DNA of 64,000 bases, taken from positions 2,026-66,025 of the forward strand of contig CAWHPR010000004.1 in assembly GCA_963831295.1 (NCBI GenBank), in the 5' to 3' direction. Each line of letters starts with the position of its first letter. Within the stretch, counting starts at the first letter, position 1. Source of the stretch: an uncultured Thermoleophilia bacterium. Its GTDB lineage: Bacteria; Actinomycetota; Thermoleophilia; UBA2241. This document shows, one piece after another, positions 1 through 64,000 of this stretch. A program made the position numbers and the translations under genes. The notes under the pieces are model-generated. The model did no database searches and was not told the DNA's origin. It saw only the letters and a program-made list of their open reading frames with translations.

Positions 1-767
1 ACTCTCTCCCAGGTCGATGGCATCGTGAGTGCGCAGACCATGGTCGTACCGCATCTGGTCAAGGACATCGCCTTCTGGAAGCCGCCCGCGGCGACTGCGC
101 TCGAGCAGAGACGGGCGCACCGACACTCGAGCGCCGCCGCGCCCGGCCGGCGTCAGCCTTTCGCCGCGCGCAAGGCATCGGCCCTGTCTCCCGATGCCGC
201 CCACGAGGCGGCAAGGCGGAGCCCGGCCGGGAGTGTGTCCGGGTCCGTCGGCCCGCAGCCCGACGCCCATCGTCAAGGCGCGAGGTGGGAGGCCACCAGT
301 CTTCCGGACGTTCTGGATCGCCAGATCATGGGACTTCTCCGGGAGGATCCCCGCATGTCTTCCCGCGACATGGCTCGTCGCCTGGGAGACGTGTCGGATC
401 GTGTCGTGCGCTACCGGGTCAACCGTCTTCTGGATCGCGGCGTCGTCCTGGTGCAAGCAAGGGTCGATCCGCACGCGCTCGGGTACCCGGTCATCGCCGA
501 CATCCTCATCGAAGTCGCGCCCTGGAAGCTCGCCGCTGCATGCGCGAAGGTTGTCGCAATGGACCAGGTCAGCTACGTGAGCACCGCCCATGCCGGCCGC
601 GACAGCCGCGAGCTCAGCGTTGAGGTCAATGCGCGCCACACCGGCGAGTTGGCGGCGTTCGTGAAGAGCACGCTGCCCGCATCGACGGCATCGTGAGGAC
701 ACACACGATGGTGGTCCCGCGTCTGGTCAAGGACGTCGCCGATTGGGTGGTCCCCCGCCGGCTGTAG
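1..767 (+). pseudogene. Lrp/AsnC-family regulator with two tandem modules in one open frame (5' end lies outside the window). The conserved C-terminus is reached only after a 1-nt frameshift near 676-682.
   Basis: Frame 1 is open from nt 1. Nt 1-90 encode ..VDGIVSAQTMVVPHLVKDIAFW, the end of an AsnC-type domain. The second module has the HTH LDRQIMGLLREDPRMSSRDMARRLGDVSDRVVRYRVNRLLDRGVV. The ORF stops at 696, but the adjacent frame continues IDGIVRTHTMVVPRLVKDVADW to a stop at 765-767, mirroring the first module's end. Confidence 0.7.
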
Positions 768-1026
768 CGTCGGCGCGTGGCGTGACGCGCACGGCGGTCA
801 CTCGGTCTGCCTCAGGAGAGTTGCCCAACTGGCAAGCGCGGTCTTGCTGCGCCTTGACGGACACCGGAGGGTGCCCCTTATGGCGCTGCTCTTGCCCGCG
901 TAGGAGGCTGTGCGCAGGCTGACCGGCAGTGGCGCCGCGTGCGTGGGGGTCGCTGAGATATGTGGCGGAGAAGGGGTCCGTCGTCCCGCGGCAGCCCCAC
1001 TGCCAGGCTACGACCCAGGAGGTCAC

Positions 1027-2847
1027 ATGAACGTGGAACGCAAGAGTGCCGTCCGTCGACTCGTGCTTGCAGCGACACTCCTGCTGGTCGCAGGATGCAC
1101 GGTGACCTCGCCGGCCCTGGCGGAGAGCGCCTCGCCCTCGCCGCAGCAGGAGGCCGTGCTCCGAGTGGGTTGGGCCGTCAATCCGGACAACCTCAACCCG
1201 TTCGTCGGCTGGGAGACGACCTCCTACACCGTCTTCGACCTCAACTACGATTCGCTCGTGACCTACGACAAGGTCACGCTGGAGCCGGTACCCAACCTGG
1301 CTGAGAGCTGGGAGATCTCCGACGACCAGAAGGTCTGGACGTTCCACATTCGCCAGGGTGTCAAGTGGCACGACGGGGAGCCGCTGACCGCTCGTGACGT
1401 CGCGTTCACCTACATGTTCATCAAGGACCACGAGGTGGGCAACTTCGCTTCGCAGGTCGCCCACATCGACAGGATCGTGGCCACAGACGACTTCACGGTG
1501 ATGATGTATTGCGACGAACCGCTGGCCAAGATGCTCACGAACTGGGTGCCGATCCTGCCGGAGCACATCTGGAGCAAGATCCCGCCGAAAGAGGCGGCGA
1601 GCACCTTCGCGAACACGCCGCCCATCATCGGCTCCGGCCCGTTCCAGACCGTGGAGTGGAAGCCCGACTCGTACGTGCGCATGGTCGCCAACAAGGACTA
1701 TTTCGCCGGCGCCCCGAGCATCGATGAGATCCTCTTCTCGATCTACACCAACAAGGAGACCATCGCCGAGGACCTGAAGATCGGTGCGCTCGACGTGAGC
1801 TCCGACATCAGCCCGGCGGTGTACAGCCAGTTCGAGGGCAAGTCGGGCTTCGGTACCAACACCTCCTCGTACCCCGAGTTCCGAAGCGTGGGCTTCAACA
1901 TCTACGACAACGACGCCTCCCTCGGCCACCCCGTGCTGTTGGATCCTGCATTCCGTCGTGCGCTGAGCGTGGCGATCGACCGCGACAAGGTCACCGCACT
2001 CGCTTGGCAAGGTTACGCGACGGTCGGCTCCAGCCTGATCCTTCCCGACTACTACCAGAACCCCGACTACCACTGGGAGCCGCCGGCCGACATGGTGCAG
2101 AGCTTCGATCTGGAGAAGGCCAAGCAGATGCTGGACGAGGCCGGCTACACGGACACCGACGGCGATGGCGTTCGCGAGTACAAGGGAGAGCCGATAGAGC
2201 TGCGGCTCTGGGCTCTGAACGATGAGCCCGCATACGCGGTGGCGGCCAAGCTCATCCACGGCTGGTGGAAGTCCATAGGTCTGAAGATCGACTACTCCGT
2301 CGAGGATCCCGCGAGGGTCGGCGATGCCGTGCTCAACTACGTGGACGGCGAGTTGTCTCCCGACTTCGACGTGTTCGTGTGGGGTTGGGAGGGCACCTTC
2401 GACCCGGACTTCCTCCTCAAGGTGTACCTGACCGAGCAGATCGGTTCATGGAGCGACTCCGGCTGGTCGAACCCCGAGTTCGATCGTCTCTACGATGAGC
2501 AGTCCACCACCGTCGACCCCGAGAAGCGCAAAGAGATCATCTGGGAGATGCAGGAGCTGTTCTACCAGGAGGCGCCCAACCTGATCCTCGTGTACCCCTA
2601 CGGGCTTCAGGTCTACGACACGACCAGATGGGAGGGTTGGACGAAGATCCCCGCCGCGTCAGGCTCGGTGCTGGACAGGTGGTCATACCTGTCCATCCAG
2701 CCGAAGACGACGGAGTCATCGTCCGGCACCAGCAGTACCGGTCGCACCGTGGCGATCGTGGCAGGAGTGGTCCTTGTCGTCGCCCTCGCCGGCACGGCGC
2801 TGCTGTTGCGCAAGCGTCGCAGCGTCCGGCGTGAAGAGCTGACCTGA
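1027..2847 (+). CDS. ABC transporter substrate-binding protein, family 5 (peptide/nickel, DppA/OppA-like), a lipoprotein with an extra C-terminal TM anchor
   Basis: Lies in ORF 910-2847. Internal ATG at 1027 follows ccaggagg. Signal peptide plus lipobox MNVERKSAVRRLVLAATLLLVAGC. Length and sequence are typical of family-5 SBPs. C-terminus is an S/T-rich linker, then VAIVAGVVLVVALAGTALLL, then KRRSVRREE. Confidence 0.85.
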   Translation: MNVERKSAVRRLVLAATLLLVAGCTVTSPALAESASPSPQQEAVLRVGWAVNPDNLNPFVGWETTSYTVFDLNYDSLVTYDKVTLEPVPNLAESWEISDDQKVWTFHIRQGVKWHDGEPLTARDVAFTYMFIKDHEVGNFASQVAHIDRIVATDDFTVMMYCDEPLAKMLTNWVPILPEHIWSKIPPKEAASTFANTPPIIGSGPFQTVEWKPDSYVRMVANKDYFAGAPSIDEILFSIYTNKETIAEDLKIGALDVSSDISPAVYSQFEGKSGFGTNTSSYPEFRSVGFNIYDNDASLGHPVLLDPAFRRALSVAIDRDKVTALAWQGYATVGSSLILPDYYQNPDYHWEPPADMVQSFDLEKAKQMLDEAGYTDTDGDGVREYKGEPIELRLWALNDEPAYAVAAKLIHGWWKSIGLKIDYSVEDPARVGDAVLNYVDGELSPDFDVFVWGWEGTFDPDFLLKVYLTEQIGSWSDSGWSNPEFDRLYDEQSTTVDPEKRKEIIWEMQELFYQEAPNLILVYPYGLQVYDTTRWEGWTKIPAASGSVLDRWSYLSIQPKTTESSSGTSSTGRTVAIVAGVVLVVALAGTALLLRKRRSVRREELT

Positions 2848-2883
2848 GCCGGCGGCAGGCCTGGTAGGCGGACCGGTTCTCGT

Positions 2884-2927
2884 GCGCAGCCTTGCCGTGA
2901 GTGGTGATGCACACGGCAAGGCTGCGC
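2884..2927 (+). terminator. Perfect 16-bp stem hairpin downstream of the SBP gene
   Basis: gcgcagccttgccgtg (2884-2899) pairs with cacggcaaggctgcgc (2912-2927) around a 12-nt loop. There is no U-tract, which is common in high-GC genomes. Confidence 0.5.
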
Positions 2928-2978
2928 CGAGGTCACGGTCCCATCCAGCCAGACCGACGAGGAAAGCAGGCACAGAAT

Positions 2979-4073
2979 ATGTCCGCGTCCTTTCTGCACG
3001 TGTGCGCGCGCGGCGCCCACCGAGTGATCGGTCGCGCGATCGGCGAGGCGGCTGCGAGTCGGATCGCGACCGCGGTCTCCTTCTACAAGGAGCACTTCGC
3101 TCACATGGCCGGCATCTCGTTCGAAGAAGCCGAGAGCCGAGCGATGGAGTACCTGCCGCATGCCCGCCGTTGCCTGCCCCAATATGTGGACGAGCTCACG
3201 GGCATGGCCGAGGGGAGCCAGGTGCCGTTCGTCGAGCTTCTGGTCCTCAACTGCGCCGAGGAGTTCACGTGCGCTGCGGATGCCGGCGGCGCGGCGTCGC
3301 CCGATCGTAGGACCGTGGGTGAGCGTGGGTGCACTGTGGCGGGCGTCGTGCGCGGCGATCGTCACGTTGTGGGCCAGAACATGGACTGGTATGTCGTCGA
3401 TGTGGACACGAACGTCCTCTTCGACCTCACGATGGTCGACGGCACCCGCCTGCTGACGATCGGCAGCGTGCCCTACTTGCCCATGGCTGGCATGAACTCG
3501 CACGGTGTCGCCTATGGAGGCAACGCGGTCTACTCGAACGACAACCGATTGGGTGTCCCCAATGCGTTCGTGCGTCGCTGGGTGCTCGAGGCAGCGACAC
3601 TGGAGGAAGCATACGCGCGCGCCTGCATGCCTGGACGCGCGCGCGGATCCAACCACTTCCTCGCGGATACGGCAGGGCGTCTCTGGAACGTGGAGACGTC
3701 GTCCGGTCGGGCGAGCCGTGTGGACTCGTCCAAATGGCTGGCGCACACGAATCACTATGTCACGCCCGATATGGCGAGCTACGAGAGCAACCACGGCGAG
3801 GAGTCCCGGTCGCGACTGGCCAGCGCGGAAGCCGCCCTCGCCCGAGGGTATGAGAGTGCGGAAGACCCTGTCGAGTTGCTGACGTCCCTGTTGCGCAGTC
3901 ACGACGAAAGCAGCGGCGCGGGCGGCGCCGTCTGTGTCCACCCCGACATGTCCCTACGGGTCGCGGATCGCGGCACGACAGCCGCGAGCATGGTCATGGA
4001 TCTCGACCAGGGACGGCTGTCGGCGTGCGCGGGGCCGCCGTGCGAGAACGCCTATCAGGAGTTCGTCCTGTGA
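2979..4073 (+). CDS. Peptidase C45 / acyl-CoA:6-aminopenicillanic-acid acyltransferase-family protein
   Basis: Lies in ORF 2901-4073. ATG at 2979 follows ggaaagcagg. Family-like motifs: ERGCTVAG (candidate nucleophile Cys), GQNMDW, MNSHGVAYGGN, GSNHFLAD, HTNHY. Confidence 0.7.
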   Translation: MSASFLHVCARGAHRVIGRAIGEAAASRIATAVSFYKEHFAHMAGISFEEAESRAMEYLPHARRCLPQYVDELTGMAEGSQVPFVELLVLNCAEEFTCAADAGGAASPDRRTVGERGCTVAGVVRGDRHVVGQNMDWYVVDVDTNVLFDLTMVDGTRLLTIGSVPYLPMAGMNSHGVAYGGNAVYSNDNRLGVPNAFVRRWVLEAATLEEAYARACMPGRARGSNHFLADTAGRLWNVETSSGRASRVDSSKWLAHTNHYVTPDMASYESNHGEESRSRLASAEAALARGYESAEDPVELLTSLLRSHDESSGAGGAVCVHPDMSLRVADRGTTAASMVMDLDQGRLSACAGPPCENAYQEFVL

Positions 4074-4160
4074 GCCCGGTCGAGGACGCGTACGACGGTG
4101 CACTGCGGTACGCTGGGCTGCGCGGCGCCTTCGCAGAGAGAGCAGATCGGCCCGGGCCCG

Positions 4161-4934
4161 TCAGGCCACGTTCATCGCCCGCAGCCGCCAGGTCGCAAGG
4201 ACGACCGCGATGACCGACGCGATCGCCAGGGTGGCGAGCGAGCCGGACAGGCCGATCGCGTTCTCGAGCGCGAAGTCCGGATCGTCCGTGAGGGCCGCGA
4301 AGATCGAGCCGACGAAGTGCCGGATGCTCACGTACCGCAGGCCGGGGACGAAGCGCCCCAGGATCGACTCCCACACGAAGAGGTAGATGAGGGCGGCCAC
4401 CAGCGCGCGCGAGATCAGCAGGCTGACGAGCATGAAGATCGACGAGTACGTGATCGTGGCGACGAGCGCGGCGACGATCATGGCGAAGAGCAGCCGCAGA
4501 TGCTCGCCGGAGTCGCCCTGCATCACCAGCAGGTAGGCCATGGTCAGGCCGAGCACCACGATCGGCCCCGAGACCATCACGCTGCCGGCGAGCTTCTCGA
4601 TCACGATCCGGGACCGGCTGACCGGCTTGAGGGTGAGGAAGGGCAGCGTGCGGTCCTCCACCTCGTTGCCGAACGCACTCGTCGCGAGGACCAGCACGAT
4701 GAGCGGCAGGAGCGTCGGGATCATCAACTCGATGAAGACCGCCTTGCCGAGGAAGAGGTCGGGTCGCGCCCAGTCCGGCTGGATGAGGTAGATCGCGCCG
4801 AAGAGGAGCGGGAGAAGGGCAAGGCCGCTCACGACCCTGATGGCCTTGCCCTCCAGGAACTGCCTGACCGTGAGCGTCGACGATGGGAAGACGTTGCCGG
4901 ATGATGTTCACTGGTATCGCCGCCCGCCTGTCAT
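4161..4934 (-). pseudogene. ABC-2 type transporter permease with an in-frame TGA at 4908-4910 (or a shortened gene starting at GTG 4832)
   Basis: ORF 4161-4832 encodes a six-TM ABC-2 permease. Upstream in the same frame is typical N-terminal sequence TLTVRQFLEGKAIRV. ATG 4932-4934 overlaps the upstream ATPase stop (ATGA), but codon 9 is TGA. Confidence 0.6.
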
Positions 4935-5918
4935 CTCTCCACCAGATACGAGAACACCGACTGCAGCGACTCGTCTCCGGCCTGGACCTCGAAGAGGCGG
5001 ATGTCCGCCTGTCTCGCCAGGTCCGGCAGGGCTTTGTAGAAGCCGCGAGCGTCGCTCGTCTCCGCCAGGATGCGGCTCTCGCTCTCGACCTTGACCGAAC
5101 GCGTGGCGGGGTGCCCGATGAGCGCGACCGCGAGCCGGCGCGGGTGGTCTGACCGGATCCGGACCGTGTGGTCGTGCCCGTCGATCTTGTCGCGGATGAC
5201 GCGGTAGTCACCGACGGCAGCCAGCCTGCCGTTCACGAGGACGATGATGTCGTCGGCGAAGCGTTCGACCTCGGCCAGGACGTGCGACGAGACCAGGATC
5301 GTCTTCGTGCGTCCGAGCGCGCGGATCAGGTCGATCATGTGGGCGCGCTGGGCGGGGTCCATGCCGCTCAGCGGCTCGTCCATGAGCACGACGTCCGGGT
5401 CGTGGACCAGCGCGCCCGCCACCTTGATCCGCTGGCGCATGCCCTTCGAGTAGCCGCCGATGCGCCGGTCGGCCGCGGCGGTCATCTCGACGGTCGCGAG
5501 GGCATGGTCGGTCGCCTGGCCGGCGTTCTTCAGCTTCTGCAGGGTCGCGTTGAGGCGCACGAACTCGCGACCCGTCAGGAACGGATAGACCGTCTCCGAT
5601 TCGTGCACGAGGCCGAAGCGGCGGTACAGGTCGACGGCGCCTCGGATCGGGCGTCCGTGGATCCGGATCGTCCCGCTCGAGGGGCGGAGCAGGCCGGCCA
5701 TCATCTTCAGGATGGTCGACTTGCCCGCGCCGTTGGGCCCGAGCAGGGCGGTGACGCCCGGCGCGACCCCGAAGGAGACGTCGGAGACGGCGACGATGTC
5801 GCGGTACCACTTGGAGACGCCCTCGACGAGGATCGTCGGCTCGGTCCCCGCGACGACGCCGGGGAGGAGGACCGGGGCCGCCGCCGCGCCGGCGGCCGAA
5901 GGGGGTCCTGCCGCTCAT
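4931..5918 (-). pseudogene. ABC transporter ATP-binding protein, frameshifted near its 5' end
   Basis: Walker A LLGPNGAGKSTILKMMAGLL, signature YSKGMRQR and Walker B VVLMDEPLSGMD are present. The frame containing Walker A has no start codon. The coupled ATG (5916-5918) is in another frame. Removing one G from the G5 run at 5901-5905 joins MSGRTP to SAAGAAAAPVLLPGVVAGTEPTILVEGVSKWY. Confidence 0.65.
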
Positions 5919-5919
5919 C

Positions 5920-6824
5920 TCAGTCCTCCGGCACATAGCGCCAGATCATCACCGCACAGCCGATGACGATCGTCACAGTCATGCCCGCAGCATACGCCCA
6001 CCACTGGAACGGGATGTCGACGCCACCGGTTCCGCATCGGGAAGAGCGAGTACGCGAGGCTGTTCGCGATCGTCGCCGGACTGAGGAAGGTGATCCAGTC
6101 GGCGATGCCGTGCTCGCGCAGCGCGTAGGCGAGCGTGTTGACGAGGCCCTCCGTCACCAGGTAGCCGACGACGATCACGGGGATGGCGATCACCTTCCGT
6201 CCCGTGAACGACGAGATCGCCAGCCCGATCGCGCCGAGATAGAGCGAGATGAGCCCGCCGGCGAGGGCGATCCTCGCGAGGTCGCCGATGTTGTCCGCGA
6301 GCGCGCTCAGCGGTGCGTCCGCGAGCAGATTGCGGAAGAGCCAGAGGATCGCCGCCGGCACGAACGACAGCGTCAGCGTGAGGATCGCCGTCGCCGCGAG
6401 CTTGGCCAGCACGTAGTCCAGCCGGGTGATCGCCCTGGAGAAGTAGAGCGTCAGGACGTTCTCGCGGCGGTCGGGGCAGAGCATCTCCGGCGCGATCGTC
6501 GCGACGAAGAGCCCCTCGATGACGAAGATGAAGCCGAAGAAGTCGCCGTACTCCATCAGCGCTCTGCCGGTCAGGGGCGCGAGGAACGCCTCGACTCCGA
6601 TCACGACGAGCACGGTCCCGGCCGCGACCGCGTAGAGGATGATCGGGACGATCTTCGCGGTCCAGCGCTTCCTGATCCCGAGCGCTCTGCTGATCGAGTA
6701 TCGGGTCAGGGCGCGGAAGGCGTGACGACCGGCCGAGGCGTTCCCCCTCGTAGTGCTTGTAGCCGCGGTCGTAGACCTCGCCGTAGCGCCCGGGCCGGCC
6801 CGTCGCCTTGTCAGGAGCCGCCAT
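5920..6824 (-). pseudogene. ABC-2 family permease (YDRGYKHYEG-type N-terminus) split over three reading frames
   Basis: The N-terminus MAAPDKATGRPGRYGEVYDRGYKHYEGERLGR is in the frame of ORF 5979-6860. The TM core is ORF 5915-6613. The C-terminal TM helix GVDIPFQWWAYAAGMTVTIVIGCAVMIWRYVPED* is in the third frame (stop 5920-5922). The shifts lie near 6722-6732 and 6010-6045. Confidence 0.6.
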
Positions 6825-7804
6825 CGGCGTCTCCCGCCTCGGCAGGTCGCTCGACCTCACCGATGTAGATGTCCTCGAGCGACTGCACGGGCTGTCGCAG
6901 CGAGCGCAGGCCGACGCCGAGATCGGCGGCCACGTCGCGCAGCGCGTCGAAGACGCGGTCGTCGTCGTGGCGGACCACCAGCTCGTCGCGCGCGGTCAGC
7001 TCGTCTCCTGAACCCCGGACCGCGTGGACCCCGACACCGGCAAGCCGCTGGATGAACGCGTCGACATCACCGTCGATCCGGACGCGCAGATCGCCCTGCT
7101 CGGTCCCGATGCCTTCGATCGGCTGTGCGAGCACGAGTCTTGCCCTCGCTCAAGATCACGACGTAGTCGCAGACACGCTCGACGTCCTCGAGGATGTGCG
7201 AGGAGACGATCAGCGAGATGCCGAGCATCCGATGGGTCCGCTTGATCAGATCGAGCATGTCGTCTCGACCCTGCGGGTCCATCCCGATGGTCGGTTCGTC
7301 GAGGCAGAGGAGCCCGGGATCGTGCACGATCGCCTGCGCGAGCTTGACGCGCTGCTTCATGCCGGTGGACAGACCCTTGATCAGGCGGTAGCGCTCTTCG
7401 TCGAGGCCGACCTGGTAGAGCACGTCGGCGGCTCGAAGGCGAGCCGCGCGGGCGGGCAGGCCGCTCATCTCGGCCATGTGGCCCACGAGATCGGCAGCCG
7501 TCGTGCCCGCCGGCAGCACATCGGACTCCGGCATGTAGCCGACGTGCTCACGGACCTTGACGCCCTGCGAGCGGGTGTCGAGGCCGAGCACGCTGGCCGT
7601 GCCCTCGGTGGGGTCCGTCAGCCCGAGCAGGATCCGGAGCAGGGTCGTCTTGCCGGCCCCGTTGGCGCCGAGCAGGCCGACCGCGGCTCGCGGGATCGTC
7701 AGATCGAGGCGATCCAGGGCGACGACATCCCCGAAGCGCTTGCGCACGCCGCGGATCTCGACGGCCGGCTGCGCCACGGCGCTCTGTGCACCATCAGCTG
7801 ACAA
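6811..7804 (-). pseudogene. ABC transporter ATP-binding protein, frameshifted near 7138
   Basis: ORF 7067-7804 carries Walker A GANGAGKTT, signature LSTGMKQR and Walker [13 protein letters not shown], then turns Arg-rich after ..VVILSEGK. ORF 6811-7134 supplies the expected C-terminal domain LVLAQPIEGIGTEQGDLRVRIDGD...SLEDIYIGEV. Confidence 0.65.
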
Positions 7805-7880
7805 TCGGGGTCGTCCTCCTGATCGCGAGCGGTTCGATGCGTGGTCCGGCTCCTATGATAGTGCGCGCGCCGGGTCTCGC

Positions 7881-8116
7881 GTGAGCGCCGGCGGCGCGCC
7901 GACGTCGAGCCGGCGTGTGCCCGCCGGGCGTACCGGCCGCGGCGGGAGAGCCAGGTCGCCTCGCGGACGAGCCCGTCGGAGAAGGCGAGCACCCGATTGC
8001 GCCCGGCGCGTTTGGCCGCGTACATCGCCCAGTCCGCCTTGTCGAGCAGTTCGTCCTTCGCGGCGGCGTCATCTGGGTAGGTGGCCACGCCGATGCTCAC
8101 GGTCAGAGGACGGCCC
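7881..8116 (-). repeat. Direct-repeat copy A: a displaced 3' fragment of the GGDEF gene plus its downstream sequence
   Basis: Nt 7946-8106 are 161/161 identical to 9889-10049 and encode PLTVSIGVATYPDDAAAKDELLDKADWAMYAAKRAGRNRVLAFSDGLVREATWLS. The flank 7881-7945 is about 85% identical to 9825-9888, with one indel. The stop codon of copy B is not conserved in copy A. Confidence 0.9.
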
Positions 8117-8175
8117 GCGGCCGCCGCACGCGCCGCCCGACCTTGTCTGCTGGCGGCGCGAAGCCGCCACACGAT

Positions 8176-8198
8176 TGATATTATGAGCATACGCTCTC
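8176..8198 (+). promoter_or_regulatory. Motif copy A: tgatattatgagcatacgctctc, containing the near-palindrome GAGCATAnGCTC
   Basis: An AT-rich island in a 70% GC background, about 210 nt upstream of the CGGC gene. It shares 21/23 nt with copy B at 8899-8921. Confidence 0.45.
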
Positions 8199-8405
8199 TT
8201 CGGGTACGAGGCTGCCTCCTTCAGCATGAGGCTGGCGGAGTCCTTGACGAGACGGAAGGGCGACAGGTGCGTCCGCATGACGGCGCTCATGGCGGCGCCA
8301 CAGAGTCCTGAGCGAGCATGTCCGGCGACATCGTCGAGAGCTCGTCGGCGTGCCGCACGTGGGTTCACAGGAGCGCTGCCCACCGCTCAGGAGGAGGCAA
8401 ACGTC

Positions 8406-8843
8406 GTGAAGAAGATCGGCATCATCATCTGTGACCGCTATCACACCTGCGCCGGAGGCAAGTGTCTGCGGGCCATGCGCCAGCGAGAGGGTGCGTTTGC
8501 CCGCTACGGCGATGAAGAGATCGAGCTGGTCGGTTATACGACCTGCGGCGGATGTCCGGGCGGCAACGTCGAATACGCCCCCGCCGAGATGAAGAAGAAC
8601 GGCGCCGGGGTGGTGCACCTTGCCACCGGTCTGGTGGTCGGGTACCCGCCCTGCCCCCGGCTCGAGACGTTCGAGGCGCTTCTCGCGGAGAAGTACGGCA
8701 TGGAGGTGGTCGTCGGCACCCACCCCATCCCGGAGAGCTACTTTCAGACGCACACGAGCTTGAGGACGTGGGACTCTGCGCGCTGGCAGGAGCGCGTCAA
8801 GGACCTGCTGGCGAACGAGGAGACTCGGCGCGCGTACGACTGA
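8406..8843 (+). CDS. CGGC domain-containing protein
   Basis: GTG at 8406 follows caggaggagg. The sequence VKKIGIIICDRYHTCAGGKCL...VGYTTCGGCPGGN...GYPPCP shows the Cys pattern and central CGGC of the CGGC domain family. Confidence 0.8.
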   Translation: MKKIGIIICDRYHTCAGGKCLRAMRQREGAFARYGDEEIELVGYTTCGGCPGGNVEYAPAEMKKNGAGVVHLATGLVVGYPPCPRLETFEALLAEKYGMEVVVGTHPIPESYFQTHTSLRTWDSARWQERVKDLLANEETRRAYD

Positions 8844-8898
8844 TCGCTCGCGGCAGCACCTGTGCGGCGGGGAGGGACTGAAAGTGCCGTCTCGCCAG

Positions 8899-8927
8899 TG
8901 ATATTATGAGCATATGCTCTCTATACT
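8899..8927 (+). promoter_or_regulatory. Motif copy B with a promoter-like layout: TGATAT, a 17-nt spacer holding the perfect palindrome GAGCATATGCTC, then TATACT
   Basis: tgatat (8899-8904), spacer tatgagcatatgctctc, tatact (8922-8927). It lies about 65 nt upstream of the NifU-like start. Confidence 0.5.
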
Positions 8928-8991
8928 AAGTGCCGCCCGGCCTGCGGACTACGTTCGTGCAGGCGAGCTGAGAGAGAGAAGGAGAAGAGAA

Positions 8992-9423
8992 GTGGCATGT
9001 GACGATGGAGGCGGCTTCTCGCCGGTAGCACTCGATCATGCGCTGTATCCGCGCCACTGCGGGCCGGCGCAGCAGTACGACGGGCATGTCCGCATCACGG
9101 GACCCTGCGGCGACACGATGGAGTTCTGGGTGACTCTCCGGGAGGCCTCCATCGAGCGCGTCTCCTTCGTGACGGACGGCTGCGGCGCTTCACGCGCATG
9201 CGGGAGCATGGCAGTGACACTGGCTGAGGGGAGGCGCCTCGACCAGGCGCTCGCGCTCGAGCAGGCAGAGATCCTCGATGCGCTCGGCGGGATACCGGCG
9301 GAGTCGGAGCATTGTGCGCTCTTGGCCGCCACGACGCTGCGAGCCGCCTGCCGAGAGTGTCTGCCTCACCAAGCCGGAGGGCGCGCACAGGTGCCCACCG
9401 GGGAGATAGCACAGGAGGAATGA
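8992..9423 (+). CDS. NifU/IscU-like Fe-S cluster scaffold domain protein
   Basis: GTG at 8992 follows gaaggagaag. The three scaffold cysteines are in context: TGPCGDTMEFW, DGCGASRACGS, EHCALLAATTL. Confidence 0.8.
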   Translation: MACDDGGGFSPVALDHALYPRHCGPAQQYDGHVRITGPCGDTMEFWVTLREASIERVSFVTDGCGASRACGSMAVTLAEGRRLDQALALEQAEILDALGGIPAESEHCALLAATTLRAACRECLPHQAGGRAQVPTGEIAQEE

Positions 9424-9764
9424 TCATGAGGATCGCCATACCCCTCAGCGGGGAGAGACTCTCCCCGCACTTCGGTCACTGCGAGCGCTTCGCCCTCGTG
9501 GACGTCGACCGCGCGGAGAAGAAGATCGTCGACCGGACGGACGTCGTCGCGCCTCCGCACGAGCCGGGGCTGTTGCCGGCCTGGCTGGCCGAGCATGGGG
9601 CGACGATGATCATCGCCGGCGGCATGGGGCAGCGCGCGCAGGGGCTGTTCACCAGCCAAGGCATAGACGTCGTCGTGGGAGCCGATGCGCGGACCCCGGA
9701 GCTGCTGGTAGCGGACTACCTTGCCGGCACACTCAGAGCGGGAGAGAACATCTGCGATCACTGA
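9420..9764 (+). CDS. NifX/NifB-C-terminal-like (dinitrogenase FeMo-cofactor biosynthesis family) small protein
   Basis: ATG at 9420 overlaps the upstream TGA (ATGA) and follows caggagg. Sequence MIMRIAIPLSGERLSPHFGHCERFALVDV...MIIAGGMGQRAQGLFTSQGIDVV. Confidence 0.8.
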   Translation: MIMRIAIPLSGERLSPHFGHCERFALVDVDRAEKKIVDRTDVVAPPHEPGLLPAWLAEHGATMIIAGGMGQRAQGLFTSQGIDVVVGADARTPELLVADYLAGTLRAGENICDH

Positions 9765-9824
9765 AGTCGTCTCGTCGGCGGCCGAAGAGGCGCAGACATC
9801 CTGCGAATGGTGGGGAGCGCTGAT

Positions 9825-10059
9825 GTGAGCGCCGGCGACGCCCCGACTTCGAGTCGGTGTGTGCCGGCGGGCCTAGCGGCCGCGGCGTGAGAGCCAGGTC
9901 GCCTCGCGGACGAGCCCGTCGGAGAAGGCGAGCACCCGATTGCGCCCGGCGCGTTTGGCCGCGTACATCGCCCAGTCCGCCTTGTCGAGCAGTTCGTCCT
10001 TCGCGGCGGCGTCATCTGGGTAGGTGGCCACGCCGATGCTCACGGTCAGGGGACAGCTG
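9825..10059 (-). repeat. Direct-repeat copy B: the functional 3' end of the GGDEF gene plus 48 nt downstream
   Basis: See copy A. The offset between the two copies is 1943 bp. Confidence 0.9.
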
Positions 10060-12194
10060 TCGGCCGCGCTGTCGCGCTCCACCTCGAAACGGATCCGTTC
10101 GGCGACGGTCATCGCCCCGGCGCCGTCGGTGTCCACCAGGACGAGGACGAACTCCTCCCCTCCGTAGCGGGCCGCCAGGTCGATCCGGCGGCTGCAGGCC
10201 TCGGCGATGCGCCCGATGCGCCCGAGGGCGTCGTCGCCCGCCTTGTGGCCGTGGGCGTCGTTGTAGCTCTTGAACTCGTCGCAGTCGAAGAACAGCAGGC
10301 TCAGCTTGCTGCCGTGCCTGTGGGCGCGTTCGAGCTCCTCCTCGAGGCGCTCGTGCAGGTAGCGATGGTTGTAGAGCCCGGTCAGGCCGTCGGTGATCGC
10401 TTCGACCTCGGCCCGGCTGAAGCGGACGGCAGCCGACTGCAGCATCGCCGCGAGAATGTGAGATCGGTCCGGCACCTGTCGCTGACCGAGCATCGTCAGC
10501 GCAGGCGCATCGATGGTCACGGCCCCGACGACGGCGCCTTCCGGCGTGCGTATCGGTGCGATGCCGGATACCCAGACTCCGAAGTCGTCGGCGTTGAGGA
10601 CGTTGCCCTTGAGGCTCTCGCCGGCAAGCACTGCGGCGAGCTCGTCATGAGGCAGCCACGGGTCGCCGGGATGCGAGATCTCGCTCTCGCTCTCGCCCGT
10701 GTCGAGCACCGTGACGCACTGGTCGTCGATCATGGTGAAGCTCGTGATGAAGCGCACACCGGGGTTCTCCTTGTGCAGCACCCGCAGCGCCTCGACCATC
10801 TCGCGGTAGTCGGGGCGCGCTTCGTCGGCGCGGGTGCGCAGCAGAACGTGCTTGGCGGGATCGATCAGGTCCGCGGCACGGGCGGCCAGCGCGTTGACGT
10901 GCGTCCGCCGTCGTCGCAGGCGCGCCAAGGCGCGCAAGAACGCGGCCACCATGTCGGGGTCGAACTGCGTGCCTGAGCAGCGCCGCAGTTCGGCGAGGCA
11001 CTGCCGGTAGCTGAGGGCGCGGCGGTAGGGCCGCTCGCAGGACATGGCGTCGTAGCAGTCCACCACGCACAGGGCGCGCGCCACCCAAGGGATCTCCACG
11101 CCGCGCAGGTTGTCGGGATACCCGCTCCCGTCGAAACGCTCGTGGTGGTGACGCACGCCGGCCACGAGTTCGTCGTCGAACAGCGGGCGCACGATCTCGG
11201 CGCTGATGCCGGGGTGTTGGCGGACGAGCTCCCACTCCTCCGAGGTCAGCGGCCCCGCCTTGAGCAACACGCGGTCGGAGAGACCGATCTTGCCGATGTC
11301 GTGCAGGAAGGCCACGTTCTGCAACTCCTCCAGGCGGTCGTCGGGCCACCCCAGTTCGTTGCCCAGCAGGGACGCATAGGCGGCCACCCGGCCGGCGTGG
11401 CCGAGCGTGTAGTAGTCCTTGGCGCTCAGGGCTGAGCTGAGGGCGCGCAGATTGCCGAGGTGGAGGCGCCGCACCTCCTCGTAGAGCTGCGCATGCTCGA
11501 GCGCCAGGGCCACGAGCTTCGCGACGGCCTCGGCGACCGAGATCTCCTCATCGGCGAAGCCGCGCTCGACGTGGTCGAGCAGCTGGACGGCGCCGATCAC
11601 CTTGTCGCGGGCGATCAGCGGCAGGGAGATGAAACTGTGCTGGTGCGAAGCGAGGTAGATGTCGCGTTCGATCGCCGCAAGGCGGGGGTCGTCCACGGTG
11701 CTGAACGTGACGGGCCGGCGCGTCTCTATGGCGAGGCGGATGGACCCCCACTGGTCGAGGGCCAACTCGCGCCCCGCCCAGGCCTTGTCGAGCACTCCGT
11801 CCGTGCTGGAGGCGACGCAGATCAGCGTGTCGTCGCCGGCCAGCCGGTAGATGTCGCAGTCGGGAAGCTCAAGGGCCGCACTCAGACGTCGCGCTGCCGA
11901 CTGCATGACTTCGTCGAGATCGAGGGTGGAGGCCAGCTCGAGACTCGTGTCGAGCAGCAGTTGGTAGCGCTCCTCGGCGTCGCCGGGTCGCGGCTCGGGC
12001 CGGCCCTCGTGGGCCGCCGGCGCCACGACCGCCTCGAGGTCGTCGAGCAGGAAGCGTCGCTGGCCGCTTGGCATGCGCCGGCTGACCAGCCGGCCGCTGT
12101 CGGCCCAGCGGCGCACGGTCGTGGCGCTGACGCCGAGAACGTCTGCCGCGTTCTGCACGCGCAACCACGCAGGCTGTGTGGGGGCTGCTCTCAT
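9873..12194 (-). CDS. Multidomain c-di-GMP protein: excisionase/MerR-type HTH, GAF, HD-GYP, sensor domain, GGDEF
   Basis: 773 aa. HTH LRVQNAADVLGVSATTVRRWADSGRL. HD-GYP motifs HDIGK and HHERFDGSGYP. GGDEF domain TGLYNHRYL...RYGGEEFVL. Confidence 0.85.
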   Translation of the reverse strand: MRAAPTQPAWLRVQNAADVLGVSATTVRRWADSGRLVSRRMPSGQRRFLLDDLEAVVAPAAHEGRPEPRPGDAEERYQLLLDTSLELASTLDLDEVMQSAARRLSAALELPDCDIYRLAGDDTLICVASSTDGVLDKAWAGRELALDQWGSIRLAIETRRPVTFSTVDDPRLAAIERDIYLASHQHSFISLPLIARDKVIGAVQLLDHVERGFADEEISVAEAVAKLVALALEHAQLYEEVRRLHLGNLRALSSALSAKDYYTLGHAGRVAAYASLLGNELGWPDDRLEELQNVAFLHDIGKIGLSDRVLLKAGPLTSEEWELVRQHPGISAEIVRPLFDDELVAGVRHHHERFDGSGYPDNLRGVEIPWVARALCVVDCYDAMSCERPYRRALSYRQCLAELRRCSGTQFDPDMVAAFLRALARLRRRRTHVNALAARAADLIDPAKHVLLRTRADEARPDYREMVEALRVLHKENPGVRFITSFTMIDDQCVTVLDTGESESEISHPGDPWLPHDELAAVLAGESLKGNVLNADDFGVWVSGIAPIRTPEGAVVGAVTIDAPALTMLGQRQVPDRSHILAAMLQSAAVRFSRAEVEAITDGLTGLYNHRYLHERLEEELERAHRHGSKLSLLFFDCDEFKSYNDAHGHKAGDDALGRIGRIAEACSRRIDLAARYGGEEFVLVLVDTDGAGAMTVAERIRFEVERDSAADSCPLTVSIGVATYPDDAAAKDELLDKADWAMYAAKRAGRNRVLAFSDGLVREATWLSRRGR

Positions 12195-12362
12195 CGCCGG
12201 GGTTATCGGCCGCCGCAGGCCGGTTCTTGACCACTACTTCCATCGGAGCGCGGTCGCGACGGCGATGCGACGAGCGACCGGCCCAGTGCATCGGGGGCTG
12301 GGGCGCCGGGCTAGGGCATCGGGGTGGCCTCGTATATGGTAGCCGCAGGAGGGTAGACCACC

Positions 12363-13466
12363 ATGACACCGATCCCCGCGCTTCCGTCACTCACGATCAA
12401 GGGCGTCCGTCTCCCCGTGCCGATCGTCCAAGGCGGCATGGGGATCGGCGTTTCCCTCAATCCGCTTGTCAGCGCCGTGGGCAGCGCCGGAGGGCTCGGC
12501 CTGCTGTCGAGCGCCGGCCTGGACCGGATCGTCTCCCAGCGCCTGGGACGCACGCTCGATACCTATGCGGCCGTGCGTGAGGAGGTCGCGGCCGCCAAGG
12601 CCGGAGGCGGCTGTGCCGGCATCAACATCATGGTCGCCCTCCAGCGTGACTACGAGGCCTCGGTGCGCGGCGCTATCGACGCCGGGGTCGACGCCATCGT
12701 CTCCGGCGCGGGATTGCCGCTCTCGCTGCCGGACATCCGGCCGTCGGGAGACACCGCTCTCATCCCCATCGTCTCGTCCGCTCGCGCTCTCGATCTGATC
12801 TGCCGGCGCTGGGAGCGCCAGCACTACCGCCCGGACGCGGTGGTCCTCGAGGGACCGCTCGCGGGCGGGCACCTCGGGTTCCGGATGGATCAGATCGACC
12901 TCGAGGAGAACAGGCTCGAGCGGCTCCTGCCGCCGGTGAAGAGCGTGGCGCAGGCGCGCGGCGACTTCCCGGTCATCGTCGCCGGGGGTATCTACGACCA
13001 CGCGGACATCCGCCGCTTTCTGGCGCTCGGCGCCGACGCGGTGCAGCTCGGCACGCGCTTTCTGGCGACCGACGAGAGCAGCGCCAGCGACGCGTACAAG
13101 CAGGCAGTGGTGCGAGCCGGGCCGCAAGACATGCTCGTGGCGTACGCCCCGGGCTCACCCTGTCGCCTGCCGTTCCGCGTGCTGCGAGAGTCGCCGATGT
13201 ATCAGTCGGCCCTGGCTCGGCGACGCAAGCCGAAGTGCGACAAGGGCTACGTGCTCGTCAAGGACGACGCGGGCCGGTTCACGCATTGCCCGGCGAAGTA
13301 CGACAACGAGCGCGACTTCTGCATCTGCAACGGCCTCTTCAGCAGCACGGCTGCGTACGAGAGCGGCGAGGAGGAGCCGCTCTATACGGCGGGCACGAAC
13401 GTGTGCAGGGTGGACCGCATCGTCCCCGTCCGCGAGCTGATGGCAGAGCTCACGGGGGTCGTGTAG
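12363..13466 (+). CDS. Nitronate monooxygenase / FabK-like FMN-dependent oxidoreductase
   Basis: PIVQGGMGIGVS, EGPLAGGHLGF, VIVAGGIYDHADI and GADAVQLGTRFLAT are typical of the NMO (2-nitropropane dioxygenase) family. Confidence 0.8.
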   Translation: MTPIPALPSLTIKGVRLPVPIVQGGMGIGVSLNPLVSAVGSAGGLGLLSSAGLDRIVSQRLGRTLDTYAAVREEVAAAKAGGGCAGINIMVALQRDYEASVRGAIDAGVDAIVSGAGLPLSLPDIRPSGDTALIPIVSSARALDLICRRWERQHYRPDAVVLEGPLAGGHLGFRMDQIDLEENRLERLLPPVKSVAQARGDFPVIVAGGIYDHADIRRFLALGADAVQLGTRFLATDESSASDAYKQAVVRAGPQDMLVAYAPGSPCRLPFRVLRESPMYQSALARRRKPKCDKGYVLVKDDAGRFTHCPAKYDNERDFCICNGLFSSTAAYESGEEEPLYTAGTNVCRVDRIVPVRELMAELTGVV

Positions 13467-13706
13467 GGGGCGTGATCGCGCCGCCCCCGGCTCAAGCACC
13501 TCTCGACAGCTGCGAATCGGCACTGCCGAGTTGGTGCTATCCTTAGAGCAGGTTCACCGAGTGTTCGGCACCAATCGCCCCCGGTCCGACGACGAGCTCG
13601 CGCGTCTCCGCGCCCCGCAGGGTATCGCGTGTCTGGCGAGTCGTCTGCAGCGTCTTTCTGAGCAGGCCGCTGGCCGTGACTCGCAACGAAGAGCAGGAGA
13701 CGTCGA

Positions 13707-14828
<1,122 letters not shown>

Positions 14829-14846
14829 GGTTCCGCCCCGCCGGCG

Positions 14847-16934
14847 CTACTCCTCGGCGGTCTCCGCCTTCGTCCAGCGCCGGCCCGGCCAGCCTGCCTT
14901 GGGGCCGATCGCCAGCGTCAGCCCCGGCACCAGCGCCGTGCGCACGAGGAAGGTGTCGATCAGCACGCCGAGGGCGACCCCGATGCTGATCTCCACGAGG
15001 TCCTTCACCGGCTGCGACAGCAGGATCAGGAACGTCCCCGCGAGGATGATGCCCGCGCTCGTGAGCACCCCGCCCGTCGCCGTGAGCGCCTTCACCGTGC
15101 CGTCTCGCAGTCCCTCCTTCATCGCCTCGCTGCGGATACGCGTGGTGATGAAGATGTTGTAGTCGCTGCCGAGGGCCACGAGGAAGATGAACATGTACAG
15201 CGGGATGCGGTAGCTGATGCGCTCCCAGCCGAACAGCACCTCGGTGATGAAGATGGTCGCGCCCAGCGCCGCCAGGTACGACAGCAGGTTGGTGAGCAGC
15301 AGATAGAGCGGTGCGACAAGGGCGCGCAGCAGGGCGGCCAGGATGACGCCGACGACGACGAGCGCGACGACGGCCACGACGATGGTGTCGCGGTTGGAGA
15401 GGGCCCACGTGTCGGCCTGGATGGCCGTGGGCCCTCCCACCAGGGCGACGCCGCCGCCGACGGCCGCCGTCTCGCGCGCCACCTGCCGCAGTTCGCCTAT
15501 CTGCTGCAGTGCCTCCTTGGAGTAGGGATCGCCCTCGAGGATCACCTGGAAGCTCAGCAGCCTGCCGTCGTCCGCCGTGCCCGTGGGGAAGGCGGCGGCG
15601 ACGCCCGGCGCCTCGTTCAGGGCGCCGGTGATCATGCCGGTGACGAACTCCGGCGGCGCCTCCGGCGCCTTGATGAGCACGGTCGTCGGCGCCAGCGCGC
15701 CCTTGGGGAAGTGCCGTTCGAGCAGTGCGTAGCCCTGCTTGGACGGCATGTCCTTCAGGAAGTCCTCGGTGAAGCTGAACCGCGGGCTGTAGAGGAGCAC
15801 GCCGCAGGCAAGGACGACGAGGAGGGCCGCGACGACGGCGGCGGAACGCCGCGGGGCCGCGGCCACGCTCTCGGCGACGCGACGCCACGTGCGATGCTCG
15901 TCGGCGTCGCCCCTGCGCGGCACCCGCGGCCAGAAGGCGCGGCGGCCCAGCAGCGCGAGCAGCGCCGGCATCAGCGTGAGGCCGGCGATGAGCGTGACGA
16001 AGACGCCGAGACCCAGCACCGGCGCGAAGCTGCGGTAGTCGCCGTAGCTGGCGAAGAGCAGCGTCAGGACGGCCAGCGTGACCGTGAGCCCGCTGGCCGC
16101 GATGGCCTCCCACGTCTCGGCGAGCGCCGTGGCGAGGGCGACGCGCGCGTCGCTCTCGCGGCGCAGCTCCTCCCGGTACCTCGAGATGAGCAGCAGGCCA
16201 TAGTCGGTGCCGGCGCCGAACAGGAGGATCACCATCAGCGACGTGGCCTGCGCGGACAGCGTCGCGTCCGTCGCCTTGGCGACGAGCGCGAGGATGCCGC
16301 CGGCCACGAAGTAGCCGAAGCCCACGGTGACGAGCGGCACGAACGGGAGCACCGGCGAGCGGTAGATCACGAGCAGCAGCACGAGCACCAAGATGACCGT
16401 GCCGGCGAGCAGCTTGACGTCGGCGTTCATGAAGATCTGGTAGACGTCGGTGATGAGCCCGCCGGGGCCGGTGACTCGCACCTCCATGCCCGCGACGGTG
16501 TCGCCGAAGTGGTCGCCGATGCTCAGCACCGACTCGCGGAAGCTCGCCTCGCCGGGCGTGCCGCCGAGGCTCGCGAAGATCAGCGCGCCCTTCCCGTCGT
16601 CGGAGTACTCGACCCGGGCGCTGCTGATGGGCTCCGCGCCGCTCGCGAGCCAGGTCTCGCCGTCCTCGATCGCCTGCTTCTGCTGCGCCGTGAGCGGCGC
16701 CGTCGAGCTGAACACGACGATGACCGGGGTACCCTCGGCGCTGGGGAAGGAGGCCTGCTGCAGCGCCTCGGCCCGCTTGCTCTCCAAGGACGCGGGGAGC
16801 GTCTTCGATGCGTCGTTCGTGGTCACGCTCTGGATGCTCGGCCCCACGGCCAGCGCGCCGGCGAGAAGCACCCACGCGGCGATGACGAGCCAAGGGTGCC
16901 ATCTCCGAGTGGACCAGGTGATCACGTTGCGCAT
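14847..16934 (-). CDS. MMPL-family (RND superfamily) membrane transporter
   Basis: Lies in ORF 14847-17054. Probable start is MRNVITWSTRRWHPWLVIAAWVLL. Two repeated 6-TM halves with large loops and MMPL-type TM-rich repeats. Confidence 0.8.
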   Translation of the reverse strand: MRNVITWSTRRWHPWLVIAAWVLLAGALAVGPSIQSVTTNDASKTLPASLESKRAEALQQASFPSAEGTPVIVVFSSTAPLTAQQKQAIEDGETWLASGAEPISSARVEYSDDGKGALIFASLGGTPGEASFRESVLSIGDHFGDTVAGMEVRVTGPGGLITDVYQIFMNADVKLLAGTVILVLVLLLVIYRSPVLPFVPLVTVGFGYFVAGGILALVAKATDATLSAQATSLMVILLFGAGTDYGLLLISRYREELRRESDARVALATALAETWEAIAASGLTVTLAVLTLLFASYGDYRSFAPVLGLGVFVTLIAGLTLMPALLALLGRRAFWPRVPRRGDADEHRTWRRVAESVAAAPRRSAAVVAALLVVLACGVLLYSPRFSFTEDFLKDMPSKQGYALLERHFPKGALAPTTVLIKAPEAPPEFVTGMITGALNEAPGVAAAFPTGTADDGRLLSFQVILEGDPYSKEALQQIGELRQVARETAAVGGGVALVGGPTAIQADTWALSNRDTIVVAVVALVVVGVILAALLRALVAPLYLLLTNLLSYLAALGATIFITEVLFGWERISYRIPLYMFIFLVALGSDYNIFITTRIRSEAMKEGLRDGTVKALTATGGVLTSAGIILAGTFLILLSQPVKDLVEISIGVALGVLIDTFLVRTALVPGLTLAIGPKAGWPGRRWTKAETAEE

Positions 16935-17066
16935 CCGTCCCCTTCCGTCGCCGCACGATCCCGTGCGCGGTCGGCGTGATTCTACAGGCTCTCTTCGCGC
17001 CGCGTTCCGCGTCATGAGCGCCTGGCGACTCGCTTGATCCTCGCCGGGCGGCACGCGGCAGTTGCG

Positions 17067-17156
17067 TACTTGGCCGCCGTGGGCAGACGTCGTATACTTG
17101 GTGGTACTTCCTTTGTCGTCTACTTGCTTGACTGGCCAATAACGGGCCGGATATCG
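17067..17156 (+). promoter_or_regulatory. Four TACTTG(G) direct repeats followed by a promoter-like CTTGACT-N17-ATATCG, upstream of the corrinoid protein gene
   Basis: Boxes at 17067, 17095, 17104 and 17121. ttgact at 17128-17133 and atatcg at 17151-17156. The same layout and the atatcgttgg sequence recur at 19243-19275. Confidence 0.4.
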
Positions 17157-17238
17157 TTGGCGACGCAGCCAACCTCTTGGCTGGAGTCGCAGTCGTGCCG
17201 GCGCCCGTCCGCGGCTGACGTACGTGAAGGAGGAGTCA

Positions 17239-17886
17239 GTGGCAGCCGAACTCTACGAACAGATGAAGCAGACCGTGATCGACGGTGAGGTCGAACTCGC
17301 CGAGGAGCTCGCCCAGAAGGGCCTCGACGCGGGCCTCCCCGCCGTCGACATCCTCGACCTCGGCTTCGTCAAGGGCATCGAGGAGGTCGGCGACCTCTTC
17401 GGCCGCGGTGAGTTCTTCCTGCCCGAGCTCGTCCAGGGGGCCGAGGCCATGAAGGCCGCGGTCAGCGTCCTGCAGCCGGCCCTCGACGCCGCCGGCGCCG
17501 GGCGCTCCTCGATGGGCGTCGCCGTCGCCGGCACCGTCGCCGGCGACATCCACGAGATCGGCAAGACGATCGTCTGCTCGATGCTCTCGGCGGCCGGCTT
17601 CTCGGTCACCGACGTCGGCTGCGACGTGCCGGTCGATGCCTTCATCGCCAAGGTCGAGGAGCTGAAGCCCGACCTCCTCCTGCTCTCGGCCCTCCTGACG
17701 ACGACGATGCCGAACCAGCAGAAGACGATCGAGGCCCTGAAGAGCTCGGGTCTCCGCGCGGGCGTCAAGGTCATGGTCGGCGGCGCCCCGACGACGCGCG
17801 CCTGGGCCGACGAGATCGGCGCCGACGGCTACGCCGAGGACGCGATCGAGGCGGTCGTCGTGGCGAAGACGATCCTGGGTCTCTGA
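17239..17886 (+). CDS. Cobalamin-binding corrinoid protein (methyltransferase cognate, MtbC/MttC/MtgC-like)
   Basis: GTG at 17239 follows gaaggagg. B12-binding DxHxxG motif AGDIHEIGK. N-terminal helical cap and LLLLSALLTTTM...VMVGGAP. Confidence 0.85.
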   Translation: MAAELYEQMKQTVIDGEVELAEELAQKGLDAGLPAVDILDLGFVKGIEEVGDLFGRGEFFLPELVQGAEAMKAAVSVLQPALDAAGAGRSSMGVAVAGTVAGDIHEIGKTIVCSMLSAAGFSVTDVGCDVPVDAFIAKVEELKPDLLLLSALLTTTMPNQQKTIEALKSSGLRAGVKVMVGGAPTTRAWADEIGADGYAEDAIEAVVVAKTILGL

Positions 17887-17893
17887 GCGGGCG

Positions 17894-18040
17894 ATGACGC
17901 CGCGAGTGACGACGAGCGTGTGGGACGAGAGCGCGTGCGCCAGAGCACATGAGGCGAGTCGCAGCGTGCTCGAGCGCGCCGGCGTCGAGGTCCCTCACGA
18001 GGGGGCGCTGGAGCTCCTCGCCGCGGCCGGCGCCGGCCGG
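17894..18040 (+). pseudogene. N-terminal remnant (about 49 codons) of a second MttB-family methyltransferase gene
   Basis: SVWDESACARAHEASRSVLERAGVEVPHEGALELLAAAGA aligns with TVWDGAACRRVHEATLDLLARVGVEVKYEPALELFRAAGA of the intact gene at 19372. The remnant is lost where the convergent regulator gene ends at 18048. Confidence 0.7.
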
Positions 18041-18047
18041 CCGCGGC

Positions 18048-19157
18048 TCAGCGCCCGGCGAGCTCGTCGAGAGGCACGCCGACCTGCTCCGCGACGAAGC
18101 TGAGCAGCAACTCGCGCACGCGCTGCACGTGCATGCCCGAGTAGCCGATCGCCGAGCGGAAGCTGAGGCCGTCCGACAGAGCCACTATCCGCTGCGCGAG
18201 CTCGTCCGGCGGGGCGACCGGGTGGAAGACGCCGGCCTGCGTGCCGTCCTCGATCGTCTTCTGGACGAAGCCGGTCCAGCGCGCGGACATCGCGACGCAG
18301 TCCGCAAGGAGCTCGGGGTGCAGGCGCACGCGTGCCCAGGTCTCGATCCAGAGCACGTACTCGTCGTGCAGGACACCCTCGAACGGCACCGTCATCTCGA
18401 GGACCCGGCGCAGAAGGACCATGTGGTCCCCGGTCTCTTCGCGGAGTTCTCCGAGCCAGCGGCTGGTGTGCTCGTTGGCCCACTGGAGGGCGGCGAGCAG
18501 CACCTCGTCCTTGGACTTGTAGTAGTAGTGGATGATGGCGCTCGAGACGCCGGCTTCGCGGGCGATGTCGGAGATCCGGGTCGCCGAAGGACCGTGTGCC
18601 GCGAAGGCGCGGCAGGCGGCCGCGCGGATGTGCTCGCGCGCCCGCGACGAGCGCTCCCGCGCCGGCGCGACGCCGCCGTCGCCGGGATCGCCGGCGATCT
18701 TCCAGAGGCGCTCGAGCAGGGCCGCGTCCGACGCGCCGCTCGCAGTCGCCTCCTCCACACGCTTCTTGATGCGCAAGGCGGTCTTGTAGCTGATGCCGAG
18801 CCGGTCGGCGAGCTCTCGCGGCGCGACGTGCCCCTCGCTGGCGAAGATGCGTGTGGCCGCGGTGAACCAGGTGGCCACGTTCAAGCCGGAACCCTGCATG
18901 AACGTCCCGGCGGTCGGATACACCTGGGTGCCGCAGTGGTCGCAGGCGTAGGCGCGCCGCCGCGAGACCCGGTGGAAGCGCCGCACGGTGCGGCAGTGCC
19001 GGCAGACGGCGCTGGCGCCGTCAGGCGCATACAGCGTGGTCCAGAGCCAGTGCACGCAGGCGGCCTCGTCGCCGATCGGCGCGAACACTGCGCTCGCGCC
19101 GTCGTCAGCGCCGCTCCCGCCCGCCACCGCTTCTCTCGCGTCGATCTCGCGCTCCAC
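18048..19157 (-). CDS. Fusion regulator: IS1595-type transposase zinc-ribbon/HTH N-terminus fused to a TetR/AcrR-family domain
   Basis: N-terminus CVHWLW..CRHCRTVRRFHRVSRRRAYACDHCGTQVYPTAGTFMQGSGLNVATWF plus LADRLGISYKTALRIKKRV. No DDE domain is present. C-terminus has the TetR HTH TRISDIAREAGVSSAIIHYYYKSKDEVL and a ligand domain. Confidence 0.7.
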   Translation of the reverse strand: MEREIDAREAVAGGSGADDGASAVFAPIGDEAACVHWLWTTLYAPDGASAVCRHCRTVRRFHRVSRRRAYACDHCGTQVYPTAGTFMQGSGLNVATWFTAATRIFASEGHVAPRELADRLGISYKTALRIKKRVEEATASGASDAALLERLWKIAGDPGDGGVAPARERSSRAREHIRAAACRAFAAHGPSATRISDIAREAGVSSAIIHYYYKSKDEVLLAALQWANEHTSRWLGELREETGDHMVLLRRVLEMTVPFEGVLHDEYVLWIETWARVRLHPELLADCVAMSARWTGFVQKTIEDGTQAGVFHPVAPPDELAQRIVALSDGLSFRSAIGYSGMHVQRVRELLLSFVAEQVGVPLDELAGR

Positions 19158-19178
19158 TCGACTCCTGCCCGCGCCCGG

Positions 19179-19271
19179 TTACTTGGCTCATCTTACAATG
19201 CCTGGACGTCACTTGTGAAGAGTATCATACGCGCATACATGCTTGACATGGTAGTCTGAGCGCGAATATCG
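19179..19271 (+). promoter_or_regulatory. TACTTG-like boxes plus the paralogous promoter TTGACA-N17-ATATCG in the divergent regulator/mttB intergenic region
   Basis: ttacttgg at 19179-19186, tcacttgt at 19209-19216, ttgaca at 19243-19248, atatcg at 19266-19271. Confidence 0.4.
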
Positions 19272-19371
19272 TTGGGGCGTCAGTCAGTCTGTTCGGGCGG
19301 GAGCGGCCCCCGAGGTCTCTTTCAGAGGCGGCCGTCCGTCGTTCGTGCGTGAGATCGGGAGGAGTCGGGGT

Positions 19372-20787
19372 ATGCCAGAGGCGTCACTCACGGTCTGGGA
19401 CGGTGCCGCGTGCCGGCGCGTCCACGAAGCCACACTCGACCTGCTCGCCAGAGTCGGCGTGGAGGTCAAGTACGAGCCCGCGCTCGAGCTGTTCCGCGCC
19501 GCCGGAGCCGACGTGTGCGAGCGCCGCGTGCGCATACCCGCGGCGCTGGTCGAGGCCGCTCTCGCGAGCGCCCCTCGCGAGTGGCCCCTCAAGCCGCGTG
19601 GCGGCGACACAGAGCCGCTGACGCTGCGCGACGGCGAGGTCTACTACGGCACCGGATCGGACGTGCTCTACGTCCGCGCCTCCGAGACCGGCGAGCGCCG
19701 CCGCGCCCGCCGCGACGATGTGGAGGGCGCGGCCGCCCTCTGCGAGAAGCTCCCGAACATCGACTTCGTGATGAGCATGGGACTGCCCGAGGACGCTCCG
19801 CAGGAGATCGACGATCTCGTCCAGGTCGTCGCCATGCTGCGGGGCACGCGCAAGCCGCTCCTCGTGGCTCCGCGCGACGGCAGCGTGCTGGCGCGGATGC
19901 AGGAGATGGCGGCGGTCTGCGGCGAGAGAGACAGCTTCGCCATCTACGCCATGCCGTCGCCCCCGCTGATGCACGACGCCGATGCGCTGACCAAGGTGAT
20001 CGGCTGCGCGGAGCTTCTGATCCCCGTCGTGTACGCGCCGGCGCCGAACATGGGTGCGACCGGTCCGCGCAGCATCGCCGGGTCGGTCCTCCTCGGCAAC
20101 GCCGAGACCCTCAGCGGGCTGGTGCTGCACCAGCGCGTCAAGCCGGGGGCGCCGTTCGTCTACGGGGTCGGCGCCGGCGCCATGGACATGCGCACCATGA
20201 CCGACCCGTACGTGGCTCCCGACGCGATCCTCGCGCAGCAGGTCGGCACCGATCTCGCGCGGCACTACGGGCTGCCGAGCTTCTCCTACGCCGGTATGTC
20301 CGACTCGAAGACCCTCGACGAGCAGTGGACCGCTGAGGCCGCGCTCAGCATGGCCTACGGCTCGCTGTCGCGTGCCACGCTGCTGCACGACGTCGGCTAC
20401 CTCGAGTCTGGGCTGCAGAGCTCCTGCGAGTCGATCGTCTTCGGCGACGAGCTCGTCGGCTACGCGCGCCAGTTCATGCGCAGCGTGCCGGTCGACGACT
20501 ACGCCCTCGCCGTGGACGAGATTGAGGCGGCCGGGCCGGGCGGCAACTTCCTCGCCAGCAAGTACACGCGCAAGCACCACCGCGAGTTCTGGTCCGGCGA
20601 CCTGTTCGATCACGCCGTCCACGATCGCTGGGCCGCGTCCGGCGCGACGACGCTGGGCGAGCGCGTCCGGGCGAAGACCGCTCGCTTGCTCGGTGAGCCG
20701 CGGGGCTTCGCTCTGTCGAGCGAGCAGGACAAGCATCTGGAGACGCTTCTCAGCGAGGCCCTGCAGGACGCGGGCGCACGAGTCTGA
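19372..20787 (+). CDS. MttB-superfamily (trimethylamine methyltransferase family) corrinoid-dependent methyltransferase, non-pyrrolysine type
   Basis: ATG at 19372 follows gggaggag. 471 aa with no in-frame TAG. N-terminal TVWDG..., and the length and overall sequence look like the non-Pyl MttB family (quaternary-amine methyltransferases). Confidence 0.8.
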   Translation: MPEASLTVWDGAACRRVHEATLDLLARVGVEVKYEPALELFRAAGADVCERRVRIPAALVEAALASAPREWPLKPRGGDTEPLTLRDGEVYYGTGSDVLYVRASETGERRRARRDDVEGAAALCEKLPNIDFVMSMGLPEDAPQEIDDLVQVVAMLRGTRKPLLVAPRDGSVLARMQEMAAVCGERDSFAIYAMPSPPLMHDADALTKVIGCAELLIPVVYAPAPNMGATGPRSIAGSVLLGNAETLSGLVLHQRVKPGAPFVYGVGAGAMDMRTMTDPYVAPDAILAQQVGTDLARHYGLPSFSYAGMSDSKTLDEQWTAEAALSMAYGSLSRATLLHDVGYLESGLQSSCESIVFGDELVGYARQFMRSVPVDDYALAVDEIEAAGPGGNFLASKYTRKHHREFWSGDLFDHAVHDRWAASGATTLGERVRAKTARLLGEPRGFALSSEQDKHLETLLSEALQDAGARV

Positions 20788-20953
20788 GGGCCCGCCGAAA
20801 CACGGCGGTCATGTCGCCGCGGGTCGCCGGGCCGTCATCACCTCCGTGTGGGTCGGGCAAGTGACGAGAGCTTACGGGGGCCGGATGGGGGGAATCTGAG
20901 ACGCGGCCGTGGTCTGGCTGTGACGGAGGCTGCTCCGCTGGCGTGGAGGGGGC

Positions 20954-22132
20954 CTACGCGCGCGGCAGGGTGACCGTGACGATGAGTCCGCCCTCCGGAG
21001 GTGCTTCGGCCGAGACCGCGCCGCCGTGCACCACGGCGACGGCGGCCACGATCGCGAGGCCCAGCCCGGATCCCCCGGTGCGTCTGCTGCGTGACGTCCC
21101 GCGCCGGTAGAAGCGCTCGAAGAGTCGAGGCACTTCATCCGGGCTGATGGCGTCGCCGTCGTTCGCGACGCGCAACGTCGCCCGGTCACGCTCTTCCGAG
21201 CCGACCGTCACCTGGACGACGCTGCCCGACGAGGCGTAGCGCACGGCGTTGTCCACGAGATTGTCTGCGAGCCGCTCGAGCAGAGCCTCGTCGCCGCTCA
21301 CGATCGACGGCTGCGCGAGCACGCGGACCTCGATGCCTCGCGCGTCGGCGGCGCGGGCATGCTGCCGGACGGCCCTGTCGATCACGCGGGCGATGTCGAC
21401 CGACTCGCGCTCGCTCAGATCCCCGCTCTCGGCAAGCACGAGGAGCTTGTCGATCACGTCCTCGCTGCGGGCGATGGCGGCGCGGATCGTCTCCGCCATG
21501 CGGCGCAGCTCGTCGGCGTCGGTCTCGGGGTCGGTGAGCGTGACGTCCAGTTCGGTGCGCATGATCGCCAGCGGCGTGCGCAGCTCGTGGGACGCGTTCG
21601 AGACGAACTCGCGCTGGGCGGCGAAGGCCGCCTCGAGACGGCCGAGCATGGCGTCGAACGCGTCTGCCAGCTGCCCGAGCTCGTCCTTGGGGCCCTTGAG
21701 GGCGATGCGCTCGTGCAGGGTGCTGGCCGACAGCCGGCGGGCCACAGCGGAGATCTCCTGGACCGGGCGCAACATGCGCCCGGCCATCCACCAGCCGGCC
21801 ACGACCGAAACGAGGGTCGCGATGGCGAGCGCCAGGAAGGTGACGCGGAACAGGGCGCCGAGCAGCTCTGAGAAGACCTGGTTCTGGAGCTGCCGCACGA
21901 AGGCGCCCACGGTCTGCTCACCACCGGAGGCCGACGGCATCTCCTGCTGCAGATAGGCCTGCGACAGCTGCAGGTGCTCGGTGGTGCGCTCCGTCAGCTC
22001 ACCCGAGTCGCTGACCGCGGCCTGGCCCAGCAGCACGTAGCTGAGCCCGATGAGGAGGAAGCCGATGACGAAGAACAGCAGCCCGTACGACACGGTGAGA
22101 CGCAGTCGAAGGCTGGTGCGGCGCTTCGTCAC
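20954..22132 (-). CDS. Sensor histidine kinase (2 TM, HAMP, HisKA, HATPase)
   Basis: H-box NASHELRTPLAIM, N-box DNLVDNAVRY, G-box GGSGLGLAIV. Confidence 0.9.
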   Translation of the reverse strand: MTKRRTSLRLRLTVSYGLLFFVIGFLLIGLSYVLLGQAAVSDSGELTERTTEHLQLSQAYLQQEMPSASGGEQTVGAFVRQLQNQVFSELLGALFRVTFLALAIATLVSVVAGWWMAGRMLRPVQEISAVARRLSASTLHERIALKGPKDELGQLADAFDAMLGRLEAAFAAQREFVSNASHELRTPLAIMRTELDVTLTDPETDADELRRMAETIRAAIARSEDVIDKLLVLAESGDLSERESVDIARVIDRAVRQHARAADARGIEVRVLAQPSIVSGDEALLERLADNLVDNAVRYASSGSVVQVTVGSEERDRATLRVANDGDAISPDEVPRLFERFYRRGTSRSRRTGGSGLGLAIVAAVAVVHGGAVSAEAPPEGGLIVTVTLPRA

Positions 22133-22782
22133 AGCCGGTACCCCGCCCCCGGGAGCGTCTCGATGGGCTGCGGCTCGCCGAGCTTCCTGCGCAGGGTCAT
22201 CATGGTGACGCGCACCACGTTGCTGAAGGGGTCCGTGTTCTCGTCCCAGACCTTCTCGAGCAGCTCCTCGGCCGACACGGTACCCCCGTCGGCGGCCAGA
22301 AGTACCTCGAGCACGCCGAACTCCTTGTTGGTGAGGCCGAGCTCGCGATCGGCGCGAGTCGCACGACGAGCGGCCGGGTCGAGCTCGATCTCGGCACGAC
22401 GAAGGACAGGCCGGCGCGGCGGGCCGGCGCGTCGCGCCAAGGCGCGTATGCGCGCCACGAGCTCGTCGAAGGCGAAGGGCTTGCCGAGGTAGTCGTCCGC
22501 CCCGAGGTCGAGTCCGGCGATCCTGTCGTGCAGGGCGCGCGCTGCGGTGAGCATCAGGATCCGGGCCGTGGACTCCGAGGCGGCGAGCCGCCGGCAGACC
22601 TCGTCGCCGTGCAGCTCCGGCAGGTTGCGGTCCAGGATGACGACGTCGTAGTCGTTGAGGGACGCCTTCTCGAAGCCGCTGAGGCCGTCGAGCGCCACGT
22701 CGACCGCCATGCCCTGGAGGCGTAGACCGCGAGCGATCGCGGCGGCGAGAGCCTCTTCGTCCTCGATGATGAGCACACGCAC
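22129..22782 (-). CDS. OmpR/PhoB-family response regulator
   Basis: Receiver domain MRVLIIEDE...VVILDRNLPELHG, winged-helix C-terminus. 4-bp overlap with the kinase gene. Confidence 0.9.
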   Translation of the reverse strand: MRVLIIEDEEALAAAIARGLRLQGMAVDVALDGLSGFEKASLNDYDVVILDRNLPELHGDEVCRRLAASESTARILMLTAARALHDRIAGLDLGADDYLGKPFAFDELVARIRALARRAGPPRRPVLRRAEIELDPAARRATRADRELGLTNKEFGVLEVLLAADGGTVSAEELLEKVWDENTDPFSNVVRVTMMTLRRKLGEPQPIETLPGAGYRL

Positions 22783-23019
22783 GGCACTTCCCTTCGCGGT
22801 TCTCTCCGGCGTCAGAGGGTCGTGTGGCCGGGAGCGGGGTGCGCGATCGATTGTCGCACCTCTCGCGTAGGGACAGCGTAAGGCGGCTGCGGCGCGGGCA
22901 CCAGCGGAGCCTTACGCTGACCTTATCCGCTCATGGGTAGTGTGGTGCTCCGAGCACGTCTCGACAACGACACCACCCTTCTCGGCTCGACGCCGTGGCG
23001 GATGACGGAAGGATCGAGA

Positions 23020-24033
23020 ATGACGATGACGTCCTGCCGACCCAGCGATCGCGACGGCGCCGGCCAGGGGGCGGAGGAGCCGCCCGTGGTCCTGGCCACT
23101 CACGGTCTCACGAAGGTCTTCGACGGCATCGTGGCGGTCGATGACCTGGACCTCAGCGTGCGACGCGGCGACGTCTTCGGCTTCCTCGGCCCCAACGGCG
23201 CCGGCAAGACGACGACGATCCGGATGATCTTCGGTCTCATCTACCCGACCAGCGGCCATGTCGAGGTGCTCGACCATCGTGTCCCTGAGGACAGGCGCGA
23301 AGCGCTGCGGCACATCGGCGGCTTCGTCGAGGTGCCGGCCTTCTACGGCAACATGAGCGCCCGCCGCAACCTGCGGCTCATGGGTCGGCTGAACCACGTG
23401 AACGACGAGAAGCGGATCGACGAAGTGCTCGACAGCGTCGGCCTGCTGGAGCGCGCCGACTCGAAGGTCGCCGACTACTCCCACGGGATGAAGCAGCGCC
23501 TGGGCATCGCCAACGCGCTGCTGCACCGCCCGGAGCTCATCATTCTGGACGAACCCACGAGCGGTCTCGATCCGCAGGGCATGAAGGACGTGCGCGAGCT
23601 CATCCGTGCGCTGGGAGCCGGCGGCACGACGGTGTTTCTCTCCTCACATCTGCTGCATGAGATCGAACAGATCTGCAACCGTGCCGTGATCATCCACAAG
23701 GGACGCGTGATCGTCGAAGGACCGGTGGCCGAGTTGCGCCCCGCGAGCTCCGCCGTGAAGGTGCTCACGAGCGATCAGGAGCGAGCGCACGCGGTGATCG
23801 CCGCGCTCGTCGGCCCGCAGGCCGTCGTCGGCGACGAGGGCTATCTCCTCGTCGAAGGCTCGGATGGCATGGTGCGCGAGATGGTGCGGCGCCTGGTCGC
23901 CGAGGGTCTCGGTGTCGACGCCGTGATCCCCGCGCGTGAGCAAGGCCTCGAAGACTACTTCCTGGGGCTCACCCAGAGTCCGGATGTGGTCGCCCCGTCG
24001 GAAGCACCTCGTGAGAAGGGCGGCGCGCGATGA
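23020..24033 (+). CDS. ABC transporter ATP-binding protein (ABC-2 exporter type)
   Basis: Lies in ORF 22933-24033 with ATG at 23020. Walker A GPNGAGKTTT, signature YSHGMKQRL, Walker B LIILDEPTSGLD. Confidence 0.9.
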   Translation: MTMTSCRPSDRDGAGQGAEEPPVVLATHGLTKVFDGIVAVDDLDLSVRRGDVFGFLGPNGAGKTTTIRMIFGLIYPTSGHVEVLDHRVPEDRREALRHIGGFVEVPAFYGNMSARRNLRLMGRLNHVNDEKRIDEVLDSVGLLERADSKVADYSHGMKQRLGIANALLHRPELIILDEPTSGLDPQGMKDVRELIRALGAGGTTVFLSSHLLHEIEQICNRAVIIHKGRVIVEGPVAELRPASSAVKVLTSDQERAHAVIAALVGPQAVVGDEGYLLVEGSDGMVREMVRRLVAEGLGVDAVIPAREQGLEDYFLGLTQSPDVVAPSEAPREKGGAR

Positions 24034-24845
24034 AGCTGCTGCACGGCGAAGTCACCAAGCTCCTCTTTCAGAAGCGCACCTACGTCGGCTGGATCGGGCT
24101 GTTCGCCATCCCCATCCTGATCGTCGTGGCGCTCTATCTCTCGTCCCCGTCATCAGGTGATCAGCATGACGGCCCGGGGGGCTACTTCGCGCTCGCCTCG
24201 GAGAACGGACTCCTCGTGCCGTTGGCCGCCATCACCGTGTTGACGACCTTCTTGCTGCCCTTGCTCGCCTCGATGGCGGGCGGTTTCCAGATCGCGGGCG
24301 AGGCCGAGAGCGGGACGATCAAGACCTGGCTCGTGCATCCCGTGAGTCGCGGCGGCGTGCTGGTCTCCAAATGGGTCGTCGCGGTCGTGTACCTGCTTGT
24401 CGGGCTGGCGCTGGTCGCGGCCAGCGGCTATCTGGCGGGTGTGGCCGTCTTCGGCGCACAGGCCCCTGCGCTGCTCTCGGGCGGCACGGTCAGCATCGCC
24501 TACGGCCTGTGGCTGACGCTCCTGGCCTACCTGTTCGTGGCGCTCGGCATGATCTGCGTGATCTCCTTGTCGATGCTCCTCTCGACGTTCACCGACTCGA
24601 GCCTGACGGCGGCCATCGGCACGCTGATCACTGTCTTCGTGATGCAGATCGTGAGCATGTTCAGCTACTTCGACTTCCTCGCGCCGTACCTGTTCACCAG
24701 CCATTTCGACGCCTGGCAGAACCTCTTCCAGGGGTCGATCGACTGGGCTCCGATCGAGAAGGGCTTGCTCGCCTTCGTTGCCTACATCGTCGTGTCGACT
24801 GTGGCGGCCTGGTACGTGTTCCGCCGCAAGGACATCCTCGTGTAG
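24030..24845 (+). CDS. ABC-2 family transporter permease
   Basis: 4-bp overlap with the ATPase gene. Six predicted TM helices. Confidence 0.8.
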   Translation: MKLLHGEVTKLLFQKRTYVGWIGLFAIPILIVVALYLSSPSSGDQHDGPGGYFALASENGLLVPLAAITVLTTFLLPLLASMAGGFQIAGEAESGTIKTWLVHPVSRGGVLVSKWVVAVVYLLVGLALVAASGYLAGVAVFGAQAPALLSGGTVSIAYGLWLTLLAYLFVALGMICVISLSMLLSTFTDSSLTAAIGTLITVFVMQIVSMFSYFDFLAPYLFTSHFDAWQNLFQGSIDWAPIEKGLLAFVAYIVVSTVAAWYVFRRKDILV

Positions 24846-25093
24846 AGGCGATCACGTTTGCCTGAAGCCGATTCCGTGGTATTGCTTACGTACCACGTGT
24901 CGATTCGCTACGACACGTACTCCCCTTCCCGCGGAACAGATCGTCGGCCTGTGCGCGGGATCGGTCTCCAATGTGGGCGGGATCCCCACCGACGTCGGCA
25001 ATCGCTTGCGCATGATCGTCCTACGTTGGCTTGGCCGCGATGGTGGGCCCAGCGGTCGGCGGGCGACTGGGCCGGCCGAACGGAATGGCGGGC

Positions 25094-25837
25094 ATGGAGC
25101 TTCTCCTGCTCTCGAACTCCACGAACTACGGCGGCACGATGTTCTCCCACGCCGCGGAGGCCTTCGCCGGAGTGTCGGCGGGCGACGTGGTGACGTTCGT
25201 CCCGTATGCCCTGGCGGACTGGGACGACTACGCCGACAGGGCCGCGGCCGCGCTCGGAGCCTTCGGCATCGAGGTCGTCTCGGCTCACCGGTCGGGCGCG
25301 CCCGACCGGGCGATCCTCGAAGCGGACGTGCTGATGATGGGCGGCGGGAACACCTTCCGGCTGCTCGACTCTCTCTACGCCCTCGGCGTGATCGAAGAGC
25401 TGGGCCGCCGCGTGCGCGCAGGCGCGATCCGCTACGTGGGCGCCTCCGCGGGGACGAACCTCGCGTGCCCGACCATCCGCACCACCAACGACATGCCGAT
25501 CTGCCTGCCGCCGAGCTTCGCGGCGCTCGGGTTGGTGCCCTTCCAGATCAACCTCCACTACATCGATGCCGACCCGGCTTCGACCTTCATGGGAGAGACC
25601 CGGGAGGAACGGATCGAGGAGTTCCTCGAGGAGAACGACTGCACGGTGCTGGCGCTGTACGAGGGCTCGTGGCTGCGGGTCAGCGGCGAGACGGCCGAGG
25701 TCGCGGGTCGGGCCCGCCTGTTCCAGCGCGCGGGCGTCGACACCTTCCGTGACGGTCTCGACGTCTCCGATCTCCTGCACCTGGCGCCGACCTTCGGTGG
25801 CGGGAGACGGCCGGAGCGATCCGGTCACATCATCTGA
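25094..25837 (+). CDS. pepE: Dipeptidase E (peptidase S51)
   Basis: Starts MELLLLSNST, as enterobacterial PepE does. Also GGGNTFRLL and YVGASAGTN (catalytic Ser context). Confidence 0.8.
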   Translation: MELLLLSNSTNYGGTMFSHAAEAFAGVSAGDVVTFVPYALADWDDYADRAAAALGAFGIEVVSAHRSGAPDRAILEADVLMMGGGNTFRLLDSLYALGVIEELGRRVRAGAIRYVGASAGTNLACPTIRTTNDMPICLPPSFAALGLVPFQINLHYIDADPASTFMGETREERIEEFLEENDCTVLALYEGSWLRVSGETAEVAGRARLFQRAGVDTFRDGLDVSDLLHLAPTFGGGRRPERSGHII

Positions 25838-25856
25838 CCCCAGACTGAGGAGTGCC

Positions 25857-27083
25857 ATGCCCGTAGCCCCGCCCACCGAGCCCTCGAGCGCCCGCGGCTC
25901 GGAAACGGTTCGAAGACCGGCCGACCGTACGCCGTCGTCGTCCCGGAGCGGTCGACTCTCCGGGTCAGCGCAGATCGACGGTACTGCGGTCGTCTACAGC
26001 GAAGCGAGCTTCGGCGCCATGGACGGCAAGACCGCCAACGGCTTGGTGCGCCATTCCGAGAAGTACGAGATCCTCTCGGTGATCGACAGCGAGAAGGCGG
26101 GGCTCGACTCCGGCGAAGTGCTCGGCGACAAGCCGAACGGGATCCCTATCTGCACCGATCTGGCGGACGCGATCACTGTGGCGGGGCGTGTCCCCGACTT
26201 CTTCATCTTCGGGATGGCGCCCGCCAGCGGCATGCTCTCTCCCCTCGAGCGCGGCGTCGTGCTCGACGCGATCGGACGGGGGATGAGCATCGTCAACGGT
26301 CTGCATGAGTTCCTGAACGACGATCCGGAGTTCGTGGCGGCGAAGGCGGCGCACAACGTGACGATCCTGGACGTGCGACGCCCACGCGACAAGAAGGACC
26401 TCCGGATGTTCAGCGGCAGCATCGCCAAGGTCACGTGTCCTCGCGTCGCCGTGCTCGGCACCGACGGCGCGATCGGCAAGCGCACCACCGCGACCGTCCT
26501 CACGCAAGCGCTCAACGAGCGCGGGATCAAGGCGGTCCTGGTCGGCACGGGGCAGACCGGGATCATCCAGGGCGCTCGCTACGGCGTGGCACTCGACGCC
26601 ATCCCGTGCCAGTACTGCTCGGGCGAGATGGAGGCCACCGTCGTGGAGGCCTTCGAAGGCGAGCACCCGGATCTCATCGTCATCGAAGGGCAGGGTGCGC
26701 TGAGTCATCCCGCCTACCTCACATCGAGCTTCATCCTGCGAGGCAGCCGGCCCGACGCGGTCATCCTGCAGCACGCGCCGGCGCGCCGCAGGTTGGGCGA
26801 CTTCGCCGACATGCCGATGCCGACTCCCGTGAGCGAGATCGACCTCATCGAGACCTTCGCCGCCACGAAGGTGATCGGCCTCACCATCAATCACGAGGAC
26901 ATGACGGATGCCGAGGTCGCGGCGGCGATCATTCTGTACGAGTGCGAGCTCGGCATCCCCGCCACGGATGCGCTCACGCGGTCGCCTGAGCGGTTGGTCG
27001 ACATGGTGGTGCGGGCGTTCCCTGAGCTCGAAGCGAAGCTGGACACGGGCGTGGCGGGAGAGGCGAGATCAGGCTTGGCGTGA
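25857..27083 (+). CDS. DUF1611 domain protein (DgcN-like putative N-acetyltransferase)
   Basis: ATG at 25857 follows gaggag. KTANGLVRHSEKYEILSVID...VAVLGTDGAIGKRTTA...IVIEGQGALSHPAY is typical of DUF1611. Confidence 0.7.
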   Translation: MPVAPPTEPSSARGSETVRRPADRTPSSSRSGRLSGSAQIDGTAVVYSEASFGAMDGKTANGLVRHSEKYEILSVIDSEKAGLDSGEVLGDKPNGIPICTDLADAITVAGRVPDFFIFGMAPASGMLSPLERGVVLDAIGRGMSIVNGLHEFLNDDPEFVAAKAAHNVTILDVRRPRDKKDLRMFSGSIAKVTCPRVAVLGTDGAIGKRTTATVLTQALNERGIKAVLVGTGQTGIIQGARYGVALDAIPCQYCSGEMEATVVEAFEGEHPDLIVIEGQGALSHPAYLTSSFILRGSRPDAVILQHAPARRRLGDFADMPMPTPVSEIDLIETFAATKVIGLTINHEDMTDAEVAAAIILYECELGIPATDALTRSPERLVDMVVRAFPELEAKLDTGVAGEARSGLA

Positions 27084-27133
27084 CACGGCGGGCCGCGGCG
27101 AGGCAGGCATGTCTTGGCTCGGCTCGCGTCCGC

Positions 27134-27700
27134 TCAGATCGCGAGGACCGTCGCCGTCGGCGACCGCTCCCCTGAGGCGGTGACGTAGAAGAGCTCGATG
27201 CAGCTCGTGCGGCCGTCGCGGGCGACCAGCACGACCATGAGGGTCCCGGCGAGATCGCGCTCGGTCGTCTGCGAGGCGACGAACGCACTGTAGGAGTACT
27301 GCTGGTTGCCGGTGACCCAGACAGCCGGCGGCATGCCGTTCGGGTCTACGGGCAGCCTGGTCTGACCGATGATCGCGCGGCTGCCGTCGAGCGGGTTGGC
27401 GTAGTCTGCCCACAGGCCGTCGGTGTGACCCTGCAGCGTTTGTGCGACGAGCTGCGAAGCCCTTTCCGTGGCGTCGCTGCCGCCTGTGATGCGGCAGTCC
27501 GCATCCAGACCCTCGATCAGGTGGCTCTTGAGCTCGAGCTCCAGCGTCTTGACGTTCTCCTTGAGGACTGACTCCTTGGCTCTGCTTGCGTACACGGGGA
27601 CGGCGACGGTCGCGAAGATGGCGGCGATGGCCACTGCGATCAGAGTCTGAAGGACTGAGAATCCGCTCTGGCTGCCGGTGATGGGGGCCCGACGGTGCAC
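27134..27700 (-). CDS. Prepilin-type N-terminal domain protein (pilin or pseudopilin-like), orphan
   Basis: GTG at 27700 follows aggagg. VHRRAPITGSQSG/FSVLQTLIAVAIAAIFATVAVPVY is a class III signal-like sequence with Gln where Glu+5 is expected. Confidence 0.6.
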   Translation of the reverse strand: MHRRAPITGSQSGFSVLQTLIAVAIAAIFATVAVPVYASRAKESVLKENVKTLELELKSHLIEGLDADCRITGGSDATERASQLVAQTLQGHTDGLWADYANPLDGSRAIIGQTRLPVDPNGMPPAVWVTGNQQYSYSAFVASQTTERDLAGTLMVVLVARDGRTSCIELFYVTASGERSPTATVLAI

Positions 27701-27849
27701 GATTGCCTCCTGCTTCGTCCTGCTTGGCAAGCCTGCTTCGGCGGGAGACCGCCTGTGTGCGCTTGCCGGTCGTCTCCATTGTCGGCGATCGCCGCGGCGC
27801 ACTGTATGGGTCATGCGTCCAGACGATCCACGTGCGCGACGCGACGAGA

Positions 27850-27888
27850 GACGCCGCGCGCCCGCCTTTCGGGCGGGCGCGCGGCGTC
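27850..27888 (-). terminator. 17-bp perfect-stem hairpin after the secreted repeat-protein gene
   Basis: gacgccgcgcgcccgcc, a 5-nt loop, then ggcgggcgcgcggcgtc. Confidence 0.55.
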
Positions 27889-27961
27889 CTTGTGGGCGTG
27901 GTGCGATCCGAGGGCGCCCCTCGCTCGCCGCGACAAGAGGGACGACCGCCGTGACCGCCTG

Positions 27962-28753
27962 TCAGAGGGACAGCGTCGCGGCGCTCTCCTGAGTGTCGCG
28001 GTCCGGGCCGCCGCCCATGAGGCCGCCGCCGTGCCCGCCGCCGTCGAGGTCGCCTCCGCCGAGGCCGCCGCCCATGAGGCCGCCGCCGCGCCCGCCGAAG
28101 AGCCGGCCGCCGAGGCCGCCGGGCAGGTCGACGTCGTACTTCTCGAGCAGGGCCTCCATGTCGGCGCGGGCGTCCTCGCGCAGCGCTTGCATGGCTTCAC
28201 GCGCCTCGCTGCTGGTGGGGTCCTCGCCGTACTTGTCCCACCATGCGTCCATGGCGGCCTGCTGCGCGTCGCGCAGCGCGTTGACATCGTCCCGGAACCC
28301 GTCGTCGCTCATGAGCTCCCCGATCTTCTCGCGGGCTTGCTGCGCGGCCTCACGAGTCTGTTCCATCGCGCTGGTGTCGACGCCGTACTTCGCGAGCAGC
28401 GCATTCATCTCGGTGCGCTGCTCCTCACGGAGCTTGTCGCGGGCCTCGCCGGCGGCGTCGCTGTCGCGGTCGTCGGCGTACGTGTCCCACCACTCGTCCA
28501 TGGCGGCCTGTTGTGTGTCGCGCAGCGCACGCACGTCGTCGCGGAAGGCCTGGTCGGTCATCAGATCGCCGATTTGCGAGCGCAGGTCTGTCTGGTCGCC
28601 GCTCTCCGAGCCGCCGGTGGTGGCGGCGTAGGTCGTGAGGGCGGCGGCGTCCGCGGTGGCGCCGTCTCCGCCGCCGGCCAGCGTCACTCCCAACGTCAGG
28701 GCGACGGCCGCGCTGCCGATCCCCGCAAGCAGTGCCACTCTTCGTATCCTCAT
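27962..28753 (-). CDS. Secreted protein with two about-65-aa helical repeats and a Gly/Met-rich C-terminal tail
   Basis: ATG at 28753 follows ggaagga. Signal peptide MRIRRVALLAGIGSAAVALTLGV. Repeats IGDLMTDQAFRDDVRALRDTQQAAMDEWWDTY... and IGELMSDDGFRDDVNALRDAQQAAMDAWWDKY.... Tail GGLGGRLFGGRGGGLMGGGLGGGDLDGGGHGGGLMGGG. Confidence 0.65.
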   Translation of the reverse strand: MRIRRVALLAGIGSAAVALTLGVTLAGGGDGATADAAALTTYAATTGGSESGDQTDLRSQIGDLMTDQAFRDDVRALRDTQQAAMDEWWDTYADDRDSDAAGEARDKLREEQRTEMNALLAKYGVDTSAMEQTREAAQQAREKIGELMSDDGFRDDVNALRDAQQAAMDAWWDKYGEDPTSSEAREAMQALREDARADMEALLEKYDVDLPGGLGGRLFGGRGGGLMGGGLGGGDLDGGGHGGGLMGGGPDRDTQESAATLSL

Positions 28754-28899
28754 CAGCCGCTCCTTCCACATGGCCTCACCGGGAGTCGGACTCCCGGCGG
28801 CAACTACCTTGCCTCTTGGCCGTGGATGATGACCGCCGATTCTGGGGTCGACCTGAGCCGAACCTGTGAGTCGGCTAGGAATCCGGAGACGGCCGGCGC

Positions 28900-31743
28900 T
28901 CAGAGCGGAAGGTGGACCGCCGCGCTGCTGCCGAACGCGAAGCCCCCCTCGCGGAAGAGCGCGAGGCATGCGTCGGCGACGAGCGGGTCGTAGAGCACTC
29001 CGCGATTGGCCTCGATCTCCGCCAGCGCCGCCTCGATGCCGAGAGCGGGCCGATACGGCCGGTGGGAGGACATCGCCTCGACGACGTCGGCGACCGCCAC
29101 GATGCGCGACTCGAGCCTGATCTCGTCTCCCTTCAGGCCCAGTGGATACCCTGAACCGTCGAGGCGTTCGTGGTGCTGGCGGACTATGTCCGCCACGGCG
29201 CCGGGGAAGTGCATCTGGCGCACGAGCTGGTAGCCGCTCTCGGAATGCTGTCGCAGCAGGTCGAACTCGAGTGTGCTCAGCTTCCCCGGTTTCGTCAGGA
29301 TCTCAGCCGGGATCGAGAGCTTGCCGAGGTCGTGGATCAGCGCCGCGATGTGGAGCGCGGCGCGGGCGCTCTCGCGCAGCTCCAGGCTCTCGGCCAGCCT
29401 GTCGACCAGCTGCGTGACGCGGTCCTGATGCCCGGCGGTGTAGAGGTCGCGCATCTCGACCGCGCCGGCGAGCGTCCGCGCCGCGGACTCGACCGTGCGT
29501 CGCAGGCGCACGAGGGCGCGCTCGCGCTGCTGCTCGGCCTGGCGCCGGCGTTCCTGCTCGCGGATCTGGTCGCTCACGTCCTGGCACGAGCAGATGATGC
29601 CTTTCGGCTCGACGTCCGCAGGGGACGGTGCGCTCACCACGCTCAGGTGGCGCCTGACGCCGTCGCCACGGAGCACCTTGATCACCATCGGCGGCATCGG
29701 GTGCCGGAGCGCCTCGGCGAAGAGCGCCCGCACGCGATCGTGCTCGTCCTCATCGACCGCGTCCAGGAAGCAAAGGTGCTCGACATCGGCGTGCTTCACA
29801 CCAAGCAGGCGCTCGGTCGTCGGACTCATGTAGCTCACCACGCCCTCGGAGTCGATCGAGAAGACGCCTTCGTTGAGGTTCTCGACGAGCGTACGGTAGC
29901 GCTCCTCATCGGCTCGCTGCACCTCTTCGGCGAGGTGGCGGTCGGTGACGTCGATCAGCAGCCCCTCAAGTCTCGCGGGGACGCCCTCGGCGTCGCGGAT
30001 GATGACGGCACGGTCCAGGACCCAGCGCTCGCTGCCATCCTTTGCGCGGATGCGGTACTCGGTCTCCACGTTGTCGCGGTCCGCTGCGATCGCCTCCTTG
30101 ACGCAGCCCCAACACTGTTCGCTGTCGTCTGGGTGCACGAGGGTAAGCCAGTCGAGACCGCCGGCGAGGAACTCCTCGGCGCTGTAGCCCGTGACCGCCA
30201 GGATGCCGTCGCTGATGAACTCATCGCGCCACGGCGGCTCCAGCGAGCTGCGGTAGGCCGCGCCCGAGAGGTTGTCGAAGAGCGCGGCCAGCTGCGTCTC
30301 GCGCTCCTCCAGGGCCGTCTCAGCCTTCTTTCGCCGAGTGATGTCGTGGCTGCGACCGCGGATCCCCGTGATCCGGCCGCCGGCGTCGGTGATCGGGTCA
30401 AGGAGGCATTCGTAGGTGCGCGTCGCCCCGTCGGCGTCCGGCGCCGTCAGCTCGGCCTCCACGCTCTCGCCGTGGTCGAGCACGCGCGCGTAGAGGGATC
30501 GCCGCTCGGCGACCGCCTCGGGGGGGAATCCCAGCTCGGCGTGGTCCTTGCCGATGATCTCCTCGCGCGTCAACCCGAACGCCCGACAGACCGCCTCGTT
30601 GACGGCGGTGTGGCGTCCTTCGGCATCGAGGCTCAAGATGAGGTCCGGCGTGCTCTCGACGAGCGTCCGGTAGCGCTTCTCGCTCTCCTCGAGGGCGGTT
30701 TGCGCGTGCCGGCGTGCCTTCGTCTCCTCGATGGCCCGCAGGGCGAAGCCGAGGTCGTCGGAGAGCTCCCTCAGCAGATCGACTTCCTCGGCGCTGAACT
30801 CCCGCGGCTCGGTGTGGTAGAGGCCGAGGACGCCGCGCACGCGGCCGTCGCCGTTCAGCGGCAGCGCGACGACCGAGCGGCAGTCTCGCGCCGGCACCGC
30901 CTTGAGGAAGGCCGCGAACGTCTCGTCCGACTCGATGTCGGAGCTGACGACCACCTGGCCGCTGCAGACCGCGCGGCCCTCCGGTCCCTGTCCCTCGGGC
31001 GTGTCGTCATAGCGGATCGCGATCTCGCCCGGGGAGGCCGCGTGATCGCCGGCCCAAGCGCTGGGGACCAGGGTCTTCGTCTCCGCGTCGCACAGGGCGA
31101 TCGTCGCCATGGAGAAGCCGCCCTGCTCGACGAAGATGGAGCAGGCCCGAGCGTTGAGCGTCGCCTCGTCCTCGACGCGCACCATCATCTCGTTGATGCC
31201 GGTGGCCATGCGCAGGAGGCGGTTGAGGTGCAGAACGCGCTGCTCGCCGGCCTGGCGCTCGGCGGCCAGCCGCCTGAGCTCGGCTGTGTCGAGCGCCATC
31301 CCGCCTAGCAGCTCCGAGAGGCCGGTCAGGAACCGCACGGCGGCCCGCGCCTGCGCCTCGGTGAGTATCGGGATCTGGCCGAGAGACTGGAGGTAGGCGG
31401 CCTCGTCGAACCCCCATTCGGCCGCCTGGCGGCGGAAGCGCTCGACGTCGGGCGGCTCGAGCAGGAACTGGCCGACGAAGACGCTGGCGACATGCTCGCC
31501 GGCGACGATGACCGGCGAGACGACATCGGTGAGCCCGTTCTTGCACGTGTAGAGCGCCGCGGTCTCGCCGTCGCGCAGTCGCGAGGCGAGCGCGGTGTCG
31601 CTCTCACGGCAGCGTCGCGCCGTCTCCGGGTGGACCCGGTGGAAGTCCGTGCAGAGAGGCTGCCAGTTGGAGGCGAGCAGGATCTCGCCGTCAGGATCGA
31701 GCAAAGCGGCGGCGACACGCGTCGCCGTGCAGAAGCCGTCCAT
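28900..31743 (-). CDS. PocR, GAF, three PAS domains and HD-GYP: a multidomain c-di-GMP phosphodiesterase-type signalling protein
   Basis: 947 aa. N-terminal PocR-like region (LCTDFHRVHPETARRCRESD, YTCKNGLTDVVSPV). C-terminal HD-GYP motifs HDLGK and HHERLDGSGYP. Confidence 0.8.
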   Translation of the reverse strand: MDGFCTATRVAAALLDPDGEILLASNWQPLCTDFHRVHPETARRCRESDTALASRLRDGETAALYTCKNGLTDVVSPVIVAGEHVASVFVGQFLLEPPDVERFRRQAAEWGFDEAAYLQSLGQIPILTEAQARAAVRFLTGLSELLGGMALDTAELRRLAAERQAGEQRVLHLNRLLRMATGINEMMVRVEDEATLNARACSIFVEQGGFSMATIALCDAETKTLVPSAWAGDHAASPGEIAIRYDDTPEGQGPEGRAVCSGQVVVSSDIESDETFAAFLKAVPARDCRSVVALPLNGDGRVRGVLGLYHTEPREFSAEEVDLLRELSDDLGFALRAIEETKARRHAQTALEESEKRYRTLVESTPDLILSLDAEGRHTAVNEAVCRAFGLTREEIIGKDHAELGFPPEAVAERRSLYARVLDHGESVEAELTAPDADGATRTYECLLDPITDAGGRITGIRGRSHDITRRKKAETALEERETQLAALFDNLSGAAYRSSLEPPWRDEFISDGILAVTGYSAEEFLAGGLDWLTLVHPDDSEQCWGCVKEAIAADRDNVETEYRIRAKDGSERWVLDRAVIIRDAEGVPARLEGLLIDVTDRHLAEEVQRADEERYRTLVENLNEGVFSIDSEGVVSYMSPTTERLLGVKHADVEHLCFLDAVDEDEHDRVRALFAEALRHPMPPMVIKVLRGDGVRRHLSVVSAPSPADVEPKGIICSCQDVSDQIREQERRRQAEQQRERALVRLRRTVESAARTLAGAVEMRDLYTAGHQDRVTQLVDRLAESLELRESARAALHIAALIHDLGKLSIPAEILTKPGKLSTLEFDLLRQHSESGYQLVRQMHFPGAVADIVRQHHERLDGSGYPLGLKGDEIRLESRIVAVADVVEAMSSHRPYRPALGIEAALAEIEANRGVLYDPLVADACLALFREGGFAFGSSAAVHLPL

Positions 31744-31967
31744 GAGGGGCCCGATCGTCTGGAGGTCGACTGCGCCCGCGTTCGAGATGCTGGTCCTCGG
31801 TTCCTCTGCGCCCGCTGCGCTTGGTGCAAGGGTCGCTTGCGTGCCCCGCTACGCCCTATTCACACCCTATTCCCCACGGCAGCGTTCTTCACCTGTATCG
31901 GTCGCCGTGAGTGGCTTCTTGAACGTTCGGGGGACCTTACTGAAGGCGTCCCCTGCGGCCGGTGTTC

Positions 31968-32945
31968 CTACTCGAACCCAGGCGGTGGGCGGTGTTTGTG
32001 CTCGTACATGAAGTCGTCCGCCTGCTGCAGCAGGTCATCCAGGCTGAGCTCGTTCAGCGGCCCGGAGTGAGCAGAGCCGATCGTCATGGAGACGGAGAAT
32101 TGCAGCCCCGACTCGGCCGTTCTGCGGCCGAGTTCCCGGTCGAGACGCGTCTTCACGGTGCCGAGGTCGCGGGTGTCCGCCTCCGACATCACGACGAACT
32201 CGTCGCCCCCGACGCGGGCCACCACGTCGGACTCGCGGAACGTCGCCTCGAGCGCGCGGGCACTGAGAGTGAGGGCGATGTCGCCGGCGCTGTGACCGAA
32301 ATCGTCGTTGATGGCCTTCAGCCCGTCGACGTCCGCGTAGATGAGGGTCAGGATCGACCCCGACCGCCGGCTCTCCTTGAGCCGTTGTCCGGCCAGCAGC
32401 ATGAAGCCACGGCGATTGCACAGCCCGGTCATGTCGTCGAGCAACGACATCGTGCGCAGCGTGTCCTCGAGGGCGCGGGTCTGAGTGATGTCGGACGCAG
32501 TGACGATGACGTGCTCCAGCACTCCGGCGTCATCTCGCAGCGGCGTCAGCGAGCCGGCGACGAGCAACCGCTCACCAGTGCTCTTCACCCAGTGAGTCTC
32601 GAAAGGGCATGCGCCCGCCCCTGCATCGAGGTTTCGCAGGCCGCGGCCGAGCGGCACGGCAGCCTCGGGGATCGGGAGGGCGGAGACGAACTCGCGCGCA
32701 CGCAGGTCGTCTTCTGAGTAGCCGGTCGCGAGCTCGACGGCGCGATTGACCTGCAGGATACGCCCGGCGCGATCGAGCACGATGATGAAGGCGTCGGCCG
32801 ACTCCAGCACCGAGCTGAGGAAGTCGCGCTCCGTCGTCGAGCGCCTTCTCGGCGCGCACGTGCTTCGCTCGCGCACGTTGTCTCGGAGGCGCGCCTTCTC
32901 GTCCGCCGGTGGAGCCGCCCGCTGTTGTTCGTGTACGTCAGCCAT
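31968..32945 (-). CDS. PAS-GGDEF diguanylate cyclase
   Basis: Probable start is MADVHEQQ at 32945. PAS region FLSSVLESADAFIIVLD. GGDEF region TGLCNRRGF...RVGGDEFVV. Confidence 0.85.
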   Translation of the reverse strand: MADVHEQQRAAPPADEKARLRDNVRERSTCAPRRRSTTERDFLSSVLESADAFIIVLDRAGRILQVNRAVELATGYSEDDLRAREFVSALPIPEAAVPLGRGLRNLDAGAGACPFETHWVKSTGERLLVAGSLTPLRDDAGVLEHVIVTASDITQTRALEDTLRTMSLLDDMTGLCNRRGFMLLAGQRLKESRRSGSILTLIYADVDGLKAINDDFGHSAGDIALTLSARALEATFRESDVVARVGGDEFVVMSEADTRDLGTVKTRLDRELGRRTAESGLQFSVSMTIGSAHSGPLNELSLDDLLQQADDFMYEHKHRPPPGFE

Positions 32946-33151
32946 GTGCTGGTATGCGCGACCGCGAACGGCCGTTCGACTGCCTCCGCCGCCGCCCGCG
33001 GCGGGGGAGTGCCATGGGGCCAATATGCCCGCTCCTTCGCAAACGGCATCAAGGGCTCAGGGCGTCCAGCCGTGGCGAGGCGGTCATCGCGGCCGCGGAC
33101 CCGGCAGACCGGGCTGTCAGGGCGGCCGCGTACGGTCGCACGTCTTCCGGC

Positions 33152-33514
33152 TTAGAACTGGCTCGTGCTGAGCAGGACGAGCGTACAAGCCTCGACGACC
33201 TCGATGCCGCCGGCCTCGAGGCGCTCGTAGGCCTCGCGGTTCTCGGCCCCGGGGTTGAAGATCACGCGCCGGGGCGAGACGTCGACGATGTCGTCGATGA
33301 TCGCCTCCTGCCTCGCCGGGGCGACGTACATCGAGACTGTGTCCACCTCGTGGGGGATCTCGCGCAGCGAGGCGTGGACCTCGGCGTCGCAGATGCGCTC
33401 GTGCTTCGGCGCGACCGGGATCGGCGTGTGCCCCTTGTCCCTGAGGAGCCTCATGGCCTTGTTGGAGTACCTCTCTTCGTCCGGGCTTGCGCCCACCACC
33501 GCGACGTATGACAT
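33152..33514 (-). CDS. CoA-binding domain protein (YccU/YneT-like)
   Basis: MSYVAVVGASPDEERYSNKAMRLLRDKGHTPIPVAP.... Confidence 0.75.
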   Translation of the reverse strand: MSYVAVVGASPDEERYSNKAMRLLRDKGHTPIPVAPKHERICDAEVHASLREIPHEVDTVSMYVAPARQEAIIDDIVDVSPRRVIFNPGAENREAYERLEAGGIEVVEACTLVLLSTSQF

Positions 33515-33646
33515 GTCGTGACGCTCCGCTGTTGCGTTACAGGTCGAGGGACGGTGTCCATGCGGGACTGCGCCCGCGCCGTCTTGTGCCGCCCCCGCTT
33601 CACACTCCTTGTCTCGGGCGAGCCTCGCTGCCGTCGGAAGCGGCGA

Positions 33647-33675
33647 GAATAGTGAGCTTATGCTCATATGATACG
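33647..33675 (-). promoter_or_regulatory. Motif copy C: gtatcatatgagcataagctcactattc on the minus strand, upstream of the CoA-binding gene and in the divergent Rrf2 intergenic region
   Basis: Core gagcataagctc is the reverse complement of 33654-33665. It has the same ATGAGCATAnGCTC core as 8185-8196 and 8908-8919. Confidence 0.4.
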
Positions 33676-33901
33676 TGCGAGCGGGTGCGGCCAGGGCTGC
33701 GTTCCGCGCACGGGACGGCCAACGAGACCGCGCTGCCGTGGCCGTTCTGTCGACGTCTCCGCTGCTCGGGTCGGGCTACGGTGCGGTCGTATTCCTGGCG
33801 CAGACGGACGCCGTGAAGCCCAGGAGGCTTGACAGCTCTCCGCGCGGCAGTGACTATTCGCCTAATCCCTATCTCCAACAAGGGAATTGGAGAGTCCGAG
33901 C

Positions 33902-34315
33902 GTGGAGATCCCGCTTCGTACTCAGTACGCGTTGCGAGCGCTGGTATGCCTTGCCCTCAAGCGGGGGGAGGGCGTCCTGAACGGTCAGCGCATCGCGGCG
34001 CTCGCCGGCATCCCGAAGAAGTACGTGGAGCAGGTGATGCGCGACCTGCGTCAGAGCGGTTTCGTCGTGAGCCGGCGCGGCCGAGGGGGCGGGTACGCAC
34101 TCAGCCGGCAGGCATCGGCCATGTCGGTCCTCGAGGTCATCGAGACGCTCGACGGCTCGCTCGACGATCTGGGGCGGGTCCGGGACCGTGATCCCGGAGC
34201 GCCACTGCTCGAGCCGATGTGGGGCGCCGTCCGGGGTGCGCTGCGCGACGCTCTCGCCGGGGAGACCATCGCGAGCGTCGCCGACCGGGCCACCGTCACC
34301 ACCTACCAGATCTGA
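33902..34315 (+). CDS. Rrf2-family transcriptional regulator (CymR/IscR-like, no obvious 3-Cys cluster)
   Basis: VEIPLRTQYALRALVCLA...IPKKYVEQVMRDLRQSGFVVSRRGRGGGYAL. GTG at 33902 follows ggagag; an alternative TTG start is at 33887. Confidence 0.8.
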   Translation: MEIPLRTQYALRALVCLALKRGEGVLNGQRIAALAGIPKKYVEQVMRDLRQSGFVVSRRGRGGGYALSRQASAMSVLEVIETLDGSLDDLGRVRDRDPGAPLLEPMWGAVRGALRDALAGETIASVADRATVTTYQI

Positions 34316-34392
34316 GCGTCACCGAGGCCTTGCGCTCGGGGCGGCCGGGTCTGGCTCGATCGGCGACGACGGCAGACGGCAGGAGATGAGGC

Positions 34393-35316
34393 ATGAGGAT
34401 CGCCGAGAGCATCGCCGACCTGATCGGGGGGACGCCTCTCGTGCGCCTGCGGCGGGCGTCCGAGGAGTCCGGGGCGACGATCCTCGGCAAGCTCGAGTCC
34501 TTCAACCCCGGCGGCAGCGTGAAGGACCGCATCGCTCTGTCCATGATCGAGGCAGCCGAGAGGGCGGGTCTCCTCGATCCCCGGAGCGCGACGCTGGTGG
34601 AGCCCACGAGCGGCAACACCGGCATCGCGCTGGCCATGGTCGCGGCGGCCAAAGGCTACAAGGTGCTCCTGACGATGCCCGAGAGCATGAGCGTGGAGCG
34701 TCGTCTCCTGTTGCAGGCCTACGGCGCCGAGGTCGTCCTCACGCCGGGCGTGGAGGGCATGCGCGGGGCGGTCGCGAAGGCACAGGAGATCTGTGCGACG
34801 CTGCCGGGGGCTCGCATGCTGCAGCAGTTCGAGAACCCCGCCAACCCGGAGGCGCACCGTCAGGCGACGGCCGAGGAGATCTGGGCGGACACCGACGGCG
34901 CCGTCGACATCTTCGTGGCCGGCGTGGGCACGGGGGGCACGCTCACCGGCGTGGGCCAGACGCTCAAGCGGCTGAAGCCGGACGTGCGGGTCGTGGCCGT
35001 GGAGCCCGCGGGCTCGCCGGTCCTCGCCGGCGGTGTCGCCGGCCCTCACGGGATCCAGGGCATCGGGGCCGACTTCCTGCCCGCGGTCCTCGACACGGGC
35101 GTCTACGATGAGGTGGTGGGTGTCACCGAGGAGGACGCGTTCGCGACGGCCCGGGCTCTGGCGCGGGACGAGGGCATCCTGGTCGGCATGGCGGGAGGCG
35201 CCGTCGTGTGGGCCGCCCTGCTGATCGCTCGCCGCCCGGAGAACGCCGGACGACTCGTCGTCGTGATCATCCCGGACTCAGGCGAGCGGTACCTCTCGAC
35301 GCCGCTGTTCCAGTAG
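34393..35316 (+). CDS. cysK: Cysteine synthase A (O-acetylserine sulfhydrylase)
   Basis: PLP-lysine motif [29 protein letters not shown]. 307 aa. Confidence 0.9.
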
Positions 35317-35326
35317 ACGACGAAGT

Positions 35327-35362
35327 CGGGAGGGCGGCATGCTCCGGCATGCCGCCCTCCCG
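35327..35362. terminator. Bidirectional terminator hairpin (16-bp perfect stem, extended by GACGACG/CGTCGTC)
   Basis: cgggagggcggcatgc, loop tccg, then gcatgccgccctcccg, between the convergent cysK and membrane-protein genes. Confidence 0.7.
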
Positions 35363-35408
35363 GTGTCGTCGTCCCTCCAAATGCGCCTCTCTCAGCGGCC
35401 GGCCTCTC

Positions 35409-35994
35409 TCAGCAGCCGTGGGCCGGGGAGGCGGTGACCGTGTGTCGATGGCCTTCGGTCACCGTCGCCGTCGCCGTCTGGCGCGCGCGCACGAGTCCGA
35501 AGACGGAGAGGATGAGCAGGATGCCGGCGGCCGCAAAGGCGACGATGCCGGCGATCCAGGCGATGGCGCCGAGCGTCGAGAACGCGTAGGCCTGCAGCAG
35601 CATGCTTCGCAGGGTCGTCCCCATGAAGAGGCTCTCGCGCTGCGCCTGCAGACCCGCGTTCTCCGGATCCTCGCGAGAAGCCGCGCTCACTTGCGAGTAC
35701 GTCTGGCCGTCGGCGATCTCGTCCAGGTGGGACTGGATGTACGCGGCGTAGGCGTTCGCCTGCTCACCGTTCACGACCTGCTGGCCGGCGTACTTCTGGA
35801 GGTCGGGGTACTGCTCCGGGTCCAAGGCCGGGACCCGCCGGCGGGAAGCTGATCTGCTGTGCCGTGAGCTGGTCCCGTACCTGGGTCTGCGCGTAGGAAC
35901 TTCCCCACGTCAGCAGGCCGCCCGCGACGAGCAGGATGACGACCAAAGAGAGTCCAGCCACGCCGACCCACCTCAAGAACGTCTGGCGACTCAT
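35409..35994 (-). pseudogene. Conserved actinobacterial-type membrane protein, split by a 1-nt frameshift near 35826-35845
   Basis: ORF 35764-35994 gives MSRQTFLRWVGVAGLSLVVILLVAGG..QISFPPAG. ORF 35409-35825 gives LDPEQYPDLQKYAGQQVVNGEQANAYA...C-terminal TM. Deleting one base in the gggtcccgg run joins them as ..FPPAGPALDPEQY... Confidence 0.6.
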
Positions 35995-36513
35995 AGTGCT
36001 ACCCCTTTCCGGTCGGTCTCCGCACCCGGCCCGCGACGATCATCTTCATTCGCACTTCCGCCGGCCCTCGGAGCGCGGATCCGGAGTGCATCCATATCGA
36101 ACAGCGCTGCTTCGTTCCTTCCACAATATGAACCCATAGTAATCCATAGGTATATAGTAGATTAGTAATGGAGGCACGCGGTCGTGTGCCGCGTCGACTG
36201 CGGTCGTTCTGGCGACGCGCCCACTCCTCTTCGCAGGCTTCCACCGCGCTCAGAACGGGTTCGGTCGGTGCACCGGCAGCGATAGACTCAGCGCACGCCA
36301 CGGATGGATCCACTGGGTGCTGTCGCCGACGGCGGCCGTCCTCGGTGCGGTGACGATGCCGTTCGTGCTTGTCACCGCGTGAGTGCCACACGGCGGTGTC
36401 GCGCTCTCGGGCGGGCTTCGCCACCCGGCCATCCGCACCGCCGCTGGGCGGGGCGGGCCTCGCGTCCGCCCGCTTCAGCGCGGGTGTCGTTCTAGAATAG
36501 GCCGGCGACGAGG

Positions 36514-36899
36514 ATGACGGACTGCGAGGAGGAGATGGGCACACCTGACGTCAACGAGTGGATCCGCGCCGTCAAGGCGCAGCCGGACGCCGGCGCGATC
36601 GGCATGATCCTGTCGCACCAGGGCGTCGTACGCGGCACCAGCCGGTCGGGCGAGCCCGTGCGCGGCATGGAGCTGCAGGTCGATCGCTCCCGGCTCGACG
36701 AGGTGCTCGCCGAGGCCGGGACGTGGCCGGGGATCGTCGCCGTGCGCGCCTGGGTCAACGAGGGGTCACTGGCCGTCGGCGATGACATCATGAAGGTGCT
36801 CGTCGCCGGTGACATCCGCGAGCACGTCTTCGACGCCCTGCAGCGGCTCGTCGCTCTGCTCAAGACCGAGGTGGTCTCGGAGACCGAGGAGCGCTGTAG
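36514..36899 (+). CDS. MoaE-like (molybdopterin synthase large subunit fold) protein; 3' end uncertain
   Basis: GAIGMILSHQGVVRG...IVAVRAWVNEGSLAVGDDIMKVLVAGDIREHVFDALQRLVALLK follows the MoaE pattern. The in-frame ORF runs on to 37293 antisense to the amidase. A TAG at 36897-36899 lies in another frame. Confidence 0.5.
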
Positions 36900-38358
36900 A
36901 TCGCGTCGCTGGAGTCTCAGCGCGCAGGGGGTCCTGCAGCGGTCGCCGCTCCGGTGCGTCGAGCCAGGGCCGCAGGCCCTCGTAGGCGGCGCCCGCGCGG
37001 AAGACGCTGACGTCCTCGTAGGGCCGCCCGACGATCTGCAGACCGGTCGGCACGCCGTTGCCGGCGAAGCCCGACGGCACGTTGAGCACCGGACAGCGGC
37101 TGGCGATGTTGAAGAGCGGCGTGAGGAAGGCCTCGAAGTAGTCCGGCAGGTCGATGCCGCCGGCGCTCACTCCGTGGTCGACGTAGTCGTCGCCGGCGAG
37201 GAGCCCCCGAGTGGTCACGGTGGGCAGCAGCAACAGATCGTGCGCGGCGAGGACGCCGGCGATGGCGCTCATGATGCGGGCCTCGATCCGTAGACCCTCG
37301 GCGACGTCGGTCGCGCGCAGCGCGGCGACCGTGTCCTCGCCCATCTTGATGGCGTAGGCGGTCAGGAGCTCACGGTGCGCCGCGATCGCCGCCATCACGT
37401 CGGCGCCGAAGTTGGCGCCGAAGTGCACGTAGGTGGCGCGGCGGACGTCCGCTCGCTCGACCGCGAGATCGACCTCTTCGACGGTCGCCCCAGCCTCGCG
37501 GAACGCCTCGGCCGCGGCGCGTGTGTTGCGCGCCACGTCGGGGTCGATCGGCCAGTCGCCCGGGGCGACGACGAGGGCGACCTTCATGCCGGCGATCCCG
37601 TCGAGTCGCTCCGGGATCTCGAGCTTGGGGGCCACGCAGACCAAGTCGCGCGGGTGCGGTCCGCTGATCACGTTCTCGAAGAGGGCGCAGTCGGCGACGG
37701 TGCGCGCCAGAGGCCCCTCGTGGCAGTACTGGTCGAGGTTGTAGGGCGGCTCCTCGGGCACGCGCCCGAAGGGCGGCTTGAAGCCGACCACGCCGTTGAA
37801 GGATGCCGGCAGCCGGATCGAGCCGCCGATGTCGGAGCCGGTGGCCAGGCTGGCGGTGCCGCTGGCGAGAGCCGCGCCGGAACCACCCGAGGAGCCGCCG
37901 ACGGCGTACTCCGGGTTCCACGGGTTGCGGGTCACGCCCCAGAGCCGCGAGTGCGTGAACCCGGCGCAGCTGAACTCGGGTGTCGTCGTGCGCGCGTGCA
38001 CGATGCCGCCGGCCGCAAGGATGCGCTCGGCGACGATGGCGCTCTCGTCGGCGATGGAGTCCTTGTAGAGCAGGGAGCCGCCCGAGCAGGGCTGGCCGGC
38101 GACCGGCATCTCGTCCTTGATACCGACTGGGAGACCGGTGAGGGGCCGCGGCGTCTCGCCGCGGCCCATGTAGGCGTCCTCGGCCTTCCGGGCCGCCGCG
38201 AGGGCCTCGTCGAAGTAGGTGACGCAGAGGGCGTTCACCGTCGGCTCCACTGACGCGGCGCGGGCGATGACCGCCTCCATCAACTCGACCGGGGAGAGGT
38301 CGCGCTCCCTGAAGAGACGCAGGGCCTCGGTCGCCGGCAGATAGCACAGGTCGCTCAT
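36766..38358 (-). CDS. Amidase-signature (GatA-like) amidase; 3' end possibly extended artificially
   Basis: Start is MSDLCYLPATEALRLF (ATG 38358, after gaagggagag). Signature GGSSGGSGAALASG...GSDIGGSIRLPA. Removing one G from the G5 run at 36926-36930 would end the protein at TGA 36917-36919. Confidence 0.8.
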   Translation of the reverse strand: MSDLCYLPATEALRLFRERDLSPVELMEAVIARAASVEPTVNALCVTYFDEALAAARKAEDAYMGRGETPRPLTGLPVGIKDEMPVAGQPCSGGSLLYKDSIADESAIVAERILAAGGIVHARTTTPEFSCAGFTHSRLWGVTRNPWNPEYAVGGSSGGSGAALASGTASLATGSDIGGSIRLPASFNGVVGFKPPFGRVPEEPPYNLDQYCHEGPLARTVADCALFENVISGPHPRDLVCVAPKLEIPERLDGIAGMKVALVVAPGDWPIDPDVARNTRAAAEAFREAGATVEEVDLAVERADVRRATYVHFGANFGADVMAAIAAHRELLTAYAIKMGEDTVAALRATDVAEGLRIEARIMSAIAGVLAAHDLLLLPTVTTRGLLAGDDYVDHGVSAGGIDLPDYFEAFLTPLFNIASRCPVLNVPSGFAGNGVPTGLQIVGRPYEDVSVFRAGAAYEGLRPWLDAPERRPLQDPLRAETPATRSTALLGLRDHLGLEQSDEPLQGVEDVLADVTGDEHLHDVIADGQ

Positions 38359-38541
38359 GCGCTCTCCCTTCATCGCTCGCGGCGTTCGGGCGAGCGTGGG
38401 GCTCCACTCCACCGCCAACTGTAGCCGAAGCGAGCGCCCGGCGGACCGTGCACGGTGTCCGTGGGGGCGCTTCCCGGCGACGCCCCGACCGTCCGAAGGC
38501 TAATGTTCTGCCATCGTCTGCCGAAGGTCAGTGGTATCGGC

Positions 38542-40731
38542 ATGCAATGGAGCAGAGACAGAGTCGTTCGCAGGGTCGCCCGTGCGGCGACCGTCCTGGT
38601 TCTCGGGACGGTCGCCTTCCTCGCGGTCGCCTGGGCCGCGCCACGCACCAGCGAGGCCGTCGGCACGTGGATCAAGTCACCGCCGGCGGTCACGACGCGC
38701 ACCGTGGCCATCGAGCCGCGCCTTCAGGTCGGTCAGGCCGGTCCGGAGGGCGCCTCGCCGGCCGAGCGCCTGCGCAGCGCGCGCGCGGCCGGGCCGGTCA
38801 CCTTGGACGTCGGCAAGGGCTTCACCATGCTCGGCCTGATGTGCGACGTGCCCGCGACCGGGGCCGAGGTCGAGGTGCAGCTTCGCACCAGCCTCGACGG
38901 CCGCGAGTGGAGCGCCTGGTACGCCGTTCCTCTCGAGATCGCGGGCGACGGCGACGAGGCGCCGCGCGCCTTCACCGACGCCATGTGGACCGGCGAGGGC
39001 CGCTTCGTGCAGGTCTGCGCCGCGGCGGTGGGCGACGACGCTCCCCTCACCCTCGCGGGGGTCGAGCTCATGGCGCTCGACACCGAGGGCGGGTCCGGCG
39101 TCGTCGCGGCGGCCGCCACCACCCTGCGCCAGGTCGTCGCTACGATCTCCGGCGTCAGTCTCGCCGCGCCGGCCGCGGCGGCGGTCGAGACCCCACTCTG
39201 GGTCACGCGCGCCGGGTGGGGCGCCGACGAGTCGTTGCGCACGGGCGAGCCCGCATACGCCACGGTCAAGATGGCCTTCGTCCATCACACCGCCGGAAGC
39301 AACACCTACACCGCAGCGCAGGCGCCGTCCATCGTGCGCGGCATCTACGTCTACCACACCCTCGGTCTCGGCTGGAGCGACATCGGCTACAACTTCCTCA
39401 TCGACCGCTACGGCACGACCTACGTGGGCCGCTACGGCGGGCCGCGGCAGGGCGTCATCGGCGCTCAGGTCTACGGTTTCAACACGGGCAGCACGGGCGT
39501 CTCGGTCATGGGCACCTACACGAGCGAGGCTCCCCCGGCCGCGGCCATGGACGCCCTCGGTCACCTGCTCGCCTGGAAGCTCGAGGTACACGGTCTCGAC
39601 CCGCTGGCGAGCGCGAGAATGACCTGTGGGGCCACGGAGAAATACACGGAGGGCCAGACGGTGACCCTGCCGGTCGTCTCGGGCCATCGCGACGCCAACT
39701 ACACGGCATGTCCGGGTGACGCGCTCTACGCCAAGCTCGGCGCGGTGCGCAGCGCCGCCGCGGCGCAGATCAAGCTCGCCGCCGTCGTCCCCGAGCCGTA
39801 TGTCGTGACCTTGTCGCTCTCCGCGAGCGAGGTCGCGGTCGACACCAAGGTCACCTACAAGGGGACGGTCAAGACCGCGAGCGGCGCCGCGGCATCGGGC
39901 ACGGTGACCGTCCAGAAGCGCCTCGCCCCCGACGGCGACTGGGCGAACTGGCGCTCGGCGACGCTCTCCTCGACCGGCGCCTATTCGGTCGCCGTGACGA
40001 TGACCAGCGCGCCGCGGGACTGGCAGTTCCGCGCCCGCATGCCCGGCGACGGGGCGGCGAACCTCACCGGCACGAGCCCGATCCGCGACCTGCGGGTGCT
40101 CGTCCCCGCGCCGTATGTCGTGACCTTGTCGCTCTCGGCGACCGAGGTCGCGGTCGACACCAAGGTCACCTACGAGGGGACGGTCAAGACCGCAAGCGGC
40201 GCCGCGGCGTCGGGCACGGTGACCGTCCAGAAGCGCCTCGCCCCCGACGGCGACTGGGCGAACTGGCGCTCGGCGACGCTCTCCTCGACCGGCGCCTATT
40301 CGGTCGCGGTGACCATGACCAGCGCGCCGCGGGACTGGCAGTTCCGCGCCCGCATGCCCGGCGACGGCGCCATCAACCTCACCGGCAAGAGTCCGATCCG
40401 TGAGCTCTGGGTCGTGGTCCCCGAGCCGTATGTCGTCACCTTGTCGCTCTCGGCGAGCGAGGTCGCGGCCGGGACGACGGTCACCTACAAAGGGACGGTC
40501 AAGACCGCGAGCGGCGCTCCGGCATCGGGCACCGTGACCGTCAAGAAGCGCCTCGCCCCCGACGGCGACTGGATCAACTGGCGCTCGGCGACGCTCTCCT
40601 CGACCGGCGCCTACTCGGTCGCCGTGACCATGACCACCGCGTCACGCAGTTGGCAGTTCCGCACACGTATGGTTGGCGACGGGGTCAACCTGACCGCCTT
40701 CAGCCCGATCAGAGGCCTCATCGTCCGCTGA
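38542..40731 (+). CDS. Secreted N-acetylmuramoyl-L-alanine amidase (Amidase_2/PGRP domain) with three C-terminal about-105-aa repeats
   Basis: Signal peptide MQWSRDRVVRRVARAATVLVLGTVAFLAVAWA. FVHHTAGSNTY, GWSDIGYNFLIDRYGTTYVGR, GHRDANYTACPG. Three Ig-like repeats. Confidence 0.85.
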   Translation: MQWSRDRVVRRVARAATVLVLGTVAFLAVAWAAPRTSEAVGTWIKSPPAVTTRTVAIEPRLQVGQAGPEGASPAERLRSARAAGPVTLDVGKGFTMLGLMCDVPATGAEVEVQLRTSLDGREWSAWYAVPLEIAGDGDEAPRAFTDAMWTGEGRFVQVCAAAVGDDAPLTLAGVELMALDTEGGSGVVAAAATTLRQVVATISGVSLAAPAAAAVETPLWVTRAGWGADESLRTGEPAYATVKMAFVHHTAGSNTYTAAQAPSIVRGIYVYHTLGLGWSDIGYNFLIDRYGTTYVGRYGGPRQGVIGAQVYGFNTGSTGVSVMGTYTSEAPPAAAMDALGHLLAWKLEVHGLDPLASARMTCGATEKYTEGQTVTLPVVSGHRDANYTACPGDALYAKLGAVRSAAAAQIKLAAVVPEPYVVTLSLSASEVAVDTKVTYKGTVKTASGAAASGTVTVQKRLAPDGDWANWRSATLSSTGAYSVAVTMTSAPRDWQFRARMPGDGAANLTGTSPIRDLRVLVPAPYVVTLSLSATEVAVDTKVTYEGTVKTASGAAASGTVTVQKRLAPDGDWANWRSATLSSTGAYSVAVTMTSAPRDWQFRARMPGDGAINLTGKSPIRELWVVVPEPYVVTLSLSASEVAAGTTVTYKGTVKTASGAPASGTVTVKKRLAPDGDWINWRSATLSSTGAYSVAVTMTTASRSWQFRTRMVGDGVNLTAFSPIRGLIVR
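39787..40731 (+). repeat. Three 315-bp in-frame tandem repeats, about 90-95% identical at the DNA level
   Basis: Units start at 39787, 40102 and 40417, each with gtcccc(g/c)(a/c)gccgtatgtcgt. The third unit ends at the stop codon. Confidence 0.9.
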
Positions 40732-40871
40732 GCGGCCGACCGGCCCGGATTGTCCGGCGCCACTCCTGCCAGTAAGCTGGAAGTCGCCCCGGCCGGCGCC
40801 GCCATCGCCCTCGCCACCTGCTCTCGAGCGCCGGACGGCGCCGTCCCTTCCCGGCAGTCCGAAGGAGCCTC

Positions 40872-41141
40872 GTGGACCTCATCATCTCCGCCATCGTCCA
40901 GATCCTGCAGATCTACATGTGGGTGATCATCGCGAGGGCGCTGTTGTCGTGGTTCCCCGTGCGCTACGGTACGCCGCTCCACAGCGTCAACCAGGTGCTC
41001 GTCGCCCTGACCGAGCCGTACGTCGGTCTGTTCCGCCGCTACCTGCCGATGGCGCGTCTGGGTGGGATGGGTCTGGATATGAGCCCGCTGGTCGCGCTGT
41101 TCGTGCTGATCATCGTGATCCGCATCATCGCCCGTCTCTAG
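40872..41141 (+). CDS. YggT-family membrane protein
   Basis: GTG follows gaaggag. ILQIYMWVIIARALLSWFP...VLVALTEPYVGLFRRYLP. Confidence 0.8.
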   Translation: MDLIISAIVQILQIYMWVIIARALLSWFPVRYGTPLHSVNQVLVALTEPYVGLFRRYLPMARLGGMGLDMSPLVALFVLIIVIRIIARL

Positions 41142-41144
41142 CCC

Positions 41145-42449
41145 ATGAGCCCCGGCCGTCTGCGTGGGCTTCGCGAGCGGACCTTCCGCTCGCTGCGCAT
41201 CCGCAACTACCGCCTGTACTTCATCGCCCAGACGGTGTCGATGAGCGGGACGTGGCTGCAGTCGGTCGCTCTCTCGTGGCTCGTGCTCGAGCTGACGGAC
41301 AGCGCCGTCGCCCTGGGCGCGGTCGTGGGCATCCTCTTCGGACCCACGCTGGTGCTCGGCGCGTGGGGCGGCGTGCTCGCGGACCGTGTCGACAAGCGCC
41401 GGCTGCTCATCGTGACGCAGAGCTCGTCCGGCGTCTCTGCGTTGGCGCTCGCCGTGGTGACGGCGACGGGGGTCGTGGAGCTCTGGATGGTCGGCGGGCT
41501 GACGCTGCTCACCGGCATCGCGCTCGCTCTCGACATGCCGGCCCGTCAGAGCTTCGTCATCGAGATGGTCGGGCCCGACGACGTGACCAACGCGGTCGGC
41601 CTCAACTCCGTGATCGTCAACGCCTCGCGCATCGTCGGCCCCGCGCTCGCCGGCCTCATCATCGTCAATCTGGGGATCGCCGCCTGCTTCTTCGTGAACG
41701 CGGCGTCGTTCATCGTGGTGATCACCGGCCTGCTGCTCATGCGTGTCGGGGAGTTGCAGCCGGCGCCGCTCAGCGCCCGCGCGCCGGGTCAGCTGCGCGC
41801 GGGCTTGCGGCACGCCTGGGAGTCGTCGAGCCTGCGTGTGCCCCTCCTCATGATGGCCGTCGTCAGTACGCTCGGCTACAACTTCTCGGTGCTGCTGCCG
41901 CTGCTGGCGCAGCGCGCATACGACCGCGGCCCCGGGAGCTACGGCGCGCTCTCGGCGGCCATGGGTGTGGGCGCCCTCCTGGGCGCCCTCCTGGCCGCCG
42001 GGCGGGCGCGCCCGTCGCGGCGCCTGCTCGTCGCCTCGACGCTCGCTTTCGGGGTCTTCAGCCTCGCCGTGGCGGCTGCGTCCGGGTTCACGTCCGGGCT
42101 CGTGCTGCTGTTGCCGATGGGCGCGGCCGCCGTCCTCTTCATCTCGACGACCAACGCCATGCTGCAGCTGAACGCGGCGCCGGCCATGCGCGGCCGTGTG
42201 ATGGCGCTGTGGGCGATGCTCTTCCTCGGGAGCACGCCGATCGGCGCGCCCATCGCCGGCCTGCTGGTGTACGGGTTCGGCGTGCGCTGGGCGATCGCCT
42301 TCGGCGGGTTCGCGACGCTGGTCGCGGGCGTCGGCGGGGCGTGGGCGCTGCGCCGCCGGCGCCTCGAGGAGGGCTCGTGCGAGACGCCCTGGTGCCTTCC
42401 GGAGACCGAGGAGGCCGGCATCGGTCTGGAGCGAGCCCCGAGCGGGTGA
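41145..42449 (+). CDS. MFS transporter (EntS/MFS_3-like)
   Basis: 12 predicted TM helices. N-terminal FRSLRIRNYRLYFIAQTVSMSGTWLQ and GVLADRVDKRRLL. Confidence 0.8.
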   Translation: MSPGRLRGLRERTFRSLRIRNYRLYFIAQTVSMSGTWLQSVALSWLVLELTDSAVALGAVVGILFGPTLVLGAWGGVLADRVDKRRLLIVTQSSSGVSALALAVVTATGVVELWMVGGLTLLTGIALALDMPARQSFVIEMVGPDDVTNAVGLNSVIVNASRIVGPALAGLIIVNLGIAACFFVNAASFIVVITGLLLMRVGELQPAPLSARAPGQLRAGLRHAWESSSLRVPLLMMAVVSTLGYNFSVLLPLLAQRAYDRGPGSYGALSAAMGVGALLGALLAAGRARPSRRLLVASTLAFGVFSLAVAAASGFTSGLVLLLPMGAAAVLFISTTNAMLQLNAAPAMRGRVMALWAMLFLGSTPIGAPIAGLLVYGFGVRWAIAFGGFATLVAGVGGAWALRRRRLEEGSCETPWCLPETEEAGIGLERAPSG

Positions 42450-42558
42450 GCCGCGCGACGGGCAGGTGCGCCGCGCCGCAGGTGTCGTAACATACGGGGT
42501 CAGGGATGGGACGCGCCATTCGCGCTCACTCCAGCCGCCGTCGGACGAAAGGCCGCCG

Positions 42559-43824
42559 TTGCTGCTCCAGGGCAACCTCAAGGAGTTCAGCCTCCCGAAC
42601 ATCTTCCAGCTCGTCAAGATGAGCGCCAAGAGCGGCGCGCTGACGATCCGGCGCGACGAGGAGTGGGGCAAGATCTTCTTCACGAACGGCCTTATCAACT
42701 ACGCCTTCTCGGTGCCGCAGCAGCTGCCGCTCGGCGAGCGCCTGGTGCAGGCCGGCCTGCTCAAACGCGCGCAGCTCAAGCAGGCGCTGTCCGCGCAGAA
42801 GAAGGCCGGCAAGGAGGGACCGCGCATCGGCACGATCCTCCTCGAGAAGGCGTTCCTCGAGCGTGCGCAGCTCGAGCAGGCGGTGCGCGACCAGATCCAG
42901 GACGCCGCCTTCGACTTCTTCAGCTGGGCCGACGGCGAGTTCTCGTTCAGCGCCGAGGAGCGGCCGGACGACCAGGACATCCTGGTCGAGATGAACGTCG
43001 AGAACGTGATCATGGAGGGCTGCCGGCGCATCGACGAGTGGGAGCTCATCTTCGAGCACCTCGGGTCCCTCGAGCGCATCCCGCACCTCGCCTACAACGT
43101 CGGCGTCGAGGACCGCGGCGAGGTGCGGCTCACGCCCGACGAGTGGCGCGTCGTCGTGCACATCGACGGGCGCGCCGACGTCAACACCATCCTGCGCGAC
43201 TGCGGACTCGACCGCTTCCACGGCGCCAAGGTCATCTACAGCCTCTTCTCGAGCGGCCTGGTGACCGTGTCGGAGCCGGTCATCGACGGCATCGGCAAGG
43301 GGATGAGCATCTGCGTGCGCGGGCTGATCGACATCTACAACGAGGTCTTCCTCACCACGCTGACCGACTCGAACGTCACCAAGCAGCTGCGTGTCGAGCT
43401 CATCGACGAGAAAGAGGTCGAGGTGCCGATCGTGGCCGGCAACCTGACGGAGCCCGGGGGTGAGGTCGAGTCCGAACTCGGCGCCATCGGCGACGTCCTC
43501 GTCTACACCTCCGTGAACTCCGTGCCCGAGGTCGCCTGGGCGCGCATCGCCCGCGACGCCTCGGCCTTCGTACTGCTCGTCAACGCCAACGATCCCGACA
43601 GCTTGCGGGCGGCCCGGCCCGACATCGCCTTCGCGCAGGGGTACGACGGTGTGCCCTTCGTGGTGGCGACGTACACTACGATGGTCGACGATGACGTCGA
43701 GCCCGAGGCCGCGCGCGAGGCGCTCGGCCTCGGGCTCGACGTCCCCGTCGTCGCCTGCAGCCTGCGCGACCGCTCGTCGGTGACCGGCGTCGTGCGCGCG
43801 GCCATCGACCTGGTCGGGGGCTGA
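42559..43824 (+). CDS. DUF4388 (PATAN-type) domain protein with a C-terminal degenerate Ras-like GTPase-like domain
   Basis: LLQGNLKEFSLPNIFQLVKMSAKSGALTIRRDEEWGKIFFTNGLINYA is a DUF4388 N-terminus. The start (TTG 42559) is uncertain. The C-terminus FVLLVNANDPDSL...VPFVVATYTT...VVACSLRD has GTPase-like topology but no P-loop. Confidence 0.6.
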   Translation: MLLQGNLKEFSLPNIFQLVKMSAKSGALTIRRDEEWGKIFFTNGLINYAFSVPQQLPLGERLVQAGLLKRAQLKQALSAQKKAGKEGPRIGTILLEKAFLERAQLEQAVRDQIQDAAFDFFSWADGEFSFSAEERPDDQDILVEMNVENVIMEGCRRIDEWELIFEHLGSLERIPHLAYNVGVEDRGEVRLTPDEWRVVVHIDGRADVNTILRDCGLDRFHGAKVIYSLFSSGLVTVSEPVIDGIGKGMSICVRGLIDIYNEVFLTTLTDSNVTKQLRVELIDEKEVEVPIVAGNLTEPGGEVESELGAIGDVLVYTSVNSVPEVAWARIARDASAFVLLVNANDPDSLRAARPDIAFAQGYDGVPFVVATYTTMVDDDVEPEAAREALGLGLDVPVVACSLRDRSSVTGVVRAAIDLVGG

Positions 43825-43859
43825 GCGGCGCCCTTCATGCGATGAAAGGACGAGCGTAG

Positions 43860-44831
43860 ATGTACTACCCCAGCTATCGGATGCGACGTCTGCGCCGCAC
43901 CCCGACGGTGCGCCGCATGCTGCGCGAGACGACGCTGTCACCCGACGATCTGATCTACCCGCTGTTCGTGATCCACGGCGAGAACGTGAACAACCCGATC
44001 GAGTCCATGCCGGGGTGCTCCCAGCTCTCGATCGGCAACCTGCTGGCCGAGGTGCGCGAGGTCGCGCAGCTCGGTATCCCGGCCGTGCTCCTCTTCGGGA
44101 TCCCGTCGCACAAGGACTCGGCGGCGACGGCTGCCTACGACCCGGAGGGCATCGTCCAGCTCGCCGTGAAGGCGATCAAGGACGAGGTGCCGGAGCTGCT
44201 CGTGATCACCGACGTCTGCCTCTGCGAGTACATGGACCACGGGCACTGCGGCGTGGTCCAGGACGGCGAGGTCCTCAACGACGTGACCCTCGAGCTGCTC
44301 TCGAAGATGGCGGTCACGCACGCCGAGGCGGGCGTCGACCTGGTCGCCCCCTCGGACATGATGGACGGGCGCGTCGCCGCGATCCGCAACGCGCTCGACG
44401 ACGAGGGTCTGTACGACGCCGGCATCATGGCGTACTCGGCCAAGTTCGCCTCGGCCTTCTACGGTCCGTTCCGCGAAGCGGCCGAGTCGACGCCTGCTTT
44501 CGGCGATCGCAAGTCCTACCAGATGGACCCGCCCAACGGCGAGGAGGCCGTCCGCGAAGTGCTCCTCGACATCGAGGAGGGCGCCGACATCGTCATGGTC
44601 AAGCCGGCGCTGCCGTACCTCGACGTGATCCGCGCCGTCAAGCAGGAGACGCGCTTCCCCCTGGCCGCGTACAGCGTGAGCGGCGAGTACGCGATGATCA
44701 AGGCGGCGGCCGAGAAGGGCTGGCTCGACGAGGAGCGCTGCGTCCTCGAGGCGATGACCGGCATCAAGCGCGCCGGCGCCGATCTCCTCATCACGTACTG
44801 GGCGAAGGACCTGGCGCGCTGGCTCGGGTGA
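43860..44831 (+). CDS. hemB: Porphobilinogen synthase (delta-aminolevulinate dehydratase), Zn-type
   Basis: DVCLCEYMDHGHCG cysteine-rich metal site, SDMMDGRV, YQMDP, VMVKPA. Confidence 0.9.
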   Translation: MYYPSYRMRRLRRTPTVRRMLRETTLSPDDLIYPLFVIHGENVNNPIESMPGCSQLSIGNLLAEVREVAQLGIPAVLLFGIPSHKDSAATAAYDPEGIVQLAVKAIKDEVPELLVITDVCLCEYMDHGHCGVVQDGEVLNDVTLELLSKMAVTHAEAGVDLVAPSDMMDGRVAAIRNALDDEGLYDAGIMAYSAKFASAFYGPFREAAESTPAFGDRKSYQMDPPNGEEAVREVLLDIEEGADIVMVKPALPYLDVIRAVKQETRFPLAAYSVSGEYAMIKAAAEKGWLDEERCVLEAMTGIKRAGADLLITYWAKDLARWLG

Positions 44832-44845
44832 GGCGGGAGGCGGGC

Positions 44846-45973
44846 GTGACGCACTCGGAGGCCGACGACGCGGTGACGCCGCGCGGCGGCGACACCGCGG
44901 AGGTCGCGCCGCCGCGCGTCGTCGCCTGGGAGGTCACGCGCAGCTGCAACCTCGCCTGCAGCCACTGCCGCGCCTCGGCCGAGCGCGGGCCGTATGAGGG
45001 CGAGCTGACGACCGCCGAGGCCTTCGAGCTCGTCGACCAGATCGCCTCGTTCGCAGACCCGATCCTGATCCTCACGGGCGGCGACCCGCTCATGCGCGAC
45101 GACGTGTTCGACATCGCGGCCCGCGGCATCGAGAAGGGCCTGCGCGTCGTGATGTCGCCGAACGGCACCCTGGTCACGCCCGAGGTCGCGCGCCGCATGA
45201 CGGAGGTCGGGGTCGGGCGCATCAGTGTCTCGATCGACTTCCCGACGGCCGCGGAGCACGACGAGTTCCGCGGCGTCTCCGGCGCGTTCGACGGCGCCGT
45301 GCGCGGCATCCGCAACGCGCTCGCCGCCGGTGTCGAGGTGCAGGTCAACTCGACGATCACCAAGCTCAACGCGCATCATCTGCCGGCGCTGCTCGCCCTC
45401 AGCGAGGAGCTCGGCGCCGTCAGCTTCCACCCCTTCATGCTGGTGCCGACCGGCCGCGGCAAGGAGCTCGAGGAGCAGGAGCTCCCGCCCGAGGAGTACG
45501 AGCGCGCCCTCGAGTGGATGTTCGATGCGCAGCAGGAGTCGGCGCTCTTCCTCAAGCCGACCGACGTGCCGCACTACTGGCGCGTCATGCGACAGCGGGC
45601 GAAGGCGACGGGCAAGAAGATCGAGGTACACCCACACAGCCACGGTGGCCTGCACACGCTGACTCGCGGCTGCCTCGCGGGGCTCGGGTTCTGCTTCATC
45701 TCGCACCGCGGCGAGGTGCAGCCCTGCGGCTACTTCGACAAGGTGGCGGGTGACGTGCGCCAGACCCCGTTCCCCGAGATCTGGCGCACGTCGCCGCTCT
45801 TCGTCGAGCTGCGCGACTTCGACCGGCTCAAGGGTAAGTGCGGCGTCTGCGAGTTCAAGAAGGTCTGCGGCGGCTGCCGCGCCCGCGCCTACGAGGCGAC
45901 CGGGGACTACATGGCCGAGGAGCCCTACTGCGCCTACGTGCCGAAGGGCTGGTGCCCTCCGGCCGCGCCCTGA
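44846..45973 (+). CDS. Radical SAM/SPASM protein, AhbD/NirJ-like (heme biosynthesis-associated)
   Basis: GTG at 44846 follows gggagg. CX3CX2C motif SCNLACSHC. SPASM Cys cluster CGYF...GKCGVCEFKKVCGGCRARA. Located between hemB and hemL. Confidence 0.7.
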   Translation: MTHSEADDAVTPRGGDTAEVAPPRVVAWEVTRSCNLACSHCRASAERGPYEGELTTAEAFELVDQIASFADPILILTGGDPLMRDDVFDIAARGIEKGLRVVMSPNGTLVTPEVARRMTEVGVGRISVSIDFPTAAEHDEFRGVSGAFDGAVRGIRNALAAGVEVQVNSTITKLNAHHLPALLALSEELGAVSFHPFMLVPTGRGKELEEQELPPEEYERALEWMFDAQQESALFLKPTDVPHYWRVMRQRAKATGKKIEVHPHSHGGLHTLTRGCLAGLGFCFISHRGEVQPCGYFDKVAGDVRQTPFPEIWRTSPLFVELRDFDRLKGKCGVCEFKKVCGGCRARAYEATGDYMAEEPYCAYVPKGWCPPAAP

Positions 45974-45985
45974 CGGCGCGCCCGC

Positions 45986-46520
45986 CTACTGCTCATCGAT
46001 GAAGTGCCGCTGCAGGCAGACGAGCTCGTCGGTCAGACCGGCACGCCGGTAGACCCCCTGGGCGCGCCGGTTGTCGCGGCTGGTGATCACGCCGATCTCG
46101 GCGCACCCCTCAGCCTTGAGACGGCGCATGGCCTCGCGCACGAGGGCCTCGCCGATCCCCTGACCCTGCGCCGACGGGGTCACCGTCACGTCCTCGATCT
46201 CGCCGGCGGGGGCGGCGTGGTAGAGGTCGAGGGTCAAGGAGTACGAGAGCAGGCCGACCGGTCCCTCGGCGCCGACCGCGAGCAGGATGTGGGCACCGGG
46301 CTGGTCGAGATAGCGTCGCACGAACGCCTCGTCGACCGTCGTGCCGCGACCGAAGTCGCGGCCCATCTCGACGACGAGGCGCACGACGGCCGTCTCGTCG
46401 CCCGGACGGGCCTCGCGGATCTCGAGGTCGGCGGGGTGGGACGGACGCCGGCGAGCCTCTCCCGGCCTTTTCGCCCGCCCGCCTTCGGGCTTGCGCGGGC
46501 CGGTGTCTCGGGCGGCCCTC
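45986..46520 (-). CDS. GNAT-family N-acetyltransferase
   Basis: This is the C-terminal 178 codons of ORF 45986-48217. QGQGIGEALVREAMRRLKAEG...AQGVYRRAGL. GTG at 46520 overlaps the upstream stop (GTGA). Confidence 0.7.
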
Positions 46521-46977
46521 ACAGGTGGCGCTCCAGCAGCAGCGAGGCGTCGGTGAAGCCCAGCCGCCGATAGAGCCGCTGGGCGCCCTCGTTCTCGAGC
46601 CCCGTGGAGATGCCGATCTCGGCCACGCCGAGCCCTTCGAGATGCGCCATCGTGTGGCGCAGGAGCGCGGTGCCGACGCCGCGCCCGCGGTGGGCCGCGG
46701 TCACGACCGCCTCGTCGACGGTGGCGCAGTCGGCGGCGTGGTACAGCCCGGGGAAGAGGAACCAGGTGACGACGCCGATGACCTCGCTCTCGATGTCGGC
46801 GACGAACGCGCCTGCGTCCCCCCGGGCGAGGAAGGCCTCGACCCAGGAGGGCTCGATCGCCGAGCGCTCGCCGAAGGCGGCCGCCATCTCGCGGATGAGG
46901 GCGGTGATCGCGGCGGCGTCGGCCGCCCCCGCCGCCCTGATCGTCGGTGACACGCCTGTTCGAGCGTCGTCCCTCAC
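46519..46977 (-). CDS. GNAT-family N-acetyltransferase
   Basis: RGRGVGTALLRHTMAHLEGLG...AQRLYRRLGF. Confidence 0.75.
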   Translation of the reverse strand: MRDDARTGVSPTIRAAGAADAAAITALIREMAAAFGERSAIEPSWVEAFLARGDAGAFVADIESEVIGVVTWFLFPGLYHAADCATVDEAVVTAAHRGRGVGTALLRHTMAHLEGLGVAEIGISTGLENEGAQRLYRRLGFTDASLLLERHL

Positions 46978-47062
46978 CCGGCCTCCTTGTGCGACGTCTC
47001 ACATGAGCCGCCGACCACGTAGTATATGGGGAGTCCGTGAGTCCGTCCTGCTGGAGGAGCGC

Positions 47063-48343
47063 GTGAACTTCGAGACCTCTGCCCGCCTCTTCGAGGAGGC
47101 CCTCAACTACATCCCCGGTGGCGTCAACTCGCCTGTGCGGGCGATGAAGGGTGTCGGCAGACCGCACCCGCTCTTCATCGCCAAGGCGCGCGGCGCCCAC
47201 GTCTGGGACGCCGACGGCAACGAGTACGTCGACTTCATCTCTTCGTGGGGTCCGATGATCCTCGGCTGGGGCCACCCTCAGGTGCTGCAGCGGTTGCATG
47301 CGGCGCTCGAGGAGGGCACCAGTTTCGGCGCGCCGACGGCCCTCGAGATCGAGCTCGCCCGCCTCATCTGCGAGGCGGTGCCGTCGATCGAGCTCGTCCG
47401 CATGGTCAACTCCGGCACCGAGGCCACGATGAGCGCCGTGCGCGTCGCCCGCGGCGCGACCGGCCGCGAGAAGATCGTCAAGTTCGTCGGTTGCTACCAC
47501 GGCCACTCCGACGCCTTTCTCGCCGCGGCCGGCAGCGGCGTCCTCACCCTGTCGCTGCCCGACAGCCCTGGGGTCACGAAGGGGACGACGGCCGACACCC
47601 TCCTTCTCGAGTACAACGACGTCGAGGGCCTCGAGCGCCTCTTCGAGGAGTCGGGCGAGCAGATCGCCTGCGTCATCGTCGAGCCCATCGCCGGCAACAT
47701 GGGCGTCGTACCTCCGGTGCAGGGCTTCCTGGAGGCGGCGCGCCGCCTGTGCAACGAGTACGGTGCGCTGCTCGTCTTCGACGAGGTCATCACCGGCTTC
47801 AGAGTCGCGTGGGGCGGCGCGCAGGAGCGCTTCGGCGTGATCCCCGACCTCACGACGCTCGGCAAGATCATCGGCGGCGGCCTGCCGGTCGGGGCCTTCG
47901 GCGGCCGCCGCGAGCTGATGGAGACGGTCGCGCCGCTCGGGGCGACCTATCAGGCCGGCACGCTCGCCGGCAATCCGCTGGCGATGGCAGCCGGGGCCGC
48001 TACGCTCGGCGTGCTCTCGGAGCCCGGGGTGTACGAGGGCCTCGAAGCGCTGGGGGCCCGCGTCGAGAGCGGGCTGCGAGAGGCCGCGGGCGACACCCCC
48101 GTCACGATCAACCGCGTCGGGGCGATGCTGACCATGTTCTTCTGCGAGGGTCCCGTGGCGGGATGGGGCGACGCGAAGCGCGCCGACACGGCGGCTTTCG
48201 CGCGCTATCACGGCCACATGCTCGAGCGCGGCGTGTACCTGGCGCCGTCGCAGTTCGAGGCGACGATGGTCTCGCTCGCCCTGACCGACGCCGACCTGCG
48301 CCAGGCGCAGGAGGCCGCCGCCGCCTTCTTCGCGGCGGCCTGA
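47063..48343 (+). CDS. hemL: Glutamate-1-semialdehyde 2,1-aminomutase
   Basis: GTG at 47063 follows ggaggag. GGVNSPVRA, MVNSGTEATM, DEVITGFR, PLP-lysine TLGKIIGGG, GTLAGNPLAMAAG. Confidence 0.9.
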   Translation: MNFETSARLFEEALNYIPGGVNSPVRAMKGVGRPHPLFIAKARGAHVWDADGNEYVDFISSWGPMILGWGHPQVLQRLHAALEEGTSFGAPTALEIELARLICEAVPSIELVRMVNSGTEATMSAVRVARGATGREKIVKFVGCYHGHSDAFLAAAGSGVLTLSLPDSPGVTKGTTADTLLLEYNDVEGLERLFEESGEQIACVIVEPIAGNMGVVPPVQGFLEAARRLCNEYGALLVFDEVITGFRVAWGGAQERFGVIPDLTTLGKIIGGGLPVGAFGGRRELMETVAPLGATYQAGTLAGNPLAMAAGAATLGVLSEPGVYEGLEALGARVESGLREAAGDTPVTINRVGAMLTMFFCEGPVAGWGDAKRADTAAFARYHGHMLERGVYLAPSQFEATMVSLALTDADLRQAQEAAAAFFAAA

Positions 48344-48355
48344 CGAGGAGGCCCC

Positions 48356-48997
48356 GTGCGCAACGTCGATCGAAGGGACGTACCGACGGTCACCGTCCCG
48401 CGGCTCGCCCTCTACCTCCGCAAGCTGCGCGAGTTGCGTGCGCGCGGCGTCGAGCGCGTCTCCTCGAAGGACCTCGCCGAGATGATCGACCTCAACGCCG
48501 CGCAGATCCGCAAGGACTTCTCCTACTTCGGCGAGTTCGGTACGCGCGGCGTCGGCTACGAGGCCGAGAGCCTCGTCGAGGTCATCACACGTTCACTCGG
48601 GCTGCACCGGACCTGGAACGTGGTCATCGTCGGCGCCGGCCCCCTCGGCACGGCGCTCGCGCGCTACCGCGGTTTCGGCGAGCAGGGGTTCAGGCTGACC
48701 GCGATGTTCGACAGCTCCGCGACGGTCATAGGGGCGAACTACGGCGAGGGCAGGGTGCGCAGCGTGGTCGAGCTCGAGGAGTACTGCGCGGCGGAGCGCG
48801 TCGACATCGCCGTGGTGAGCGTTCCGGCGAGCGAGGCGCAGGCCACGATCGAGCGACTCGTGGCGGCCGGGGTACGTGCGATCCTCAACTTCGCACCGGT
48901 CCGGGTCCACACGCCCGACGAGGTGCTCGTTCGCCAGGTCGACCTCTCGAGCGAGCTCATGGCGCTGTCCTTCCACCTCGATCGGGAGTCGGACTAG
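48356..48997 (+). CDS. rex: Redox-sensing transcriptional repressor Rex
   Basis: RLALYLRKL...SSKDLAEMIDLNAAQIRKDFSYFGEFGTRGVGY and the Rossmann fold VVIVGAGPLGTAL. Confidence 0.9.
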   Translation: MRNVDRRDVPTVTVPRLALYLRKLRELRARGVERVSSKDLAEMIDLNAAQIRKDFSYFGEFGTRGVGYEAESLVEVITRSLGLHRTWNVVIVGAGPLGTALARYRGFGEQGFRLTAMFDSSATVIGANYGEGRVRSVVELEEYCAAERVDIAVVSVPASEAQATIERLVAAGVRAILNFAPVRVHTPDEVLVRQVDLSSELMALSFHLDRESD

Positions 48998-49094
48998 GCG
49001 CGCGGCGTCAGGCGCCTCGCAGCCCTACCCGGCTCCCGGTCCGAGTCTCCCAAGGGCCGACGCTGCTGACGATCCGAAGCGGCAGGACCTAGTT

Positions 49095-49263
49095 GCATGA
49101 ATCTGATGCAGTACAACTACATGTATTGTTGTTGACACTGCATCCCCCCGATGATAGATATCTGTTGTTCCTTCTGCCGTCCAATGTGGGGGGGGACGAG
49201 AGGCCGACCAAGGGCCTCTCGCTGCAAGCTCGGGGGACAGGTGGCGCCGTCACCTGACCGCAC
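49095..49263 (+). promoter_or_regulatory. Copy 1 of a 169-nt module: AT-rich dyad, TTGACA-N17-TAGATA promoter, three-hairpin leader
   Basis: Gapless alignment to 57839-58007 gives 151/169 identical, with the first 52 nt identical. ttgaca at 49131-49136, tagata at 49154-49159. Hairpins at 49169-49194, 49197-49219 and 49237-49255. Confidence 0.6.
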
Positions 49264-49303
49264 AGTTGACTACTCAGTTGACCGCCGACCGATCGGAGAC
49301 GCC

Positions 49304-50914
49304 ATGGTGTGGGAAAGCAACAGCTACACGCGCAGGCAGGTGCTCAAGGCGGGAGCCGCCGGCGCGGGTCTGCTGGCCCTGGGTCCGCTGGCGGCGGCGT
49401 GCGGCTCCGAGTCCGAGACCTCGACGTCCGCCGCCGGGTCCGGCCCCAAGACCGGCGGCTCGCTCATCATCGGTCGCCACGACCAGCCGACGGTCCAGGC
49501 AGTCGGGCTGGACCCGCACAACTGCGCGGTCAGCAGCGGCAACGTGTACACGCTCGACAAGATGTACGAGCCGCTGTACGTGACCGACGCGGCCGGCAAG
49601 CTGCAGCCGCTCATGGTCCAGGAGCACAGCGTGAGCAGCGACGGTCTCGTCTACACGCTCATCCTCAAGGAGGGCATCCTGTTCTCCGACGGCGCGGCGG
49701 TGACGGCCGACGACGTGGCTTGGTCGCTCAACCGTGCCCGGCTCAGCGAGACGGGGTCGATGAGCTTCCTGAACTTCGCCATCGCCGACGTGAAGGCGGC
49801 CGACGCGGGTACGGTCGAGATCACGCTCTCGCAGCCATGGGCGCCGCTGCTCTCCGACCTCTCCATCTACTCCGATGCCATCCTGCCCAAGGACCTGCGC
49901 GGCATGTCCGACAAGGAGTTCTTCGCGAACCCGATCGGGACCGGCCCGTTCGTGCTCAAGAGCTGGGAGCAGGAAGGCGCCCTGATCACCCTGGCGCGCA
50001 ACGACAACTACTGGCAGAGCGGCAAGCCCTACGTCGACGAAGTCGTCTTCAAGCTCATCTCCGACGACAACCAGCGGATGCTGCAGCTGCAGAGCGGCGA
50101 CATCCAGATCGCCGACGCAGTGCCGCCGGCCCAGGTCGAGTCGTTGAAGGCCGACGGCAACCTGAGCATCGGCGTCTTCCCCGCGTGGTCGACAGACCTC
50201 TTCCTCTTCAACCATCTGGTCGACCACTACGCGGACCGCAACGTGAGGCGGGCGATCGCCCAGACCATCGACACCGCGAAGATCGTCGAGTCGACGACGT
50301 TCGGCATCTCAGAGGCCGGCGGCTCGTTCTTCCCGCCCAGCCTCGAGTACTACGACCCCGCGACGCCGGTGCTCAAGTACGACCTTGAGGCGGCGAAGGC
50401 CGATCTGGCCGCGTCCGGTTTCCCGGACGGTTTCAAGAGCGAGATCCTGATCCCCAGCGGCGACAAGGTGTGGAACCTGGCCGCGCAGATCATCCAGGCC
50501 GGCGCGGCGGAGCTGGGCATCGACTACACGATCAAGCAGCTGGACCAGGCTGCCTACCAGAACGCCTTCCGCAGCTTCGAGTTCGAGACCTTCATCAACA
50601 ACGCGATCAACGACATCACCGACCCCGACGAGATGGCCTCGTTCCAGTGCGACAACGAGTACGGCGGCTCCAACTGCTTCTGGAGCAACTACGACAACCA
50701 GGATCTGGCCGAGGTCGTGCGTGCGGCGGCCGCCGAGATGGACACGGCGAAGCGCGCCGAGATGTACGCGGAGATCCAGGCGACGGTCGCCCAGGACGCG
50801 CCGTACGTGGCCCTGAGCTACCCGCCCTCGGTCTTTGGCTCGACCACCACGGTGAACGCCTTTGGCGTGAACCCCGCGGGCGCTTATCCGCTGGAGGGTG
50901 TCTGGTTGGCGTGA
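49304..50914 (+). CDS. ABC transporter substrate-binding protein, family 5 (peptide/opine/nickel type), Tat signal plus lipobox
   Basis: ATG at 49304. SYTRRQVLKAGAAGAGLLALGPLAAAC. Family-5 SBP body. Confidence 0.85.
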   Translation: MVWESNSYTRRQVLKAGAAGAGLLALGPLAAACGSESETSTSAAGSGPKTGGSLIIGRHDQPTVQAVGLDPHNCAVSSGNVYTLDKMYEPLYVTDAAGKLQPLMVQEHSVSSDGLVYTLILKEGILFSDGAAVTADDVAWSLNRARLSETGSMSFLNFAIADVKAADAGTVEITLSQPWAPLLSDLSIYSDAILPKDLRGMSDKEFFANPIGTGPFVLKSWEQEGALITLARNDNYWQSGKPYVDEVVFKLISDDNQRMLQLQSGDIQIADAVPPAQVESLKADGNLSIGVFPAWSTDLFLFNHLVDHYADRNVRRAIAQTIDTAKIVESTTFGISEAGGSFFPPSLEYYDPATPVLKYDLEAAKADLAASGFPDGFKSEILIPSGDKVWNLAAQIIQAGAAELGIDYTIKQLDQAAYQNAFRSFEFETFINNAINDITDPDEMASFQCDNEYGGSNCFWSNYDNQDLAEVVRAAAAEMDTAKRAEMYAEIQATVAQDAPYVALSYPPSVFGSTTTVNAFGVNPAGAYPLEGVWLA

Positions 50915-50957
50915 CGCCCGTTCGCTCCAACTACGGGATCGACTGAGGAGGCGGCGT

Positions 50958-51887
50958 ATGTACGTCCTGCGCCGCCTCCTTCAGGCCGTCCCTGTCGTGA
51001 TCGGCATCGTCGTCGTCGTGTTCTTCATGCTGCGGCTCATCCCCGGGGACCCGGCGGCGACGTTGCTGGGGACGCACGCCACCCCGGAGGCCATCCAGCT
51101 GCTGCGCGACCGCTGGGGGCTCGACGAGCCTGTCTGGGTGCAGTTCTGGATGTTCCTCAAGCAGCTCGCCCACGGCGACACGGGCCAGTCGCTGTTCTAC
51201 GAGGTCCCGACGCGCGAGCTGATCGCCAATCGCGTCCCGGTCACCGTCGCCCTCGTCGCGCTGGCGGCGACGTTCGCGGTGCTCATCTCCGTGCCACTTG
51301 CGACGTACGCGGCCGTGCACAAGGACCGCCTGCCCGACCACGTCATCCGCATGGTGCCGCTGGTCGGGCTCGGCATGCCGTCCTTCTGGGTCGGCCTGGT
51401 GCTGATCCTGATCTTCGCCGTACGGCTCGGCTGGTTCCCGGTCGGGGGGTGGGGTGAGACGATTCCTGAGCACATCTACGGGCTCATCCTGCCGGCGCTC
51501 ACCTCGGCGCTGGGCATCGTGCCCCTGTTGGTGCGCAGCCTGCGTGCCGGCATGCTCGAGGTGCTGGAGGCCGACTACGTGGCGGTCGCGAGGTCGAAGG
51601 GCATCCGCGAGACCCGCGTGCTGATCGTCCACGTGGCGCGCAACGCCTTCGTGCCGACCCTCACGCTGCTGGGCATCAACATCGCGTTCCTCATGGGGGC
51701 GACCGTGGTGGTGGAGCGCGTCTTCCAGCTGAACGGGCTCGGGAGCCTCATGCTCACCTCGATCAGCAACCGGGACTTCCCGGTCGTCCAGGGCGTCACC
51801 ATCATCTTCGCCCTTGCCGTCGTCGCGATCACTCTCGTCACCGATCTCGTGGCCGCGGCGACCGATCCCCGGATCAGGCTGTCATGA
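50958..51887 (+). CDS. ABC peptide-type transporter permease (DppB/OppB-like)
   Basis: MYVLRRLLQAVPVVIGIVVVVFFMLRLIPGDP. EAA-loop region present. Confidence 0.85.
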   Translation: MYVLRRLLQAVPVVIGIVVVVFFMLRLIPGDPAATLLGTHATPEAIQLLRDRWGLDEPVWVQFWMFLKQLAHGDTGQSLFYEVPTRELIANRVPVTVALVALAATFAVLISVPLATYAAVHKDRLPDHVIRMVPLVGLGMPSFWVGLVLILIFAVRLGWFPVGGWGETIPEHIYGLILPALTSALGIVPLLVRSLRAGMLEVLEADYVAVARSKGIRETRVLIVHVARNAFVPTLTLLGINIAFLMGATVVVERVFQLNGLGSLMLTSISNRDFPVVQGVTIIFALAVVAITLVTDLVAAATDPRIRLS

Positions 51888-52777
51888 GCACTCCCGGAAT
51901 CGTCACCGCAGGCGGCAGTGAGCAGGCCGTAGCCCTGGAGGGCTTCGTCGTCCGCTCCCATCCGACGCTGCGCAAGGCACTGCGCAACCGCTCGCTGCTG
52001 CTGGGCGCGGGCGTCATCGGCAGTCTGGTGCTCGTCGCGCTCCTGGCTCCGTGGATCGCGCGCTACGACCCCCTTGAGCAAGACCTCATGGCGACGCTGC
52101 AGCTCCCGTCCTGGGGGCACTGGCTGGGCACCGACGAGCTCGGCAGGGACGTGTGGTCGAGGCTCGTGTGGGCGGCCCGGTTCGACCTCGCCACCGGGTT
52201 CTTCGTCGTCCTCTTCCCGTTCGCCTTCGGCACGCTCATCGGCACGCTTGCCGGCTACTACGGCGGCTGGATCGACACCGTGCTCAGTCGCATCGTTGAC
52301 GTGGTCATGGCCTTCCCGTACTACATTCTGATCATCACGCTGGTGTTCGTGGTGGGCGAGGGCATCCGCGGCATCTTCATCGCCTTCGCGCTGGCCGACT
52401 GGGTGACGTATGCGCGCACGGTGCGCAGCACCACACTGGTGGCGCGTCGCATGGAGTGGGTCGCCGCTGCGCGCAGCGGCGGCCTCTCGGACCGACGCGT
52501 CATCGTGCGTCACATCTTGCCCAACACGATCACCCAGGCCGTCGTCTACGCGATGTCCGACGTGGTCTACGTGATCCTCGCGGTCGTCACTCTCGGCTAC
52601 CTGGGTCTGGGCATCCAGGCGCCGCAACCTGACTGGGGGTCCATGATCTTCGACGGACAGCTCTTCATGACCACGCGCTGGTGGCTGTCGACCATCCCCG
52701 GTCTCTGTGTGGTCGTCACCGGGATCGGACTGTCCCTGTTCGGCGACGGCCTGGCCGACGTGTTGCGCCCCGAATGA
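51884..52777 (+). CDS. ABC peptide-type transporter permease (DppC/OppC-like)
   Basis: ATGA overlap with the upstream gene. HWLGTDELGRDVWSRLVW. Confidence 0.85.
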   Translation: MSTPGIVTAGGSEQAVALEGFVVRSHPTLRKALRNRSLLLGAGVIGSLVLVALLAPWIARYDPLEQDLMATLQLPSWGHWLGTDELGRDVWSRLVWAARFDLATGFFVVLFPFAFGTLIGTLAGYYGGWIDTVLSRIVDVVMAFPYYILIITLVFVVGEGIRGIFIAFALADWVTYARTVRSTTLVARRMEWVAAARSGGLSDRRVIVRHILPNTITQAVVYAMSDVVYVILAVVTLGYLGLGIQAPQPDWGSMIFDGQLFMTTRWWLSTIPGLCVVVTGIGLSLFGDGLADVLRPE

Positions 52778-53838
52778 CCACCCCGGCTCTCCATGTCGAT
52801 CGGCTCGCGGTCGAGATCTCAAGGGGCGGCGAGAGCTTCCGTGCCGTCGACGACGTCTCGTTCAGCGTCGCACCCGCCCGTTCTGTCGGGGTCGTGGGTG
52901 AGTCCGGATGCGGCAAAAGCATCAGCCTGCGCGCGATCATGGGGCTTCTCCCCGACGCGGCGCGCGCCGTGTCCGGCAGCGTCAGCGTCCACGGCACCGA
53001 GTTGCCCCTGGAGGGCAAGAAGGCGGCACGGGCGCGGCGTGGGCACCTCGCGATGATCTTCCAGGATCCCGGGACCGCGTTGAACCCGGTGCAGAAGGTC
53101 GGTGACCAGATCGCCGAGACGCCGCGCCTGGTGCTGGGCGAGTCGAAGGCGCGGGCTCGTGCCCGCGCCCTGGAACTGCTGAACCACGTGGGCATCGCCG
53201 ACCCCGAGCACCGCTACGACAGCTATCCGTTCGAGCTCTCGGGGGGGACGCGGCAGCGGGTGATGATCGCCATCGCGCTGGCCTCGCAGCCCAAAGTGCT
53301 CCTCTGCGACGAACCCACCACGGCGCTCGACGTGACGATCCAGGCGCAGATCCTGCGCCTGCTGGTCGATCTGCGCGAGGAGATGGGGCTCGCGGTCGTG
53401 TTCGTGACGCACGAGCTGGCGCTCGTCGGTCAGCTGTGCGAGGACGTCTGCGTCATGTACGCGAGCCGGCTCGTAGAGACCGGCCCCACGTCGGCCGTGC
53501 TGGAGCGCCCGCTTCACCCGTACACGCTCGGACTGCTGCGCTCGGCGGTCGACCTGGATGAGGATCTGGAGGCGCCCAAGCCGATTCCCGGCAGCCTGCC
53601 GGACCCGGCGCGGCGTCCGGCGGGGTGCCCGTTCCACCCCAGGTGCTTCCTTGCGACCCCCGAGTGCGCGACCAGTCCGGTCAGCCTGGCGGACCTGGGC
53701 GCGGGTCGCGCCAGCGCCTGCCTGCACGTGGACCGGCTCGTCGCCGAAGACGGCCAAGCGCTGCTCGAGCAGGCCACGCGGGCCGTCGCCGACCGTCGAG
53801 CAGACCGGGCCGACGCCACGGACGGTGGCGATGACTGA
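52774..53838 (+). CDS. ABC transporter ATP-binding protein (DppD/OppD-like)
   Basis: ATGA overlap. [32 protein letters not shown]-terminal oligopeptide-type extension HPYT. Confidence 0.9.
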
Positions 53839-54826
53839 GCCTCTGCTTGCGGTGCGCGATCTCAAGGCCACCTTCGACGTGCCCGGCTATGGGGTGGTCC
53901 GCGCCGTGGACGGTGTGTCGCTGGACGTGGCGGCCGGCGAGATCGTCGGGCTCGTCGGCGAGTCTGGATGCGGCAAGTCGACCATCGGCCGCTGCATCAC
54001 GGGCCAGCTGGAGCCCGACAGCGGCAAGATGCTGCTCGACGGCGCCGCGCTGGACAGCCGCCGGTCCTCGGAGCGGCGGAGAGCGGTGCAGATGGTCTTC
54101 CAGGACCCGGCGTCGTCGCTCAACCCACGGATGTCCGTCCGCGCGGTGCTGGCGGAGCTGCTGCGCGTGCACAGACTGGTGCCCAAGGACCAGGTCGAAC
54201 GCCGCTGCCGCGAGCTCATGGGGTTGGTCGGCATGCCGGACGAGGCACTCGACGGGCATCCGCATCAGTTCTCGGGGGGGCAGCGGCAACGCATCGCCAT
54301 CGCCCGGGCGCTGGCCGTGGAGCCCCGGCTGCTGATCGCCGACGAACCGGTCTCCGCGCTGGACGTGTCCGTGCAGGCGACGATCCTGCAGCTGTTCGAC
54401 GACCTGCGGCATCGACTCGGGCTGGCCGTGCTGCTCATCTCGCACAACCTGGCGGTGGTCAGGTACCTCTCGGACAAGGTGGCGGTCATGTACCTGGGCA
54501 GCATCGCCGAGATAGCCGACCGCGACACCCTGTTCAGCGACCCCCGCGCCCCCTACACCCGCGTGCTGCTCGAGGCCGCGCCTCGGCTGAGGCAGGTAGG
54601 CAAGGCACCGGAGCCGGGGCTCAAAGGGGATCCGCCGAGCGCCGTGAACGTCCCCGCGGGCTGTCGGTTCCACACGCGCTGTCCGCGGGCGGAGGAGCGC
54701 TGTGCGCTGGAGGAGCCGGCCCTGTCGCCCGTCGCCGACGGGCCGGTCCCGGCCGGCGCCCAGCCGCATCTCGCAGCCTGCCACTTCCGGGCGGAGCGCG
54801 GCGGAGCGCCGGGGAGTGCCACGTGA
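53831..54826 (+). CDS. ABC transporter ATP-binding protein (DppF/OppF-like)
   Basis: [37 protein letters not shown]. Confidence 0.9.
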   Translation: MTEPLLAVRDLKATFDVPGYGVVRAVDGVSLDVAAGEIVGLVGESGCGKSTIGRCITGQLEPDSGKMLLDGAALDSRRSSERRRAVQMVFQDPASSLNPRMSVRAVLAELLRVHRLVPKDQVERRCRELMGLVGMPDEALDGHPHQFSGGQRQRIAIARALAVEPRLLIADEPVSALDVSVQATILQLFDDLRHRLGLAVLLISHNLAVVRYLSDKVAVMYLGSIAEIADRDTLFSDPRAPYTRVLLEAAPRLRQVGKAPEPGLKGDPPSAVNVPAGCRFHTRCPRAEERCALEEPALSPVADGPVPAGAQPHLAACHFRAERGGAPGSAT

Positions 54827-56376
54827 CCGCGGCCGGGCGACGGCCGGATCGCGCTCTCGGCTCTCGCTCATACTCGGCGGACGGCTTGAAGGCTGCCCTC
54901 GAGGACTTCGTCGGCCGCCGCCCCGAGTACGCCGGGACGGCCGCGCTCGATGGGCTGCGCGCCGCGGAGTACGCGCGCCTCGACCGCGCGGGTCACACCT
55001 ACCTGGACTACACGGGCGGCGGCCAGTACGCGGAGTGCCAGCTGGCCCGCCACCACGCGCTGTTGAGCGAACGCGTGCTCGGCAACCCCCATTCGCACAA
55101 CCCGAGCTCAGCCGCGTCCACCAGGCTGGTGCAGGACGCTCGCGACGCCGTGAGGGATCTGTTCAACGCCGCGGACGACGAGTACGAGGTGATCTTCACG
55201 GCCAACGCCAGCGGTGCCCTCAAGCTCGTCGGCGAGGCGTATCCGTTCCAGCCAGGCGGCGTCTTCCTGCTGAGCTACGACAATCACAACTCCGTCAACG
55301 GCATCCGAGAATTCGCGCATGCGAAGGGCGCCGTGACCTCGTACGTCCCCGTCCGCCGGTCGGACCTGCGGCTCGATGAACGAGCCTTGAGACGCGCGCT
55401 GCGCGCGGTCACCCCAGGGACCGATCACCTCTTCGCGTACCCGGCTCAGTCGAACTTCAGCGGCGTGCAGCATCCCTTGGAGTGGGTGGCGGAGGCGCAT
55501 GAGCACGGCTGGGACGTCATCATCGACTGCGCCGCCTTCGCGCCCACCAATCGGCTGGACCTGGGCGTCGTCAAGCCGGACTTCGTCTGCGTGTCGTTCT
55601 ACAAGCTCTTCGGCTACCCCACCGGCGTCGGCGCGCTCGTCGCGCGTCGCGACAGCCTGGCCAAGCTGCGGCGGCCCTGGTTCTCCGGCGGCACGATCAC
55701 CGTCGCCTCCGTGCAGGACGAGGGATGGTACCGGTTGGCCCCGCCGCCGGCCTGTTTCGAAGACGGGACGGTCGACTACCTGGGCCTGCCGGCGGTCATC
55801 ATCGGTGTCGAGTACCTTCAGTCGATCGGCGTGGAGACGATCCACACGCGAGTCATGGCGCTGGCCGGCTGGCTTCTCGAGGAGCTGAGCATGCTGCGCC
55901 ACAGCGATGGTGCTCCGATGGTGCGCATCTTCGGTCCACCTGACACTGCGCAGCGCGGCGCCACGATCGCCCTCTACCTGCTGGACCCCGACGGCCGTCC
56001 GTACAACGTCTACGACGTCGAGACGGCCGCCGGGCGGGAGCTCATCTCGATCCGCACGGGCTGCTTCTGCAATCCGGGTGACGGCGAGGTCGCGCACGAC
56101 ATCACCCACGACGACATGCAGCGCTGCTTCGATGAACCGGCCGCCGTGGTCAGCCTGATGGAGTGCCAGCAGATCATCGAGGACGCCACCGGCAAGGTGC
56201 CGAACACCATCCGCGTCTCGCTGGGTGTGGCCTCGGACTTCGCCGACGTGTACCGCTTCATGACGTTCGTTGCCGGGTATCGCGACCGTGCCGCCAACGT
56301 GCAGACGGGGGCTCAGTCGGATCGCGGCCGCCCCGGATGTGCCGACTGCCCTACGTGCTCAGCCGCGGATGCGTGA
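54823..56376 (+). CDS. Class-V PLP enzyme closely resembling the NifS-like N-terminal domain of molybdenum cofactor sulfurase (MOCOS/ABA3); no MOSC domain
   Basis: GTGA overlap with the upstream ATPase. GNPHS, IFTANASGALKLVGEAYPF, LFAYPAQSNFSGVQHPLEW, SFYKLFGYPTGVGALV (PLP Lys), FEDGTVDYL, IRTGCFCNPG (persulfide Cys). Confidence 0.75.
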   Translation: MTAAGRRPDRALGSRSYSADGLKAALEDFVGRRPEYAGTAALDGLRAAEYARLDRAGHTYLDYTGGGQYAECQLARHHALLSERVLGNPHSHNPSSAASTRLVQDARDAVRDLFNAADDEYEVIFTANASGALKLVGEAYPFQPGGVFLLSYDNHNSVNGIREFAHAKGAVTSYVPVRRSDLRLDERALRRALRAVTPGTDHLFAYPAQSNFSGVQHPLEWVAEAHEHGWDVIIDCAAFAPTNRLDLGVVKPDFVCVSFYKLFGYPTGVGALVARRDSLAKLRRPWFSGGTITVASVQDEGWYRLAPPPACFEDGTVDYLGLPAVIIGVEYLQSIGVETIHTRVMALAGWLLEELSMLRHSDGAPMVRIFGPPDTAQRGATIALYLLDPDGRPYNVYDVETAAGRELISIRTGCFCNPGDGEVAHDITHDDMQRCFDEPAAVVSLMECQQIIEDATGKVPNTIRVSLGVASDFADVYRFMTFVAGYRDRAANVQTGAQSDRGRPGCADCPTCSAADA

Positions 56377-57619
56377 GCACCGGCACGCCGCGCTTGAAGA
56401 CGCCGGTGACCACGTCTGATCGCCTGAAGCAGCCCAGATCGCCGGGGTCTTCGTCGATCAGCAGCGCATCGAAGTCGTAGCCCGGCGCGATCCGCCCCAG
56501 CCGATGGCCGACGCCGCAGAGCGAGGCGCCGTTGGCAGTGCCGGCCAGCAGCGCCTCTTCGACGGTCAGGCCGGCCCGATGCAGGTGGTGCAGTTCGACG
56601 AGGTTGCGGCCGTGCTGCTCGCGGTGGCCGAAGTCGCTGCCCAGAGCGACGAGCACGCCGGCCTCGCGCGCGAGCCTCACCGCCTCGCCCAGTCGCGGCG
56701 TGACCTCGCCCATGCGCCGCGACACGATGTCGCTGAGCTCGCCGGCCGCGGCGAGCTCAGCCAGCTCGTGGTAGATCGCCAGGGTGGGGACGAGGGCGCA
56801 CCCGTGTCGGGCCATGAGCCGGGCGTCGGCTTCGGTCAGGAAGATCGCGTGCTCGATGGAGCGCGCGCCGGCCTCCACGGCGACGCGTATCGACGGGCCG
56901 CCCAGAGCGTGCACCATGACGCCCTTGTCGCGCCGTGAGGCCTCGAAGACGGCTGTCGTGATCTCCTCAGCGGTCAGCTCAGACTCGAACGCCCCGTCGC
57001 CCGTCGCCATGACGCCACCGGTGGCCATGAGCTTGATCCAGTCCGCTCCCGCGCGCAGAAGGCGACGGACGGTCTTGCGCATCTCGTCCGGTCCGTCGGC
57101 GCGCAGCGGCGGTCGCCCCGGATAGTCGGGTACGGCGTAGTCGGTCGCGCACTCGAGGGCCGGGCCGGCGAGGTAGCCATCGCCGTGACCTCCGGTCGGG
57201 CCGAGTGCCTGCACCGAGACCTGCAGGTGCGGTCCGGGGACATAGGAGCGCGCGACGGCCTCGCGCACGCCGGCATCGATGCCCCCCGCATCGCGCACGA
57301 AGGTGACCCCGGCCTGAAGAGTGCGTCTCAGCGCTTGGGCGGTCTCCAGGGTGCGCAGCGACAGCGGCGTCCGCAGCAGTTCGAGGGCATCGAAGGAGGG
57401 AAGGCCCACGTGCGCGTGGCAGTCCGCGACGCCGGGCAGGAGCCACAGCCCGTCCGCGTCGATGTCGCGGTAGCCGGGCTGTGCGGGAAGAGCGCGGCCG
57501 AGCGCTACCACCACCCCGTCACGAGCGGCCACATCGAGCGGGTCGCTGAAGCTGCCTGCTTGATCGAGCACGCGCACGCCTCGCATGACGAGGGCGACGG
57601 GATCCTCGCTCCGGCTCAT
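56351..57619 (-). CDS. Amidohydrolase-family metallohydrolase
   Basis: Start is MSRSEDPVALVMRGVRVLD. Metal-binding motif LLPGVADCHAHVG. Later HALG..., and EHAIFL. Confidence 0.75.
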   Translation of the reverse strand: MSRSEDPVALVMRGVRVLDQAGSFSDPLDVAARDGVVVALGRALPAQPGYRDIDADGLWLLPGVADCHAHVGLPSFDALELLRTPLSLRTLETAQALRRTLQAGVTFVRDAGGIDAGVREAVARSYVPGPHLQVSVQALGPTGGHGDGYLAGPALECATDYAVPDYPGRPPLRADGPDEMRKTVRRLLRAGADWIKLMATGGVMATGDGAFESELTAEEITTAVFEASRRDKGVMVHALGGPSIRVAVEAGARSIEHAIFLTEADARLMARHGCALVPTLAIYHELAELAAAGELSDIVSRRMGEVTPRLGEAVRLAREAGVLVALGSDFGHREQHGRNLVELHHLHRAGLTVEEALLAGTANGASLCGVGHRLGRIAPGYDFDALLIDEDPGDLGCFRRSDVVTGVFKRGVPVLTHPRLST

Positions 57620-57838
57620 GTCTGCCCCGGTCGAGCCCGGCCACGACCGCACCCGGCGGTTCGCGTACGCGCACGCGGCGTGGGGCGGGGGTCCATGGCG
57701 GTGGACTCTCCTGCGGCAGGGATGAAGTAGACGTTCATGCAGGGGCACACTCTACTCCCCGGCTCCCCCGACGGGCAAAGGCGGCGGGGTAGGCGGACCA
57801 CGTCCACGCGCGGCACGCCACCTCCGCGAATTCACTCA

Positions 57839-58007
57839 CATGAATCTGATGCAGTACAACTACATGTATTGTTGTTGACACTGCATCCCCGCGATGGTAG
57901 ATATCTGTTGTTCCCTCTGCCATCCGATGTGGAGAGGGTGGAGAGGCCGATCAGGGGCCTCTCGCGGCAAGCCTGGGGGACAGGTGGTGACGTCACCCGA
58001 TCGCACA
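57839..58007 (+). promoter_or_regulatory. Copy 2 of the 169-nt dyad/promoter/leader module
   Basis: ttgaca at 57875-57880, tagata at 57898-57903. Hairpins at 57913-57938, 57941-57963 and 57981-57999. 82 nt of non-conserved sequence follow before the ATG at 58090. Confidence 0.6.
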
Positions 58008-58089
58008 AGGAGGTGAGGGCGGAGGATCTCGACGATCTTTGTATACGCTCCGAGGCCCACTGAGGGCATCCAACGCTGGGAGGCATTTC

Positions 58090-59184
58090 ATGCGAGAAGG
58101 CAAGATCGGGCGGGGGTTCGCCCTGGCGCTCGTCCTGGGTCTGGCGGCCATGCTGGCCGCCGCCGTCGGTTGTGGTGGTCGAGAGGAGACGGTAACACCG
58201 ACAGGGGACGCGACCGATGTGGTCAAGGTGACCAAGATCGCGGTCATCACGCCCGAGAAGGGGAACGACTTCGGCTGGAACCAGCAGGGCGTCGAAGGCG
58301 CGCAGGCGGCTGCGGCGTCGGTGGGCGCTGAGTGCATCGTCCAGGACGGTGCAGGCTACGGCGACATCACACCGATCCTGAACCAGCTGGCCGGCGAGGA
58401 GCCTCAGCTCATCTTCGCGTGGGCGAGCGGCTACAACACCGTCGGTCCGCAGATGGCGAATCAGCTGCAGATCCCGATCACGGCCAGCGACCCTGGTGAC
58501 GAGTCCGCCAACGTGCCTGGTCTCGTCCAGGCCGTCGAGACGAACGGCCAGAACGGCGGGTACCTCGCGGGTTTCCTCGCCGGCAAGATGAGCCAGACCG
58601 GCACCGTCGCCATCGTGGTGTCCGCTGAAGACCTGAACTGGTCCAAGGCCGCCGGCGGCTTCGTCGCCGGCGCACGCGCCGCGGCCCCTGACGTCAAAGT
58701 CCTCTACGTGCAGATCGGTCAGGCCGCCTACGCCGACGCGGCGGGTGGCAAGCGCGTCACCGCGAACGCCATCTCCGGCGGCGCGGACGTCGTCTTCGGT
58801 ATGGGCGACGGTTCGTCGTTCGGCATGATGCAGGCAGTCGAGACCGCGACGCCGCCGAGCGGCGCCGACAAGGTGTGGTTCATCGACGTGATCGGCGACA
58901 AGAGCCCGACGGACGACAAGGGCATCCTGCTCTCGTCGGTCCTTTGGGATTGGACTCCGTTCATGACGGAGGCCATCGCGCAGGTCGAGAACGGCACGTT
59001 CGGGACAGCCAGCTTCTATCTGGACCTCGACAACGGCATGGGCCTGTTGCAGACCGCTCACATCCCCGACGACGTCTGGGCCGAGATCGAGACGGCCAAG
59101 GCGGGCGTCATGGATGGCAGCATCGAGGTGCCGACGCTTTCGAGCAGCAAGGAAGTCAAGGCTCTCATTTCTTCTGGTGAGTGA
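58090..59184 (+). CDS. BMP-family (PnrA/Med-like, nucleoside-type) ABC substrate-binding lipoprotein
   Basis: ATG at 58090 follows gggagg. Lipobox LAAAVGC. KIAVITPEKGNDFGWNQQG.... Confidence 0.8.
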   Translation: MREGKIGRGFALALVLGLAAMLAAAVGCGGREETVTPTGDATDVVKVTKIAVITPEKGNDFGWNQQGVEGAQAAAASVGAECIVQDGAGYGDITPILNQLAGEEPQLIFAWASGYNTVGPQMANQLQIPITASDPGDESANVPGLVQAVETNGQNGGYLAGFLAGKMSQTGTVAIVVSAEDLNWSKAAGGFVAGARAAAPDVKVLYVQIGQAAYADAAGGKRVTANAISGGADVVFGMGDGSSFGMMQAVETATPPSGADKVWFIDVIGDKSPTDDKGILLSSVLWDWTPFMTEAIAQVENGTFGTASFYLDLDNGMGLLQTAHIPDDVWAEIETAKAGVMDGSIEVPTLSSSKEVKALISSGE

Positions 59185-60860
59185 CGATGGCTCCTGTCTC
59201 TCACGAGAGTGACGGGGCGGGCGGGCGCGGTCAGATGACCGCGCCCGCCCGCCCCGGCGACGCTGCGCCACCCGACACCGATGTCGCGCAGACGATCGCC
59301 ATCGAGCTCTGCGGCATCACGAAGGTGTTCCCCGGCGTGCGCGCCAACGACTGCGTCAACCTCCTGGTGCGGCAGGGCGAAGTGCACTGCCTACTCGGTG
59401 AGAACGGCGCCGGCAAGTCGACGTTGATGAACGTGCTGGCCGGCATCTACCTGCCGGAAGAAGGCAACATCCGCGTGTGCGGCCGGGAGGTCTGCATCAG
59501 CTGTCCGCGCGACTCGATCGATCTGGGCATCGGCATGGTGCACCAGCACAGCAGCCTGATCTCCACCTTCACCGTGCTCGAGAACCTCATGCTCGGCCAA
59601 GGCGAGGGTGTGCGACTCAGCGTCAAGAAGGCCCAGGAAGGACTCGCGAGGCTCTCGGCCACGCTCGGCGTGGATGTCGAGCCCGACATCGTGGTAGAGC
59701 AGCTCTCGCTCGGCCAGCAGCAGCAGGTGGAGATCATCAAGGCGCTCTGGCAGGGCTCGAAGGTCCTCATCCTCGACGAGCCGACCTCGATGCTGACTCC
59801 CAAGGGCATCGAGGACCTCGAGCGCGTCCTCGTGCGCCTCAAGCAGGAGGGGCTCGCCGTCATCTTCATCACCCACAAGCTGCCCGAGGCCTTCAGGATC
59901 GGCGATTGCGTCTCGGTCCTGCGTCAAGGTCGACTCGAGGGCACCATCGACCGTGAGGCGATGAGTGCCGCTTCGCAGGAGCAGATGCAGCGCATGGTCG
60001 TGGAACTGATGTTCCCCGGCGAGGCCGAGAGTCTGGCCAACGTCGCCGAGCTGCGCGATCTCGCGGAGCTGGGCGGTACGGGCCGGAAGGCGACGGCCGG
60101 AGAGCCGCTGCTCGAGCTTCAGGACATCAGCGTCACAGGCAAGCGCGGCGAGATCGGCATCGAGGGGGGCTTGACGCTCACCGTGCATGCCGGCGAGGTG
60201 GTCGGCATCGCCGGCGTGGACGGCAACGGTCAGCGACCGTTGGCCGAATCCATCGCCGGCCAGCGTCCGCTCGCCGCCGGCGACATCAAGCTCGGCGGCA
60301 CATCGATGCGGAGGCTGAGCATCGCCGCGCGCCAGCATCACGGTCTGCGCTACGTCACCGACGATCGTGTCAACGAGGGGATCGTCGGGTCGCTCAGCGT
60401 CGCCCTCAACATGGTCACCAAGCGTATCGGCATGCCGCCGTTCTGGGTGCGTGGCCGTACGCGAACGCCTGCGATCGACGACCACGCCACCGGACTGGTG
60501 AGCGAGTACAACATCATGACGCCGTCCATCCACACCCACGCGGGGTCGCTCTCGGGCGGCAACATCCAGAAGGTCGTGCTCGCGCGCGAACTGTCCTTCG
60601 ATCCCAAGATCGTGGTGTTCAACAAACCGACCTACGGGCTGGATGTCAAGACCGCCACCGCGGTCCGTACGCGCATCCGAGATCTGGCGGACACGGGCAC
60701 CGCCGGCGCCCTGGTCATCTCCACCGACCTCGAAGAGCTCCTTGTGCTCAGCGACCGCGTCGCGGTCCTTTCGCGCGGACGCCTCATGGGGATCGTCCAG
60801 AACAAGCCCGGGGCGGAGCAGGAGATCGGTGCACTGATGATCGGAGGGGAGCCAGATTGA
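59181..60860 (+). CDS. ABC transporter ATP-binding protein with duplicated ABC domains
   Basis: GENGAGKST, LSLGQQQQVEI, LILDEPTS. The second domain has LSGGNIQKVVLAR and FNKPTYGLD. Confidence 0.9.
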   Translation: MTMAPVSHESDGAGGRGQMTAPARPGDAAPPDTDVAQTIAIELCGITKVFPGVRANDCVNLLVRQGEVHCLLGENGAGKSTLMNVLAGIYLPEEGNIRVCGREVCISCPRDSIDLGIGMVHQHSSLISTFTVLENLMLGQGEGVRLSVKKAQEGLARLSATLGVDVEPDIVVEQLSLGQQQQVEIIKALWQGSKVLILDEPTSMLTPKGIEDLERVLVRLKQEGLAVIFITHKLPEAFRIGDCVSVLRQGRLEGTIDREAMSAASQEQMQRMVVELMFPGEAESLANVAELRDLAELGGTGRKATAGEPLLELQDISVTGKRGEIGIEGGLTLTVHAGEVVGIAGVDGNGQRPLAESIAGQRPLAAGDIKLGGTSMRRLSIAARQHHGLRYVTDDRVNEGIVGSLSVALNMVTKRIGMPPFWVRGRTRTPAIDDHATGLVSEYNIMTPSIHTHAGSLSGGNIQKVVLARELSFDPKIVVFNKPTYGLDVKTATAVRTRIRDLADTGTAGALVISTDLEELLVLSDRVAVLSRGRLMGIVQNKPGAEQEIGALMIGGEPD

Positions 60861-62002
60861 CTGATATCGCAAACGGAGCGGCCCCTGTCGCCGTTGCGCC
60901 CCGGCAAGCGTCGGTGTGGCGGCGCGGGGGAAAGGCGTTCTGGCGGGCAGCCGCGCCCGTGATCTACGCCCTCATCGCCGGCGGCGTGCTGCTGCTCGTC
61001 ATGGGCAAGAACCCGGCCGCCTTCTACTGGACCACCGTCGAGAGCGGACTGCTCACGTGGGGCGGCCTCATGCAGACGCTCATCCGCCTCGCCCCCCTGC
61101 TGCTCATGTCGGCGGGGTTCATCGTGGCCTTCCAGGCGGGGCTGTGGAACATCGGCGGCGACGGCCAGTTCCTGCTCGCCGCCGCCATGGTCGGCGGACT
61201 CGGCGCCTCGATGGTGGGTGCCATGCCCTTCTGGCTGGCGCTCATCCTGCTCTGCGTCATCGGCTTCGTCGTCGGCGGCGCGTGGACGGTCGTGCCCTCG
61301 TTCCTCAAGGCCTACTACGGCATGAACGAGATCATCACCACGCTGATGATGGCCTATCTCGGCATCAACATCGCCAACATGCTCATCAAGGGTCCGTTCC
61401 TCACCGACACCGCGTACGTGCCGCAGACCAACGTCATACCTTTCGAGTATCTGCTGCCGTACATCCCCGGTTCGCGCATTCACGTCGGCATCATCATCGC
61501 CCTGGTCGTGCTCGGCATCGTGCACTACACGCAGACCCAGACCGGGTACGGTCTCCGGCTGCGGATCCTGGGAGCCAATCCCAAGGCCGCGGTGCACGCG
61601 GGCATCAGCGTGAAGAGGGACATCATGACGTCGTTCGCCCTCAGCGGCGGCCTCATCGGTCTCGCCGCCGCCGTCGAAGTGCTCGGCGTGTGGGGCTACG
61701 TCCGCGCCGACTGGAACCCCGCGTTCGGTATGACGCTGTTCGCCATCGTGTTCCTGGCCGGGCTGAACGTCATGGTGGTCATCCCCTTCGTGTTCTTCTT
61801 CGCGGTCATCCAGATAGGCGGGCACGAGGCCGCCCGACAGGCAGGGCTGCCCAACGACTTCCTGCTGCTGCTCATCGGCCTGATCCTGTTCTTCATGGTG
61901 CTCACGGAGTGGGCCTCGGCGCGAGGCTGGCGCATCAAGGGTCGCAAGAAGAGCGTGGCGGCAGCCGAGGTCGACCCGAAAGTGGCGGTGAGCAATGAAT
62001 AG
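60857..62002 (+). CDS. ABC transporter permease (BPD_transp_2 type)
   Basis: Overlapping start. About 10 TM helices. Typical partner of BMP-type systems. Confidence 0.8.
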   Translation: MTDIANGAAPVAVAPRQASVWRRGGKAFWRAAAPVIYALIAGGVLLLVMGKNPAAFYWTTVESGLLTWGGLMQTLIRLAPLLLMSAGFIVAFQAGLWNIGGDGQFLLAAAMVGGLGASMVGAMPFWLALILLCVIGFVVGGAWTVVPSFLKAYYGMNEIITTLMMAYLGINIANMLIKGPFLTDTAYVPQTNVIPFEYLLPYIPGSRIHVGIIIALVVLGIVHYTQTQTGYGLRLRILGANPKAAVHAGISVKRDIMTSFALSGGLIGLAAAVEVLGVWGYVRADWNPAFGMTLFAIVFLAGLNVMVVIPFVFFFAVIQIGGHEAARQAGLPNDFLLLLIGLILFFMVLTEWASARGWRIKGRKKSVAAAEVDPKVAVSNE

Positions 62003-62930
62003 CATCCTGACCGCCGACTTCATCGCCGCCGTCATCACCGGCGCCATCCTCGCCAGCATGCCGCTCCTCCTGGCGGCGCTCGGTGAGACCATCTCGGAGC
62101 AGGGGGGCCTGCTCAACATCGGCCTCGAGGGCATGATGCTCCTCGGCGCCTACGCAGGCTTCGTCGTCACCTGGTGGTCGGGCTCGTACTGGGTCGGGTT
62201 CCTTGCGGCCATCGTCGCGGGCATGGCGGTCGCCATGCTCATGGTCATCTTCTGCGTGCGGATGGGGCGCGACCAGATCGTCGTGGGCATCGCCATCCTC
62301 CTCGCCATGGAGGGTCTCACCAGCCTGCTGCACGCGGCACAGTTCGGCGACAGCTACCCGCGTCTCGACGGCGTGCCGGCTGTCGCCATCCCCGGGCTCA
62401 GCAAGATCCCCGTGCTGGGACCGAGCATCTTCAGCCAGCCCCTGATCGTCTACATCGGCATCGCGCTGATCTTCGTGGTGGCTTGGCTCCTGTACCGGGC
62501 CAACATCGGCCTCAACATCCGGGCCGCGGGGTGGAAGCCGGTGGCGCTCGACAACGCCGGCGTGGACGTGCTCAAGATCCGCACGATCGCGGTGTTGTCG
62601 ACCGGCGCTCTGGCCGGCCTCGGCGGCGGGTACATGGCCATCGTCACCGCCGGCATCTTCGTGCCCTTCATGACCGGTGGCCTCGGGTTCATCGCCATCG
62701 TCATCGCCATGCTGGGTCGCGGTCGTCCGGTGTGGGTCCTTATCGGCTCTCTGCTCTTCGGCATCGCGCTGTCGATCGCGACGGCTCTGCAACTGGTCGG
62801 CATCAACATCTCCACCGACGTCGTCCAGATGCTGCCGTTCCTCAGCGTCATGCTCGCTCTCGTGCTGTTCGCGCGGCAGTCGTATCTGCCGTCGGCGCTG
62901 GCCATCCCGTTCGTTCGCGGCCAGCGATGA
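61995..62930 (+). CDS. ABC transporter permease (BPD_transp_2 type)
   Basis: 8-nt overlap with the upstream permease. Multi-TM. Confidence 0.8.
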   Translation: MNSILTADFIAAVITGAILASMPLLLAALGETISEQGGLLNIGLEGMMLLGAYAGFVVTWWSGSYWVGFLAAIVAGMAVAMLMVIFCVRMGRDQIVVGIAILLAMEGLTSLLHAAQFGDSYPRLDGVPAVAIPGLSKIPVLGPSIFSQPLIVYIGIALIFVVAWLLYRANIGLNIRAAGWKPVALDNAGVDVLKIRTIAVLSTGALAGLGGGYMAIVTAGIFVPFMTGGLGFIAIVIAMLGRGRPVWVLIGSLLFGIALSIATALQLVGINISTDVVQMLPFLSVMLALVLFARQSYLPSALAIPFVRGQR

Positions 62931-62975
62931 GCGCGACGAGTCGGTCCCTTCGAAGCAGAAGTGAGGTGTAGCGTG

Positions 62976-64000
62976 ATGCCACACTCGGTGGAGTTCATCA
63001 TGACGGCAGGGCCGGTCGAGCTCTCCGACAAGGTCCGCTCGGCCCTCGCCGACCCGCTCCAGTTCGACTACTCACCACAGTACATAGAGCTCTTCAGGGA
63101 CACTGAGGAGAAGTTCAAGACCTTCCTCAAGACGCGCAACGACATCGTGATGATGCAGGGGGAGGCGCTGCTGGGGCTGGAGGCCGTCTCGCTCTGCGGC
63201 CTCGACGAGGGCGACGTGGTCATCAACGTCGAGAGCGGCCACTACGGTGAGGGCAATCGCTACTTCGTCGAGAAGTACGGCGGCAAGGCGATCCCAGTGG
63301 AGACCGCGTGGAACACGGTGGTCGAGCCGGAGCAGCTCGAAGCTGTCCTGAAGGCGCACCCTGAGGCGAAGATCCTCTGGCTGGTCCATTGCGAGACGCC
63401 TTGCGGCACGCAGACCGATCTCGAGGCGCTGGCCAAGCTCGGCAAGCAGTACGGCAAGCTCGTCTTCGTCGATTCGGTGAGCTGCGCGGGGAGCGTCCCC
63501 GTCGAGGTCGACGCCTGGGGCATAGACATCCTCTCGGTGGGTTCCCAGAAGGTGCTGGGATCGCCGCCGGGGCTGAGTGCCATGTCGATCTCGGAGGCCG
63601 CTTGGGACGTGTTCCGCAACGTCAAGCGGCCCAACCGGTACTCGTACTTCAGCATCCTCGACTGGAAGGAGCTCTGGCTCGAGAAGGGGGTGTGGCCGTA
63701 CACGACCTCGACGACCGAGGTCGCGGCGCTCAACGCGGCGGTGAGCGAGTATCTCGACCTCGGCCACGAGGAGAACTTTCGGCGGTACGCCGAGGTGAGT
63801 CGCGCCACGCGTGCCGGCGTGAAGGCGATGGGTCTCGAGCTGTGGGCGGACAGGGAGGATCACGCCTGCAGCGTCGCCACCGCGGTCACCGTGCCCGAGG
63901 GCGTCGACGACGAGAAGCTGCGCGCGCGCATGATCGAGAAGTTCGGCGTGCTGATCTCCGGCAGCCTCTTCAACACACCGATCTACGGCAAGCTCGTGCG
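62976..64000 (+). CDS. Class-V aminotransferase (AGXT / serine-pyruvate / ureidoglycine-glyoxylate type); 3' end lies outside the window
   Basis: Not in the ORF track because there is no stop in the window; I translated it by hand. ATG at 62976 follows gaagtgagg. MPHSVEFIMTAGPVELSDKV...VHCETPCGT...SVGSQKVLGSPPGLS (PLP Lys). Confidence 0.75.
   Translation, partial: MPHSVEFIMTAGPVELSDKVRSALADPLQFDYSPQYIELFRDTEEKFKTFLKTRNDIVMMQGEALLGLEAVSLCGLDEGDVVINVESGHYGEGNRYFVEKYGGKAIPVETAWNTVVEPEQLEAVLKAHPEAKILWLVHCETPCGTQTDLEALAKLGKQYGKLVFVDSVSCAGSVPVEVDAWGIDILSVGSQKVLGSPPGLSAMSISEAAWDVFRNVKRPNRYSYFSILDWKELWLEKGVWPYTTSTTEVAALNAAVSEYLDLGHEENFRRYAEVSRATRAGVKAMGLELWADREDHACSVATAVTVPEGVDDEKLRARMIEKFGVLISGSLFNTPIYGKLV

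Follow-up and report, generated by a model that had tools for sequence, protein, structure and literature searches.

How three small genes came to be enclosed by a duplicated 3′ end of a neighboring gene, and whether a self-mobile element put them there, is the question raised by this locus in an uncultured Thermoleophilia bacterium. The window, by which we mean the whole 64,000-nucleotide stretch of DNA that was analyzed, carries at this point an intact gene encoding a protein with HTH, GAF, HD, and GGDEF domains, an ABC transporter operon, and between them a block of about 1.7 kb with CGGC, NifU_N, and NifX-like genes (Table 1). The original prediction, made from the sequence alone, placed a direct repeat of ~235 bp around this block and read the arrangement as either the attL/attR signature of an integrated element or the outcome of a Campbell-type single crossover.

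Table 1. Features of the locus, with coordinates in the window
Feature	Coordinates	Strand	Description
ABC-2 type transporter operon (ATPase, permease, ATPase, permease)	4161-7804	-	Pfam ABC_tran / ABC2_membrane; chromosomal flank on the copy A side
Conserved upstream/promoter region of the ABC operon	7805-7880	-	Begins at the end of repeat copy A
Repeat copy A	7881-8124	-	Dead last 62 GGDEF codons plus ~50 nt of downstream hairpin region; read-through open reading frame matches Pfam GGDEF profile positions 116-161
161-bp core of copy A	7946-8106	-	100% identical to 9889-10049
Promoter/operator 1	8163-8199	+	TGATATTAT extended -10, then near-palindrome GAGCATACGCTC; upstream of CGGC
CGGC-domain protein gene	8406-8843	+	145 aa, GTG start after GGAGGAGG; PF08821, 9.7e-30
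Promoter/operator 2	8886-8922	+	TGATATTAT, then perfect palindrome GAGCATATGCTC; upstream of NifU
IscU/NifU_N-like scaffold gene	8992-9423	+	143 aa from GTG 8992; PF01592, 2.5e-21
NifX/NifB-C-like (Nitro_FeMo-Co) gene	9420-9764	+	PF02579, 4.7e-21
3′ tail of the NifU-NifX module	9765-9824	+	L089 homology ends at 9825
Repeat copy B	9825-10067	-	Functional last 62 GGDEF codons, stop codon 9873-9875, downstream hairpin region
HTH_17/MerR-GAF-HD_5 (HD-GYP type)-GGDEF gene	9873-12194	-	Intact, 773 aa; Pfam
Third promoter/operator copy	33645-33672	-	TATCAT-ATGAGCATAAGCTCA; upstream of a CoA_binding_2 gene, beside an Rrf2-CysK pair

The direct repeat is real. A BLASTN comparison of one copy with the 64-kb window gave 93.9% identity over 244 bp (E value, 2e-104) and detected no third copy within it. 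The predicted repeat stood, but its predicted limits (7881-8116 and 9825-10059) were too narrow, as the similarity between the copies runs about 8 bp further, to 8124 and 10067. The alignment falls into a part with 85% identity (7881-7927 and 9825-9871) and a part with 96% identity (7921-8124 and 9864-10067), between which the offset changes from 1,944 to 1,943, corresponding to one indel; because the assemblies of the window and of its closest relative both carry frameshifts, single-base differences between the copies, this indel included, are not fully trustworthy. The longest identical run is the predicted core of 161 bp, which sits inside the 244-bp homology with diverged sequence at both ends. 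Copy B completes the GGDEF gene. The final 59 residues of the GGDEF protein are encoded in copy A with 100% identity, but copy A has TAC in place of the stop codon TAG and is a dead fragment, in agreement with the roles first assigned to the two copies. Copy A alone continues with weaker homology to the GGDEF family for another ~20 to 35 bp, to about position 8145, which is absent from copy B. On the other side, an alignment of seven relatives places the conservation upstream of the ABC operon between approximately CGCGAGACCCGG and the start codon, and homology to three of the relatives (L087, L084, and L088) is lost just beyond the start of this conserved stretch, which is the distal end of the repeat.

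The products of the genes in the block match only CGGC, NifU_N, and Nitro_FeMo-Co in Pfam, with scores of 103.4, 76.6, and 75.3 bits, all above the gathering cutoffs of 27, 22, and 26.3 bits, respectively, and these are the three small metal- or Fe-S-related genes that had been predicted. The NifU_N open reading frame spans 8914 to 9423, with GTG 8992 as the likely start; the exact 143-residue product is already on record, and its CGD, GCGAS, and HC cysteine motifs were read directly from the sequence. The predicted coupling to the NifX-like gene was borne out by the ATGA overlap at 9420 to 9423, although gene callers start the NifX-like gene at ATG 9426. Homologs of the CGGC protein, 72 to 85% identical, occur in several phyla; no DNA-level relative of the CGGC unit was found in the databases, where the best protein match is 85%, and the left (CGGC) boundary of the block is therefore not mapped. 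The GC content of the block (62 to 70%, against ~70% in the flanks) is not anomalous. There were no Rfam matches in 7500 to 10300 and no tRNA or tmRNA genes in the window or in the metagenome contig L089, and the 200-nt leader in front of the CGGC gene folds no better than shuffled sequences (z = -1.1).

A site without the block was found in L083, a near-conspecific relative (~95% identical) whose metagenome-assembled genome is ENA ERZ25039477, as the original prediction had proposed to look for: its gene order is NMO-GGDEF-ABC, with a single copy of the repeat. Positions 4863 to 9897 of L083 correspond to window positions 14837 to 9825, and L083 positions 9653 to 13618 correspond to window positions 8124 to 4158 (95.2% DNA identity), so that the 245 bp at L083 positions 9653 to 9897 align to both repeat copies; nothing in L083 matches window positions 8125 to 9824. 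The housekeeping flanks of the two genomes are 94 to 98% identical, a count by eye puts intergenic divergence at ~14% over the 86 bp that precede the ABC start, and identity falls to 81% at 12238 to 12437. Relative to L083, the ABC operon of the window is frameshifted, with frame changes near 7138, 6728, and 6030. No relative was found with the same arrangement and no repeat.

L083 was reached by a query with the ABC ATPase; queries with the GGDEF protein did not reach the orthologous locus. The GGDEF gene belongs to a large and paralogous family in the Thermoleophilia, with 170 relatives in genome contigs and several per metagenome-assembled genome (MAG). Among 80 genome loci and 120 database proteins returned by the GGDEF protein search, all were at most 76% identical except the exact window protein already on record (P0001, 100%) and a partial match in L049 (79%); because the family is so highly paralogous, these matches are nonsyntenic. 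In five more distant relatives (L084 to L088) both the GGDEF gene and the cassette are absent from the ABC site, and without the gene they are of no use for polarizing insertion against loss. The GGDEF-ABC junction is common to the window and to one genome only, and the direction of the change is not polarized by it. The locus is a repeat-bounded insertion/deletion polymorphism, present in one lineage and absent from its close relative.

The regulatory sequences of the block tie it to the host. Both cassette promoters combine a -10 box with a palindrome (TATTAT-GAGCATAyGCTC), and the two sites, which form repeat family D6, are 84% identical to each other. A search for the motif gave 2 matches against 0 expected. 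It is present elsewhere in the window (Table 1), and another genome of the Thermoleophilia has it three times in the surroundings of a CGGC gene, which argues that the cassette is host-regulon DNA and not a foreign element. A dif/Xer-type or integron-type palindrome was considered and rejected, since the motif lies only 5′ of each unit and overlaps the -10 box as an operator does. Literature searches on the operator sequence returned nothing relevant. Among the candidate regulators encoded in the window is the Rrf2 protein at 33887 to 34315.

Half of the block also occurs elsewhere. Two metagenome contigs, L089 and L170, match window positions 8898 to 9825 at 94.3% in unrelated flanks, where the unit does not adjoin a GGDEF gene and has, at a distance of ~200 bp, a fragment that looks like a tRNA-Arg 3′ half. 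The shared NifU-NifX module ends exactly at the copy B junction (9825) and at the NifU promoter (8898, inside operator 2). The proposed search for the cassette with other flanks was thus borne out for the NifU-NifX half, with a breakpoint at the repeat boundary.

Genes for mobility are missing from the surroundings, as had been predicted: Pfam searches identified no recombinase, transposase, integrase, or relaxase domains in the cassette or in the ~8 kb to each side of it, and the neighboring genes encode ABC, NMO, sigma-70, MMPL, SBP_bac_5, AAT, B12-binding, and MTTB proteins. No inverted repeats pairing the cassette ends were found, searches gave no viral or plasmid copies of the cassette, neither a circular form nor a donor copy of the entire block was seen, and no orphan GGDEF 3′ fragments were present at 80 other loci of the GGDEF gene family. 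A transposon or insertion sequence was rejected, as a transposase domain and terminal inverted repeats are both missing and the duplicated segment, at 244 bp, is not short.

We hold with moderate confidence that this presence/absence variant was made and is maintained by homologous recombination of the host and not by a self-mobile element. Of the two mechanisms first suggested, a Campbell-type single crossover is the best fitting, and the attL/attR reading gave way before the missing recombinase, the 161-bp core, the window-lineage states common to both copies, and the host operator. The ancestral locus would have consisted of NMO, the GGDEF gene, a terminator region of ~50 nt, and the ABC operon, the order still seen in L083. 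A circular DNA carrying the block, as two putative transcription units (P-CGGC and P-NifU-NifX), together with a homologous GGDEF 3′ end would have undergone a single reciprocal crossover with the chromosome; an equivalent duplicative recombination event would give the same geometry. The upstream copy B would then keep the GGDEF gene whole, with the downstream copy A left as a dead fragment, and the cargo would be wired into the host regulon through the palindromic operator overlapping the -10 box. Later gene conversion between the copies would have erased differences in the core as the ends kept diverging, and precise RecA-dependent loss of the block via the repeats would regenerate the state seen in L083.

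The repeat, the empty site, the matching breakpoints of the module, the operator held in common, and the lack of a recombinase are observed; the crossover, the gene conversion, and the direction of the event are inferred. In the core, 13 differences separate the window from L083, all of them common to A and B and none private to either. Outside it, the distal 65 bp contain 3 to 4 differences private to A, 5 to 6 private to B, and 3 private to L083, and the proximal 42 bp contain 12 to 16 private to A and 4 to 8 private to B. The chance that 12 random differences over 244 bp would all miss the core is (83/244)^12, or about 2e-6. Gene conversion is needed because a single crossover alone leaves no identical core of 161 bp if donor and recipient differed. 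Pairwise distances in the flanks (proximal 42 bp: B-L083, 11; A-L083, 19; A-B, 20; distal: A-L083, 7; B-L083, 9; A-B, 9 to 10) rest on very few sites and fit hybrid copies and, equally, faster decay of the dead copy. In such hybrids, the proximal part of A and the distal part of B would come from the incoming DNA, and the proximal part of B and the distal part of A from the chromosome.

The locus resembles Campbell-type integration in that a direct copy of the homology segment stands on each side of the insert and a single one at the empty site, one copy keeps the target gene intact and the other is a truncated duplicate, and such integration needs no dedicated recombinase and is reversed by an excision that restores the original site. 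It differs in that no circular intermediate, plasmid, or donor was observed, in that the core of the copies is identical while their ends have diverged, a pattern that calls for later gene conversion, and in that the cargo is host-regulon DNA rather than a replicon.

It is possible, though in our judgment rather unlikely, that the repeat-flanked cassette is the older state and that L083 lost it between the repeats, the empty site being a deletion scar. The origin of the a-b-a structure would then move further back. The distal noncoding divergence between A and B (~15%) is as large as the intergenic divergence between the window and L083, which would make the duplication at least about as old as the split, and deletion between 244-bp direct repeats with an identical core of 161 bp is mechanistically easy. 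Private differences in the distal part are also about as numerous in A (3 to 4) as in L083 (3) and more numerous in B (5 to 6), as if the L083 copy descended from A, but the site counts are too small for significance. Ancestral gain followed by loss in L083 takes two events instead of one, and insertion is somewhat more parsimonious.

A nonreciprocal or replicative insertion is improbable. The GGDEF gene could have anchored one-sided homologous recombination, with an illegitimate join displacing the resident 3′ end downstream, or template switching during replication could have copied the 244 bp twice. The succession of intact gene, new DNA, and orphan 3′ fragment is that of effector displacement as outlined in PMC5361080, where homology-facilitated illegitimate recombination, a mechanism defined in PMC3240628, is invoked. 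As in the T6SS, Rhs, and CDI orphan 3′ ends of that outline (PMC5361080), homology within the gene would guide the event and leave a dead 3′ fragment; unlike in that outline, the displaced and the functional ends in the window encode the same C terminus so that the event replaces no function, the genes of the block are not related to the target gene and run in the opposite direction, and there are no orphan arrays at 80 loci of the GGDEF family. The stretch at 8107 to 8146, by the junction of copy A and the cassette, is unusually mutated (12 to 16 private differences in 42 bp, against 3 to 4 in 65 bp at the other end) and could be the scar of an illegitimate or error-prone join. However, the proximal part of copy A, which should be the closest to L083 if it were the resident end, is the most distant (19/42, against 11/42 for B), and the mapped junction shows no microhomology of more than 1 nt. 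Homology-facilitated illegitimate recombination usually results in deletion of recipient DNA, not in duplication.

We consider it very unlikely that the block is a recombinase-free "hitch-hiking" cassette, carrying a GGDEF-family 3′ end and terminator so that host RecA could insert it behind any member of the family without breaking the gene and pop it out again; its two promoter-operator units, with the 37-nt promoter repeat between them, would have been stacked in the same way. An assembly artifact is a most unlikely source of the structure. A long-read metagenome assembler might have merged an empty-site strain with another that carries the cassette at a different place, giving a false a-b-a arrangement; the frameshifts in the window and in L083 are typical of error-prone long-read assemblies, and the same study series does include a closely related genotype with the empty site. 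Such a mis-join would not create the diverged ends of copy A, its lost stop codon, or its extra GGDEF-family homology, and at 1.9 kb the unit would fit within single long reads. An independent short-read contig of 1,560 bp (Logan, ERR12035938), which encodes exactly the same CGGC protein and was placed at window positions 8077 to 9636 by its identical gene spacing, also crosses the junction of copy A and the cassette. It starts 31 nt before 8108, just past the end of the core, as expected of a k=31 graph at a repeat.

Scarcely credible is a classical integrative element (attL/attR) with a recombinase encoded elsewhere, inserted into the GGDEF 3′ end with a replacement end: direct repeats at both ends, an intact target gene, an empty site in a relative, and the tRNA-Arg-like fragment near NifU-NifX in L089 and L170, a type of remnant seen at island edges, would suit it, but there is no integrase, transposase, or relaxase in the region searched, the homology greatly exceeds typical att cores in length, the host operator is present in the cargo promoters, and the family loci and the searches of viral and plasmid sequences lack traces of it. 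With 3′-end integrative elements the locus shares direct repeats built from a gene 3′ end, a target gene that stays intact, and variation in presence between close relatives, whereas it has no integrase or excisionase, its repeat is ~10 times the size of usual att cores, and its block is only 1.7 kb of metabolic genes with host operators. A sliding-window nearest-neighbor analysis for a foreign replacement end was set aside, as the nearest neighbor changes all along the GGDEF gene and the relatives are at least 10% diverged in any window.

The cargo itself was first described as an uncharacterized neighborhood, which holds for CGGC, on which literature searches returned nothing relevant; the trio is a recurrent Fe-S carrier neighborhood. 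Among 80 metagenome loci with a NifU homolog, NifX lies within 4 kb in 45 and CGGC in 14; when only the 30 loci flanked by at least 3 kb each way are counted, the numbers become 23 and 8. In L157, NifU_N-ParA, NifX, and CGGC genes are consecutive, beside CbiA-Fer4 and radical SAM genes. In the Fe-S carrier neighborhoods of anaerobes, NifU_N is often fused to a ParA ATPase of the Mrp/NBP35/NUBPL type and accompanied by NifX/NifB-C-like and CGGC proteins. The window has the same three domain families on one strand; unlike in those neighborhoods, its NifU_N stands alone and lacks the ATPase, its genes follow the order CGGC-NifU-NifX, and they are served by two separate promoters. By its domain content, the cargo is a putative minimal version of this widespread neighborhood (NifU_N, Mrp-type ATPase, NifX-like, and CGGC).

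We regard the locus as an insertion/deletion variant of the ordinary recombination type; it does not represent a new kind of mobile element. Two by-products of the analysis may have more practical value. The candidate regulon operator TATTAT-GAGCATATGCTC links genes for CGGC, NifU/NifX, CoA-binding, PNPOx, nitroreductase, and DUF5320-Fer4-CbiA proteins, and the colocation counts provide quantitative support for a predicted placement of the uncharacterized CGGC family with Fe-S carrier proteins. Studies of pangenomes and structural variants in long-read MAGs can use the locus as a worked case. It offers a clean natural example of small metabolic gene blocks moving without a mobility gene in an uncultured and poorly sampled class of actinobacteria, clean in that the breakpoints coincide with the limits of transcription units, the duplicated 3′ end saves the target gene, and gene conversion would keep the repeats recombinogenic.

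The cassette of CGGC, NifU_N, and NifX-like genes is bracketed by two direct copies of the 3' end of the GGDEF gene and its downstream region, where the original prediction had placed them; a repeat search of the window, pairwise alignment, and BLASTN all located the repeat there. The repeat search returned segment pairs 7921-8124/9864-10067 at 96% and 7881-7927/9825-9871 at 85% identity, and the shift in spacing from 1,944 to 1,943 bp between them indicates one indel. With one copy as the query, the other copy was the sole BLASTN match in the whole window (93.9% over 244 bp; E value, 2e-104). Along the pairwise alignment, a diverged distal part, on the ABC operon side, is followed by a long identical block, which includes the fully identical 161-bp core described earlier, and then by a diverged proximal edge. 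Copy A encodes the last 59 residues of the GGDEF protein unchanged and has TAC in place of the TAG stop codon, making it a dead fragment, while copy B ends the intact gene, as had been claimed. Copy A also carries about 20 to 35 bp of additional GGDEF-family similarity, to approximately 8145, that copy B lacks at the sequence level.

Coordinates of features at the locus and in related contigs (window positions unless a contig is named)
Feature	Location	Strand	Detail
Repeat copy A	7881-8124
Repeat copy B	9825-10067
Longest identical run (161 bp)	A 7946-8106; B 9889-10049
CGGC leader	8200-8405
CGGC protein gene	8406-8843		Pfam
NifU_N protein gene	ORF 8914-9423		Pfam; GTG at 8992, behind AGGAGAAGAG, is the likely start
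Nitro_FeMo-Co/NifX-like protein gene	9420-9764		Pfam; ATGA overlap 9420-9423
HTH_17/MerR-GAF-HD_5-GGDEF gene, 773 aa	12194-9873	minus	Pfam
Promoter-operator sites, cassette	8177-8199, 8900-8922
Promoter-operator site, third in window	33645-33672	minus
Rrf2 gene	33887-34315
Promoter-operator sites, L081	5748-5761, 8534-8547, 12156-12169
Promoter-operator sites, L089 and L170	L089 324; L170 277
tRNA-Arg(CCT)-like fragment	L089 50-107; L170 1-60
GGDEF-type gene of L083	L083 7401-9848

Pfam assignments agree with the earlier identification of the genes between the copies, including the ATGA coupling of the NifU-like and NifX-like genes. The GC content of the cassette is ordinary, and searches of it for viral and plasmid relatives and for Rfam matches found none. 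Among the CGGC protein and its homologs (P0121-P0240), those of exactly 145 aa are 72 to 85% identical and occur in Actinomycetota, Chloroflexota, Spirochaetota, and Desulfobacterota; this conservation is unusually strong for a family of no known function. A leader of about 200 nt separates the CGGC promoter/operator from the start codon; it has no Rfam match and folds no better than shuffled sequences (z = -1.1).

In species-representative genomes, 170 relatives of the GGDEF protein were found, nearly all in Thermoleophilia/Actinomycetota MAGs from peat and soil and often several per genome. All full-length relatives are at most 76% identical to the window protein, one partial match (L049) reaches 79%, and none of the family relatives compared shares the genes neighboring it. 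The HTH-GAF-HD(GYP-type)-GGDEF loci (L001-L080) form a large paralogous family with several 65 to 76% identical copies per Thermoleophilia MAG, as illustrated by four loci each from bog_752 and MFD02138.bin.2.13. Because of this paralogy, the orthologous locus could not be found through the GGDEF gene. The nearest neighbor of the window gene switches along its length, which suggests mosaic evolution or saturation.

The ABC ATPase adjoining copy A, used as the query, retrieved much closer relatives (97, 94, 91, 89, 88, and 87%). The 97% match, L083 (ENA ERZ25039477 contig_43153), carries genes for MMPL, sigma-70, NMO, a frameshift-fragmented GGDEF-type protein, and four ABC proteins, in that order. 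L083 4863-9897 aligns to window 14837-9825 (90.7%) and L083 9653-13618 to window 8124-4158 (95.2%); the matches overlap, so that 245 bp at L083 9653-9897 align to both copies, and window 8125-9824 has no L083 counterpart. No cassette genes occur within the 21-kb L083 locus. The empty site anticipated by the original prediction, with GGDEF and ABC genes abutting at a single repeat copy, was thus found. Housekeeping segments are 94 to 98% identical and the GGDEF gene 80 to 92%, making L083 a conspecific or sister-species genome. Window-L083 synteny stops at about 4158, just past the last ABC permease gene, at a second rearrangement breakpoint no more than 4 kb from the cassette; beyond it, L083 has kdpABC-kdpD and the window has genes for an AAT-family acyltransferase (2901-4073), an SBP_bac_5 solute-binding protein (910-2847), and an AsnC-type regulator (25-696). 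The window ABC genes change frame at about 7138 (ATPase 1) and at about 6728 and 6030 (permease 1), where the L083 proteins are intact (321 and 299 aa), and the L083 GGDEF gene is divided into several frames; these changes reflect either genuine pseudogenes or indel errors from long reads.

Given these frame changes, single-base differences at the locus are to be read cautiously. With L083 as the reference, the 161-bp core has 13 sites private to L083 (A = B) and none private to A or B; the distal 65 bp have 3 private to L083, 3 (+1) to A, and 5 (+1, indel counted) to B, and the proximal 42 bp have 3, 12 (+4), and 4 (+4), respectively, where bracketed figures are sites at which all three sequences differ. 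Both copies carry window-lineage states, so that neither is a distant paralog. The repeat ends have diverged as much as neutral window-L083 DNA, with zero differences in the middle; by our arithmetic, the chance of a core free of differences is about 2e-6 if some 12 fell randomly over 244 bp. Gene conversion between A and B following an older duplication would account for this most simply. The counts are small, but distance from L083 is greater at the inner ends (A proximal, B distal) than at the outer ends (B proximal, A distal); this pattern would fit reciprocal hybrid copies and is equally explained if the dead copy has decayed faster.

The layout comprises an insert flanked by directly repeated homology, of which one copy completes a gene and the other is truncated, and an empty site bearing one copy. 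On balance, a Campbell-type single crossover by homologous recombination, or a duplicative recombination of equivalent outcome, is its probable origin; insertion in the window lineage would require one event. It is possible, if doubtful, that the cassette was present in the ancestor and that L083 lost it. Repeats of this kind readily permit deletion, and judging by the age of their ends, the duplication may be about as old as the window-L083 split, but ancestral presence plus loss needs two events rather than one. A route that pairs one-sided homologous with illegitimate recombination, or one by template switching, is unlikely: a displaced-orphan architecture like that of T6SS effector displacement (PMC5361080; PMC3240628) speaks for it, whereas the proximal part of copy A is the sequence farthest from L083, not the nearest. 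Eighty other GGDEF-family loci had no orphan 3' fragments, and a recombinase-free unit using the conserved 3' end of this multicopy family as a landing pad is therefore very unlikely. Frameshifts in both long-read assemblies (window and L083) would fit an assembly artifact, a highly improbable explanation given that the ends of copy A have diverged on their own and its stop codon is lost. In addition, an independent short-read contig (ERR12035938) encodes an identical CGGC protein; its gene spacing puts it across the copy A/cassette junction, and it starts 31 nt before the position after the core (8108).

The attL/attR interpretation offered originally is hardly credible, since recombinase, short core, and recurrence are all absent. 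As had been stated, the cassette and neighboring genes contain no integrase; no transposase or terminal inverted repeats were found there either, and transposition was rejected, as 244 bp is far too long for its footprint. What survives is a repeat-bounded insertion or deletion with an empty site, driven by recombination instead of an integrase. The locus operates as in Campbell integration and excision. It shares the attL/attR look of 3'-end-targeting islands but lacks their defining recombinase, short core, and recurrence; like displaced toxin modules, it also has an "orphan 3' end," but no function is replaced here. It is a fresh example, from an undersampled class, of an already known event type.

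The window NifU and NifX proteins cluster with those of two JGI metagenome contigs, L089 and L170, which match window 8898-9825 at 94.3%. The match runs precisely from the NifU promoter motif to the cassette/copy B junction, and the flanks past both ends are unrelated, so that 9824/9825 is a true breakpoint and NifU-NifX a separable transcription unit that has another context in a related lineage. The proposed search for the cassette with different flanks therefore succeeded for NifU-NifX; the match stops short of the CGGC gene. In both contigs, a fragment similar to a tRNA-Arg(CCT) 3' half precedes the module by about 200 bp, with an anticodon-arm-like stretch, a T arm (GCTGG-TTCGATT-CCAGC), and CGGGGGC-A-CCA but lacking the 5' half; no complete tRNA lies beside the module, and the contigs are unlike each other upstream of the fragment. 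The fragment may be a leftover island attachment site, hinting at the module's route of travel. In three other loci (L084, L087, and L088), the conserved ABC-upstream region starts within a few bases of 7881, with unrelated DNA beyond, so that this repeat end is a module boundary too; the GGDEF gene is absent from the ABC site in L084, L085, L086, and L088.

Both cassette promoters share the 23-nt design GATATTATGAGCATAyGCTCTCT (2 matches versus 0 expected in a motif search), in which a 12-bp palindrome follows an extended -10 box. In general, a -10 box (TATTAT, TATAAT, or TATCAT) directly abuts the palindrome TGAGCATATGCTCA. The third window site lies upstream of a CoA_binding_2 gene adjoining an Rrf2-CysK pair. 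The motif recurs in a second Thermoleophilia genome, L081, which has a CGGC protein 83% identical to that of the window; three copies lie within 7 kb there, ahead of genes for PNPOx and a nitroreductase and of a DUF5320-Fer4-CbiA cluster. Judged from these sequences, the genes behind the motif in the two genomes, CGGC and NifU-NifX included, form a candidate redox/Fe-S regulon.

Of 80 metagenome loci with NifU homologs, 45 have a NifX-like gene and 14 a CGGC gene within 4 kb (23 and 8, respectively, of the 30 with room on both sides). Commonly, NifU_N is joined in one protein with an Mrp/NUBPL-type ParA ATPase and followed by NifX and CGGC; NifU is also directly followed by CGGC in L096, L098, L106, L113, and L126. 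Upstream of the L081 CGGC gene, uncalled DNA at 7800-7960 resembles the NifU_N 3' end (coding stretch ...ESE.CALLAATTLRAAC...) and probably represents a NifU gene that has decayed or been frameshifted. Given the shared operator and recurrent colocation, the cassette is a pared-down form of a recurring Fe-S carrier neighborhood with a lineage-specific operator, not foreign cargo.

Follow-up and report, generated by a model that had tools for sequence, protein, structure and literature searches.

Genes and repeats at the locus

The window considered here, a stretch of 64,000 nucleotides from an uncultured Thermoleophilia bacterium, contains two ABC transporter operons, each preceded by a copy of the same 169-nt module. 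Upstream of the first copy (copy A, 49096-49264, + strand) lie a GNAT gene on the minus strand, a glutamate-1-semialdehyde aminomutase gene, and rex (48356-48997, + strand; 264.9 bits against the NCBIfam Rex model), the last of these serving only as context. Copy A is followed by an 8.57-kb block (49265-57838) in which Pfam and NCBIfam models identify an Opp-type operon and a convergent amidohydrolase gene (56351-57619, - strand). The Opp-type operon specifies a family-5 substrate-binding protein (SBP5, 49304-50914), two permeases (50898-52777), two ATPases (about 52774-54826) and a class-V SufS-like enzyme (54886-56376). The second copy of the module (copy B, 57839-58007, + strand) precedes a BMP-type (BMP/PnrA) ABC operon (58090-64000, + strand; Pfam) with genes for an SBP (58090-59184), a double ATPase (59181-60860), two permeases (60857-62930) and a class-V transaminase that begins at 62976 and continues past the end of the window. 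A preliminary description of this DNA had given both operons the same content (SBP, permeases, ATPases and a class-V PLP enzyme). The Pfam and NCBIfam matches confirm this, although the class-V enzymes differ in subfamily, being SufS/CsdA-like in the Opp operon and pyridoxamine-pyruvate-transaminase-like in the BMP operon.

What does the BMP-type transporter carry? Its SBP scores 385.9 bits against NCBIfam NF047927 ('putative B6 ABC transporter SBP'), below the cut-off of 400, and the transaminase, a partial protein in the window, scores 305.9 bits against the pyridoxamine-pyruvate transaminase model, whose cut-off is 600. Going by these below-threshold leads, the transporter possibly takes up vitamin B6. 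In relatives (related loci are cited below by L numbers) the BMP operon continues with genes for a ferredoxin, an aldehyde:ferredoxin oxidoreductase (AFOR), a ThiS-like protein, a GntR/UTRA regulator and an Fe-alcohol dehydrogenase (L011, 14053-17095; L036, 15061-19092; L037, 15082-19104; L008, 11124-12153). Together with the pyridoxamine-pyruvate-transaminase-like enzyme, these genes suggest that the imported compound may be converted from amine to aldehyde to acid.

The two copies of the module align without gaps at 151 of 169 positions, with an offset of 8743 nt. The preliminary description had the duplication and its identity right but placed copy A one base too low, at 49095-49263. Its further claims that the opening 52 nt are identical and that the block is AT-rich in surroundings of about 70% GC are borne out by the alignment and by the measured GC content (0.48-0.54 in the module, ~0.70 around it). 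Transitions account for 13 of the 18 differences between the copies, and the contrast between the opening part and the rest (0/52 versus 18/117) gives a Fisher p of 0.0019. At both ends of the module identity drops to background at once, and the flanks are unrelated: the local alignment of the upstream flanks was equalled by 74 of 500 shuffles and that of the downstream flanks by 352 of 500. The spacers from module to start codon were also said to be unrelated to each other, as they are; the length of 82 nt given for copy B (58008-58089) stands, but that for copy A is 39 nt (49265-49303) and not 41. No third copy was found in the 64-kb window, either with a 38-mer allowing up to three mismatches or with nhmmer.

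Repeats of other kinds also occur in the window. Three tandem 315-nt repeats (39785-40714; the second and third 95% and 82% identical to the first) lie within a 758-aa ORF (38455-40731) that has an N-acetylmuramoyl-L-alanine amidase domain and weak DUF11-like C-terminal repeats. A 204-nt direct repeat (7921-8124 and 9864-10067; 96% identity, 1943 nt apart) has similar stretches also at 7881/9825 and 11782, and its second copy overlaps the end of the gene for a 773-aa HTH-GAF-HD-GGDEF protein (9873-12194, - strand). Finally, a run of short GC-rich repeats (GGCCGCCGCC...) at 27988-28118 is followed at 28127-28582 by a 207-nt direct repeat of 72% identity; the whole of 27988-28582 is probably a repetitive Gly/Ala/Pro-rich coding region.

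Promoter-like and operator-like elements and their occurrence in relatives

Reading of the copy A sequence reveals promoter-like elements at 49132-49160 (+ strand), namely a -35 hexamer TTGACA (49132-49137), a 17-nt spacer, a TG (49152-49153) and a -10 hexamer TAGATA (49155-49160); in copy B they occupy 57875-57903, with TTGACA at 57875-57880. The TTGACA, spacer and TAGATA are as the preliminary description gave them, but the -10 hexamer is not a consensus one. TAGATA matches TATAAT at three of six positions; of the A at position 2 and the T at position 6 by which such hexamers were judged, it has the first and lacks the second, and a consensus promoter scan of both copies' regions called 0 promoters. 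The TG stands in the extended -10 position and is kept in relatives; a TG-extended -10 can compensate for a poor -10 hexamer. From the position of these elements we infer that transcription would start near 49167 in copy A and 57910 in copy B.

The module also has two nested dyads. The outer one (GATGCAGT / ACTGCATC; 49105-49144, + strand, copy B 57848-57887) has arms at 49105-49112 and 49137-49144 that are perfect over 8 nt and 24 nt apart, and a DNA-fold z of -6.5. The inner one is the operator-like core TACAACTACATGTAT, of form ACA-N6-TGT (49112-49126, + strand, copy B 57855-57869); TACA-N6-TGTA occurs at only two sites in the window, these being copies A and B, against an expectation of 0.02. 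The imperfect dyad previously seen as ATGCAGT...ACTGCAT is therefore real and slightly longer than was stated, but it is confined to this lineage, relatives having no equivalent (fold z from -1.3 to +1.0), and the conserved part is the inner tACAA-N4-cTGTAT. Across relatives tACAA..aCcTGTAT is kept, and most of them have the true palindrome ATACA-N6-TGTAT.

The core can be written TGTATNNTNNTTGAC, and in related contigs it reads tACAA-N4-cTGTAT-N5-TTGACACTG-N11-TGgTAgA. Fifteen promoter instances give the consensus atACAA..aCcTGTATtGT.aTTGACACTG....g...CGaTGgTAgA, in which TTGAC is invariant; TTGACACTG...CGaTGgTAgA is kept in all relatives. Some BMP promoters (L021, L024, L034 and L036) carry, within ACGTCACG...CGTGAGT, a further conserved dyad, TCACG-N7-CGTGA; it lies upstream of the TGTAT motif by about 45-70 nt and is missing from the window's module.

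To which operon does this promoter belong? The core is found before BMP orthologues in 11 distinct related contigs, which include L008, L009, L011, L016, L018, L021, L024, L034, L036 and L037, and the upstream neighbours of these orthologues are of three kinds: Rex, UbiD or a divergent gene. Where the BMP orthologues are 75-87% identical to those of the window (L008, L009, L011) the promoter is clearly homologous. A degenerate pattern derived from these promoters matched 22 metagenome stretches; all seven GC-rich ones lie upstream of BMP orthologues, and the remainder are low-GC chance matches or belong to an unrelated terminator-promoter family. An HMM built solely from relatives' BMP upstream regions matches copy B at 57853-57905 (E=7e-9) and copy A at 49110-49179 (E=2.5e-8), with a further weak match to the 3' leader of copy B (57985-58070, E=0.014). 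In ~231 kb of related DNA the core was found only at these promoters. Opp orthologues that lack the module (SBP identity 90% in L001-L003, 84% in L006, 79% in L004) have other upstream neighbours, and the homology of the window to their upstream regions begins only ~20 nt before the ATG (~49280-49287). Because the core in these contigs always stands before BMP orthologues whereas these Opp orthologues are without it, the BMP operon has in copy B its native promoter and 5' leader, and copy A is derived.

The derived copy is present in a sister strain. Among 185,579 GTDB species-representative genomes, a 21-mer taken from the identical part matches exactly only once, in an uncultured Thermoleophilia MAG (L007) whose Rex and SBP5 are 96% and 98% identical to those of the window. 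The module lies at the same place in this strain, between rex and the Opp SBP gene (L005 641-809, L007); the contig of the sister MAG appears to end ~1.9 kb past copy A, and the comparison covers the copy A site.

These distributions bear on whether the module might be a MITE-like or otherwise dispersed mobile repeat that came to lie before two operons by chance. Like MITEs and REP-like repeats the module is short, AT-rich, sharply bounded and intergenic, and has an internal inverted repeat. Unlike them it has two copies only and no terminal inverted repeats (CATGAATC... versus ...CGCACA), and is the orthologous promoter of one gene family, its core being kept at orthologous positions before BMP genes. 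Copies scattered irrespective of gene context, which the preliminary description had proposed looking for, did not appear: there is no third copy in the window, the single exact genome match is the orthologous site of the sister strain, and the metagenome matches of high GC content all precede BMP genes. This explanation is largely refuted and we hold it to be very improbable.

The AT-rich part might alternatively encode a 12-residue peptide, MNLMQYNYMYCC (ATG 49098 to TGA 49136), acting as a leader peptide or small protein. The frame is open in both copies and in L005, but neither copy has a Shine-Dalgarno sequence upstream of it, and frame and ATGs are missing from the homologous region of all relatives while the -35, -10 and operator are kept, which makes a peptide scarcely credible. 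Nor does a longer frame from ATG 49151 help. This frame, fused to the SBP in copy A and 37 codons long in copy B, was rejected as coding since it is not conserved and since the differences fall at 9 first, 4 second and 5 third codon positions, with no third-position excess.

The transcribed leader

Alignment with the leaders of relatives indicates that the full BMP-operon leader in the window is ~180 nt long (57910-58089, + strand). It contains three predicted hairpins, P1 (57913-57938), P2 (57941-57963) and P3 (57981-57999), followed by the boxes AAGGAGGTGA (58007-58016) and GAGGGCA (58062-58068) and the Shine-Dalgarno sequence GGGAGG (58078-58083), all on the + strand. In relatives the leader is ~300 nt long and begins with two sequence-variable hairpins, after which come the conserved boxes in the order GUCGAGGCCARCUCAGGGGGAGGU, AAGGAGGUGAC, GAGGGCA and Shine-Dalgarno sequence; AAGGAGGUGAC is a perfect complement of the 16S rRNA 3' end. 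The copy B leader is thus ~110 nt shorter than those of relatives, and its boxes are retained. The palindrome GGTGACGTCACC of copy B (57981-57999; compare L009 ~695-755 and other relatives) seems to be what remains of the base of a long stem, CGGUGACG...CGUCACCG, after collapse; the ~110 nt inside this stem, found in relatives, are deleted in the window lineage.

One of the boxes has a further peculiarity. All BMP leaders looked at (window, L008, L009, L011, L016, L018, L021, L024, L034, L036 and L037) have AAGGAGGTGA(C) unchanged; it complements the 16S rRNA 3' end perfectly over 10 nt, stands 75-95 nt upstream of the real start codon and is followed by no conserved ORF. In the RNAalifold structure it belongs to a small hairpin, of which it occupies the loop and 3' arm.

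For seven relatives, RNAalifold predicts long-range helices in which the first box pairs with the ribosome-binding region. The structure has 70 pairs, with 92.4% of cells paired versus 87.7% after shuffling (0/500) and 13 pairs showing compensatory change (2/500), figures that come from seven sequences with the structure taken from the same alignment; slid controls give 39-47%. In copy B, the P2 3' arm and box could form a duplex with the Shine-Dalgarno region, at a predicted -28.4 kcal/mol. The BMP leader might be viewed as an undescribed Thermoleophilia riboswitch-like RNA whose boxes pair with the ribosome-binding region and which senses the transported compound, a suggestion that we put forward tentatively and think unlikely to be correct; the structure has moderate support. 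The compound sensed could conceivably be a vitamin B6 vitamer, judging from the SBP and transaminase similarities. We know of no validated B6 or PLP riboswitch class, and a literature search returned no account of either a B6 transporter of the BMP family or a riboswitch for B6.

Copy A has only the beginning of this leader (49167-49264, + strand), with folds corresponding to P1 (49170-49195), P2 (49198-49220) and P3 (49238-49256). The end of the module falls exactly on base 1 of the AAGGAGGTGA box and interrupts a predicted helix, which leaves copy A without any of the 3' partner strands. The sister strain allows the constraint on this remnant to be gauged. Between window and sister strain the promoter part of copy A differs at 1 of 65 positions and the transcribed part at 14 of 104 (13.5%); third codon positions of the flanking genes differ at 5.6-10.3%. 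It follows that the promoter is constrained and the leader of copy A is not.

Might the shared unit nonetheless be an RNA element, with the ~100 transcribed nt (P1-P3) acting as a riboswitch or attenuator before both operons? In its favor, the three hairpins fold in copy A, copy B and L005 and their pairing is retained, five of six stem substitutions keeping it; the P2 stem is invariant while its loop varies; and the BMP leader family shows the covariation described above. Against it, the 5' boxes of relatives pair with the 3' leader and ribosome-binding region that copy A lacks, and the module end cuts the helix at the AAGGAGGUGA box. The copy A leader diverges between sister strains at or above the third-codon rate, stems of the module's three copies (A, B and L005) hold no significantly smaller share of the variable columns (p=0.13), and by sequence reading the complement of the Opp Shine-Dalgarno sequence is absent from the remnant. 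Single-sequence RNA folds are unremarkable (z of +0.47 and -1.22), and Rfam 15 (4227 families) gave no gathering-score match in the window or in eight related loci, and only noise at E<=10 for both copies and a relative's leader. We regard a common RNA element as improbable.

The preliminary description had taken promoter, operator and the first ~105 transcribed nt together as the conserved unit. Comparison with relatives upholds promoter and operator; the transcribed nucleotides are the opening stretch of a longer BMP leader, truncated in copy A and there in near-neutral drift. The related idea of an RNA element common to both operons finds no support, copy A having a cut 5' piece of the BMP leader that diverges at an approximately neutral rate. 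Since copy A lacks the partner strands and its stems are not significantly protected, any riboregulation would concern the BMP operon only, and the transcribed part of copy A is probably a BMP-leader remnant with no such role.

Origin of the duplication and regulation of the two operons

The preliminary description was right about the homology of the two copies but missed their origin: they are same-orientation direct repeats, and what they exactly bracket is an 8.6-kb block, made up of the Opp operon and the amidohydrolase gene, that separates Rex from the BMP operon. In L011, GNAT, hemL-type aminotransferase and Rex genes are followed directly by the BMP operon with its homologous promoter. 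The upstream hemL-Rex synteny is thus common to L011 and the window, and of these two the window has the block between Rex and BMP; direct repeats flank a block that is missing from the same site in relatives. Elsewhere, in L001 and L004, the Opp-amidohydrolase block occurs without repeats. A second context is seen in L037 and L008, where UbiD is followed by BMP, and in L036, which has UbiD, an Opp-type operon, an amidohydrolase gene (- strand), a PALP gene (- strand) and then BMP.

Similarities of the genes on the two sides of copy B are discordant. The Opp-block genes of the window are 82-91% identical to those of L001 (amidohydrolase 70%) and 68-79% identical to those of L036 (amidohydrolase 56%), whereas the BMP SBP, ATPase and permeases are 71-79% identical to those of L012, which is on the same contig as L001, and 77-84% identical to those of L036. 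From this discordance we infer partly separate histories for the block and the BMP operon.

Several routes could lead to the repeat-block-repeat arrangement: the block may have been inserted with duplication of a long stretch, a circle containing the block and one repeat may have integrated, or a copy may have replaced an older Opp promoter. Relatives without the block may also have lost it by recombination between the repeats. The lack of homology between the flanks makes classical gene conversion unlikely; a longer duplication, or conversion with homologous flanks, was likewise considered and rejected, both pairs of flanks being no more alike than shuffles. At the left junction (49263-49282) there are short direct micro-repeats, a pair of CAGTTGAC in the window and a pair of CACCTGACCGC in the sister strain (L005 ~795-825); these could be traces of microhomology-mediated joining. 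The 219 nt between the amidohydrolase start and copy B (57620-57838) have no detectable homology to their counterparts in L001, L004 and L011, and presumably hold both the amidohydrolase promoter and the right-hand junction of the block.

Is copy A a working promoter or just a scar? Copy A could be a neutral relic of recombination, with the Opp operon transcribed by read-through from rex or from some other start. The repeats bracket the block exactly and have unrelated flanks, no consensus terminator was found after rex, and the -10 hexamer is weak, all of which suit a scar. What speaks against a scar is the pattern of conservation: a single change in the 65-nt promoter part between sister strains when adjacent sequence differs by 13-20%, the concentration of identity between copies A and B in the opening 52 nt (p=0.0019), and an Opp operon in L036 that retains the operator and promoter elements despite an unrelated spacer. 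On balance a neutral scar appears unlikely. We consider it probable instead that the BMP promoter/operator has been duplicated, that copy A serves the Opp operon, and that both operons are under the same promoter and the same DNA-binding regulator.

In the proposed course of events, the module would have begun as the native BMP promoter, made up of the operator-like motif tACAA-N4-cTGTAT, TTGACA, a weak TG-extended -10 and the first ~100 nt of the leader. The copies and the 8.6-kb block would have become lodged between Rex and the BMP operon, leaving the second promoter copy before the Opp-type operon. As only ~20 nt of Opp's own upstream sequence are left, copy A would have to supply the Opp promoter. 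Both operons would thereby come under one regulator, for which a GntR/UTRA protein is the candidate. The module would then be an ordinary operator-controlled SigA-type promoter, duplicated in such a way that an adjacent gene block joins an existing regulon. This is a regulatory duplication of a fairly ordinary kind.

The preliminary description had also proposed a two-operon regulon under a shared regulator, and comparative evidence supports this proposal. In L036, a more distant relative, the operator, -35, TG and -10 stand before both the Opp-type operon (SBP 68% identical) and the BMP operon, the two sites reading caaACAActtccTGTATCGTCATTGACC...CGATGATAGACA and catACAAgaaccTGTATTGTCATTGACA...CGGTGGTAGATA, and the sequence between these elements is unrelated in the two promoters, which indicates an old divergence with the functional elements retained. 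More generally, all BMP promoters and the L036 Opp promoter retain the motif while neighboring sequence drifts, and the core is specific to these operons. The L036 promoters thus support co-regulation, at the level of sequence comparison, with the proviso that they represent one independent genome and that their dual motif could itself descend from an older duplication. In the L001/L012 genome the motif is before neither operon. Taken together, the comparisons suggest that one regulator probably switches both operons.

Which protein might this be? L011, L036 and L037 each have a GntR/UTRA gene as the last of the BMP operon, and in the motif-less L012 there is no GntR gene after the AFOR gene of the BMP operon; the GntR/UTRA protein of relatives' BMP operons is a candidate regulator. 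A tblastn search with the L011 GntR protein found no homologue in the 64-kb window, and the end of the BMP operon lies beyond base 64000. Rex, the product of the neighboring gene, was also considered as regulator and rejected, as the module has no TTGTGAA-N4-TTCACAA-like operator; allowing up to three mismatches, the only match to this operator in the window is at 19213, the number expected by chance. The adjacency of rex fits its linkage to hem genes.

If this interpretation is correct, the locus would be a clear and datable case of bacterial regulon growth, in which a transporter block beside an operon gains the promoter/operator of that operon, and in which the signature of selection is visible as a frozen promoter next to a co-duplicated leader that drifts. 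It would also provide a compact operator-promoter motif and a candidate GntR/UTRA regulator for an uncultured Thermoleophilia lineage without studied regulation, and a testable guess about physiology, since a peptide-type uptake operon would be tied to a putative vitamin B6 uptake and conversion operon. As a by-product, the analysis points to a long, conserved and apparently structured BMP leader that is absent from RNA family databases.

How does the locus compare with known systems? Its same-orientation copies bracketing a block, the flanks that relatives keep without the block, and the discordant similarity of the Opp and BMP genes are features of Campbell-type integration and excision or of duplicative insertion (promoter capture). 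Unlike in such systems, however, neither the block nor its immediate surroundings contain an integrase, a transposase or an att-like feature, and the 169-nt repeat is far longer than the target duplications made by transposases. The BMP leader is like Shine-Dalgarno-sequestering leaders and translational riboswitches before ABC operons in having boxes predicted to pair with the ribosome-binding region, with some compensatory changes. It differs from translational riboswitches in falling outside all 4227 Rfam families, and the duplicated module carries only the 5' part of the leader, so that copy A cannot form the helices.

The closest likeness is to sigma-70/SigA promoters with an upstream operator, of the kind found in GntR/HutC or MocR-type operons. 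The module shares with these a perfect -35, a 17-nt spacer and a TG-extended -10, and differs in a -10 hexamer without the canonical final T. As in GntR/HutC or MocR-type operons, the -35 has a short palindrome immediately upstream of it (ATACA-N6-TGTAT in most relatives), and a GntR/UTRA gene closes the operon in the three relatives named above. The HutC site is TGTA-N2-TACA, and the half-sites of the module (TACA...TGTA) have the opposite orientation. In L008 and L018 a further direct copy of the half-site makes a pair of direct boxes plus a single inverted one, the arrangement reported most often for MocR-type sites (PMC5320631).

Follow-up and report, generated by a model that had tools for sequence, protein, structure and literature searches.

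A 169-bp module with a putative operator and promoter, duplicated on either side of an inserted cassette in an uncultured Thermoleophilia genome

Orphan cis-regulatory leader motifs lie upstream of ABC-transporter genes in Actinobacteria, and two of these, msiK and Actino-ugpB, are represented in Rfam. We know of no riboswitch for pyridoxal phosphate. In mycobacteria, leaders can also be recognised by a small RNA, 6C, the C-rich loops of which bind G runs in loops or single strands of 5′ UTRs (PMC6486639). The locus compared with these systems here lies in a 64-kb stretch of DNA from an uncultured Thermoleophilia bacterium (the window, meaning the whole stretch analysed). A sequence-only reading had taken positions 57904–58007, together with a second copy 8.7 kb away, as pointing to a structured RNA of unknown class with three hairpins. 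We find that this 104-nt stretch lies at the end of a 169-bp regulatory module (putative operator, predicted promoter and ~105 nt of 5′ UTR), of which it is the predicted transcribed part. The module would work like an ordinary operator–promoter–leader and is a member of no Rfam family. Our preferred reading, to which we give a rough probability of 0.55, is that one putative transcription factor co-regulates two operons from a palindrome present in both copies, that the 104-nt stretch is a 5′ UTR stub which the duplication took with it, and that the hairpins in this stub belong to this lineage only and are under weak constraint at most.

A 169-bp direct repeat flanks an inserted cassette

Copy A (49096–49264) and copy B (57839–58007) align over 169 nt, gap-free and in exact register. 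Throughout the 64-kb window, a 36-mer from the 5′ part of the module has two sites only, one in each copy, and this 5′ part also holds the inverted repeats ATGCAGT...ACTGCAT. The two copies and the genes around them are arranged as follows.

48356–48997: rex, followed by copy A
49096–49264, + strand: copy A, made up of the putative operator, the promoter-like element and the initial ~105 nt of leader; on its left it retains the ancestral flank (rex, TGCATGA)
49111–49126, unstranded: palindrome GTACAACTACATGTAT of copy A, 16 bp, 5 bp upstream of the −35, a putative transcription-factor operator
49132–49160, + strand: promoter-like element of copy A (TTGACA, 17 nt, TAGATA; TG precedes the −10)
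49265–57838, unstranded: inserted cassette, 8.57 kb (Pfam/NCBIfam annotation), also found in L168 and L171
49304 to about 54826, in the cassette: SBP_bac_5 peptide/nickel-type ABC operon
About 54823–56376, in the cassette: SufS-like class V aminotransferase
56351 to about 57619/57748, − strand, in the cassette: amidohydrolase, convergent
57839–58007, + strand: copy B, beyond which the BMP operon's ancestral 3′ leader follows on; 57904–58007 is the predicted transcribed part
57854–57869, unstranded: the same 16-bp palindrome in copy B, a putative operator
57875–57903, + strand: promoter-like element of copy B (TTGACA, 17 nt, TAGATA)
58090–64000, + strand: ancestral operon, with a BMP-family binding protein, an ATPase and two permeases (58090–62930), then an open reading frame (ORF) from 63000

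For comparison, ~170 loci were collected from encoding contigs and from genome and metagenome scans, using homologues of the BMP protein from uncultured Thermoleophilia; every relative is a piece of a metagenome-assembled genome. In about 22 distinct loci, the BMP proteins of which are 65–82% identical, there is an upstream region like that of the window, comprising one module each, a leader of 280–320 nt and a BMP-family ABC operon with its genes in the same order. The elements of this region are also shared in their order, namely the 16-bp palindrome, 5 bp, TTGACAC, a 17-nt spacer ending in TGG, TA(G/A)A(C/T)N and the leader. None of these shared upstream elements was found with more distant BMP orthologues.

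The ends of the repeat coincide with those of the cassette and each copy keeps one ancestral flank; therefore, the segment 49265–57838 has been inserted into the BMP leader and has the 169-bp direct repeat on both sides. To the left of copy A lies the ancestral TGCATGA, as in the clade II loci L007, L010, L095 and L097, and copy B starts exactly at CATGA. To the right of copy B, ancestral sequence runs from CACAAGGAGGTGA onward to BMP, and this 3′ continuation is alignable with the leaders of the same four loci. At the right end of copy A, the sequence changes to that of the cassette, the final ~25 nt of which ahead of the ATG match L168. The cassette is found as a unit in L168 (SBP5 90% identical) and L171 (79%), where the upstream DNA is unrelated and carries neither palindrome nor leader. 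In a sister-strain contig, L170 (SBP5 98% identical), rex, copy A and SBP5 follow one another as in the window.

In this lineage of uncultured Thermoleophilia, a single module would drive a BMP-family ABC uptake operon ending in a pyridoxamine–pyruvate transaminase-like gene. In this genome and its sister strain, the 8.6-kb cassette is located within the BMP leader, with 169 bp duplicated on either side. Given the insertion and the duplication, copy A would drive the cassette (peptide/nickel-type ABC transporter, SufS-like enzyme and amidohydrolase) and copy B would still drive the original operon. The proteins of the latter fall slightly short of the NCBIfam thresholds that define a 'putative B6 ABC transporter' (NF047927, 386 bits against a cut-off of 400; NF047928, 442 bits against 465). 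The ORF from 63000, which is missing from the ORF list because it runs off the end of the window and is truncated there, matches NF046070, pyridoxamine–pyruvate transaminase, with 302 bits (next family, 141 bits). Judged from family names and these sub-threshold matches, the ancestral operon looks like one for vitamin B6 vitamer uptake and salvage. In the PDB, the BMP protein has only distant relatives, which are nucleoside/purine-type binders and from which no ligand is assignable, and a search of the literature on BMP-family B6 ABC transporters and Thermoleophilia riboswitches returned nothing useful.

The palindromic TACA-N6-TGTA occurs twice in 64 kb against an expectation of 0.02, and the family consensus is ATACAAG-NN-CTTGTAT, which is perfect in L016. 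Across ~20 orthologous loci, (A/G)TACA-N6-TGTAT is present in a single copy per locus, 5 bp upstream of TTGACAC, so that the palindromic site is kept both in sequence and in position relative to the −35. The predicted promoter beside it has a perfect −35 (TTGACA), a 17-nt spacer and TG before the −10, and its −10 (TAGATA/TAGACA) is without the final T. In 22 leaders, TTGACAC and (T)GGTA(G/A)A(C/T) show little or no variation and keep a fixed spacing. A consensus promoter scanner called no promoter; at copy A, this is because the −10 is without its final T.

The differences between the two copies are unevenly distributed. Of 18 in total, the first 52 nt contain none, the spacer/−10 region of the promoter contains two (49148 and 49154) and the predicted transcript contains 16 (49172–49258), the last being the number that the sequence-only reading had counted downstream of the −10 and that our ungapped alignment reproduces. 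At the rate of the leader (16/105), finding 0/52 differences in the operator and −35 segment has P = 1.8e-4, which points to clear purifying selection on the DNA upstream of the transcript. As a neutral yardstick, four-fold sites of SBP5 differ by 7.8% between the window and L170, and by 31.7% between the window and L168. The transcribed part of the repeat differs by 15.2% between copies A and B, between these two values, and the divergence of the leader copies would thus be as expected for near-neutral drift since the insertion. The leader of copy A differs from its orthologue in the sister strain (L170A) by 13.3%, not below the neutral 7.8% (P = 0.04 for excess). Gene conversion between the copies may blur this rate argument, as L170A agrees with copy B at 11 sites.

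In our preferred reading, the working part of the module would be DNA, with one transcription factor at the invariant palindrome setting transcription of both operons. Regulator genes in the window encode Rex, an Rrf2 protein, a TetR protein and an OmpR-type response regulator, none of which is linked to the palindrome, and no regulator gene was consistently adjacent to the palindrome across the loci compared. Rex was considered as the regulator and rejected, since the palindrome does not resemble what we take to be the Rex box, and L015 and L104, in which rex is directly upstream of BMP, have no palindrome. A rex gene lies upstream also in the window, L001 and L170.

Motifs shared by the related leaders

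Downstream of the predicted transcription start, the related leaders have a set of short blocks in common, found in all clades: the G-run GGGGG(G)A followed by GUGA; (U/C)CAC(C); CAAGGAGGUGA; a hairpin of the form GCCC-N4-6-GGGC; and the true Shine–Dalgarno. Hairpins HP1–HP3 of the sequence-only reading are not among these shared features. The blocks have the following positions in the window.

57975–57980, + strand: G-run GGGGGA of copy B (copy A, 49232–49237), 67–85 nt after the −10 in all clades
58007–58016, + strand: AAGGAGGTGA, 10 nt, in copy B only; unique in the window (0.01 expected)
58055–58092, + strand: hairpin GCCC-ACUGA-GGGC, the true Shine–Dalgarno GGGAGG (58078–58083) and the ATG of the BMP lipoprotein gene (58090)

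The G-run is the one motif of the 104-nt stretch that is common to all relatives. The 10-nt stretch seen as AAGGAGGTGA or CAAGGAGGUGA is, we presume, a perfect complement of the 3′ tail of 16S rRNA. A perfect Shine–Dalgarno-like AAGGAGGUGA is conserved in ~20 related leaders, better than the true Shine–Dalgarno, and is not followed by a start codon. As none is within reach in any clade, the idea of a small upstream ORF behind AAGGAGGUGA was rejected. Shine–Dalgarno-like 4-mers outnumber anti-Shine–Dalgarno-like ones in 21/23 leaders, at a GC skew of ~0. Read by eye, the GCCC/GGGC hairpin recurs in clades I–III with some pairs changed. Compared with L007, L097, L010 and L095, the copies in the window are a short variant, in which 135–200 nt between GGUGG and (U/C)CACC are absent. 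In HP3, GGUGG/(U/C)CACC sits where relatives carry a variable insert of 135–200 nt.

Taken as a family, the strand-asymmetric motifs of these leaders point to some RNA-level role. A pure DNA-level model would leave unexplained the fixed-distance G-run, AAGGAGGUGA and the excess of Shine–Dalgarno-like 4-mers. A tentative alternative is that the leader acts post-transcriptionally, with the G-run and AAGGAGGUGA serving as a standby or decoy 30S site, or offering a binding site to a protein or to a 6C-type small RNA whose loops are C-rich, and with translation of the first gene being set in this way. The 104-nt stretch would then be the G-run part of the leader, and copy A a shortened version of it, an assignment that we consider possible though doubtful. 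The position of the G-run in every clade, the conservation of AAGGAGGUGA above that of the true Shine–Dalgarno in leaders that offer it no start codon, and the 4-mer excess in spite of the absent GC skew would all be accounted for, and there is a precedent in mycobacteria, where 6C sRNA uses its C-rich loops to bind G-rich stretches of 5′ UTRs that are unpaired (PMC6486639). However, copy A is without AAGGAGGUGA and the entire 3′ domain, neither the window nor the 20 loci showed a gene for 6C or another small RNA, the G-run is not reliably in a loop, and G-rich runs are ordinary ribosome-binding-like sequence in high-GC bacteria. Since copy A has none of the 3′ motifs, post-transcriptional control through the purine motifs explains the family better than it explains the 104-nt finding.

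Hairpins of the leader copies and the remaining alternatives

The sequence-only reading had placed three hairpins in the transcribed part of the repeat. By folding, all three exist where it put them, and HP1 folds in both copies.

57913–57938, + strand: HP1 of copy B, CCCUCU-g-CCAU / GUGG-AGAGGG (copy A, 49170–49195)
57941–57963, + strand: HP2 of copy B, GAGAGGCC / GGCCUCUC (copy A, 49198–49220)
57981–57999, + strand: HP3 of copy B, CAGGUGG / UCACCCG, with one A-C mismatch (copy A, 49238–49256)

In both copies, HP1 and HP2 taken together surpass dinucleotide shuffles in stability (z about −2.1), and the whole leaders of the window show no excess stability over such shuffles (z −0.37 and −0.98). 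HP3 has competitors. In the minimum-energy fold of copy B it is replaced by GCCUG/CAGGU around the G-run, and in copy B the UCACC/GGUGA pairing of the Shine–Dalgarno-like block competes as well. The 3′ arm of HP2, GCCUCUC, is complementary to the BMP Shine–Dalgarno of copy B (GGGAGGC), and as read from the sequence only 4 bp pair in copy A. Scanning both leaders for an intrinsic terminator or attenuator revealed no terminator-like site.

Between copies A and B, 5 of the 16 substitutions fall on paired bases of the 25 proposed pairs and 11 on unpaired ones. Four of the five keep the pair, all by one-sided changes (U-G to C-G, G-U to A-U, and U-G to U-A twice), and one breaks it, an A-U to A-C change at 49255/57998 in HP3 of copy B. 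The observation made from the sequence is thus confirmed. Across three copies, the four one-sided changes in HP1 break no pair and the HP2 stem is invariant, and HP3 has the single broken pair. Random placement of the 16 substitutions, with the same transition/transversion mix, gives one break or fewer with P = 0.058. With the sister-strain copy (L170:705–809) added, there are 20 substitution events, of which 5 are on paired bases and 1 is a break (P = 0.013–0.022); these P values are optimistic, as the structure was chosen after the sequences had been seen. Compensatory, both-sided changes were found in 0/25 pairs over the three copies. The pattern is suggestive, being mildly non-random, and the depletion of breaks is weak evidence. 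Any constraint on the hairpins would be at most weak; some is possible, considering the P value of about 0.02 over three copies and the ~2 sd by which HP1 and HP2 exceed shuffles.

The relatives bear more directly on whether these hairpins define an RNA class. A covariance model with the proposed structure, built from the three copies (R1; 105 positions, 25 pairs), was searched against 605 kb in which all related leaders were included. It recovered only the copies that it was built from, winA, winB and L170A, at 125–130 bits; the next-best match, at 17.7 bits, was unrelated DNA. When HP1 and HP2 were mapped on clade II, 54.9% of cells were paired, compared with 50.7–57.7% when the 3′ partner was slid by one column. 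An apparent covariation in HP1/HP2 (12 cells changed on both sides, a number that 0/500 shuffles reached) was discarded, as it disappeared when the clade II rows were scored alone; the favourable shuffle control had arisen from the contrast of three window-type rows with two near-identical clade II rows. For these comparisons, the short-variant copies number three and the alignments of 5′ domains across clades are uncertain.

Consensus folding of the long leaders gave a similar picture. For ten clade I leaders, RNAalifold returned −36 kcal/mol against ~−133 for single sequences, and the structure conservation index, the ratio of the consensus energy to the mean energy of the single sequences, was 0.27, with a covariation term of −2.1 kcal; for four clade II leaders, the index was 0.60 and the covariation term +0.9 kcal. 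The long leaders have no excess stability over dinucleotide shuffles (mean z −0.25), and their 5′ domains average −1.3. Other candidate helices were tried and rejected. A stem enclosing the G-run (CGCAU/AUGUG, CACA/UGUG, GGCC/GGCC and others) was not above shuffled flanks (P = 0.27). Long-range pairings suggested by eye or by RNAalifold in clade I (GUCGAG/CUCGAC, the G-run with UUUCCUU, and GAGGCC with the Shine–Dalgarno region) and in clade II (GACCGU/ACGGUC, and the 5′ end with GGCGGCAG) all involve motifs that are invariant or repeated; none of them covaries or is common to the clades. GGUGG/CCACC as a covarying P3 is invariant, or uncompensated in clade I.

Known RNA families were searched with the covariance models of Rfam 15. 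There were no matches in the 64-kb window at gathering thresholds, none in the long leaders of L005 and L007 at E ≤ 1 and none in the 20 orthologous loci; at E ≤ 10, the two leaders of the window had chance matches to eukaryotic snoRNA and lncRNA models only. The sequence-only reading had recognised no known riboswitch core by eye, and the empty Rfam search agrees with it. What stands of its proposal is that the hairpins are real, that they match no Rfam family and that the substitutions in them are mildly non-random. The structured-RNA class itself is not supported, as HP1 and HP2 are not kept in relatives, the model finds copies of this lineage only and no compensatory change was seen. On these comparisons, HP1–HP3 appear to be stem-loops specific to this lineage, absent as a common trait of the related leaders.

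Another reading takes the leader for a new riboswitch, or for a structured RNA that senses a ligand in some other way, perhaps a vitamin B6 vitamer; HP1–HP3 would be its compact form, and relatives would carry a variable insert at the position of HP3. We hold this to be improbable. A leader that matches no known family would have to be new, its context is a 'putative B6' ABC transporter with a pyridoxamine–pyruvate transaminase homologue, pair-breaking substitutions are modestly depleted, and GGUGG/(U/C)CACC brackets the variable insert of clade II much as a variable stem would. Against these points, no helix has a compensatory change, HP1 and HP2 are not retained in clade II, the covariance model recovers no relatives, and the long leaders are not above shuffles, with a structure conservation index of 0.27–0.60 and a covariation term near zero. 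Moreover, the nucleotides that are conserved form short purine runs instead of junction cores, a terminator is absent, copy A diverges no more slowly than neutral sites, and the operon already has a conserved putative operator for a protein regulator. The more specific form, in which the leader is a cis-acting RNA that senses a B6 vitamer or related metabolite, directly or via a bound factor, with a 105-nt minimal core of HP1, HP2, the G-run and GGUGG/UCACC, is likewise a long shot. It is hardly credible that the 169-bp block is a small mobile or repeated element, or part of one (MITE-like), that came by chance to lie before two operons: it does have two near-identical copies 8.7 kb apart with sharp boundaries, and the inverted repeats ATGCAGT...ACTGCAT in its 5′ part, but there are only two copies in 64 kb, ~20 relatives have a single copy, in every case at the orthologous site ahead of the BMP gene, no terminal inverted repeats are found at the ends of the block, and these ends match ancestral flanks on opposite sides.

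Under co-regulation of the two operons from the palindrome, HP1–HP3 in the 5′ UTR stub could, for example, be 5′ structures that affect mRNA stability or ribosome access, and would not be a ligand-sensing aptamer.

Meaning and comparison with known systems

If co-regulation from the duplicated palindrome is correct, this locus is a clear natural example of regulon growth, in which a cassette landed in the leader of another operon and both operons came under one operator and promoter. It is unsurprising in kind, and would be of use for annotating metagenome-assembled genomes of Thermoleophilia and for finding the regulator and the signal of the putative vitamin B6 uptake and salvage operon. The leader family, with its G-run and perfect Shine–Dalgarno-like decoy in a 300-nt UTR, would be an undescribed element. 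Only if sensing of a B6 vitamer were true would the leader bear on the long-standing question of the missing PLP riboswitch.

Like riboswitches (purine, ZTP, TPP, cobalamin, SAM, c-di-GMP and others), the leader lies in the 5′ UTR of an uptake/salvage operon, has hairpins and, in copy B, has a possible helix that masks the Shine–Dalgarno. In contrast to them, it is without a conserved aptamer core, covariation, a terminator or a family match, and a putative protein operator is present. What defines the msiK and Actino-ugpB motifs is their covarying helices, of which the leader family described here shows none; nor does it score with Rfam even at E ≤ 10. With the targets of 6C, the leaders share a conserved run of at least 5 G in the 5′ UTR and an organism of the actinobacterial phylum; the difference is that the G-run here is at least 110 nt upstream of the start codon (110 in copy B), and not at the ribosome-binding site.

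Among protein-bound sites, the palindrome recalls what we take to be the MarR/OhrR-type operator (TACAATT-AATTGTA), a lead only. The two have in common their TACAA...TTGTA half-sites and a short palindrome, perfect or nearly so, in the vicinity of the promoter, and differ in spacing and centre; also, no MarR gene is adjacent to the palindrome. There is also a likeness to operator–promoter modules shared within a regulon that has grown by duplicating or capturing promoters, since an invariant palindrome adjoins the −35 of two different uptake operons in one genome, and its position is kept across orthologous loci. Unlike in such modules, the duplication here also took 105 nt of transcribed leader, and the copies flank a cassette as a 169-bp direct repeat. 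In this it looks more like the product of a single-crossover or duplicative insertion than like a new site that evolved gradually.

A cassette inserted into the BMP leader

The segment between the two copies of the 169-bp direct repeat (copy A, 49096-49264; copy B, 57839-58007) is an insertion into the leader of the BMP-family binding protein (BMP) gene.

Inserted cassette and its junction
49265-57838, inserted cassette: peptide/nickel-type ABC, SufS-like and amidohydrolase genes
49259-49290 (796-830 in L170, a sister-strain contig), junction just 3' of the copy A repeat

The same cassette is found at another location in two related Thermoleophilia loci, L168 and L171. In L168 (1402-9808), the genes 5' of it form a cluster of the xanthine-dehydrogenase type, with FAD_binding_5, Fer2, Ald_Xan_dh_C, YqeC, XdhC, NicX and cupin, and this setting may account for the naming of Moco-related metabolites among the candidate ligands in the sequence-only reading. 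Directly after the repeat, copy A carries CAGTTGAC twice, as CACAGTTGACTACTCAGTTGACC; at the same junction the sister strain has CACCTGACCGC twice instead, and the region 3' of copy A is unstable. The sister-strain copy A (L170, 641-809) matches copy B of the window at 11 sites where copy A of the window differs; this pattern would fit gene conversion between the two window-type copies, or else rapid divergence of copy A of the window.

Gene neighbourhood and reach of the long leader

Heme-synthesis genes lie directly 5' of rex in the window (43860-48997).

Genes 5' of rex
43860-44831, hemB/ALAD
44015-45973, ORF containing a radical-SAM/SPASM protein
46604-48343, hemL

The order hemL-rex-BMP also occurs in the related locus L001. 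In the more distant relatives L015 and L104, rex is directly 5' of the BMP gene, the BMP leader is just ∼130 nt and the 16-bp palindrome is absent from the BMP upstream region; hence only one sub-lineage has the operator and the long leader.

At the other end of the BMP operon, an ORF remains open at the window end, and was absent from the ORF list because its reading frame continues past that end. An antisense ORF (63072-63863) had no family match and is probably spurious.

Operon end and other loci
63000-64000, plus strand, open ORF; top match NCBIfam pyridoxamine--pyruvate transaminase (302 bits, truncated)
17224-20787, grouped B12-binding protein, TetR-family regulator (369-aa ORF with a long N-terminal extension) and MttB-family methyltransferase
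28900-33023, minus strand, PocR-GAF-PAS-HD(HD_5) protein (947 aa) and adjoining PAS-GGDEF protein, a cyclic-di-GMP-type signalling pair
33887-35316, Rrf2-family regulator, then a PALP (cysteine-synthase-like) gene

Inverted repeats and a Shine-Dalgarno-like block

Leader elements
49096-49142 and 57839-57885, inverted repeats additional to the 16-bp palindrome
58007-58016, AAGGAGGTGA, 74-83 nt 5' of the BMP start codon

The palindrome is flanked on both sides by the inverted repeat ATGCAGT...ACTGCAT. TGCAT-N7-ATGCA is located upstream in copy A and in clade II, the group of long-leader loci nearest to the window, and TGTCA-T-TGACA overlaps the -35 in clade I, another such group. The 5' part of the module may hold several operator half-sites.

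AAGGAGGTGA also occurs in ∼20 related leaders (e.g. L007, L005 and L001), and no start codon was found 3' of it in these or in the window. Among the related leaders, it is more conserved than the true Shine-Dalgarno sequence. The block is a perfect complement of the 16S rRNA 3' tail, and may act as a ribosome decoy or standby site.
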